From NCBI GenBank assembly GCA_005882955.1, contig VBBB01000067.1, positions 1,745 through 31,223 on the forward strand: a DNA stretch of 29,479 nt, written 5' to 3'. The notes beneath the pieces were generated by a model. That model was not told the origin of the DNA, ran no database searches, and was given only the letters and a program-made list of their open reading frames with translations. Numbering within the stretch: position 1 is the stretch's first letter; the number at the start of each line of letters is the position of its first letter. A program made the translations under genes and the position numbers. Below are positions 1-29,479 of this stretch, piece by piece. This DNA is from Candidatus Bathyarchaeota archaeon. GTDB taxonomy: Archaea > Thermoproteota > Bathyarchaeia > 40CM-2-53-6.

Positions 1-747
1 TACCAGACCAGGGAACTGTCGGCCTTTCACTTCGGCTTCAACCTCCTTCTTTCCAACAATTATTCCTCCCTGTGGACCGAACAGGCTTTTGTGAGTTGAT
101 CCCAGTAAGAGTTCCGCGCCTTCCTGAAGCGGCCTCTGGAACTCGCCTCCGGCAATCAATCCAAGCACGTGGGAGCCATCGTAGACTACCCGAGATCCTG
201 CCGTGTTGCAGGCTTCTGCGAGCTCCTTGACTGGATGTGGGAATAGGAAGAAGGATTGGCCGAAGACGACGAGTGAGGGCTTCTCATCTTCTATCAACCC
301 GCGAGCCTTTTCTGTATCAATGTTCATCCGTTCTGAATCGAATGGAAAATACAGATTCCGAACATTCACGAATGTTGGATATCCAGCTTGATCGCTTAGA
401 CCTGGATAGCCTCCATCTGCGGGACTAACTGTTAGAATAGAACCGCCTGGTTTGGCGAGGGTGGAGACCATGATCATATCAGCCATGTGTCCTGAGAGTG
501 GCCGGAGCGTGGCCCAGTCGGCACCGAAAACCTCGCACGCTATTTTCTCTCCAAAGGATTCGAGTTCGTCCATGAACTTGGTCCCCCGATACCGATGCCC
601 CATATCGCCTGAGAGAAGCTGTCTAACAGTATGACTCGTCACGTTCTCAGAAGGAATCAGATTCAGGCATTCTTCAGCCCGCCACTTCTGATGCTTGCCT
701 ACTATCTTCCGGATCTGAGAAGCGTAGGACGTTGAGGAAAACTCCAG
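1..747 (-). CDS. glyA: Serine hydroxymethyltransferase (3' end outside window; not in ORF track)
   Basis: Manual translation: (M)EFSSTSYASQIRKIVGKHQKWRAEECLNLIPSENV...LRPLSGHMA...VYDGSHVLGLIAGG...LLGSTHKSLFGPQGGII. It contains the LIPSEN motif and the PLP-lysine motif STHKS. The only plausible start is CTG at 747, 6 nt after the rps11 stop. Confidence 0.93.
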   Translation of the reverse strand, partial: MEFSSTSYASQIRKIVGKHQKWRAEECLNLIPSENVTSHTVRQLLSGDMGHRYRGTKFMDELESFGEKIACEVFGADWATLRPLSGHMADMIMVSTLAKPGGSILTVSPADGGYPGLSDQAGYPTFVNVRNLYFPFDSERMNIDTEKARGLIEDEKPSLVVFGQSFFLFPHPVKELAEACNTAGSRVVYDGSHVLGLIAGGEFQRPLQEGAELLLGSTHKSLFGPQGGIIVGKKEVEAEVKGRQFPGLV

Positions 748-753
748 GGGAGG

Positions 754-1161
754 CTAGACGCGTCGGCCGCGTCGGCCACCAGGTCGACGTGTCCCGTCGT
801 GTGGAACAGGAGTGACATCCTCAATTCTGCCGATCCGGAATCCGTGACGAGCCAACATTCTGATCGCGGCCTGGGCGCCGGGACCAGGAGTTCGGGCTCC
901 ATGACCTCCAGGCGCACGGACACGAATATGGAGAGAGGTTATCCCCTTGTCTTTCGCAACCTTTGCTGCAGCCGCAGCTGCCTGCATCGCAGCGTAAGGG
1001 GTCCCTTGCAATCGATCAGCCTTCACATGCTGACCTCCTGCACTACGAGAAATCGTCTCTGCACCAGTCAAATCGGTAATGTGAACCATGGTGTTGTTGA
1101 AGCTTGAGTAGATGTGGGCGATTCCCCAGTGGTCTGCCGGTTGCTTAGCCTTCTCCGCCAT
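754..1161 (-). CDS. rps11: 30S ribosomal protein uS11
   Basis: [37 protein letters not shown] and [25 protein letters not shown] are hallmark archaeal uS11 motifs. Confidence 0.98.
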
Positions 1162-1202
1162 GATCTCGACTATCCGAGAAGTCTCGGCGGTCGGCCCGCG
1201 AA

Positions 1203-1208
1203 TTTAAA
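1203..1208. promoter_or_regulatory. Palindromic TATA box (TTTAAA), probably shared by divergent rps11 and polB
   Basis: It is the only AT-rich box in the 64-nt divergent gap. It reads the same on both strands, 18 nt before the polB GTG and about 42 nt before the rps11 ATG. Confidence 0.55.
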
Positions 1209-1225
1209 CCCTTAGACAGGAAACG

Positions 1226-2185
1226 GTGACCAGGACAATGCGACGAACCTTCTGGCTGCTTGACCTCAATCATGCGATCTACGAGGCACAATCGTCAATC
1301 TGGCTCTGGGGCATCACCCATGAAGGAAAACGAGTCCTCGTCATTGACAGCAACTACCGAGCCTACTTCTACCTCCTACCGAAAAAGGAGCAGGACCCGG
1401 AAGAGCTTAGGAAAAAGCTGGAAGCAGAAAAACCTCATGCCACTATCGAAAATGCAACAATTGAGAAGAAGAAACTGCTAGCCGACGAACGAGTCGTCCT
1501 CAAGGTGTTCTGCAAGGACCCAGACTTTCTGGAGAAGGCTGCACGAGAAACCCTGAAAAAAACTGGTGCTGAAGCAATCTACGAAGAGAAGCTCCGACTG
1601 GCAATCAAGTACCAGTACGATCACGGAATCAATCCTTGCCAGTGGTATGAGGCGGATACCACCTCGTCAACGATAGACCCAAAGAAGTTCAATGTCCAAG
1701 AAACTCTGACAGCAACAGACCATCCACGCGCCATCACGAAAGAGGAACCGCCTAGCCTAGTTCACTTCTCATTCTCAACCCTGTCAGTCAGTAAGATAGG
1801 TGCACCCAGCGCAATAAGAGACCCAATCCAGATCATCAGTTGGAGAACAAACAAGAATGCGAACGAAGTTCTTCTGACTCACGACAATTCGGATCAAGCC
1901 ACAATCGAGAAGTTCGGCGAAGACGTCATTAAGATCAATCCAGACTTTGTTCTGAGCTTCGAAGGAAACAGTATCCAATGGCCCTATCTTGTGAAGAGGG
2001 CTAACAAGACCAAGACTCCTCTCAGAGTCGGCCGAGATGAGGGTCCGCCACATCAGAGCCTCTACGGGCACTACTCGCTGATCGGACGAGCGAACGTTGA
2101 CCTTCTCAATTTCGCCGAGGATCTGTACGAGGTCAAGAACAAGACAATTGAAGACCTCGCAAAATACCTTGGAATCAAATTATAA
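1226..2185 (+). CDS. polB: Family B DNA polymerase (PolB3-like), N-terminal and degenerate exonuclease part; frameshifted from the downstream part
   Basis: FWLLDLNH...IWLWGITHEGKRVLVID...YFY, PCQWYE, WPYLVKRA and GRANVDL follow the archaeal PolB3 N-terminal/exonuclease layout. Homologous coding continues in another frame from about 2180 (IKPIDETAYFDYW). Confidence 0.85.
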   Translation: MTRTMRRTFWLLDLNHAIYEAQSSIWLWGITHEGKRVLVIDSNYRAYFYLLPKKEQDPEELRKKLEAEKPHATIENATIEKKKLLADERVVLKVFCKDPDFLEKAARETLKKTGAEAIYEEKLRLAIKYQYDHGINPCQWYEADTTSSTIDPKKFNVQETLTATDHPRAITKEEPPSLVHFSFSTLSVSKIGAPSAIRDPIQIISWRTNKNANEVLLTHDNSDQATIEKFGEDVIKINPDFVLSFEGNSIQWPYLVKRANKTKTPLRVGRDEGPPHQSLYGHYSLIGRANVDLLNFAEDLYEVKNKTIEDLAKYLGIKL

Positions 2186-2256
2186 AGCCTATCGATGAGA
2201 CAGCTTACTTCGACTACTGGTCAAAACAAGACCAGAGAAAAATCTTACTCAAACAT

Positions 2257-3600
2257 ATGGAAGAACAGACCGAAACCATCCTCAAGATCGGAGAGGAAGC
2301 AATCGACTATGTCATACAGATATCCGCTCTCTCAGCATTACCTCCTGACCAAGTGATAGCCGCGGCCGTAGGATTCCGAGTCGACAACTACCTAATGATG
2401 GAGACCCATAATCTTGGCCAGCTAATACCTTCTAGAACCGAACAGCCCATCATTCCATACAAGGGAGCAATTGTCCTCGAGCCGAAGGTTGGGCTACACG
2501 ACAACGTGGCCAGTCTCGACTTCTCGTCTATGTATCCAAGCTTGATGATCAAGTACAACATTTCTCCTGACACACTTATCACCGGGAAAGAGACTGAGGA
2601 TATCTTCGAAGTCCCCGAGGTCAAACACCGATTCAGAAAGAACCCCTCCGGGTTCTACAGAATAGTTCTCACAAAACTCATCGAAGCCCGCAAGACTACC
2701 AAGGCCGAGCTCAAGCGCACAGCCAAGGGCGATTCGAGATATCCTCTACTAAAGGCTCGTGAGAAGGCCGTCAAAGTCATGACGAACGCTGTCTACGGCT
2801 ACGCGGGCTGGGCTGGGGCACGTTGGTATTCGAAGGAGGTCGCGGAATCAGCCGCCGCCTTAGGAAGGGAGACAATCAACCGCGCGATATCGCTCGCGAA
2901 GAGCCTCGGACTCACCGTCTTCTACGGCGATACGGACAGTCTCTTCGTGAACTACGATGAAAAACTTGTCCAAAAGTTTCAGGCTGAGATCGATCGACAG
3001 CTCGGGCTCGAAATCAACCTATCCGAAGTCTACAAGAGAATACTCTTCACAGAGGCCAAGAAAAAATACGCGGGCCTTAGAACCGACGGACAGATCGACA
3101 TCGTAGGTCTCGAGGCAGTCAGAGGGGACTGGTCCAACCTAGCCCGGGACATACAGAACACGGTTCTGGGAATGGTCTTAGAAGACGCCAACCCGTCCAG
3201 AGCCACAGCCTACGTTCAAGACTTGACGAAGAATCTCAAATCGAAGAACCTTCGATTATCATCGTTCATCATATGGAAGACTCTGACAAAGCCCGTCGAA
3301 GCATACGAAGTGAATGCTCCACATGTGGAAGTTGCGAAGAAGATGGCGAAAGACGGCTGGCCGGTTACGGCCGGAGACAAAGTCGGCTTCGTGATAACGA
3401 AGAGAACTGGGAAATTGTTTCAGAAGGCGGAGCCTCACTATAAGGTGACAATTGAGGATGTCGACTACGACTATTATGTTCGGAATCAGATTGTGCCGGC
3501 TGCGGCCCGTATCCTCGAAATTCTCGGTGTCTCAGAGGAGCAGTTACTAGCGGCTCCCGTTTCTCAAACTAGTCTCTCAGTTGGGACCAAACGAGGATAA
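2257..3600 (+). CDS. polB: Family B DNA polymerase, catalytic palm/fingers/thumb part (this frame is open from at least 2161)
   Basis: Motif A SLDFSSMYPS, motif B KVMTNAVYGY, motif C YGDTDS, plus KKKYAG and GLEAVRGDWS. Confidence 0.95.
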   Translation: MEEQTETILKIGEEAIDYVIQISALSALPPDQVIAAAVGFRVDNYLMMETHNLGQLIPSRTEQPIIPYKGAIVLEPKVGLHDNVASLDFSSMYPSLMIKYNISPDTLITGKETEDIFEVPEVKHRFRKNPSGFYRIVLTKLIEARKTTKAELKRTAKGDSRYPLLKAREKAVKVMTNAVYGYAGWAGARWYSKEVAESAAALGRETINRAISLAKSLGLTVFYGDTDSLFVNYDEKLVQKFQAEIDRQLGLEINLSEVYKRILFTEAKKKYAGLRTDGQIDIVGLEAVRGDWSNLARDIQNTVLGMVLEDANPSRATAYVQDLTKNLKSKNLRLSSFIIWKTLTKPVEAYEVNAPHVEVAKKMAKDGWPVTAGDKVGFVITKRTGKLFQKAEPHYKVTIEDVDYDYYVRNQIVPAAARILEILGVSEEQLLAAPVSQTSLSVGTKRG

Positions 3601-4857
3601 GTCGCTGAGCGTTAGAACACTAACGTTAGCTGGCTTTTTCGCCCCGTCTGATACCCGATCTCCAATCACGTATTTTATGCCCTTTCCCGCTGCGATGTCC
3701 AGAAGTCTCTGCGTGACCACGCCGTCAAAGAGAACAAGGTGAGAGTTTTCAAGGCTCGGTATCTTCTCCGCAAGCTCACTTACCGGCATCTTAGACAATT
3801 CCTTACCTGCCTCGTCGAACACTACGGCCTCCAAGGTTCCCCGGAGGTCTTTTGCGGCGTCGAAGACTGGTAGAGGTAAGTTCGGCTTTTCGACCGGAGT
3901 AGCAGCACGAACGGTGATCTCAGGTGGACCGTAACCCTGTTCTCTTGGGCCATAGGCTCGCTCGGTATAGGATTTCTCTTGGTAAGGACGTTCGGTTCTT
4001 TCGGGTCTAGATGCAAATTGTGGTCTCTCTATGGGCTTTGCCATGTTTAGCGGCACGCGTTCGCGTAGGGCTCTCATGACCTCTTTGGGTGTGAGTTCTT
4101 CCACTTCTTTCCCGAATGGAGCACGAGCCACATAGTCGATCTCCGCAACCTGCGTGAGTTCCTTAAGGATCAGATCGCCTGCTCTGTCTCCGTCTAGGAA
4201 CGCTGTGACTTCTCGGTCCTTGGTGAGCTTGATGACTGTCTCTGGAACTTTGGTGCCATTGAGTGCGATTACGTTCTTGATGCCGACCTTCATGAGAAGA
4301 ATGACGTCCGCTCGGCCTTCTACGACTATGATGTCTCCTCTCTCAGCCTCGGGTCCAGCCGGGAGTTTTTCGGGTCCGTATTCAATGACATCGACTCCGC
4401 GTAGGGATCCTGCAACTTCCTTCACGACCTCTTCGGTGCTGGGTGAGGATTCTACGACCCATTTTCGGAGAATGTCCTTGGCTTTGGTCAGTATTGCCTT
4501 GCGTTTTTCCTCTCGGACATCCTCTACCTTCTCGAGGCTGATCTTTGCTTCGCAGGGTCCAATGCGGTCAACGCTCTCAATTGCAGCGGCGATGATGGCC
4601 GTTGAGACTTTGTCGAGGCTTGACGGGATTACTATTGAGCCCGCTGTCTTGTCATGTTTGGAGTCTAGATTAATTTCGATCCGGCCTATACGTCCGGATT
4701 TTTGTAATTCTCTAAGATCAAGGTCTGGGCCGAAGAGCCCCTCTGTCTGGCCGAAAACGGCACCGACTACGTCAGGCTTCTCTACGACGCCTTGGACATC
4801 GAATTTTGCTTTTACAATATATTTTGTTGTCGAAGCGTACTGCGACGGTTCAACCAT
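3577..4857 (-). CDS. dnaG: Archaeal DnaG-type primase / exosome-associated DnaG
   Basis: GVVEKPDVVGAVFGQTEGL, LRELQKSGRIGRI, TOPRIM motifs IVVEGRADV and FLDGDRAG. A GGAGG SD-like sequence lies at 4868-4872 on the minus strand. Confidence 0.96.
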   Translation of the reverse strand: MVEPSQYASTTKYIVKAKFDVQGVVEKPDVVGAVFGQTEGLFGPDLDLRELQKSGRIGRIEINLDSKHDKTAGSIVIPSSLDKVSTAIIAAAIESVDRIGPCEAKISLEKVEDVREEKRKAILTKAKDILRKWVVESSPSTEEVVKEVAGSLRGVDVIEYGPEKLPAGPEAERGDIIVVEGRADVILLMKVGIKNVIALNGTKVPETVIKLTKDREVTAFLDGDRAGDLILKELTQVAEIDYVARAPFGKEVEELTPKEVMRALRERVPLNMAKPIERPQFASRPERTERPYQEKSYTERAYGPREQGYGPPEITVRAATPVEKPNLPLPVFDAAKDLRGTLEAVVFDEAGKELSKMPVSELAEKIPSLENSHLVLFDGVVTQRLLDIAAGKGIKYVIGDRVSDGAKKPANVSVLTLSDLSSFGPN

Positions 4858-4939
4858 GAAAATTTAACCTCCATAATTCACTGACCTTCCTTAATTCCTC
4901 ACTATACTTGTTAAGCTGAAAGCTTACCTTTCTAATCGG

Positions 4940-4959
4940 CGGGCTAGTATTAAAGCCCG
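4940..4959. promoter_or_regulatory. Inverted repeat CGGGCT-N8-AGCCCG enclosing a TATA-like box in the dnaG/gap divergent region
   Basis: Sequence CGGGCT AGTATTAA AGCCCG: perfect 6-bp arms around an AT-rich core. Confidence 0.4.
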
Positions 4960-5034
4960 TCTCCAGACTCAGGATTCTACCCGTTAGGGCTAAAAGAGAG
5001 CCGTATCGATCTCTTTCTCAAGAGAATCATCAAA

Positions 5035-6072
5035 ATGCCCAAAGCCGCAGCCAAGGTAGGAGTAAACGGATTCGGAGTCATCGGAAAACGAGTCGCCGAC
5101 GCTGTCTCGAAACAGAACGACATGAAACTTGTCGGAGTCTCTGATGTTGTTGGAGACTACCGCGTCAAGCTTGGTGAGATGAAAGGCTACCAGATCTACG
5201 CTTCAGTTCCAGAGAAACTGCCAGACATGAAAAAAGCTGGAGTTGAGGTTGCAGGGACACTTGAGGAGTTGTTGAGAAAGATCGACGTAATTGTTGATTG
5301 TACTCCAGCGGGATTGGGGGCAAAGAACAAGGTCATGTATGACAAGGCCGGCATCAAATCAATTTTCCAGGGTGGAGAAAAACATGAGCTGACTGGTTCA
5401 TCTTTTGTCGCCCAGTGTAATTATGAGGAGAATCTTAACCGCGGTGCGACGAGAGTGGTAAGTTGCAACACAACTGGGATTTGCAGAACTGTAGGAACGC
5501 TTCAGAATACGATTGGCGTCAAGAAAGCGCGGGTCGTCTTGTTCAGAAGGGGTACTGATCCCTGGGAGAGCCACAAGACGGGTCTCATTAATACGGTCGT
5601 CCCGGAAGCTCACATTCCCTCACACCAAGGTCCCGACGCTCAAACGATTATTCCGAAACTGAACATTACAACAATGGCCGCAAGGGGGCCCTTTAACCTC
5701 GGGCACTTGCATTTCGCAATGGTCCAGCTCAAAGGGGAGCCAGAGAAGAAGGATGTTCTGAAGGCCTTGAAGAGCGCGCCGAGGCTGGCGCCAGTCCGGA
5801 TCTCTGATGGAGTTGATAGTATGAATGCGGTGGCTGAGATGATGCGGGACCTTGGACGTGTGAGGGCTGACATGTGGGAGGTGGCCTACTGGGAAGACAT
5901 CCTCGACGTGACCGACGGCGAGGCAAACATGGTGTATCAAGTACACAATGAAAGCGTGGTCGTCCCAGAGAACGTCGACGCTGTAAGAGCGCTTACCGGA
6001 TTGGAGACTGAGGGAAGCAGATCCATTGCAAAAACCAACGAAGCCATGGGCATCGGCAACAAGTTCCTCTAA
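5035..6072 (+). CDS. gap: Glyceraldehyde-3-phosphate dehydrogenase, archaeal type II (phosphorylating)
   Basis: VGVNGFGVIGKRVADAV, DCTP, FQGGEK, catalytic VVSCNTTG, SHQGPD and HNESVVVPENVDAVRA. Confidence 0.97.
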   Translation: MPKAAAKVGVNGFGVIGKRVADAVSKQNDMKLVGVSDVVGDYRVKLGEMKGYQIYASVPEKLPDMKKAGVEVAGTLEELLRKIDVIVDCTPAGLGAKNKVMYDKAGIKSIFQGGEKHELTGSSFVAQCNYEENLNRGATRVVSCNTTGICRTVGTLQNTIGVKKARVVLFRRGTDPWESHKTGLINTVVPEAHIPSHQGPDAQTIIPKLNITTMAARGPFNLGHLHFAMVQLKGEPEKKDVLKALKSAPRLAPVRISDGVDSMNAVAEMMRDLGRVRADMWEVAYWEDILDVTDGEANMVYQVHNESVVVPENVDAVRALTGLETEGSRSIAKTNEAMGIGNKFL

Positions 6073-6144
6073 ACTACTCGTAGCAAATCCGGCTGGACCG
6101 GATGCGTCCGCGGGGTTTCAGCCCTAAGATGCGATGAGAATGCC

Positions 6145-6252
6145 TTGAAGTGGAGTGTAACGATAACCAGAATCCTGATTGGTCTGGCTTTCCCTTGGCT
6201 AATCTTTGTAGTGATCGACCTCATCTGGTTCTACTTCCATCCTTTTACATAG
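6145..6252 (+). CDS. Candidate 35-aa single-TM microprotein
   Basis: TTG start; MKWSVTITRILIGLAFPWLIFVVIDLIWFYFHPFT is strongly hydrophobic. It is below the ORF-track size cutoff. Confidence 0.35.
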   Translation: MKWSVTITRILIGLAFPWLIFVVIDLIWFYFHPFT

Positions 6253-6330
6253 AAAACCAGAATCAACACTGGATGGAACGACCAGTTTTCCACATTTGAA
6301 GGAATAAGCCGAATCTATCGAGAGATTGTA

Positions 6331-7743
6331 TTAGACGAAAACTAGGCCTTTGCCAGAATCGATCTCGAATGTCTCTGCGTCTACCTTTGCCGACTTTTGA
6401 TTGACCCTCTGCACCTTCAATTCCCGTTCGTTCGGATCCGAATCATCCTTCGACAAGTCAGCGAGACAGTCAGCCATGTCGGTCAAGGAGCTAGCCAAAT
6501 CCTTCGGCAGCTGGGACATGTCTACGGTGACGATGAGCGTCGCACCAGAGTCTTTGAGCTTGCTAGCAAGTTCGGTGAAGCTCTTGACGAAGTCTTTCTG
6601 CGGTATCTTCGTCGCTAGTTTGTCGATGGAGTCGAAGACGACTCTGATCCTCTCTCCCGTGAATACCTGACTGTTTCGGACCAGAGTATCCTGAATGTTT
6701 TCGAAGTTGAAAGGTTGGTCCAAGTAAGTTGCCTCCATACTGAACGTATCAGACTGGGACGCATAACCGTCAACGATGATGAACCGGTACTGAGATTCGT
6801 ATTGCGACGGATCAGATCCCAGTTTCTTTATCTGTTCGCGGAGAGTGGTGGGAGCTTGATCATAGGTCACATAGAGACATGGATCTCCCCTTTTCAGATA
6901 GTTGGCTGTGAGGCCTGAGCAGAGAGTTGTCTTGCCAGCTCCTGGTGGGCCGTTGATAATGACAAAGCCCGGACTCTCAAGGTTTCCTTGAGTCAATTCG
7001 AAAATGTGATCGAAACTTTGCGGGGTCTTTTTCGGCTTCTGAGGCGGAGTCTCCTTTGAGGGCTTGTCCGCTTTCGTAGGCTTATCCTGAGGCTTCTCAG
7101 TGGGCTGGTTTTGTTTCTGTTGAATCGGCGAAGGTGCAGTCGGAGGAATTGGCGAAGGTGGAGTAGTTGTAGCCTTTCCTGTTGGAACTTGGGTTCCAGG
7201 CGGATTAGCTGGTTTGATAGTGGGGGCACTTGGAATGCTCGGTGGTTGCTTGTTCGTGGAGGGCTTGCCCTGTTCCTCCCAGCCGCTCTCGTCGTCTTTC
7301 TGACCAATTACCATAGGTCTACTCGGGGGAGTGGCTCGTGGTTGGACGTATTCGGGAGTGCTCTCCCGCATTGGACTAAAGGTAGACCCGGTAGCTGTCG
7401 GGATGTCTTGGAGTAGCGATTGTAGGATTCTCGATAGAGAGGTTTCTTCCGAAGGGAATGACGCGTCGAGGGGAAGTTGTCTCGGCGTGGGTCCCTGCGC
7501 GGGTCCCGGGGTCATTTGTCTCATCGCTGGTGCCGGGGGCGGCGGAATTGGTTGGCTCATTACAGAACTCTGAGTTGGCCAGGTCGTAGGTTGATTCTGA
7601 GTGGTTATTGGGACAGGAGCCTGCGCTTGTACCGACCCGGGTGGCGTCGATCGTGTTTGAGAAGCTGCTTGACTAGCGTCTGTCCCAGTGTCTATCTGAA
7701 CACTGGGGTCGTCCTTCTTTTTCTTGCCGAATATGGTTAGCAT
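6331..7743 (-). CDS. KaiC/RAD55(RecA-superfamily)-like ATPase with a long Pro/Gln/Thr/Ser-rich disordered N-terminus
   Basis: Walker A GPPGAGKT, CLYVTYDQ, IIVDGY, Walker B VVFDS, TLIVT, and MADCLADL in the C-terminal ~230 aa. The ATG at 7743 (MLTIFGKKKK) is preferred over the TTG at 7881. Confidence 0.85.
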   Translation of the reverse strand: MLTIFGKKKKDDPSVQIDTGTDASQAASQTRSTPPGSVQAQAPVPITTQNQPTTWPTQSSVMSQPIPPPPAPAMRQMTPGPAQGPTPRQLPLDASFPSEETSLSRILQSLLQDIPTATGSTFSPMRESTPEYVQPRATPPSRPMVIGQKDDESGWEEQGKPSTNKQPPSIPSAPTIKPANPPGTQVPTGKATTTPPSPIPPTAPSPIQQKQNQPTEKPQDKPTKADKPSKETPPQKPKKTPQSFDHIFELTQGNLESPGFVIINGPPGAGKTTLCSGLTANYLKRGDPCLYVTYDQAPTTLREQIKKLGSDPSQYESQYRFIIVDGYASQSDTFSMEATYLDQPFNFENIQDTLVRNSQVFTGERIRVVFDSIDKLATKIPQKDFVKSFTELASKLKDSGATLIVTVDMSQLPKDLASSLTDMADCLADLSKDDSDPNERELKVQRVNQKSAKVDAETFEIDSGKGLVFV

Positions 7744-7931
7744 GTGATCAATCCGTTTCCTATTTGTGACCTTTCCACTTACAAGCGTCCTGAATGGTAA
7801 TCTTGAGCCGAGAGGAAGCAGAGCGCAATCTTGGATATGGATGCTGTTACTAACATGAACCTTCAGTGGAAACAATTGCACAACACGAAGCCGTCGGATG
7901 GCTGTGCGGCCTGCGATGAGGCAGTAGGGTG

Positions 7932-8492
7932 CTACTGCTTGACTTTCAATATGTCAGACTTTGTGAGTATCCCTATGGTGCTCTCTCCCTTGGTTACGAG
8001 GACTCCGTAGTTTCCTTGCAAGAGACCTAGAACCATCTCCAACGGCGTATCGTCATTGACAATTGGGAGAGGAGAGTCCATGATGTCCCGGACCCGGTTG
8101 TTGAGCAGTGATTCGAGCGGTTCTCCACGCGCGGCACGGTCTAGGATCGTCTTTTCGGAGATGCTTCCAACGCATCGGGTCCCATCGAACACTGGGAGTT
8201 GCGAGTAGCCTCGCTTTCTCATCAGATCCACAGCGTCTCGGACGAATTGAGTCTTGGAGACGGAGATGACGGGTTTGCTCATGATCTCGCTGACTCTGGG
8301 TCGCGAGGTCTGGATGCTCTCTTTCTCAAGCGCTTCAACTAGTCGCTTTGCTATCGAGTATGAGGGGTCAACTGTTCCGGATTCGATCTTTGCGATTATG
8401 GACTGGCTGACTCCCGCTAACTGCGCGAGTTTGGTCTGGGTTAGTCCCAGCGCCTTGCGTTTCTTCGGAATCTCGTCGAGGGGAGGCAGCAT
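7932..8492 (-). CDS. XRE-type HTH transcriptional regulator with tandem C-terminal CBS domains
   Basis: RKALGLTQTKLAQLAGVSQSIIAKIESG is an XRE/Cro HTH. IMSKPVISV...YSQLPV...GSISE and IMDSPLPIV...GILTKSDILK form the CBS pair. Confidence 0.93.
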   Translation of the reverse strand: MLPPLDEIPKKRKALGLTQTKLAQLAGVSQSIIAKIESGTVDPSYSIAKRLVEALEKESIQTSRPRVSEIMSKPVISVSKTQFVRDAVDLMRKRGYSQLPVFDGTRCVGSISEKTILDRAARGEPLESLLNNRVRDIMDSPLPIVNDDTPLEMVLGLLQGNYGVLVTKGESTIGILTKSDILKVKQ

Positions 8493-8524
8493 GATTGCCC
8501 AGGGTAGTAGCAGTAACTATCTGA

Positions 8525-8606
8525 TATTCCCTTCGGAATAGATTCCCGAACGAATATGTAATTCCTATAGGAATATCGGTACAACAGAACTTATATAATT
8601 GGAATA
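8525..8606. promoter_or_regulatory. Three tandem palindromic operators (ATTCC-N4-GGAATA), a half site, and the metE TATA box TTATATAA (8591-8598)
   Basis: TATTCCCTTCGGAATA 8525-8540, GATTCCCGAACGAATA 8541-8556, AATTCCTATAGGAATA 8560-8575, and half site GGAATA 8601-8606. Confidence 0.75.
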
Positions 8607-8628
8607 ATTGAAACTACAAGAATACGTC

Positions 8629-9606
8629 ATGTCCCCCAAAGCCCAGCTAGGCGGAATCTATCCCCGCTCGGAACAACTCATAGAACTAACGCGATCCTAC
8701 GACAGAGCAAAAACCGATCTCGATACCGTAAAGAAACAAGTCGAACAGGACACGCTAGAGCTAACCGAGCTCCAAGACGACTCAGGATTCGAAACATTCT
8801 CCGATGGAGCCTTCGCCTGGCAAGATCAGCTGAGACCAATTGTCGAATCTCTAGACGGAGTTACAACCGGAACCCGTTACGATCGATGGTTCGACACTAA
8901 CACATTTTACAAGAAACCAATCGTTGGAGGAAAAATAGGCGTCCACCCGTTTGAACCCAAGAATTTCATACGCGCCGATCTCCTACCAAGGACTAAAGGC
9001 TGGAAAGTAACCCTCCCCGGACCATACACCTTCTCCGAACTTTCAGAGAATCTCTACTACCCGAATCAATCCAACCTTCTCTCTGCCGTAGCGGCAGCCG
9101 AACATGAAATAATCAAGAGATTGAAAGATGCCGGTGTTTCGCGATTCCAGCTCTCAGAACCCTGCCTCGTCTACCGACCCTACAGAGAACAGGCATTGGG
9201 CAAATCAGAGCTCGACAACGCGTTGATAGCTCTCCGGAAGACAGTGGACGGCATCCAGGCAAAGTTCTCAGTTCACACTTACTTCGGCGACGCAACGACT
9301 ATCCTGCCGGAACTTCTCAAACTTCCCGTCGACACAGTAGGGTTTGACCTGTTCGAAACGGACTATTCCAAGTTGAAGATCGAGACGACGAAGAAGCTCG
9401 CCCTAGGCATTGTAGATGGCCGAGAGTCAAACGCCGAGAACCCAAAGTGGATCGCTGAGACCGCGACACGAGTATCGAAACATGTCATCGGTGGAGATAT
9501 TGTCCTGGTTCCAAACTCTGACCTGAAATTCGTTCCGCGAAAAGTCGCGGACATCAAAGCGCGAGCGCTTGCCCAGGCTACTAGGCTGTTTGAGGAGGCT
9601 CGGTAG
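8629..9606 (+). CDS. metE: Cobalamin-independent methionine synthase, N-terminal (non-Zn, likely folate-binding) half of a split MetE
   Basis: GIYPRS, FSDG..AWQD, RWFDTNTFYKKP, LPGPYTF, QLSEP and HTYFGD. It lacks the HxC and DCG zinc motifs. The ATG at 8629 is preferred because the TATA box (8591-8598) is too close to the TTG at 8608. Confidence 0.85.
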   Translation: MSPKAQLGGIYPRSEQLIELTRSYDRAKTDLDTVKKQVEQDTLELTELQDDSGFETFSDGAFAWQDQLRPIVESLDGVTTGTRYDRWFDTNTFYKKPIVGGKIGVHPFEPKNFIRADLLPRTKGWKVTLPGPYTFSELSENLYYPNQSNLLSAVAAAEHEIIKRLKDAGVSRFQLSEPCLVYRPYREQALGKSELDNALIALRKTVDGIQAKFSVHTYFGDATTILPELLKLPVDTVGFDLFETDYSKLKIETTKKLALGIVDGRESNAENPKWIAETATRVSKHVIGGDIVLVPNSDLKFVPRKVADIKARALAQATRLFEEAR

Positions 9607-10771
9607 ATGTCGAAGTTGTATCCTGTTCAGGAAATCGGGAGCTTAGCGAAGCCGAGATGGCGGACGAAGGGGCTGACCCAGCCGCTCTCGAGTAAGGACC
9701 TAGTGGAGGCTGAGGAATGGGCGCAGCGACTTGGCATTCCGGACTTTCAAGACCGTTCCAAGCAACTTCTGGCCGCACAGGGGCTGAATGATCGCGTCAG
9801 AGAGCTTCTAGAGCTTTCCACAATCTATGGATTGAGGCTTTTCGAGCAGACCGGTCTCGACAATGTCGGGGTTGGAGGAGAACAGCAACGGGTCGAGATG
9901 TACGAGCATGTGATCCGGGGCGTCGAGGGAATGAGGGTCCTCGGTCATGTCCAATCGTTCGATTTCAAGTATTTCAACAAGGCTGTCGCAGAGTCCAAGA
10001 TCCACCGTAAGCATCCGATCTATCTCCAAGAATTCCTCGACGTCAAAAAGAACGCGAAGGGACAGCTGAAGGTCCCGATCACTGGACCCTACACGCTAGT
10101 CGACTGGTCCTTCAGCGGTCACTACTCCGGCGGACGAACCAGCCTGAGTCTCAAGAAGCAGAAGCAGGAGGCGAAGAGAGAGTTCCTCCTAGACTTCGTC
10201 CAGCAGGTGATCCGACCAGAGATTCGCGACCTAGTCGATGCTGGGGCTGAATGGATCCAGATCGATGAGCCTGCGATCACTACACACCCGGAGCCCGCGG
10301 ACATGGATCTGTTTGTCGAGGGCTGGAATGAGACGGTTCGAGGATTCAACTGCAAATTCAGCGACCATACATGCTATCCCTCCCAGATAGGATACAAAGT
10401 ACTCGCACAATATTGCCAACAGAGACAGTACAAGTCTAGGGGTTGACGCTAAGCATCGGGAAGGATACCGGGACCTAGAGTACTTCATCCGGAACGGTTA
10501 CGACGGCGAGTTTGGCGTCGGAGTAGTCCACGTTCACGACTTTTCCGGACACGTCCCGCCCGGTTCAGGAAAGGAAGCTGGACGGAATATCCTGGAATCG
10601 CCCGAACTCGTACGCGATCGACTGCTCTACGCTGCAAAGGTCGTAGGTGATCCGGCGAAGATCTGGGCCAACCCAGACTGCGGACTGAGGACTAGGACCT
10701 GGGATGTGACTTTCGCGAAACTCATCAGCACTGTCAAGGGTGCAGAGCTCGCACGGGAGGCTTCACGCTGA
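9607..10771 (+). CDS. metE: Cobalamin-independent methionine synthase, catalytic Zn half; frameshift/deletion near 10414
   Basis: EIGSLAKPRW, GEQQRVEM, PITGPYTL, IQIDEPA and HTC. After the shift to frame 2: ANRDSTSLGVD...ESPELVRDRL...WANPDCGLRTRTW...EASR*, with the stop at 10769-10771. Confidence 0.9.
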
Positions 10772-11638
10772 GACTCTCGGATGCAGCGAATAATCACCCC
10801 ATTGTGACGGTTGAGCTAATCCCGGACCGCGTCATCCCGGCGCACCTGCCCATACTACAGGGCCGCGTTGACGCTATCACTATTCCCGCTTTCAGGAATG
10901 GCGAAGGTGATCCCAGCTATCCCGCAGGATTCAGAGTTACGCCTCAGACGAGGAGTCTCGCTTCTGCAGTCATAGTCAGGAAGACTGGTGCTGAGGCTGT
11001 TCCCTCGCTGACGTGCAGAGATTTTCGTCGATCAGACCTAGGCCTGGTTCCTTCACTCTTCAAGAAGGGTCTGGATAATTTCCTAGTCGTCTTTGGGGAT
11101 CCCTATCCCGGACACCGGATCGAAGATTACGATTTTAGAAAAACAGAGGATCTGATTCGAGGGGTCCTCTCAGTCTTTGACGGTCCGCGGCCCTGCATTG
11201 GGGCTGTAACCAACCAATATGCTAAGGATCAGGAACGAGAGACTGCTCGGACGCTACGCAAGGTAGATGCTGGAGCGGACTATGTTGTAACGAATACCGC
11301 GTTTGACGATCGTCTCGTGCTCGACCACGTCGATAAGCTTCGATCCCAAGGTCTGAAAGCGCCAATCTTCGTACAGGTATCTATTCCGTCAGGATTGTCG
11401 AAAGTTCGATATCCCGATCCCCGAAAAAGTGATTCAGACTCTCACTCGTAACCCATTTGGAGGAGGAATCCATATCGCGGCCCAAGCATATACAGCCCTT
11501 CGCGGCGAAGTCAGCGGGATCCACTTTTCGTACCTTCATAGAAGTCACAACCCGATTCCGGCCTACGTTCACCTGCTGGATGCTATTGAGACTGATGGGC
11601 AGCTGACAGTCTCTATCCAAGCAGCCTTGAGACACTGA
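10768..11638 (+). CDS. metF: Methylenetetrahydrofolate reductase family protein; frameshift/deletion near 11400
   Basis: VTVELIP, PSLTCRD, FLVVFGDP and KVDAGADYVVT. The 11429-11638 ORF (KFDIPIPEKVIQ...GIHFS) completes the barrel. Start is a CTG overlapping the metE TGA (CTGA), with GGGAGG 7 nt upstream. Confidence 0.82.
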
Positions 11639-11721
11639 GAATTCTCTTATTCCAGTTCACGAATCAGATTCTAGACCTACTGCTCGGACCAATGAGGCGA
11701 CTGTTATTGTTTGCGTCAGTG

Positions 11722-11877
11722 TCAGCTTTTGACCGGTTTCAGCGGTCCACCGCAGACTATGCAGCTCATGGATTGGCGATAGGTAAGCACGAGCTGTCCG
11801 CATTTGTCGCAGACCTTTGCCTGAATCTCTAGGCCTGCCTTCTTTGTAGGTAGCCGCGTGAGACAGCCCTTCGACAA
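11722..11877 (-). CDS. Small Zn-ribbon protein (51 aa, CxxC-x12-CxxC)
   Basis: Manual translation MSKGCLTRLPTKKAGLEIQAKVCDKCGQLVLTYRQSMSCIVCGGPLKPVKS. It is not in the ORF track and the start codon is uncertain. Confidence 0.6.
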   Translation of the reverse strand: MSKGCLTRLPTKKAGLEIQAKVCDKCGQLVLTYRQSMSCIVCGGPLKPVKS

Positions 11878-11998
11878 AGAACGATTTGCGATTACCCGAA
11901 CTTAGACCTTCAAGGCTCAACGAGAGCAAATCGTGGTTACAGAAAAGAACGGGTGAACGGGAGCAATCCGCGTATAGAATTCTATATTCTTACTGACG

Positions 11999-12443
11999 CT
12001 AGGGGATTGTGAACGTGAAATAACGATGCAAGGTTACGATCTCCACCGTATAGTACATTCCCGCATGGAATGTGAACGCTGTTCCGTCTATGACAATGTT
12101 GATGGAGATAGCTGCGCCCGGAGCTATGCTTGGTCCCGACCAATTGCCATTTGCATACTGGTCGCCTGAAGAGTCCTTGACGTGGTACGCAATGAGTGCG
12201 ACTGCAACGCTACCAGGATTCATTAGGTTCAGTGTAACGTTAGTTGGGTTGTTGATCTGGTAAGAGTTCATCGTCAATGTCTGGAAGGGGGTAGGGATTC
12301 TGCAAGCGTGGTTACCAAGGATTTGGACTTCAAGAACTGTTGCACGGGCAGGCGGTTGGTTGCTCAGAGAATACGAGCGCGGTTCCGAACGCAGCTACTC
12401 CTGCGAGAAAAACTGACAAGGGACCAAGCGTATTCTTGTTCAT
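11999..12443 (-). pseudogene. Disrupted membrane-anchored protein with an archaeal pilin-like beta-sandwich C-terminal domain
   Basis: An ATG at 12443 gives MNKNTLGPLSVFLAGVAAFGTALVFSE (hydrophobic anchor). TGA, TAA and a frameshift follow before the intact domain MNSYQINNPTNVTLNLMNPGSVAVALIAYHVKDSSG...FTFHAGMYYTVEIVT. The pilin resemblance is from recall, not a search. Confidence 0.5.
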
Positions 12444-12598
12444 CAACCCTTACAAGAATAAACGCGAGACAGCTGGAATTTTAGACAAGTTCAACTCAGC
12501 TAGCACAGGTTCAGTCACATGATACATGTCGTGTCAGGGCGTCTGTCGTACGACCTTTCCGAACGATTTATTGTCTCGCGACTTTCTCTCGAACAAAC

Positions 12599-13510
12599 AT
12601 GAGTTCAGAAAAGATAGGGTTCGCGCTCAGACCCGGAGTATTCTCGGCCCTAGAGATCAAAGATACGGCTGTTGCATTGGAGTTGAGTGATAAGGTTTCA
12701 CGCATCTTTGTTCCCGACATGCGGATCGGCTATGAATCCTTAGAAATTGCGTCGTCAATTCTCGCTCTCACGAAAAGGGTCCGCTCGGGAAGCGGGGTCA
12801 TACGATTGCTGGAACATGATCTACAGCTATTGACCCGTAGGGTCCAGACACTCCAAACTCTTTCGTCAAGCCGCCTCATCCTAGGGGTGGGAACTGGGCC
12901 TCCAGGCCCTCAGCCTGGCAAGACAGTGAGCGCCATGCTTGAAAGGCTCGACGAACTCAAGAAGGGGCTAGCGAGTTTTCCTCAAGGAGTCAAGTCTCCA
13001 GAAATCTACGTTGCGGCTCTCAAACTAGGAATCGCCAAACGCGCCGCCAGCAAGGCGGACGGTTTACTCCTGAATTTTTGTTCTCCCCAGCATGCTTCCA
13101 AACTGGTGGAGGCGGCGAGTATCGAGAGAGGCGAGGGAATTGACTTTGCGTGCTATCTGAAGATCTTCTATTCCTCGCGGGATGATGAAACGGCCCAGAG
13201 GCTGATGCTGCAGGAGTTTCTGAGCTACGACTCTGCTCCTCAGTACCACGAAATGTTCGTCCAAGACGGGATCGCGAAAGCGATTTCGACATTCAAGGAG
13301 AACGAAGGATGGAAGAATGGTCCGGTCAACGTGCCCAAAGAGCTACTGAGAGTAAGCCTGGCCAATCCTGAGAGCGACGAACTAGTTCAATACGTGAAGG
13401 CTTTCAGGCAAGCTAGAGTAACGCTTCCAGTAGTCTACCCATACTTTCCGAGCGGTGAAGATGCAAGGTTCAAACTTGAGACAGTGAATCGAATAGTGAA
13501 GTCATTGTGA
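12599..13510 (+). CDS. Luciferase-like (LLM class) flavin/F420-dependent oxidoreductase
   Basis: RVRSGSGV, RLILGVGTG, IYVAALK...AASKADGLLLN and VVYPY match the LLM TIM-barrel pattern. Confidence 0.75.
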   Translation: MSSEKIGFALRPGVFSALEIKDTAVALELSDKVSRIFVPDMRIGYESLEIASSILALTKRVRSGSGVIRLLEHDLQLLTRRVQTLQTLSSSRLILGVGTGPPGPQPGKTVSAMLERLDELKKGLASFPQGVKSPEIYVAALKLGIAKRAASKADGLLLNFCSPQHASKLVEAASIERGEGIDFACYLKIFYSSRDDETAQRLMLQEFLSYDSAPQYHEMFVQDGIAKAISTFKENEGWKNGPVNVPKELLRVSLANPESDELVQYVKAFRQARVTLPVVYPYFPSGEDARFKLETVNRIVKSL

Positions 13511-13671
13511 AGGACTGGAGGCTAGAGGATCCTCTTCAAGTCAAATACGATCCGATAGATGTCGGCTTCACGAAGGTTGAGTTTTGAAATGCGGTCGACT
13601 GGAATTTTTGAAATCAAATATAGCTCGGAACCGGGACCCCAACAAAACTGTAGCTTGGAGACATTGCCTTC

Positions 13672-15183
13672 TTGGTAGAGATTAGCCAGAACGAGGCCAG
13701 AGTTCTGAAGACCCTCATCGATTCTGGTGGAAAAGCCCCTATCGAAGACCTAGCGAAGAAAGCTGGTCTGGCGGATTCCGCGGTCGCGCGCGCTGTTCTG
13801 AATCTCTCCCAGAGCCAGCTCGTCAAGGAGAAGGTTGAGAAGAAAACCGAGCTGAGTCTAACGGATGAAGGACGAACATTCGCCAGAGGGGGACTCCCAG
13901 AGCGAATAATCCTTCTGGAAGTCAAGAATCGTGGTGGACGGTTGAGCCTGAGGGAAGCTCTTCAGCATGCAAAGTTGGCCGAGAAGTATGGCTCGATAGC
14001 TACTGGATGGATTAGCCGGAAGAAGTGGGGAACCATCGAAAAGTCAGGACCAGACCTTGTGATTGTGGTCCGGAGCGACGCGCCGATCGACGATGACGAG
14101 GAGATCCTTGCCCGCTTGAAGAATGACGATCTGATTCTTGAGGAACTGCCGTCAAGTTTGAAGGAAGCGGCCTTACGGCTGACAAAGAGGAATCTCCTGG
14201 AGTCTAGAGTCAGGAATGATCGTGAAGTTGAGATCACAGACGCGGGACGGAATATGGGGGTGGGCGCTCCATCCCAGCCAGAGGTGAGTTCCCTAACCGG
14301 GGATATGATCGTCTCGGGTGAGTGGGAGAAGGTCAAGCTTCGAAGCTACAATGTCTCGTCAGCTGTTCCGCAATCCTTTCCCGGCAAGTATCATCCCTAC
14401 TTGCGATTCTTGCGAATGGTGAAGAGGAAGCTTGTGGCTCTCGGTTTCCGAGAAGCAATCGGCCCGCTCGTCGAAACCGCGTTCATCAACTGTGACTGCC
14501 TCTATATGCCTCAAGATCATCCAGCACGCGAGATTCATGATCTTTACTATCTCAAGGACCCGTCAAGGGCCAGTCTGGAAGAATATGGGAGCTTAGTCGA
14601 TAGAGTAGCGCAGACCCATGAGAACGGCTGGAAGACAGGATCGACTGGATGGCGCTACAAGTTTTCGAGAGACGAAGCGTCTAAGCTGATCCTCCGAAGC
14701 CATGGAACAGCGCTCAGCGTCCGAACTATGTTGTCGAAGGACCTTCAGATCCCGGGAAAATACTTCGCCATCGCAAGATGCTTCCGCCCAGACATGCTGG
14801 ACAAAACCCACCTTACAGAATTTAACCAGGCCGAGGGCATCGTTCTGGACCCCAGTCTGAACCTGCGGAATCTCCTAGGTATCCTAGAGATGTTTGCGAA
14901 GGAGGTGGCGGGAGCGGACAAGGTTCGGTTCAAGCCTGATTATTTTCCGTTCACGGAGCCGAGTGTGGAGTTGCAGGCGTACCGGGAAGGCTTTGGCTGG
15001 ATGGAGTTTGGCGGAAGCGGAATCTTCCGGCCGGAAGTCACAGAGCCGCTGGGCGTGAAGGTTCCTGTGCTGGCATGGGGTCTCGGGATAGACCGGCTGT
15101 ACATGATGAGCCGAAGAATCCAGGATATTCGTCAATTGTTCACTTCGGACCTGGAGTGGATTAGAGAGCAGATGGTGAGCTAG
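13672..15183 (+). CDS. pheS: Phenylalanine--tRNA ligase alpha subunit (archaeal type with N-terminal winged helices)
   Basis: GKYHPY, YMPQDHPAREIHD, LRSHGT, RCFRPD, THLTEFNQAEG, YFPFTEPS, GSGIFRPEV and WGLGIDRL. Confidence 0.98.
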   Translation: MVEISQNEARVLKTLIDSGGKAPIEDLAKKAGLADSAVARAVLNLSQSQLVKEKVEKKTELSLTDEGRTFARGGLPERIILLEVKNRGGRLSLREALQHAKLAEKYGSIATGWISRKKWGTIEKSGPDLVIVVRSDAPIDDDEEILARLKNDDLILEELPSSLKEAALRLTKRNLLESRVRNDREVEITDAGRNMGVGAPSQPEVSSLTGDMIVSGEWEKVKLRSYNVSSAVPQSFPGKYHPYLRFLRMVKRKLVALGFREAIGPLVETAFINCDCLYMPQDHPAREIHDLYYLKDPSRASLEEYGSLVDRVAQTHENGWKTGSTGWRYKFSRDEASKLILRSHGTALSVRTMLSKDLQIPGKYFAIARCFRPDMLDKTHLTEFNQAEGIVLDPSLNLRNLLGILEMFAKEVAGADKVRFKPDYFPFTEPSVELQAYREGFGWMEFGGSGIFRPEVTEPLGVKVPVLAWGLGIDRLYMMSRRIQDIRQLFTSDLEWIREQMVS

Positions 15184-15185
15184 AG

Positions 15186-16865
15186 ACGCCAAGCGTACAG
15201 TTCTCGCTCACCGATCTTGAGGGTCTCCTTGGTAAGACTGTGCCCAGGGACAAAGAGGACCTCAACGAGATCTTCGCTTTCGTCAAAGGAGATGTGGAAT
15301 CTCTTGAAGGGAACGCCGTTTCCATCGAAGTCAAGGATAGCAACCGTCCAGACATTTGGGCTGTCGAAGGAATGGCCAGGGCTCTTCGAGGCTACTTGGG
15401 AGTCGGCCGAACGAAAGAGATACGACTCGCAGGGAGGTCGAATCTGAAAGTTGTCATCGACAAGCGCGTTAAGCCGATTCGTCCCTTCATCTCGACCGCA
15501 ATCGTCAAGGGTCTACAGCCAACCGATGAGGCGTTGAAGAGCTGGATCAATCTTCAGGAAAAACTCGACCAGACCTATGGGAGGAAGAGAAGGAGGGCTT
15601 CAATAGGATTCTATCAAGCCGACCTGATACAATCTCCACTCTCGTACACGGTCGCCAATCCCGACATAATCACCTTCGCTCCCTTAGGATCGGAGAATAA
15701 ACAGAGTCTCCGAGACATAGTCGAGAACCATCCGAAGGGAGCAGAATATGGAGAAATCATTTCCCAATTTGAAACATGGCCCATACTCGTCGATGGCGCT
15801 GACAATGTCCTCTCGCTCCCCCCGGTGATCAATTCTAACGATCTCGGGAGGATTACTACGGAGACGAAAAACATTCTCATTGAAGTTACGGGTACGAACG
15901 CTGAGACTGTTCATAATACTCTGAAAATTGTGGTTTCAACTCTTGCAGAGAGAGGAGGAAAAATCTACAGCTGCCTCGAAATCTACCCTTACGGCTCCCC
16001 ACGAAGATTCGTTAGTCCGGACCTGAGCCCAACACGGGCACAGCTTCGCCTGTCCTACATCAACACGCTTCTGGGAACGTCGCTTACATTGAAGGAGGCT
16101 TCGCGATTAGCTGAAAGAGCAGGATACAGGGTCCGAATAGCCACAGGGGATACTATTCAATTGGAGATTTCTTGCTATCGAACTGACATTATGCACTCTG
16201 TGGACATCATTGAAGACATCGCAATTGCTATGGACATTAACAAGTTGAAGCCTGTGTGGCCCAAGATCTGGACTGTGGGCAACTTTGCGAAAGAGACAGA
16301 CGAGACCGAGAGTGTCGGCGAGACCATGATCGGACTGGGTTTCCAGGAGGTTCTGACTTACGCATTGACATCGCCAGCAGTAGTTTCAAACAACGTGCAG
16401 TCGATTGACGGAAAGTTGGTTGAGCTCTTGAATCCAAGAATGACTACCCACACCGTAGTGAGAAGCTGGCTTCTGCCTAGCCTTCTAGAGATTCTCTCTC
16501 ACAATACACATGTTGACTATCCTCAGAGAATCTTCGAAATTGGACCGTATATCAGTCGCGGAGAAAACCTGATCCACCCAATCCAAGAAAGCCGGAAACT
16601 AGCCGCGGTAACAATCCACGCAAACGCTGGATTCACCGAAATTCGTTCTTCATTTGATGCGCTGGCACAGAACAAGGGTCGATCATTCCAGATCAAAGAG
16701 ACAGAGCATCCCAGTTTCCTATCAGGAAGGTGTGGAGCGATAACATCAGATGGAACAGAGGTTGGAGTCATCGGAGAGCTGAATCCACGAGTCATCAAAT
16801 CCTGGGGGCTGAATCTTCCAGCTGCAGCATTCGAAATGGAAATGTCCGCCCTATCTTTGACATAG
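15186..16865 (+). CDS. pheT: Phenylalanine--tRNA ligase beta subunit (probable ACG start)
   Basis: SNRPDIW, NLQEKL, GRKRRRASIG, SLPPVINS, YRTDIMHSVDIIEDIAIA and RSWLLPSL. The in-frame upstream extension ACG-PSVQFSLTDLEGLLGK matches the typical PheT N-terminus. Confidence 0.96.
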   Translation, partial: TPSVQFSLTDLEGLLGKTVPRDKEDLNEIFAFVKGDVESLEGNAVSIEVKDSNRPDIWAVEGMARALRGYLGVGRTKEIRLAGRSNLKVVIDKRVKPIRPFISTAIVKGLQPTDEALKSWINLQEKLDQTYGRKRRRASIGFYQADLIQSPLSYTVANPDIITFAPLGSENKQSLRDIVENHPKGAEYGEIISQFETWPILVDGADNVLSLPPVINSNDLGRITTETKNILIEVTGTNAETVHNTLKIVVSTLAERGGKIYSCLEIYPYGSPRRFVSPDLSPTRAQLRLSYINTLLGTSLTLKEASRLAERAGYRVRIATGDTIQLEISCYRTDIMHSVDIIEDIAIAMDINKLKPVWPKIWTVGNFAKETDETESVGETMIGLGFQEVLTYALTSPAVVSNNVQSIDGKLVELLNPRMTTHTVVRSWLLPSLLEILSHNTHVDYPQRIFEIGPYISRGENLIHPIQESRKLAAVTIHANAGFTEIRSSFDALAQNKGRSFQIKETEHPSFLSGRCGAITSDGTEVGVIGELNPRVIKSWGLNLPAAAFEMEMSALSLT

Positions 16866-16889
16866 CCCCATCTCAGAGATGTGTGAATT

Positions 16890-18029
16890 ATGGTTGACAG
16901 GAAATTCGTCGTAACTCCGTGGGAAGTCACTGGCGAAGTCGACTATGAACGGCTGATTCGCGACTTTGGAACCCAGCCTATAGTGGGTCCTCTCGCAAAA
17001 CGACTCGAAGGAATCCTAAGCGACGCCGCATATCTCGTGCGTCGTCAGGTCTTCTTCTCCCATCGGGATCTGAACGTTGTTCTTGATGACCATGACAAAG
17101 GTAAGGGGTTCTTCCTCTACACTGGTCGTGGCCCTAGTGGTCCGATGCACATCGGCCATATTCTCAGCTTCTACTTCACCAAGTGGCTCCAAGACAAGTT
17201 CCACGTCAACGTCTACATTCAGATGACCGATGATGAGAAATTCCTCGAGGAGAAGAGGAGCCTCACCTACGAAGATACGCAGAAATGGGGCCAAGACAAT
17301 ATCCTCGAATTCGACCCCGACGAGACGTTCATCTTTCAAGACACAGAGTTCGTTGGCCACGCCTACCCTATGATCCTGAAGATCGCTCGGAGAATAAATT
17401 ACAGCACCGCGAAGTCAGTTTTCGGCTTCACCGGCGAGACCAACATCGGAATGAGCTTCTACCCCGCAATACAGATCCTTCCAAGCCTGTTCGAGAAGAA
17501 ACGCTGCCTCATACCCTCAGCCATCGACCAAGACCCGTACTGGAGAATACAACGAGACATCGCAGAACCGCTCGGATTCCACAAAGCAGCCGCTATCCAC
17601 AGCAAATTCCTCCCACCACTGACTGGGATACAGGACAAGATGAGCTCGTCCAAACCCGAAACCGCCATCTATCTCAACGATGACAACAAGACCGTACGGA
17701 ACAAGATCTACCGACACGCCTTCTCAGGAGGACAAGCATCCATCGAAGAACACCGCAAACTCGGCGGCAACCCTGTCATTGACGTTCCCTTCCAGTGGCT
17801 CTACATGTTCTTCGAACCCGACGACAAACGCATTGAAGAAATCCGGTCAGAATACAAGGGCGGACGAATGCTAACAGGAGACCTGAAAGATATCCTGGTC
17901 GAGAAAGTGACCAAGTTCTTGCGGGAGCATAGAGAACGGAGAGAGAAGGCGAGGGCTCAGGTACATCTATTCAAGAAAGATGGTGCCCTCGCACGAGAGA
18001 TGTGGAAGCACGATTTCAGCAAATCGTAG
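16890..18029 (+). CDS. trpS: Tryptophan--tRNA ligase (archaeal/eukaryal type)
   Basis: VTPWEV, LYTGRGPSGPMHIGH, QMTDDEKF, AIDQDPYWR, KMSSS and AFSGG. Confidence 0.98.
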   Translation: MVDRKFVVTPWEVTGEVDYERLIRDFGTQPIVGPLAKRLEGILSDAAYLVRRQVFFSHRDLNVVLDDHDKGKGFFLYTGRGPSGPMHIGHILSFYFTKWLQDKFHVNVYIQMTDDEKFLEEKRSLTYEDTQKWGQDNILEFDPDETFIFQDTEFVGHAYPMILKIARRINYSTAKSVFGFTGETNIGMSFYPAIQILPSLFEKKRCLIPSAIDQDPYWRIQRDIAEPLGFHKAAAIHSKFLPPLTGIQDKMSSSKPETAIYLNDDNKTVRNKIYRHAFSGGQASIEEHRKLGGNPVIDVPFQWLYMFFEPDDKRIEEIRSEYKGGRMLTGDLKDILVEKVTKFLREHRERREKARAQVHLFKKDGALAREMWKHDFSKS

Positions 18030-18137
18030 CAACCAGGATCCTTCGACCCGTGTTTCCCAGTCCTCTAACCGGCCGTCCTCCTTTCCGACCAGCGCGGTTT
18101 AAATCAGAACAGGCCTACTTAGGGACACGCATACCCG

Positions 18138-18545
18138 GTGACAAAATCCGCAACTCGCCTACGAGTCTCGGTCAGAAAGAGGACTAATGTACGACTGAGA
18201 GTCGTCGGGTTGGCTGTTGTGGTAATAGTTATGGCTGCAGCACTAACGTATCTCCTGATTCCGCCGTTGACAATTGACGTCTCGGGCGTTGTAAGTATTC
18301 AATCAGCGTATCAAGTAAATTTTGACAGTCTTTCACAATTTCCTTATTCCGTTAGAATCGACGCTAGTGGAAGGTATTCAATTAGCATTCCAAACCAACA
18401 GTCCTACGCGGTCTTCTTGTACTTGGAAAGTAGTTCAGGCAACGGTCTTGCAGCCCTGCTAAGATGCGGAACCATAGATCTGTACCAGACCACGAAACTC
18501 GGATCAGCCTACAACTATAACATAGTCCCGGGACAATGCTCGTGA
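18138..18545 (+). CDS. Hypothetical N-terminally anchored/secreted protein
   Basis: Basic N-terminus, then TM segment VVGLAVVVIVMAAALTYLLIPP and a beta-rich remainder. TTTAAA box at 18098-18103. Confidence 0.6.
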   Translation: MTKSATRLRVSVRKRTNVRLRVVGLAVVVIVMAAALTYLLIPPLTIDVSGVVSIQSAYQVNFDSLSQFPYSVRIDASGRYSISIPNQQSYAVFLYLESSSGNGLAALLRCGTIDLYQTTKLGSAYNYNIVPGQCS

Positions 18546-18627
18546 GTCAGATAGTGAATCCTACTAACTCCCACGAGATAAGTGAAATGAGCAAAATCTC
18601 TAAACCGTCAGGCAGTTAACATAGCCC

Positions 18628-19539
18628 TTGTTCGACTCTCAAGCCCTTGACTCGTTCAAGAAATCAGGCGACATCGTAGCTAGGCTGCGTAAGGAAGTCC
18701 CTGGTCTAGTCAAGTATGGCAAGCCTGCCATCCAAATCTGTGAAGGACTAGAACAGAAAATCAGGGACTTTGGCGGAAAACCCGCTTTTCCCGTCAACGT
18801 TGGAATAAATGACGTTGCAGCACACTACACTTCGCCTCCCGGTGACACCCTAACAATACCCGCCGCTTCCCTGGTGAAAGTGGATTTTGGGGTCCATGTC
18901 GAGGGTTATGTCACGGATACTTCAGTCACTATCTGCCTAGACCCGAGGTTCGAACCCTTAGCTCAAGCAGCGGATGAGGCTCTCCAGAATGCGATACGTG
19001 CGTTCAAGCCCGGTGTCAAGCTCTCTGAGATAGGACGAATAGTCCAGACCACCATCACCCGGGTAGGCCTACGGCCCATTAGCAATTTGACCGGCCACAA
19101 GATCGAACGATACACGATACACGCAGGAAAATCCGTCCCCAGCGTCTCGGCGATGGGAATGAACGGGACAAAGATCGAAGAGGGCGAGGTCTTCGCCATC
19201 GAACCCTTCGTGACCCTAGCAAAGGCCCAGGGAGCAGTCACTAACGGTTCAAGTGCCTACATCTACAGGTTCGCAAAACCAAAAGGCGCAACCTCAGAAG
19301 ACTCCAAAAAAGTACTTGCCTTCATACAAGCCAATTTCTCGACCCTCCCCTTCGCGTCGAGATGGCTAGAGAAAGCATTCCCAAGAGAAGTCGGCAAAAA
19401 GGCGCTTCAGGACCTAATCCGGAACAAGTGCATAAGCGCCTACCCAGTTCTGATAGAGGCAAGCAACAACCCAGTAGCTCAATCAGAACACACTGTCCTA
19501 GTAAATCACGACAGCTGTACCATACTTACCGGACAGTAA
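18628..19539 (+). CDS. map: Methionine aminopeptidase type II
   Basis: AFPVN, AAHYT, KVDFGVHVEGYVTDT, LTGHKI, FAIEPF and AQSEHT metal-ligand motifs. Confidence 0.97.
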   Translation: MFDSQALDSFKKSGDIVARLRKEVPGLVKYGKPAIQICEGLEQKIRDFGGKPAFPVNVGINDVAAHYTSPPGDTLTIPAASLVKVDFGVHVEGYVTDTSVTICLDPRFEPLAQAADEALQNAIRAFKPGVKLSEIGRIVQTTITRVGLRPISNLTGHKIERYTIHAGKSVPSVSAMGMNGTKIEEGEVFAIEPFVTLAKAQGAVTNGSSAYIYRFAKPKGATSEDSKKVLAFIQANFSTLPFASRWLEKAFPREVGKKALQDLIRNKCISAYPVLIEASNNPVAQSEHTVLVNHDSCTILTGQ

Positions 19540-19900
19540 TTAACAGTCAACAACATGTCCGCAAGGAGACAGCCCCAGAGATTCAGCATCAATCCATATC
19601 CCATAATCGCAGATAAGCGCGGCGGATGGTCGTCCCCTGAAAACCGCCTAGGAATCGCCATAGAATCAGAAAACCGACCATCATCGCGCTAGTCTTGCCA
19701 GATCGGTGAAGACGAGCCCGCCGACCACTCTAACATTTCCCGGTCAAATTTCAACAGGCTCATAAATCTAGAATATTTTCGAAAACGACTGAACCTTGCG
19801 ACGCGGATCCAACGAAGTCTTGAGCCATGCAAGACAGCTGTCTCTTTTCTTATCTTTCTTTTTCTACTAACTATTTCTCGACCCCCCAGGGGGTATGTCC

Positions 19901-19936
19901 AAACAAAAAAGTCCTTCACACTTTCAGTGCAAGACT
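19901..19936 (-). terminator. Hairpin plus T-run downstream of the DUF1512 gene pair
   Basis: On the minus strand AGTCTTGCAC-TGAAA-GTGTGAAGGACT (bulged stem) is followed by TTTTTGTTT. Confidence 0.45.
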
Positions 19937-20001
19937 GCCACCAATGCTACACGGAAGAAGCCGGTATAGGCCGGAGAACCTTATCCTGTGCTAGGAACGG
20001 G

Positions 20002-20391
20002 CTAGCGGCGTGTGGGTCCGTCGTAGTAAATGCCCGTTATCGAGAGGCTCGCGACCCCGCACTGGGTGCACATGCCCAGCTTCTTGAAGACAAAATCGCC
20101 GACTGCGAAATTCTTGATCTGCTTGAAGCTGCACTGTGGACATTTCACTATCGACATGACCTTGAGCGGAGCCGGGTTGGCTAACGCGTAGCCCCGTCTG
20201 ACTCTGAAGACTGAAAGAACAACAAACCCGAACGATAGCACCGCGACCGTGAAGTACAATGTCGCCAGAGTAACGTCTGAACTGAATGTCGACAGTGCGA
20301 GGTTGAGTGTGTAGAAGGCGATTATGATTAGGACTATGGAGATCAGCATTACTCCTATTGAGGGACCGCTCCGCGGTCTCGGCTGAGACAC
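20002..20391 (-). CDS. Two-TM membrane protein with C-terminal Zn ribbon
   Basis: Two hydrophobic helices followed by CPQC-x19-CTQC. It lies 10 nt downstream of the DUF1512 gene. Confidence 0.8.
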   Translation of the reverse strand: MSQPRPRSGPSIGVMLISIVLIIIAFYTLNLALSTFSSDVTLATLYFTVAVLSFGFVVLSVFRVRRGYALANPAPLKVMSIVKCPQCSFKQIKNFAVGDFVFKKLGMCTQCGVASLSITGIYYDGPTRR

Positions 20392-20400
20392 TTTAACAGT

Positions 20401-21531
20401 CTACTGTCCTATGCCTATCGTGTTGCCTATTCCGGCGATTATAACCGTGTCGCCGGGCTTGCTCCGTTCCACGATGAGGTTCTTAATCCTCTCGATAACC
20501 TTGTCTCCCGCCTCAAGTATCTCTTTCTTCATAGGAGTAATCGCCTCCAGAATACTCTCTTTGACAATGACCGCGTAGACCGGTATCTTCTGCTTAGTAG
20601 CTTCCTGCTCGATCTTGAAACGCTCCGTCCCAATTCCACCAATCGCGGCCCCAATGCCCTCACTGATCTCACCCGTCGTCTCGCCCTCGAACTTCAACGC
20701 GGCATCCACCATCACGATCATCGAAACCTTTCCATCATTCTCTTGAAGGAGGGATTGTATGGCGTCCCCCGGTTTTCCAACATTCCCCCCCGGACCCTCG
20801 GCCTTGAGAGCGATTATTCTCCGATCCTCCATCGTCGTCTCAGCAACCATGATATCCTTCTCGACCTTACGCTGAGCCTTATCCTTCATCAACTTGGACG
20901 CAACAAGCGGCCCAAGCCCATCCCCTATCGGCTGCCCCTCAGCAAAAGCTCGCCCCGCACCCAGGTAGGCTTCAGCCTCCTGCATAATCATAGGAAGTAG
21001 AGCCTGAAGCTGAATGATGATGAATATACTATTCGTCTTCTTACCCAGAAGATAGAAGTGGCGTATTATCCGGAAAATAGTGTTCAAGGCCCAAGAAGCC
21101 TCGACAAGGTTCTCAAGGTTGTTGACCTGAGCGGAGTCGGCACCGGGCGCCATCTTCTGAACATCCTCCTTGAACTTCACATCACGAACATCCAAGAGAT
21201 GGTCGAACTTGCTCACAATGCCCGACGGGTCCATGTCCACCGGAGTAATCAAGAATGATTCCATCAGCACATTTAGTTGAGGCAATGGGTCCATGGTCGG
21301 CTTGCCGATCTCCTTGATAGTCTTCAACGCCAGATCCTTCGCCTGGGTCCGAATGAGGTCGAGGCGTCGTAATCCCCTGTCAATATCCCACATGTACTGA
21401 CGCATCTGGAGCTTCTGCCCAAATCCGAAGAAGAGAAGGACAAACAGGAGTGTGAAGATTAACTGAGTGACAGTGCCTAGATTGTTGAAAATGCTGCTTA
21501 GAGGGCTTAGAGGGCTGAAAATATCGAGCAA
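20401..21531 (-). CDS. DUF1512 family protein
   Basis: N-terminal TM, PVDMDPSGIV, GDGLGPLVA, AEGPGGNVGKPG, VDAALKFEGE.TG, GAAIGGIG.ER and IAGIGNTIGIGQ match my recall of this conserved archaeal family. Confidence 0.85.
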   Translation of the reverse strand: MLDIFSPLSPLSSIFNNLGTVTQLIFTLLFVLLFFGFGQKLQMRQYMWDIDRGLRRLDLIRTQAKDLALKTIKEIGKPTMDPLPQLNVLMESFLITPVDMDPSGIVSKFDHLLDVRDVKFKEDVQKMAPGADSAQVNNLENLVEASWALNTIFRIIRHFYLLGKKTNSIFIIIQLQALLPMIMQEAEAYLGAGRAFAEGQPIGDGLGPLVASKLMKDKAQRKVEKDIMVAETTMEDRRIIALKAEGPGGNVGKPGDAIQSLLQENDGKVSMIVMVDAALKFEGETTGEISEGIGAAIGGIGTERFKIEQEATKQKIPVYAVIVKESILEAITPMKKEILEAGDKVIERIKNLIVERSKPGDTVIIAGIGNTIGIGQ

Positions 21532-21899
21532 TGCAACAGATAGCAGCCGATGTCCCCCGAGCGCTGAAGGTTAATTGTCCCCTGCGCGTTATAAAGATTG
21601 ATTACGCGCGATTTCCCAATCATAACTCTGAAGATAGAAAAAATCGATGAAGCAAAATTCTAGAACTTTCCAGAATTTTCAAATGAGGTTGGCAGCGGTC
21701 TAAGCTTCGCGTGGGATCTCTCACCACACTACCACAGAGATCGCCTGGGAGATTCACTTCCGTGCTTCCGGTACGAGCGTTCCTCGTTCTTTCGGAATGG
21801 GTACGGGTCCTAGCTCCCAGCTATGGCCGCCAACCCCACTAAACCCCACGGGTCAGAAATCGCTTACATAAGCCTTCCCGGAAAAGCCCGTCCATCCGA

Positions 21900-23849
21900 T
21901 CAATACGTGAACGAGGGTTGAGGCGGACCGTGCGATCGGGACCTGTCCCGCCGCGTAACCGCGACAGCGATAAGGATGAAGAATATGAGGACTGCAACCG
22001 CAGCAAATAGGAATAGCGGTAGACCAGCCACCTTCACAGTAGTAAGATCAGGAATCCCGTTCACTGTCACAACGACCTGGCCCTGCGCAGAGCTGAATTG
22101 GTTCTTTGAGGCCTGGACTGTCAGGACATTAGTAGAGCTCTGGAGAGGAGTAGTGTAGATTACTGTATAGTTTCCATTCCCACCATCGGTAAGACCAGAG
22201 AAGCTGCCGCCCGATGTCGAGGTCATGGTGAGACTTGCACCTGCGATCAAGTCAGTCCCATTAGTCACCATGATCATCAGGAGAACCTCCGCCCCAGGGG
22301 TGGTAGTCCCGGGCTTCGCGGCAACTGCGACTGTCAGAGGGGGATAAGGATTCACGGTAATAGTCGTCCTTGCAACAGCGTTGAGGTAGCCAGGTGCGCT
22401 CGCAATGACTTGGATTACATCATTAAGGGTCGAGCTTACTGTAGGCGCAGTAAAGTTGGCAACATAGGTCCCGGGGATAGTCATCACTGGCTGGCTGAGT
22501 GTTCCGCCGGCTGAGGAGGTGAGGGTTAGATTGGCTCCTGTGATCGGGCCTGTGCTGTTTCTAACGGTCACTGTAAGATTTGACACACTTGCCGATCTCA
22601 GAATAGCTGGACTCGCGGTTAGCGTAGCGCTCAGTGGCGGAATGATTATCCCCAAGGCGTAGACCTTCGCGTCTTTAGCGCCGATGTAGACCCGGGTATC
22701 GGCCACCGCAGGTGAAGAGGAAACCTGTCCGCCAGTCAAGTACCTCCACAAAAAGGTGCCTGTCATCAAATTGATCGCGTACAAGTAGCGATCATTAGAA
22801 CCAAAAAACACGGCCTTAGATCCAAGAGCTATGGCAGGAGAGGATGCCACCGCCCCGCCAGTAGGAGTCGTATACGACCATATCTGGACACCAGTGGTCG
22901 CGTTACGAGCATACACGATACCTCTACCCGTCCCAAAGTAGACTACGCCATTATAGATCGCGGGAGACGTCGCGTTGGAACCGCTTGGGGTGTTGAACGA
23001 CCATACCAGGCTGCCCGTGATTTGTTTCAGAACAAGGACCCTGGTACTGTCAAGGCCAACGTAGACATTGCCGTACGCTGTAGCGGGCGCCGTGGTTATC
23101 GTAGTCGGGACCGCTGTATTGTAATTCCAGACTGTCTTCCCAGTCGTCTCATTCAAGGCGACAACGACGGCGTTGCTGATAGCGCCTATCCCAAAGAATA
23201 CGAGTCCATTGCTTACGGCGGCCGAACCCTCGATGTAGTCGGAAATAGTCGCTCTCCAGAAGACTGTTCCATCTTGGGGATTTAGTGCTAGAAACTCGGC
23301 CCTGCCTGCTGATGGAGAATACAACGTGCCGTAGAACAGCTTGCCATCTGCTAGGACCGGGGATGATACGACAGCTGCGACGTTCGATATTCGCCAGAGC
23401 ATTGAACCAGTATTCTCATCAAGAGCGTAGACAGTAAAATCCTTGGATGCTAGGTAGACCATCCCGTTTCCCACCGCGGGAGTTGCAACTATGTTTGATC
23501 CAGTCGTGAATGACCAAATGAGGGATCCGGTGTACTCGTCAAGCGCGTACAGCTTACCATCATAAGACGGGATGAATACAAATCCATCAGACACAACCGG
23601 CGAGGCGTAAACGACACCTCCCGTAGTGTAGCTCCACATTAGACTTGCAGAGGTAGGACCAGACGCTGGGGTAGCACCGTTCCGCCCGGCATCATAGTGA
23701 AACATCGTCCAAGGATAGTCGGTGGTCCCTACAGGTCCTGCATTTACAAAACTCAGCGGATCGCGATGATCTGTTGAAGTGTCAGTTGGCAAGAACACAA
23801 GAAGGCTTAGAGTGAGGAATACGATGACAACACCTAGACCCATCATCAC
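21900..23849 (-). CDS. Cell-surface protein: 8-bladed PQQ-like/BamB-type beta-propeller, two Ig-like repeats and a C-terminal TM anchor
   Basis: N-terminal hydrophobic signal, WTMFHYD..RNG closure strand, eight W.x.T...SSP.V..G.VY...D...YAL...TG repeats, two similar beta-sandwich repeats, many N-x-S/T sequons, then TM and a basic tail. Confidence 0.88.
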   Translation of the reverse strand: MMMGLGVVIVFLTLSLLVFLPTDTSTDHRDPLSFVNAGPVGTTDYPWTMFHYDAGRNGATPASGPTSASLMWSYTTGGVVYASPVVSDGFVFIPSYDGKLYALDEYTGSLIWSFTTGSNIVATPAVGNGMVYLASKDFTVYALDENTGSMLWRISNVAAVVSSPVLADGKLFYGTLYSPSAGRAEFLALNPQDGTVFWRATISDYIEGSAAVSNGLVFFGIGAISNAVVVALNETTGKTVWNYNTAVPTTITTAPATAYGNVYVGLDSTRVLVLKQITGSLVWSFNTPSGSNATSPAIYNGVVYFGTGRGIVYARNATTGVQIWSYTTPTGGAVASSPAIALGSKAVFFGSNDRYLYAINLMTGTFLWRYLTGGQVSSSPAVADTRVYIGAKDAKVYALGIIIPPLSATLTASPAILRSASVSNLTVTVRNSTGPITGANLTLTSSAGGTLSQPVMTIPGTYVANFTAPTVSSTLNDVIQVIASAPGYLNAVARTTITVNPYPPLTVAVAAKPGTTTPGAEVLLMIMVTNGTDLIAGASLTMTSTSGGSFSGLTDGGNGNYTVIYTTPLQSSTNVLTVQASKNQFSSAQGQVVVTVNGIPDLTTVKVAGLPLFLFAAVAVLIFFILIAVAVTRRDRSRSHGPPQPSFTY

Positions 23850-23981
23850 TGAGGGCTAGTGGCGAATCCCGTCACAAAAGAGGCATGTAACCCAACCATG
23901 CCTCTTTCCGGGTCTAGCTTCCACAGGGCGAAAACAAGATTAACCCAACTGCTTGATAGGCGCGACCTAAGGTGTAATTCT

Positions 23982-24263
23982 CTGATATTCGCATTCCTGA
24001 TCTTCTACCGGGTAAGACCCCTAACTGAGGCTGACAAGAAGAAAGCGACCGCTGGTTGGGAACAATTCAAGAAGAACCTTTCCAAAGACGTAGAGATCGT
24101 CGCTGAATACGCCCATATCTGGGGCACCACATACAACGGAATGATCACAGTCGAATCCCGGGATCTCTCCGCCTTCCATGACTTCTGGCACAGATTCCGC
24201 GAAACAACCCGATGGTATGTCCCTGAGACAAGGACTTACATTGCGCAGAAAGAACAACCATAG
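23982..24263 (+). CDS. Small alpha/beta protein, possibly a dimeric alpha+beta barrel (GYD-like)
   Basis: (M)IFAFLIFYRVRPLTEADKKKATAGWEQFKKNLSKDVEIVAEYAHIWGTTYNGMITVES... A CTG start at 23982 is preferred because the upstream ORF extension looks non-coding. Confidence 0.6.
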   Translation: MIFAFLIFYRVRPLTEADKKKATAGWEQFKKNLSKDVEIVAEYAHIWGTTYNGMITVESRDLSAFHDFWHRFRETTRWYVPETRTYIAQKEQP

Positions 24264-24378
24264 AACGAGTCATCAGCTGATCCCAACAGCTACGATCAGA
24301 CAAATGATTCAGTTATCTTTATACTGATAGTTTTCGAGCCGGCCGCTCGGTGGGGCCTCGAGCCTTCAAATCAGTTGA

Positions 24379-24569
24379 GGGGCCGTAGTCTAGCCAGACC
24401 CATTCCAAGAGATGGGTCCTAGAAAGGAATGACGACGGGCTCCAGAATATATTACAACGGGTAAGCAGACCTCCAGTTGGCGGGATGACGAAATTCAGGA
24501 GCGCGTGAAGATACCCGTAGACGAAAGACTCGGCGGATGTCGTGGGTTCAAATCCCACCGGCCCCACCA
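24379..24569 (+). tRNA. trnW: tRNA-Trp(CCA) with three introns (17/17a, 37/38, 45/46) and encoded CCA
   Basis: Acceptor stem GGGGCCG/CGGCCCC-A-CCA; T arm GTGGG-TTCAAAT-CCCAC; anticodon arm ACGGG-CTCCAG^A-CCCGT. Removing 24396-24424, 24446-24512 and 24521-24538 gives a normal 77-nt cloverleaf. Confidence 0.92.
24446..24512 (+). ncRNA. Anticodon-loop intron with box C/D-like guide elements
   Basis: ACGGGT (24457-62) is complementary to tRNA nt 38-43 and followed by D-like CAGA (24466-69). C-like ATGACGA (24485-91) and GTGAAGA (24505-11). TCAGGAGC (24495-24502) is 7/8 complementary to the anticodon region. Confidence 0.65.
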
Positions 24570-24581
24570 TATCTACAACAC

Positions 24582-24591
24582 TCTTCTTTTT
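24582..24591 (+). terminator. T-rich archaeal terminator after tRNA-Trp
   Basis: TCTTCTTTTT, 13 nt after the CCA end. Confidence 0.5.
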
Positions 24592-24769
24592 GATTGCGGA
24601 CGTTGAGGAAACAAGAACGTATCTTGTACGGGGACCAAGCTGTAAAGTAGGCATACTGGCTTACGAGGTTCACCCTTGCCGCAGCTTTCCACGGGAACGG
24701 TCTGGCCAAGCAGTCGCATGCTTAATCTTAATACCAGAACTACTATCGTCGTAGCACGTAGAACACGTC

Positions 24770-25183
24770 TTGACAGGCGAGAAATCCGACGCGACCACTA
24801 GGGCCCCACCGAGGAGTTATCCGAAGATCCTCCTCAACGTTGCCCTAGTATTGGTAGCAGTCACGGCAATCCTTCACTTGTACATCGGAATATGGGTCTA
24901 TGGAATACCGCTTGGCGTCCCGTTAATCCTGATAGGACTCGTGTATCTGGGTGGCATCGGTCTCGTAGCAGTAAACAATCGGCGTGATCTCTGGCTCAAA
25001 ATCGGCATCTACTGGGTCATCATTGTCATCGTCCTCTGGGCAGCATCCGCAGCTGTCAACGCGCCAAACACCAACATCGCGCTAGCCTACGTTGCCAAAG
25101 CAGTAGAGTTTGTCCTGCTTGGAATCCTTCTCCGGATAAGAACAGCCCGATCATATGGAATCAAGAGCGGAATCGGTAACTGA
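24770..25183 (+). CDS. Hypothetical 4-TM membrane protein
   Basis: Four hydrophobic helices; AILHLYIG...KAVE pattern. Confidence 0.7.
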   Translation: MTGEKSDATTRAPPRSYPKILLNVALVLVAVTAILHLYIGIWVYGIPLGVPLILIGLVYLGGIGLVAVNNRRDLWLKIGIYWVIIVIVLWAASAAVNAPNTNIALAYVAKAVEFVLLGILLRIRTARSYGIKSGIGN

Positions 25184-25206
25184 AAACGGCGTCAGAATTC
25201 GTTATT

Positions 25207-25313
25207 GAGACTGGTTCTCGAATCGCTCCTGAACCGGTTCTTGAAAAAAGACCGTTGCCAGTGAGCTCTTTTCCGAAAAAAGGATTCTCGACTCAGGAGC
25301 AGAATCGAGTCTC
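25207..25313. repeat. Imperfect long inverted repeat upstream of the acyl-CoA cluster
   Basis: GAGACT (25207-12)/AGTCTC (25308-13), GCTCCTGA (25225-32)/TCAGGAGC (25293-300), and inner GAAAAAAG/CTCTTTTC. Confidence 0.4.
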
Positions 25314-25413
25314 GCGCCCGCCTGTGAAAGACAATGACTAACCCTAAGCAGGACAGAATCCCGTGTTTCCTCGTCACAAGGCTAAATTCCGACGGCTAGA
25401 AGCCCGGAAGGTT

Positions 25414-25920
25414 ATGAGACCCTCGAAGCCGGTCAGCGATTCGAAATCCACCTTATCATCTCAGATGCTGCCGAGCGATGCGAACCCGATGGGGTTCGGC
25501 CACGGAGGAACGATACTCAAACTCGTCGATGTCGCAGCAGGAGTGACAGCCCTACGCCACACCCGACAGACGGTGGTCACCGCTAGCATGGACCGGATGG
25601 ACTTTTACAACCCAGTCTATGTTGGAAACCTCCTCACGCTCAAAGCCTCACTAAACTACGCGGGCCATACGTCAATGGAAGTAGGAGTTAGAATTGAAGC
25701 AGAGGACCTCAAGACCGGCAAAGTTACTCACACGGGATCCTCATACCTCACTTATGTTGCTATGGACGAAAACGGAAAGCCGACTGAGATCCCCGACGTC
25801 GTTCCAGAATCCCCTGATGAGAAACGTCGATGGAAGGATGCGAAGAGAAGGCGAGAAGAACGCTTGAGAATGGTCGCGTTGGTCAAGAAGGAAAGGGCCG
25901 CAGAGAACTCTTTCAAATGA
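25414..25920 (+). CDS. Acyl-CoA thioesterase, HotDog fold (YciA-like)
   Basis: MLPSDANPMGFGHGGTILKLVD, VVTAS.D.MDF..PV.VG, GHTSMEVGVRIEAED and TYVAMDE. ATG at 25414 preferred. Confidence 0.92.
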   Translation: MRPSKPVSDSKSTLSSQMLPSDANPMGFGHGGTILKLVDVAAGVTALRHTRQTVVTASMDRMDFYNPVYVGNLLTLKASLNYAGHTSMEVGVRIEAEDLKTGKVTHTGSSYLTYVAMDENGKPTEIPDVVPESPDEKRRWKDAKRRREERLRMVALVKKERAAENSFK

Positions 25921-26795
25921 GGGTCGCAGTCATCGGCTTCGGAATGATGGGACGCCAGATAGCACAAGTCTTCGCACAACACGGCCACGAAGTTTCCGTG
26001 ACCGACGAGAATCCGGCCGCGGTCGAATTAGGACTTGACGAGGTCGCCCACGGACCCTACGGCATAGAATCGGCGGTTGCCAAGGCGAAGATAACCCGAG
26101 AAGAAGGGACCAAGGCTCTCCAACAAATCCGACCAGCTGCCGACTTGAAGGAGGCCTGCAACAGTGCAGACCTTGTCATAGAAGCCGTATACGAACACCT
26201 ACTGCTCAAACAGGAAGTATTCGGAAAGCTAGAATCAGCTGCTCCCCAGAGTGCCCTGCTCGCCTCGAACACGTCCACGCTCACAGTCACCAAGATCGGA
26301 TCAAAACTCTCCAAAAAAAACAGGCTGTTGGGCATGCACTTCTTCAACCCCGCACAAATCACCAAACTCGTCGAGATCGTCAAAACAGACCAGACATCAG
26401 TGGAAGCAATTCAGAAAGCAGGCATGATCGTCGAAACGATCGGAAAGACGCCCATCATGGCCCGGGATGAGCCCGGTTTTATCGCTAACCGATTGGGACT
26501 CACGCTTTTCATGGAGGCGTCCAAGCTTCTCGAGGAAGATACCGCCAAGATTCGCGACATCGACCTAGCAATGAAATTGGGGTACAATCACCCAATGGGA
26601 CCCTTCGAACTCGTGGATTTTGTAGGGCTTGACACAAGACTCCGCAACCTCGAAGCGCTCTTTCAAGCTACTGGTGATGAAAAGTGGATTCCGCCAAAAG
26701 CCCTCAGAGAGATGGTAAATCAAGGATACTTGGGAGATCCCTCACGAAGAAAAGGCAGCAAAGGAGGCTACCGCGAATTCTTCACGACTCGTTGA
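25917..26795 (+). CDS. 3-hydroxyacyl-CoA dehydrogenase (Hbd/PaaH-like)
   Basis: VAVIGFGMMGRQIA, DLVIEAVYE, LASNTS, GMHFFNP, PGFIANR, LGYNHPMGP and DFVGLD. ATGA overlap with the thioesterase stop. Confidence 0.94.
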   Translation: MRVAVIGFGMMGRQIAQVFAQHGHEVSVTDENPAAVELGLDEVAHGPYGIESAVAKAKITREEGTKALQQIRPAADLKEACNSADLVIEAVYEHLLLKQEVFGKLESAAPQSALLASNTSTLTVTKIGSKLSKKNRLLGMHFFNPAQITKLVEIVKTDQTSVEAIQKAGMIVETIGKTPIMARDEPGFIANRLGLTLFMEASKLLEEDTAKIRDIDLAMKLGYNHPMGPFELVDFVGLDTRLRNLEALFQATGDEKWIPPKALREMVNQGYLGDPSRRKGSKGGYREFFTTR

Positions 26796-26845
26796 GAATT
26801 CCCAACGCTTTATACACGCGCTACGATCGGCAAAACTGATCCCTC

Positions 26846-27619
26846 TTGCCGTTCAGCCAGATAGTAGTCGAGACAGAACCGCCCATCGGTATCATTCGTC
26901 TAAACAGACCCAAAGTCCTCAACGCGTTAAACTTCGAACTCCTCAGAGAACTCGTGGAGGCTCTCGAAGCGTTCGACAAGGATGATCGAATAAGAGCAAC
27001 CGTTCTGACCGGGAATGATGATGCCTTCTCAGCCGGGGCGGACATCAAAGAACTATCCGAAGCAACCCCAGTCGACCTCATCCAGCGCAACCAGTTCGCA
27101 CTCTGGGACAGACTGAAGAAAACAGCCAAACCAATCGTAGGAGCCATCAGTGGACACGCCCTAGGTGGAGGATGTGAGCTGGCAATGAACTGTGACATTA
27201 TCATCGCCTCAGAAACGGCAAAGTTCGGACAGCCTGAGATCAATATAGGAATAATGCCCGGAGCCGGCGGGACCCAACGCTTGACAAGAACTATCGGAAA
27301 ATTCCGCGCCATGGAAATGATCCTAACCGGGCAACCCATTACTGCTCGGGAAGCAGAGAAACATGGACTCGTCAACAGGATCGTCCCGATAGAGGCCTAC
27401 TTTGAGGAAGCGAAGAAACTAGCTATGCAGATTGCACAGAAAGCACCTGTCGCAACGCGATTAGCCAAAGAAGCAGTCTTGAAAGCCTTCGACACCTCGC
27501 TACAGGAGGGCCTCCAATTTGAGAGAAGAAACTTCTACCTTCTCTTCTCGACGCAGGACATGAAGGAAGGAATGAAAGCCTTCAGCGAGAAACGACCACC
27601 ACAGTTCAAAGGGCGATGA
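26846..27619 (+). CDS. Enoyl-CoA hydratase (PaaF-like crotonase)
   Basis: LNRPKVLNAL, AFSAGADI, GHALGGGCELA, FGQPEINIGIMPGAGGTQRL (both catalytic Glu present). Own TATA box TTTATA at 26809-14. Confidence 0.92.
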   Translation: MPFSQIVVETEPPIGIIRLNRPKVLNALNFELLRELVEALEAFDKDDRIRATVLTGNDDAFSAGADIKELSEATPVDLIQRNQFALWDRLKKTAKPIVGAISGHALGGGCELAMNCDIIIASETAKFGQPEINIGIMPGAGGTQRLTRTIGKFRAMEMILTGQPITAREAEKHGLVNRIVPIEAYFEEAKKLAMQIAQKAPVATRLAKEAVLKAFDTSLQEGLQFERRNFYLLFSTQDMKEGMKAFSEKRPPQFKGR

Positions 27620-27620
27620 G

Positions 27621-28415
27621 ATGGGCTACGAAACCATACTAGTCGAAAAGAAGGAACAGATAACTAGAATCACCCTGAACCGCCCTGCAGCCCTCAACTC
27701 CTTTGACGACAAGATGGGAGAAGAATTCTACAGGGCGCTAAAAGAGGCGGACAGGGACGAGGGCACTCGTTGTCTCATAATCACCGGGGCAGGTAGAGCC
27801 TTTTCAGCCGGCGAAGACGTCTCAGGTCTGAAAGAGAGGTACGGTGGTGACTCCCGTCCCTCCCTTGGAGATCACCTACGAAAAAAATACCATCCGATGA
27901 TTCTAAGGATCCGAAACATGGAGAAGCCAGTTATAGCACGAATCAACGGCATCGCCGCAGGCAGCGGCGCGAGCATTGCCCTCGCCTGCGATATCCGAAT
28001 AGCCTCCGAGGAGGCGGGCCTCAAGCAAGCCTTCATCGGGGTAGGCTTGGTACCCGATTCTGGAAGTAGCTATTTCCTGACCCGAACCCTTGGCCCGGGC
28101 AGGGCCCTTGAGCTAATCATGACCGGCAGAACAGTCGGAGCCAAGGAAGCTGAGAATCTAGGGCTAGTAAACCAGACAGTCCCAGGCACTGAACTAGACA
28201 ACGTCGTGAACAGCGTTGCAGAGAAGCTTGCGAATGGACCCACAAAGGCCCTCGGACTCTCAAAGAGAGTGGTGAACCAAGTTAGCCGGCTTGAACTACC
28301 CGACGCCCTTGAGTATGAAGCCCAGAACCAGGATATAGCGGGAAAAACCAAAGACCATCTAGAGGCAGTCAGAGCATTCCTTGAGAAGCGTCAGCCCAAG
28401 TTCTCAGGAACATGA
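27621..28415 (+). CDS. PaaG-like enoyl-CoA isomerase / ring-opening crotonase
   Basis: AFSAGED, PSLGDHLRKKYHPMI, NGIAAGSGASIALACD and GLVPDSG. The single catalytic Asp pattern matches PaaG rather than the two-Glu hydratases. Confidence 0.82.
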   Translation: MGYETILVEKKEQITRITLNRPAALNSFDDKMGEEFYRALKEADRDEGTRCLIITGAGRAFSAGEDVSGLKERYGGDSRPSLGDHLRKKYHPMILRIRNMEKPVIARINGIAAGSGASIALACDIRIASEEAGLKQAFIGVGLVPDSGSSYFLTRTLGPGRALELIMTGRTVGAKEAENLGLVNQTVPGTELDNVVNSVAEKLANGPTKALGLSKRVVNQVSRLELPDALEYEAQNQDIAGKTKDHLEAVRAFLEKRQPKFSGT

Positions 28416-28443
28416 GTCAACGAGAGAACCTCAAGATTTCACG

Positions 28444-28451
28444 TTTAAGTA
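28444..28451 (+). promoter_or_regulatory. TATA box TTTAAGTA for the di-iron protein gene
   Basis: Ends 33 nt upstream of the TTG at 28485. Confidence 0.5.
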
Positions 28452-28484
28452 ATATGTTGAGAAGATCACCAAGACGAGCATAAC

Positions 28485-29479
28485 TTGCCCAAGGCCCAGA
28501 AGGACAAGCCCAAAGCGGACCTGAACATTTTCCCCGGAAACTGGACCATCAAGAACGAGATGATGTTCCGCGCATTCGACCTGTCCTTCGCTCAAAACTG
28601 GAATCCTTCAACCCTTCCATGGGACGAACTCGACGGGAAGAACTTCGACCCTAAGGAGCGAATAGCTCAGGCCTACTGGATGTCAAAGCTCGCTCTCTTC
28701 GAGAAATCTGGCATTGGAGCCTTCGGTTTCGGCATAGTAAGAGCAGCAGAATTGAACTTGGAGGATCCAACGAAGAAGATGCTCGCATCAATAACCTATG
28801 ACGAATGCCGTCACGATGAAGTATGCCGCAGAGCCTGCAACAAACTCTGCCCCAACTGGCCTTACGGGTACAAGCCCCAATCAGATTTCGAACAGAAGGC
28901 ATTGAGGAACATACAAACCCTTTACGATGAGGGACGAAGGTACTGGAAGGGATTCGTGGGTGCTTGGGAGTACCTTTCTCCCGAGCTATTGTTTGCCGGC
29001 TTTTTCTTTGCAGAGATCGGAGCCGAGACAATATTCAACTCAATGCGCCAGACGAGCAAACTCGAAGTCTATCGACAATCGTTCCAGAACATAACCAGAG
29101 ACGAGACCCGGCACTTGGTAGCGACGATGGCGCTCTTGCGAGCGATGTCCCAAGAGTTTACGGAGGAACAGAAACTTACCGTTACTCGCCAGATGAAACA
29201 AGGCTTCATCTTTTTGTCTCCACTCCTCTACGAGCACAAGTCCGAATTCTGGCGGCTACCATCTGATTTTGACAAAGTCGACCATGAACTGGAGCAGATT
29301 GCGCGAGACTCGGGGTTAGGATGCTTGACGATGGAGGAGAAGGTAAAGTATTGGAGGCAGGCGATTGAGAAGAAGAGAGGCGAGATAGAAGAAATGGGCA
29401 TCAAGGTCCCCGCGATCCCTGAGATAGAAGTTGAAGGGATAGACGTACAAATCAGGAAAAACGAGACCATAGCAACCAG
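28485..29479 (+). CDS. Ferritin-like di-iron carboxylate protein (3' end outside window; not in ORF track)
   Basis: Open frame of 331+ codons, MPKAQKDKPKADLNIFPGNW... Ligand pattern E73 (FEKSG), E107/H110 (DECRH), E177 (AEIG), E207/H210 (DETRH). Confidence 0.88.
   Translation, partial: MPKAQKDKPKADLNIFPGNWTIKNEMMFRAFDLSFAQNWNPSTLPWDELDGKNFDPKERIAQAYWMSKLALFEKSGIGAFGFGIVRAAELNLEDPTKKMLASITYDECRHDEVCRRACNKLCPNWPYGYKPQSDFEQKALRNIQTLYDEGRRYWKGFVGAWEYLSPELLFAGFFFAEIGAETIFNSMRQTSKLEVYRQSFQNITRDETRHLVATMALLRAMSQEFTEEQKLTVTRQMKQGFIFLSPLLYEHKSEFWRLPSDFDKVDHELEQIARDSGLGCLTMEEKVKYWRQAIEKKRGEIEEMGIKVPAIPEIEVEGIDVQIRKNETIAT

Follow-up and report, generated by a model that had tools for sequence, protein, structure and literature searches.

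A tRNA-Trp gene interrupted by three predicted introns, one of them guide-like, in a soil Bathyarchaeia genome

A gene for tRNA-Trp(CCA) occupies positions 24379-24569 (+ strand) of the window, that is, of the whole 29,479-nucleotide stretch of DNA that was analysed, in the genome of Candidatus Bathyarchaeota archaeon, one of the soil Bathyarchaeia, whose assembly amounts to 1.47 Mb and is 77.6% complete. Its 191 nt are divided into four exons and three introns of 29, 67 and 18 nt, with the anticodon CCA at 24442-24444, within exon 2. The gene and its flanks contain the following features:

24318-24323, +, TATA-box-like TTTATA, lying some 55 nt ahead of the mature 5' end; putative promoter
24350-24358, +, leader element GGUGGGGCC, the perfect complement of the tRNA 3' end at 24560-24568, including A73 and CC
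24379-24395, +, exon 1 (17 nt): acceptor 5' strand, U8, A9, D-stem 5' strand and D-loop to C17; invariant in 13 species
24396-24424, +, intron 1 (29 nt): D-loop, at 17/17a or equally 17a/18
24425-24445, +, exon 2 (21 nt): remaining D-arm, G26, anticodon-stem 5' strand and loop to G37
24446-24512, +, intron 2 (67 nt): canonical 37/38 site; conserved tRNA-Trp guide-like intron
24454-24469, +, 12-nt antisense element 1 (24454-65) followed by the D'-like box CAGA (24466-69)
24470-24491, +, hairpin (24470-83), 3-nt bulge and C'-like box AUGACGA (24485-91); K-turn-like with D'
24492-24508, +, 12-nt antisense element 2, AAUUCAGGAGCG (24492-503), with D-like CGUGA
24513-24520, +, exon 3 (8 nt): A38, anticodon-stem 3' strand, A44 and G45
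24521-24538, +, intron 3 (18 nt): variable loop, 45/46; relaxed HBh' motif
24539-24569, +, exon 4 (31 nt): G46-C48, T arm, acceptor 3' strand, A73 and encoded CCA
24584-24591, +, T-rich run TTCTTTTT; possible archaeal terminator

Excision of 24396-24424, 24446-24512 and 24521-24538 leaves, as an earlier sequence-only reading of this DNA had proposed, a 77-nt tRNA-Trp(CCA), which ARAGORN accepts, and restores a cloverleaf in which the acceptor stem has 7 bp and the anticodon and T stems 5 bp each, A73 is followed by an encoded CCA, and the D-stem consists of three Watson-Crick pairs and a U13-U22 mismatch (U-C in some relatives). The coordinates and splice motifs which that reading assigned to the three introns are, every one, present in the sequence. 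Each motif comprises a 4-bp central helix, with one mismatch in intron 2, flanked by 3-nt bulges, one per strand, each with its predicted cut after the second base; as regards the outer helix, they conform in relaxed form only. Neither ARAGORN nor the Rfam tRNA model calls the unspliced locus, so the genome would appear to be without tRNA-Trp, and correct annotation of Bathyarchaeia needs methods that are aware of multiple introns. What Infernal returns instead is a sub-threshold tmRNA match (25.9 bits, for a model gathering cut-off of 47 bits), which spans exactly 24379-24569 by way of the acceptor stem and T arm.

Exact matches to the 5' end of the gene come almost entirely from soil and sediment Bathyarchaeia genomes, and one grassland-soil Bathyarchaeota genome record holds an identical 191-nt gene. 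A search of 21 same-genus genomes recovered, from 19 of them, 18 distinct congener genes, which were aligned and are without exception three-intron tRNA-Trp genes. The D-loop intron is present in 13 of these 18, with lengths of 22, 25, 28, 29 or 30 nt and a stem that varies in sequence and always pairs, while in the other five the D-arm is uninterrupted (GUCUAGCCAGGGAUGAC) and a 46-nt intron stands at 25/26 instead. Across the 13 species that share the architecture described here, 74 of 77 exon columns are invariant, those that vary in exon 2 being 24428 and 24430 only; the corresponding counts for the introns are 13 of 29 columns (intron 1), 32 of 67 (intron 2) and 13 of 18 (intron 3).

This pattern bears on two readings in which the locus would not be a working tRNA gene. 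One takes it for a decaying or silent tRNA-Trp pseudogene whose working counterpart lies in the unassembled 22% of the genome, a view that agrees with the 77.6% completeness of the assembly and with the lack of spliced RNA among the RNA-library contigs (see below). Yet the exons stay nearly invariant in 13 species while the introns drift, the promoter is conserved, and compensatory changes preserve the splice motifs. Moreover, no other tRNA-Trp candidate, intron-poor or otherwise, was found in the 77.6%-complete genome by ARAGORN, Rfam or BLAST, nor was a tRNA-Trp found at any second site in complete-looking congeners. The genome being 78% complete, a second tRNA-Trp may exist, but we judge a pseudogene very improbable. 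The other reading places a protein-coding region on the minus strand, where an open frame indeed exists (ORF 24319-24654, 111 aa), and would make the tRNA-like features incidental. Conservation, however, follows the tRNA exons and not codons, and the congener indels (intron 1 ranging over 22-30 nt and intron 2 over 64-73 nt) are not multiples of three, which excludes the antisense ORF and leaves this reading with next to no credibility.

For intron 1, the two notations of the site describe the same product because an A flanks both cuts. Its central helix joins exon CUAG (24390-93) to intron CUAG (24419-22), the bulges are CC^A on the 5' and AA^A on the 3' side, and a 7-bp inner stem (24397-403 with 24412-18) closes the 5' bulge; with this inner stem present and an outer helix absent at the 3' cut, the motif is of the relaxed HBh' type. 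The CUAG/CUAG helix, 3-nt bulge and 7-bp stem recur in local folds of 19 homologues, in whose alignment the proposed partners pair in 97.5% of cases, as against 25-47% when they are slid, and both-sided compensatory changes occur in six of the seven inner-stem pairs. Uninterrupted D-loops, which are found also in many other Bathyarchaeia, read AGCCAGGGAUGAC in the relatives where splicing of the present gene is predicted to give AGCC followed, across the joint, by AGGAAUGAC; the sole difference is base 24428, which is variable within the D-loop-intron group as well. This spliced-like sequence in intron-free alleles fixes the junction of intron 1. The 17/17a site had been thought unusual, but a D-loop position is not a very unusual one: a D-loop BHB intron of Aeropyrum pernix was cleaved in vitro (PMC3241643), and Asgard archaea have many introns in the D-arm (bioRxiv 10.64898/2026.10.13.758758). 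Several other tRNA candidates of the host genome deviate from the usual D-arm sequence in their first 30 bases, and these may be further D-arm introns.

Intron 3 lies at 45/46, which is among the listed intron sites of archaeal tRNAs (PMC4090602). Its central helix is formed by CCGU (24515-18; C40-U43) and GCGG (24533-36), its bulges are AG^A and AU^G, and it has a 3-bp inner stem, CGA/UCG, without an outer helix. In most relatives the inner stem has 4 bp, the window having A at 24525 where they have G, and its variants in local folds (CGA(G)/(C)UCG, CAC/GUG, CGU/ACG and CUU/AAG) covary; over 17 sequences, pairing stands at 87.5%, compared with 28-54% when the partners are slid, with compensatory changes at two inner-stem pairs. 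Bathyarchaeia that lack an insert at 45/46 have a contiguous ACCCGUAGGUCG, identical to the predicted spliced sequence, and the junction of intron 3 is thereby fixed. Intron-free alleles at both non-canonical sites, together with this degree of pairing in introns 1 and 3, go well beyond what would arise by chance.

It could be argued that only the canonical intron is spliced and that the 29-nt D-loop insert, the 18-nt variable-loop insert, or both, are retained as expansion hairpins: tRNAscan-SE output for Asgard genes often displays enlarged D-loops (bioRxiv 10.64898/2026.10.13.758758), and removal of the inserts is not seen in the RNA contigs. Both inserts, however, keep the exact geometry of a 4-bp helix and a 3-nt bulge through compensatory changes, close relatives have insert-free alleles, and the helix of a retained intron 3 would disrupt the anticodon stem, all of which makes retention hard to sustain and, in our estimation, most unlikely. 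If spliced, as is highly probable, introns 1 and 3 would be small passive introns, with one well-defined bulge beside a 4-bp exon-intron helix.

Intron 2 is of another kind. In its bulge-helix-bulge (BHB) motif the anticodon stem serves as the outer helix and CUCC (24440-43; C32-C35) pairs with GAAG (24507-10), forming a central helix whose C34-A mismatch is conserved; AG^A and AU^A make up the bulges, and the inner helix is weak, at only about 2 bp. Its length is near the 65-nt median of tRNA-Trp introns that nest a box C/D RNA (PMC4090602), and its interior resembles such a guide. Within antisense element 1, ACGGGU (24457-62) is complementary to A38-U43 and would, by the N+5 rule, direct modification to C39, though this guide is degenerate in some congeners. 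Antisense element 2, AAUUCAGGAGCG, is complementary to G31-i3 of the pre-tRNA with one A-A mismatch, and counting N+5 from C24504 leads to C34 if the box starts at 24504; its GGAGCG is kept in nearly all homologues examined, and the 3' half of intron 2 is the best-conserved intron sequence in the genus. Between the two elements, the D'-like and C'-like boxes could form a K-turn with tandem G-A pairs. The pair between D' position 2 and C' position 5 is a standard one in 29 of 43 sequences as scored by script, and in 32 after correction by hand of three D' boxes that the script had mis-picked (C-G 16, U-A 8, A-U 7, G-U 1); in the window itself it is A-C. This covariation supports the K-turn. The same plan, namely an element with ACGGGU, a D'-like box (CAGA in this gene, CUGA or CCGA in others), a hairpin, a bulge, a C'-like box (consensus AUGANGA), a GGAGCG element and CGUGA, is shared by about 40 Bathyarchaeia tRNA-Trp introns.

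The terminal boxes of a C/D RNA are another matter. A terminal box C (RUGAUGA) is not found at the required distance in intron 2, where 24447-53 reads AUAUAUU, and at the position of a terminal box D (CUGA) stands the non-consensus CGUGA. The exon sequence AUGACGA (24428-34), identical to the C' box, was considered as a box C and rejected, its distance being unworkable and unconserved and four relatives reading ACGACGA; likewise, no box C at a workable distance or conserved was found across the 5' splice junction of intron 2. Terminal C/D boxes are similarly deficient in the Sulfolobus solfataricus tRNA-Trp intron (PMC3326292), and in Haloferax and Pyrococcus positions 34 and 39 are methylated under the guidance of the tRNA-Trp intron (PMC4090602, PMC7994747). 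Given the missing terminal box C and the non-consensus box D, the case for guide function is one of analogy. Intron 2, which we do not class as a canonical C/D RNA, fits an intron that would work as a tRNA-Trp guide intron does: an ancient tRNA-Trp intron, with one good C'/D' K-turn and two 12-nt antisense elements forming a box C/D-like guide.

The host genome encodes enzymes suited to such a gene. It has two genes of the EndA family, one of which, taken as the alpha subunit, best matches the catalytic subunits of the Aeropyrum, Sulfolobus and Pyrobaculum heterotetramers (E 3e-44), keeps the context of the catalytic Tyr, His and Lys, and aligns without gaps over the specificity loop, with Lys at both positions that correspond to K44 and R46 of A. 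pernix. That loop was found to enable cleavage of introns that are relaxed or lie in the D-loop (PMC3241643). The second gene, a diverged paralogue in which the catalytic His is missing, looks as a beta subunit should, and, judged by these sequences, the two are a Crenarchaeota-type alpha plus beta pair of the alpha2 beta2 class. Genes for RtcB, fibrillarin and Nop5 are also present. An acceptor plus T-arm scan finds about 27 tRNA genes, some 24 of them over-long (98-188 nt), so broad splicing must work in this host; Rfam detects just 11 tRNA genes in the genome, and ARAGORN places an insertion in 25 of its 27 tRNA calls. Intron-rich tRNA genes are therefore the rule here, with nearly the whole tRNA set interrupted, and an abundant lineage of soil mesophiles joins the archaea in which almost all tRNA genes are split.

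The core of the sequence-only reading, which placed introns of the endonuclease type in the D-loop and at the 37/38 and 45/46 sites, is thus upheld by restoration of the cloverleaf, by the intron-free alleles, by covariation and by the splicing-enzyme genes. We hold it highly probable that this is a functional tRNA-Trp(CCA) gene, the sole one detected in the 78%-complete genome, with three introns spliced through EndA and a guide-like intron 2. Its own TATA promoter would drive synthesis of a precursor with three introns, RNase P is assumed to cleave at 24379, the alpha2 beta2 EndA would cut each intron at a BHB or relaxed HBh' motif, and RtcB would join the exons, while L7Ae, Nop5 and fibrillarin, together with intron 2, could direct 2'-O-methylation of C39 and C34.

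These events would compete for the same strands. The helix of intron 3, as had been pointed out, uses nucleotides 40-43, a motif that can be read directly from the sequence, and folding predicts the competition with the anticodon stem that this implies. The competition is nonetheless three-way and not two-way, because a guide element of intron 2 also binds the anticodon arm: strand 39-43 could pair alternatively with the 5' strand of the anticodon stem, with antisense element 1 of intron 2 or with intron 3, and strand 27-37 with antisense element 2, so that the precursor would have to pass through alternative folds. Folded as a whole at minimum energy (-72.6 kcal/mol, z -3.6), the precursor shows the motif of intron 1, the guide duplex (24435-24448 with 24493-24506, 12 of 14 paired) and the helix of intron 3 together, and leaves the anticodon stem unformed. 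With intron 2 taken out and intron 1 kept, the prediction gains the anticodon stem and loses the intron 3 helix; where intron 3 is the sole intron left, its helix persists in the predicted fold, still without the anticodon stem. When only intron 2 is left, the BHB conformer is less stable than the guide-duplex minimum by about 8 kcal/mol. The ordered splicing that had been proposed accords with these folds, the order itself being a thermodynamic prediction: the model makes it likely that the guide duplex with its methylation, and the removal of introns 1 and 3, would come first and cleavage at the intron 2 BHB last. That one intron has to be excised before the next motif can form is an idea already stated in the tRNAscan-SE 2.0 paper (PMC8450103). 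The gene could serve as a natural test bed, in which three splice motifs compete with one another and with a methylation-guide duplex, and whose relatives swap introns or carry up to five.

In the upstream flank, each of the 18 distinct congener genes in the alignment carries a (C/T)TTATA motif, placed at a similar distance; a scan for sigma-70-type promoters and intrinsic terminators was set aside as uninformative for an archaeon. The core of leader element GGUGGGGCC is conserved across the genus, and in the minimum-energy fold of leader plus gene the element replaces the true acceptor 5' strand in pairing with the 3' end. Leader elements of at least 8 nt complementary to the tRNA 3' end occur in 5 of the 27 host tRNA genes, compared with 4% of pairs in which leader and tRNA are mismatched. 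The GGGGCC repeat (24352-57/24379-84) suggested a further intron, a fourth, near the 5' end, which was discarded because the geometry of a 4-bp helix and bulge does not fit there. Downstream of the gene, the congeners cannot be aligned. Two metatranscriptome runs, belonging to the study from which this DNA may come, each contain one 100%-identical contig, covering 24360-24542 (183 nt) and 24368-24543 (176 nt); both start 11-19 nt upstream of the mature 5' end and carry all three introns, and they are compatible with a precursor transcript or with DNA carry-over. Contigs from two other studies (X17, X18) derive from relatives, with 1-7 differences each. Spliced joints, circular junctions and mature-length pieces were not present among the contigs of the four RNA-library runs, a form of data that drops short or rare molecules.

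The structure of this gene is already known from other archaea. In Thermoproteales, tRNA genes can have multiple non-canonical BHB introns, with a maximum of three per gene (PMC4033280, PMC4090602, PMC8450103), and in Asgard archaea they have up to five each, those of the D-arm being often missed (PMC11291895; bioRxiv 10.64898/2026.10.13.758758). The statement that triple-intron tRNAs belong mainly to Thermoproteales hence stands insofar as they are well described there, and falls insofar as they are no longer confined there, occurring also in Asgard and Bathyarchaeia. With Thermoproteales such as Pyrobaculum, Thermofilum and Caldivirga (Sugahara 2008) the present gene shares BHB or relaxed introns at canonical and non-canonical sites, 45/46 included, a predicted alpha2 beta2 EndA with the Crenarchaea-specific loop, and nearby introns that may need to be removed in sequence; it differs in that its host is a mesophilic soil member of the Bathyarchaeia, relatives of which within the class reach five introns in tRNA-Trp, and in that the isoacceptor is Trp, which makes the canonical intron a long, guide-type one. 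Like the Asgard genomes, that of the host has most of its tRNA genes interrupted, D-arm introns that gene finders miss, and introns gained or lost among close relatives, but it belongs to a different phylum, and in Bathyarchaeia a LAGLIDADG cassette sits in physical linkage with an allele whose intron has been swapped (see below). A search for literature linking Bathyarchaeota with tRNA introns found no paper.

Two further likenesses concern individual introns. Intron 2 resembles the guide introns of Haloferax volcanii, Pyrococcus (sR50) and S. solfataricus tRNA-Trp in its 37/38 position, its length of about 65 nt and its antisense to 34 and 39 (PMC4090602, PMC7994747, PMC3326292), the S. solfataricus one being a 65-nt circular intron (PMC3326292). 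Unlike in those, just the internal C'/D' K-turn is clear in the host, nucleotide 39 is C and not U, and the target strand of the guide is also a partner of the 45/46 intron. Intron 1 recalls pre-tRNA-Thr2(UGU) of A. pernix, which has a D-loop intron cleaved by an alpha2 beta2 EndA bearing the Crenarchaea-specific loop (PMC3241643). The likeness is at the level of the D-loop; the tRNA is a different one, and the A. pernix intron was cleaved in vitro, whereas the present one is predicted.

Across the wider class, tRNA-Trp genes have from one to five intervening sequences, at 17/17a, 25/26, 28/29, 37/38, 45/46 and in the T-loop. Five-intron genes of 228-233 nt occur at six loci of other Bathyarchaeia (L028, L029, L034, L050, L070 and L076), with introns in the D-loop, at 28/29, 37/38 and 45/46 and in the T-loop. 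Five introns equal the highest count reported for Asgard tRNA genes and exceed the Thermoproteales maximum of three.

A gene for a LAGLIDADG homing endonuclease (PF14528) sits at nine or more congener loci, with a copy of the tRNA-Trp 5' region on either side (for example, L018:652-1500 with an ORF at 727-1338, and L010:779-1435); in three species it is frameshifted, and the insertion point corresponds to 24430/24434 of the window. Upstream of the endonuclease gene are a relic promoter, leader, exon 1 and a fragment of intron 1, and downstream is a complete tRNA-Trp gene with its own promoter. The cassette accompanies all four U22C alleles and most alleles with the 25/26 intron; no copy was found in the host genome. 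As a tentative and rather doubtful explanation, the cassette may rewrite the tRNA-Trp intron set at the DNA level, an insertion of about 850 bp at tRNA position ~22-25 bringing with it the endonuclease gene, a fresh promoter, a leader and a 5' tRNA segment. The incoming segment would carry either U22C or, replacing the D-loop intron, an intron at 25/26, both changes lying at the presumed cut site; the former promoter, exon 1 and intron 1 would stay behind as a relic, and the allele in the window would be uninvaded and cleavable. No general route for the arrival of introns was found in the Asgard study (bioRxiv 10.64898/2026.10.13.758758), and the cassette, if it acts in this way, would offer a means of swapping or gaining introns in archaeal tRNA genes that can be observed directly.

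A separate observation in the same window concerns its 5S rRNA gene (21687-21834, - strand; Rfam 60.8 bits), which has a 26-nt insert in loop C, at 21765-21790, with BHB geometry: a central helix UCCG/CGGA, bulges AA^A and AG^C and an inner stem ACGAG/CUCGU. A literature search found no paper that uses the phrase '5S rRNA intron'. Congener 5S genes of 121-122 nt lack exactly those 26 nt, others have inserts of 27-56 nt with a different yet paired stem, and some are split at the same point by about 220-385 nt.

Follow-up and report, generated by a model that had tools for sequence, protein, structure and literature searches.

The window, that is the whole 29,479-nt stretch of DNA analysed, ends in an open reading frame encoding a di-iron (or Mn/Fe) carboxylate protein which we regard as a strong candidate for an aromatic-CoA oxygenase of a third type, because its bacterial relatives lie, together with a reductase of their own, in phenylacetate clusters, some of them in genomes without the usual ring epoxidase. 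The chance that this protein is the oxygenase component acting on CoA thioesters in a phenylacetate-type "aerobic hybrid" catabolism is estimated at about one in two (0.5).

The ORF begins with a TTG codon, spans 331 aa (nt 28485–29477) and is still open at the window edge, which coincides with the end of the contig (source genome G000, contig C12, positions 1745–31223); comparison with L015, a relative with 99% identity, shows a loss of no more than two codons (S-F) and the stop. Truncation by the contig end would account for the absence from the track given in the preliminary description. It is a real gene and not a chance ORF, since 158 homologs were found at E ≤ 1e-3, the best with E 1e-221. 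The complete ligand set described in the preliminary description was confirmed by reading the sequence (E73, D106-E107-C108-R109-H110, E177 and D206-E207-T208-R209-H210), and the pattern E/DExRH/E/DExRH is kept family-wide. In 34 archaeal homologs, E73, D106, C108, H110, C114, C118, C122, E177, D206, E207, R209 and H210 are invariant, with E107 replaced by Gln in three of the 34, all in one subclade; the first ligand is a fixed difference, being Glu in the archaeal clade and Asp in the bacterial one. As for the extra cysteines originally noticed, C114, at position His+4 and in the same register as Tyr122 of E. coli R2, is indeed a family-wide feature (conservation of at least 95% in archaeal and bacterial clades), whereas C108, C118 and C122 belong to the archaeal clade alone. 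P309, E313 and G318 of the C-terminal PAIPE..G motif are conserved in both. Coordinates of all features are listed in Table 1.

Table 1. Features of the 3' part of the window.
Feature	Position (nt)	Strand	Evidence
Hotdog-fold (4HBT) acyl-CoA thioesterase	25414..25920	+	Pfam PF03061 E 2.7e-17
3-hydroxyacyl-CoA dehydrogenase, short form, PaaH-like	25917..26795	+	PF02737 E 2.5e-57, PF00725 E 1.8e-25
Two-Glu crotonase, PaaF-like enoyl-CoA hydratase	26846..27619	+	PF00378 E 5e-82
PaaG-like isomerase, crotonase without catalytic Glu pair, PaaG-type Asp (GLVPDSG)	27621..28415	+	
Di-iron (or Mn/Fe) carboxylate protein, unnamed family	28485..29479	+	residues, homologs, AF2 model
E73 codon, first carboxylate ligand	28701..28703	+	invariant in 34 archaeal homologs
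First DExRH motif (D106-H110) and Cys-rich helix (C108, C114, C118, C122)	28800..28850	+	
E177 codon, third carboxylate ligand (FFFAEIGA)	29013..29015	+	invariant across whole family
Second DExRH motif (D206-E207-T-R209-H210)	29100..29114	+	invariant across whole family
Conserved C-terminal PAIPE..G motif (P309-G318)	29409..29438	+	

HMM and structure searches, as proposed in the preliminary description, placed the protein in no characterised family of unrelated function. Pfam and NCBIfam searches, PF05138 and BoxB models included, returned no family match, nor did PF11583 (AurF) in Pfam; the Pfam R2 model scored 16.8 bits, below its cut-off of 33.6, the rubrerythrin match was weak (17 bits, E 0.006) and a rubredoxin domain is absent. 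The AF2 model (pLDDT 89.7) is a helical bundle whose nearest folds are R2lox, VlmB and R2 (Z about 19), the best matches being R2lox (7qbp, 6qrz, 4hr0, 3ee4; Z 18.4–19.6, ~260 aligned residues), tied with a VlmB homolog (6d9f/8wvr, Z 19.2), with lower scores for PaaC (Z 15.4), AurF (Z 14.6) and BoxB (Z 14.1). An identity with PaaA, PaaC or BoxB was thus rejected for want of a profile match and on the lower fold scores, as had been anticipated. Distant relatives reach the Pfam AurF family (32–33 bits, gathering score 29.6). The protein belongs to a di-metal carboxylate family that has no name as yet and is predicted to fold like R2lox/AurF. Many family members carry the JGI label "rubrerythrin" and some relatives the NCBI label "diiron oxygenase".

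The four co-oriented genes upstream were found as claimed, with domains 4HBT, 3HCDH_N/3HCDH, ECH_1 (two-Glu) and ECH_1 (PaaG pattern). The thioesterase ORF is open from a GTG at nt 25363, with the ATG at nt 25414 as the likely start, and its best NCBIfam model is YciA, PaaI being weak. The dehydrogenase ORF is open from nt 25830, probably starts at MRVAVIG and is 37% identical to E. coli PaaH across the dehydrogenase part of the latter. The PaaF-like crotonase scores 322 bits with the NCBIfam PaaF model, under the cut-off of 371, and shows 45% identity to E. coli PaaF over the full length, with both catalytic Glu (GGGCE, QPE) aligned to the E. coli motifs. For the PaaG-like crotonase the best NCBIfam model is PaaG (TIGR02280, 248 bits, under the cut-off of 345), identity to E. 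coli PaaG is 39% with the Asp of GLVPDSG aligned, and Thermus and E. coli PaaG occupy ranks 2–6 among the nearest solved structures.

The window protein aligns along its full length with a bacterial protein (L118:8457-9479; 35% identity, E 8e-71) and, judged from sequence, is a full-length homolog of a large unannotated bacterial family located inside genuine paa clusters, a relationship which is new. The order in L118 is paaK-J-H-G-F <> paaZ-diiron-reductase, then paaX, and all Paa proteins of this cluster exceed their NCBIfam equivalog cut-offs. Among 79 metagenome loci, an FNR-type 2Fe-2S reductase gene lies immediately 3' of the di-iron gene in 40, and Paa genes occur within 10 kb as follows: PaaX 18, PaaI 17, PaaG 16, PaaK 15, PaaJ 11 and PaaZ 11. 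Clusters without PaaABCD include L123 (diiron-PaaN-PaaI) and that of Variovorax VAI-C (MaoC-ECH-DUF35-thiolase-PaaN-PaaK-like ligase-CoA transferase-diiron-reductase), where PaaN reaches 625 bits against a cut-off of 579. In Castellaniella defragrans the paa cluster holds the diiron-reductase pair and no PaaA/C above cut-off was found anywhere in the genome, both being detected in the Marinospirillum control. A Sedimenticola contig carries paaZ-diiron-reductase-paaX with paaABCD absent, and COX3 and COX4 genes are located within the same cluster. This order matches the report by Carlstrom et al. (2015) that Sedimenticola CUZ and Dechloromarinus NSS grow aerobically on phenylacetate with only "paaE" found and the "oxygenase-epoxidase yet to be identified" (PMC4453571). 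On the other side, seven metagenome loci, as well as Vitreoscilla and Marinospirillum records, have canonical paaABCDE next to the pair; hence the pair does more than stand in for the epoxidase everywhere, and its step may be a different one.

On these grounds, a 2-His/4-carboxylate centre would be reduced, bind O2 and transfer one O atom to an aryl-acyl-CoA, most likely as a 1,2-epoxidation of the aromatic ring, with phenylacetyl-CoA or a closely similar ester as the substrate. The product would be opened and shortened by the PaaG-like isomerase, the PaaF-like hydratase, the PaaH-like dehydrogenase, the thiolase-DUF35 pair and the aldehyde dehydrogenase, with the hotdog thioesterase rescuing dead-end CoA esters. 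In Bacteria, the FNR-type 2Fe-2S reductase encoded next to the di-iron gene would supply the electrons. In the archaeal genus the CoA ester is probably made without PaaK, for example from arylpyruvates via a fused IOR-family oxidoreductase; an IOR-alpha-like fused protein is present in 18 of 21 genomes of this genus.

In all soil Bathyarchaeia loci the operon reads 4HBT-HCDH-ECH_F-ECH_G-diiron-EthD-thiolase-DUF35 with an ALDH gene nearby, the 4HBT gene keeping its position in about 17 of 22; an EthD-family gene directly follows the di-iron gene, in place of the reductase. Of the genes to be looked for beyond nt 29479, relatives supplied the thiolase, while a matching reductase and a PaaK above cut-off were not found in 21 genomes of the genus, nor was PaaZ in G000. 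The proposed crotonase linkage stood in part. The ECH_F/ECH_G pair stays beside the di-iron gene despite rearrangement in peat Bathyarchaeia, in two Nitrososphaeria arrangements and in a metagenome contig (L013/L106) with IorAB and a PaaK-like ligase. Linkage to PaaF/PaaG-type crotonases recurs in four archaeal contexts that differ in arrangement, but in about 43 of the 80 archaeal species loci no CoA gene occurs within 10 kb. In these loci the di-iron gene lies downstream of a COX2-COX1/3-COX4-cupredoxin (heme-copper oxidase) cluster, and a HCDH-ECH_F-ECH_G-thiolase-ALDH module is present elsewhere in the same genomes.

A rather unlikely alternative is that the archaeal protein oxidises a non-aromatic (fatty, dicarboxylic or alicyclic) acyl-CoA by desaturation, hydroxylation or C-C cleavage and so feeds ordinary beta-oxidation, the bacterial paa linkage reflecting a different subfamily specificity. 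The archaeal neighbours are in fact generic beta-oxidation types, all below the Paa equivalog cut-offs, with a thiolase of the SCP-x/DUF35 type and an ALDH of the generic BADH/StyD-like rather than PaaN type. No PaaK above cut-off, PaaA/C or bacterial-type reductase homolog was found in the 21 genomes of the genus, and G000, the only genome checked for PaaZ/PaaN, gave only partial matches (23–25%) to E. coli PaaZ. Moreover, R2lox, the nearest fold, binds fatty acid. A long branch separates the archaeal clade from the bacterial ones, and the fixed differences around the ligand helices include K74>A, F174>L, F175>M and A176>G; pocket residues are unlike those of the bacterial clade, and the archaeal substrate may differ. 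A precedent is BioE, a ferritin-like di-iron oxygenase cleaving long-chain acyl-CoA/ACP (PMC12704756). Against this, the crotonase pair is specifically PaaF-like plus PaaG-like, aromatic/paa markers (PaaK, PaaN, PaaI, PaaX or IOR) occur in every bacterial clade examined, and ordinary beta-oxidation is already served in G000 by three acyl-CoA dehydrogenases.

It is very unlikely that the protein has no role on CoA esters and is linked to respiration or oxygen stress, whether as a factor assisting or maturing an oxidase, as a quinol or peroxide-reducing protein or as something akin to rubrerythrin. Such a role would agree with the gene lying, co-oriented, 75 bp downstream of the oxidase cluster in 21–27 Nitrososphaerales species loci, with the COX genes of the Sedimenticola cluster, with the JGI name and with a tight co-occurrence with COX1, present in 19 of 20 di-iron-positive Bathyarchaeia genomes versus 13 of 231 others. 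However, the cox synteny is found in a single related clade, where common descent and not function may explain it, the rubrerythrin resemblance is weak as reported above, and oxidase assembly leaves unexplained why the bacterial forms have paa neighbours and an NAD(P)H reductase of their own. The same oxidase counts also speak for the O2 use proposed in the main reading, and they remove the surprise of an O2-dependent enzyme in supposedly anaerobic Bathyarchaeia: G000 encodes two heme-copper oxidase subunits I, and a (micro)aerobic life had earlier been ascribed to the soil genus (PMC10321748).

Also very unlikely is N-oxygenation of an amine by an enzyme of the AurF/VlmB type, working with a GNAT acyltransferase and MFS/EamA exporters in hydroxamate- or azoxy-type chemistry: the AurF-scoring distant relatives, the VlmB fold match, a divergent or adjacent GNAT gene in L003, L005, L047, L048 and L096 and transporters adjoining the di-iron gene in many loci would favour it, but the window protein lacks a PF11583 match and has Ile203, four residues before E207, at the position of the third His ligand of AurF, the Bathyarchaeia operon has no GNAT gene and the bacterial paa context favours CoA esters.

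Returning to the proposed aromatic-CoA oxygenase, one of the closest known systems is PaaABC(D)E phenylacetyl-CoA 1,2-epoxidase, likewise a ferritin-like di-iron oxygenase (catalytic PaaA, PF05138), with a similar neighbourhood (PaaG, PaaF, PaaH, thiolase, thioesterase), paa clusters shared with the bacterial relatives, and NAD(P)H used via a PaaE-like FNR/2Fe-2S reductase, such as is present beside those relatives. The window system differs in its profile and fold scores, in having only one gene for the oxygenase and none for PaaB, PaaC or PaaD, in its DExRH motifs with the conserved Cys at His+4 and, in the archaeal form, in lacking a PaaE-like reductase. In BoxAB benzoyl-CoA 2,3-epoxidase, too, a di-iron protein (BoxB) epoxidises the ring of an aryl-CoA, the reductase is separate and the product is handled by an enzyme of the crotonase family; yet BoxB is about 473 aa long and, in addition to the fold and profile differences, neither BoxA nor BoxC genes appeared near the di-iron gene. 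R2lox has a similar size, the same six-ligand site and an acyl-chain ligand, and is the best structural match, but sequence identity is only 12–14%, its Pfam R2 model falls short, and we know of no R2lox genes in paa contexts. The AurF/CmlI/VlmB N-oxygenases (PF11583) have a similar fold, and differ in the missing HMM match, in the Ile at the extra His position and in context, which is here CoA-ester catabolism and not arylamine biosynthesis. Finally BioE, compared by description only, is likewise a ferritin-like di-iron oxygenase, ADO-like with about 20% identity to cADO, which belongs to a biotin context and was experimentally shown to be active on CoA/ACP thioesters (PMC12704756).

The putative di-iron protein is encoded by an open reading frame at the edge of contig C12, which ends where the window ends (the host MAG is 77.6% complete and consists of 168 contigs). 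In L015, a 206-kb contig from a grassland-soil 'Bathyarchaeota' MAG, the 99% identical gene reaches its stop two codons further on (...ATSF*), giving a full length of 333 aa; since homologs measure 328–334 aa, the protein in the window is essentially complete. The ligand residues named in the preliminary description (E73, D106-E107-C108-R109-H110, E177 and D206-E207-T-R209-H210) were indeed read in the sequence and, across 34 homologs, E73, D106, H110, E177, D206, E207, R209 and H210 are invariant together with C108, C114, C118 and C122, while E107 is Gln in three. The change of the first ExxH Glu to Gln (DQCRH) was seen in the homologs P0024, P0025 and P0032 (loci L011 and L012), belonging to one archaeal subclade, and at L011 the di-iron gene still lies immediately after a PaaG-like crotonase gene. 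The four co-oriented upstream genes were also as described, coding for a hotdog thioesterase (4HBT), a 3-hydroxyacyl-CoA dehydrogenase (HCDH), a crotonase retaining both catalytic Glu (ECH_F, 45% identity to E. coli PaaF) and a crotonase with neither Glu but with the Asp of PaaG in GL(V/I)PD(S/C)G (ECH_G, 39% identity to E. coli PaaG). Thermus and E. coli PaaG stood at ranks 2–6 when the latter was compared with solved structures. No tRNA gene was found in the window. In four soil metatranscriptome libraries, all from one study, contigs of 150–386 nt showed 95–99% identity to parts of two stretches of the window, covering the cluster in part, with the uncovered stretches carrying no meaning; they are a weak hint that the di-iron and PaaG-like genes of close relatives are expressed.

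Coordinates of the di-iron ORF and of features at related loci
Feature	Sequence	Position	Strand	Remark
Di-iron ORF	window	28485 (TTG) to last window base	+	open reading frame up to contig edge
Stretches partly matched by metatranscriptome contigs	window	28484-29479; 27587-27823		
ALDH gene	C32, contig of the window's own genome	23351-24638		end of contig
Di-iron homolog in paa cluster	L118, bacterial	8457-9479		
cox genes and di-iron gene	L056, Nitrososphaerales	2920-4925		example locus
cox genes and di-iron gene	L090, Nitrososphaerales	6504-10957		example locus
Genes after di-iron and reductase genes	L190, Variovorax	15890-19017		
Genes after di-iron and reductase genes	L188, Variovorax	14953-17017		
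COX3 and COX4_pro genes	L191, Sedimenticola-type paa cluster	2232-3146		between paaI and paaJ

The protein carries the two E...ExxH half-sites (E73, E107xxH110 and E177, E207xxH210) of a ferritin-like di-iron carboxylate protein. Its AF2 model, an all-helical bundle with a pLDDT of 89.7, matched many di-iron proteins at Z 14–19.6, the best being R2lox (19.6–18.4), the VlmB-like 6d9f/8wvr (19.2) and class I R2 (about 18). The top R2lox matches (Z 19.6 for 7qbp, then 19.3 and 19.2) had an rmsd of 3.1–3.4 Å across 248–262 residues, with a sequence identity of 12–14% (8–16% over all structural alignments); as no more than 1.5 Z separates R2lox from R2 and VlmB, fold alone cannot tell them apart. 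Weaker matches were the archaeal PaaA-like SSO1313 (15.8), PaaC (3pvr_B, 15.4), AurF (14.6) and BoxB (14.1), the PaaA/PaaC family being represented among the matches listed by PaaC and SSO1313 and not by PaaA. No Pfam family was matched above threshold (the sole matches, of 17 bits, were R2 and rubrerythrin), no NCBIfam model was matched and PF05138 (PaaA/PaaC) gave no match at E<=0.1. The PDB sequence search returned marginal rubrerythrin matches only (E 0.15), and in AFDB clusters and Swiss-Prot Foldseek yielded nothing but generic matches, to R2, desaturases and Rv0885 (TM about 0.5). The missing PF05138 and NCBIfam matches and the lower fold scores of PaaC and BoxB bear out the preliminary description, which did not recognise the protein as PaaA, PaaC or BoxB, and its 333 aa also differ from the about 470 aa expected of BoxB. 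As for R2, PF00268 scored 16.8 bits against a cut-off of 33.6, and Cys114, four residues past the first His ligand, occupies the place of Tyr122, the radical site of E. coli R2; the di-iron protein is thus no R2. By its modelled structure it belongs near R2lox and AurF within the ferritin-like superfamily.

Reading beyond position 29479 had been proposed as a check and was possible through L015, where the di-iron gene is followed by EthD-family (TIGR02118, 62 bits), thiolase and DUF35 genes; the thiolase is thus present, but the gene directly after the di-iron gene codes for EthD instead of a reductase. Neither the EthD gene nor the thiolase expected after the window was found in the assembly of the window's own genome (G000). 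The ALDH gene convergent to the cluster in L015 corresponds to the end of another contig of G000, C32 (three tblastn pieces of 100%, 93% and 100% identity), indicating that the cluster in G000 is broken by an assembly gap, and the C32 gene may be frameshifted or misassembled. A modelled complex of the L015 di-iron protein and the downstream EthD protein scored 0.00, which has no bearing either way on binding. PaaA/C were found neither in G000 nor in 21 genomes of the host genus (five of them at least 90% complete), those 21 contained no homolog of the bacterial reductase and no PaaK above cut-off, and tblastn of G000 retrieved no PaaB, PaaC or PaaE. A fused IOR-alpha-like oxidoreductase, present in 18 of the 21, could supply arylacetyl-CoA without a ligase.

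When 1.8 billion cluster representatives were searched exhaustively and without a profile, only 150 matched the di-iron protein, and a close relative is encoded in 86 GTDB species genomes, the hosts being soil and peat Bathyarchaeia, Nitrososphaeria that do not look like ammonia oxidisers, 'Ca. Pelearchaeum' and 'Ca. Caldarchaeum'. PF12942 (amoA) had no match in five Nitrososphaerales hosts, a result that is uninformative because the control was equally unmatched. Among 251 sampled Bathyarchaeia genomes the gene is confined to the window's own family (20 genomes); heme-copper oxidase subunit I (COX1) was found in 19 of these 20 and in 13 of the other 231, and G000 has two COX1 genes. The preliminary description had considered the finding notable because Bathyarchaeia are usually regarded as anaerobic. 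This does not stand: the COX1 genes, together with the earlier description of the soil genus of the host as (micro)aerobic (PMC10321748), make an O2-dependent enzyme no anomaly in this host.

The gene order was surveyed at 80 archaeal loci. In soil Bathyarchaeia (about 22 species loci, 78–99% identity) it is 4HBT-HCDH-ECH_F-ECH_G-diiron-EthD-thiolase-DUF35, with ALDH either convergent or about 8 kb off; in peat Bathyarchaeia (about 11 loci) thiolase-DUF35...SDR-diiron is convergent with ECH_G-(86 aa ORF)-ECH_F, the small ORF having no detectable EthD likeness; and in some Nitrososphaeria thiolase-ECH_G-ECH_F-GNAT is divergent from the di-iron gene. In Nitrososphaerales and Caldarchaeales, about 43 loci have no CoA genes within 10 kb. 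As to the recurring linkage that was to be checked, the ECH_F/ECH_G pair is thus retained through rearrangement, in several different arrangements, though it is not universal. An MFS transporter gene is convergent on the di-iron gene in 32 of the CoA-gene-free loci. A second 330-aa ORF at L005, with no Pfam matches, is not paralogous to the di-iron protein. Three contigs (L017, L019 and L072) share 53–97% protein identity with the archaeal locus and bear the names of bacterial MAGs ('Candidatus Dormiibacterota bacterium', 'bacterium'), probably through mistakes in binning or labelling.

Five genomes of the CoA-gene-free type hold a GNAT-HCDH-ECH_F-ECH_G-thiolase-ALDH module elsewhere, with a thiolase resembling 3-oxoadipyl-CoA thiolase. 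The module looks like a lower Paa set or one for dicarboxylate beta-oxidation. It is conserved at L103, L104 and L105, in Nitrososphaeria genomes (G001–G003) that lack both PaaA/C and PaaK. An oxygenase acting on aliphatic or dicarboxylic acyl-CoA is a main rival to a role in aromatic catabolism. Another main rival, a role linked to respiration or oxygen, is hinted at by synteny with cox genes: at 21–27 Nitrososphaerales species loci (L049–L091) genes for COX2, a COX1/COX3 fusion, COX4 and a cupredoxin end 75 bp before the di-iron gene, in the same orientation. An AurF-type N-oxygenase partnered by a GNAT is also among the main rivals. The relatives P0121 and P0137 reached 32–33 bits with PF11583 (AurF; gathering score 29.6) and the bacterial L118 protein 22.7 bits; the window protein was unmatched, and it has Ile203 at the position, four ahead of the second ExxH Glu, that holds the third His ligand in AurF. 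An acyl-CoA 2,3-desaturase in place of an acyl-CoA dehydrogenase and, from the cox synteny, a hydroxylase of heme A or quinone biosynthesis were considered, and no specific support was found for either.

Scanning metagenomes with distant relatives as seeds retrieved at least 413 homologs, and the bacterial family comprises no fewer than 858 clusters at 90% identity. Their names in databases are 'hypothetical', 'ferritin-like', 'rubrerythrin' or 'diiron oxygenase', and the cultured hosts include Rhodobium, Castellaniella, Denitromonas, Hydrogenophilus, Caenispirillum and Azospirillum. The window protein aligns over its full length (310 residues, 35% identity, E 8e-71) with the homolog of the bacterial contig L118, where the order is paaK-paaJ-paaH-paaG-paaF <> paaZ-diiron-reductase, then paaX; all seven Paa proteins exceed the NCBIfam equivalog cut-offs and the reductase (Fer2/FAD_binding_6/NAD_binding_1) is of the BenC/MmoC/PaaE kind. 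Within 10 kb of 79 bacterial metagenome loci we found PaaX (18), PaaI (17), PaaG (16), PaaK (15), PaaJ (11), PaaZ (11) and PaaH (8). Another bacterial clade has the order diiron-PaaN-PaaI. The pVF1 record of Vitreoscilla filiformis carries paaBCDE...pcaF...paaZ...[hypothetical di-iron][2Fe-2S protein], the family member being WP_089418347.1. In Variovorax RA8 and VAI-C the operon is MaoC-ECH-DUF35-thiolase-(PaaN)-PaaK-like ligase-(CoA transferase)-diiron-reductase-ABC transporter, with no paaABCD and an IOR-family gene close by. The genes after diiron-reductase in the Variovorax clusters code for the ABC transporter, a GlcD-like FAD oxidase, an Lrp regulator and a fused IOR-family oxidoreductase, which suggests that the substrate derives from an aryl-2-oxo or aryl-hydroxy acid.

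In some of these bacteria the pair might take the place of PaaABCD. Castellaniella defragrans has paaJ-K-I-H-G-PaaN <> diiron-reductase-paaX, and its whole genome gave no PaaA/PaaC above cut-off (a single match, to a 486-aa frame, scored 22.5 bits), while the identical search recovered both from a Marinospirillum control genome. In a Castellaniella-centred, class-wide sample of 400 genomes the family occurred in Castellaniella alone, the sample being too sparse for a phyletic test against PaaA. A Sedimenticola-labelled contig shows paaK-paaI-...-paaJ-paaH-paaG <> paaZ-diiron-reductase; paaX and a transporter gene come next, and 27 kb of sequence hold no paaABCD. The COX3 and COX4_pro genes of L191 are a second, independent neighbourhood of the pathway with heme-copper oxidase subunits. 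Sedimenticola and Dechloromarinus (strains CUZ and NSS) grow aerobically on phenylacetate with paaZ, F, G, H, J and K, only a 'paaE' and no paaABCD, which was left unexplained in 2015 (Carlstrom et al. 2015, PMC4453571). It would fit these strains if the reductase were the 'paaE' and the unannotated di-iron gene preceding it the missing oxygenase. Canonical paaABCDE lies next to the diiron-reductase pair at seven metagenome loci and in Vitreoscilla and Marinospirillum records, which counts against a simple replacement; what sets the two systems apart may be the step, the substrate, the affinity for oxygen or the metal required.

A maximum-likelihood tree of 71 representatives groups the archaeal sequences in a single long-branched clade, apart from the bacterial clades. 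Both groups share the metal ligands, Cys114, many aromatic residues and a C-terminal PAIPE..G motif; archaea have Glu as the first carboxylate ligand where bacteria have Asp, and several ligand-adjacent residues are fixed differences. The extra cysteines noticed near the first ligand helix are present, but only C114 is family-wide, C108, C118 and C122 being archaeal only. Full-length homology, the ligands, the Cys at His+4 and PAIPE..G make the window protein a member of the paa-cluster di-iron family.

Judged from sequence and gene context, it is quite likely that the archaeal protein oxidises a CoA thioester in an O2-dependent reaction. Our main reading, with a probability of roughly 0.5, is that it is the oxygenase of an unnamed di-metal CoA-ester oxygenase family tied to phenylacetate-type hybrid catabolism, most likely acting by ring epoxidation. 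The ring of phenylacetyl-CoA (or an analogue) would be epoxidised and the product processed by the flanking PaaG/F/H-like enzymes, thiolase-DUF35 and ALDH. If so, several hundred 'hypothetical' or 'rubrerythrin' proteins could be named, the aerobic phenylacetate growth of Sedimenticola and Dechloromarinus would be accounted for, and abundant soil Bathyarchaeia and Nitrososphaeria would have a route, dependent on oxygen, for acids that derive from aromatic amino acids or lignin, bearing on their adaptation to oxic soils.

To our knowledge, only two enzyme systems, PaaABCE and BoxAB, epoxidise a CoA-bound aromatic ring, and the phenylacetate-type pathway is found in roughly a sixth of sequenced bacteria. 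More tentatively, the family might add to these a third class of aryl-CoA ring epoxidase, recruited independently and with an R2lox/AurF-like scaffold, the 'yet-to-be-identified' phenylacetyl-CoA epoxidase of paaABCD-less bacteria, with a reductase-less, EthD-paired version in aerobic TACK archaea (soil Bathyarchaeia, non-ammonia-oxidising Nitrososphaeria and Caldarchaeales). A single-subunit enzyme of another fold lineage would then be a non-orthologous replacement in a widespread pathway, and TACK lineages where none was described would have an O2-dependent aromatic ring-cleavage route. The two forms differ in their partner: a Fer2-FAD-NAD reductase gene directly follows the di-iron gene at 40 of the 79 bacterial loci, whereas the archaeal loci have an EthD gene in its place.
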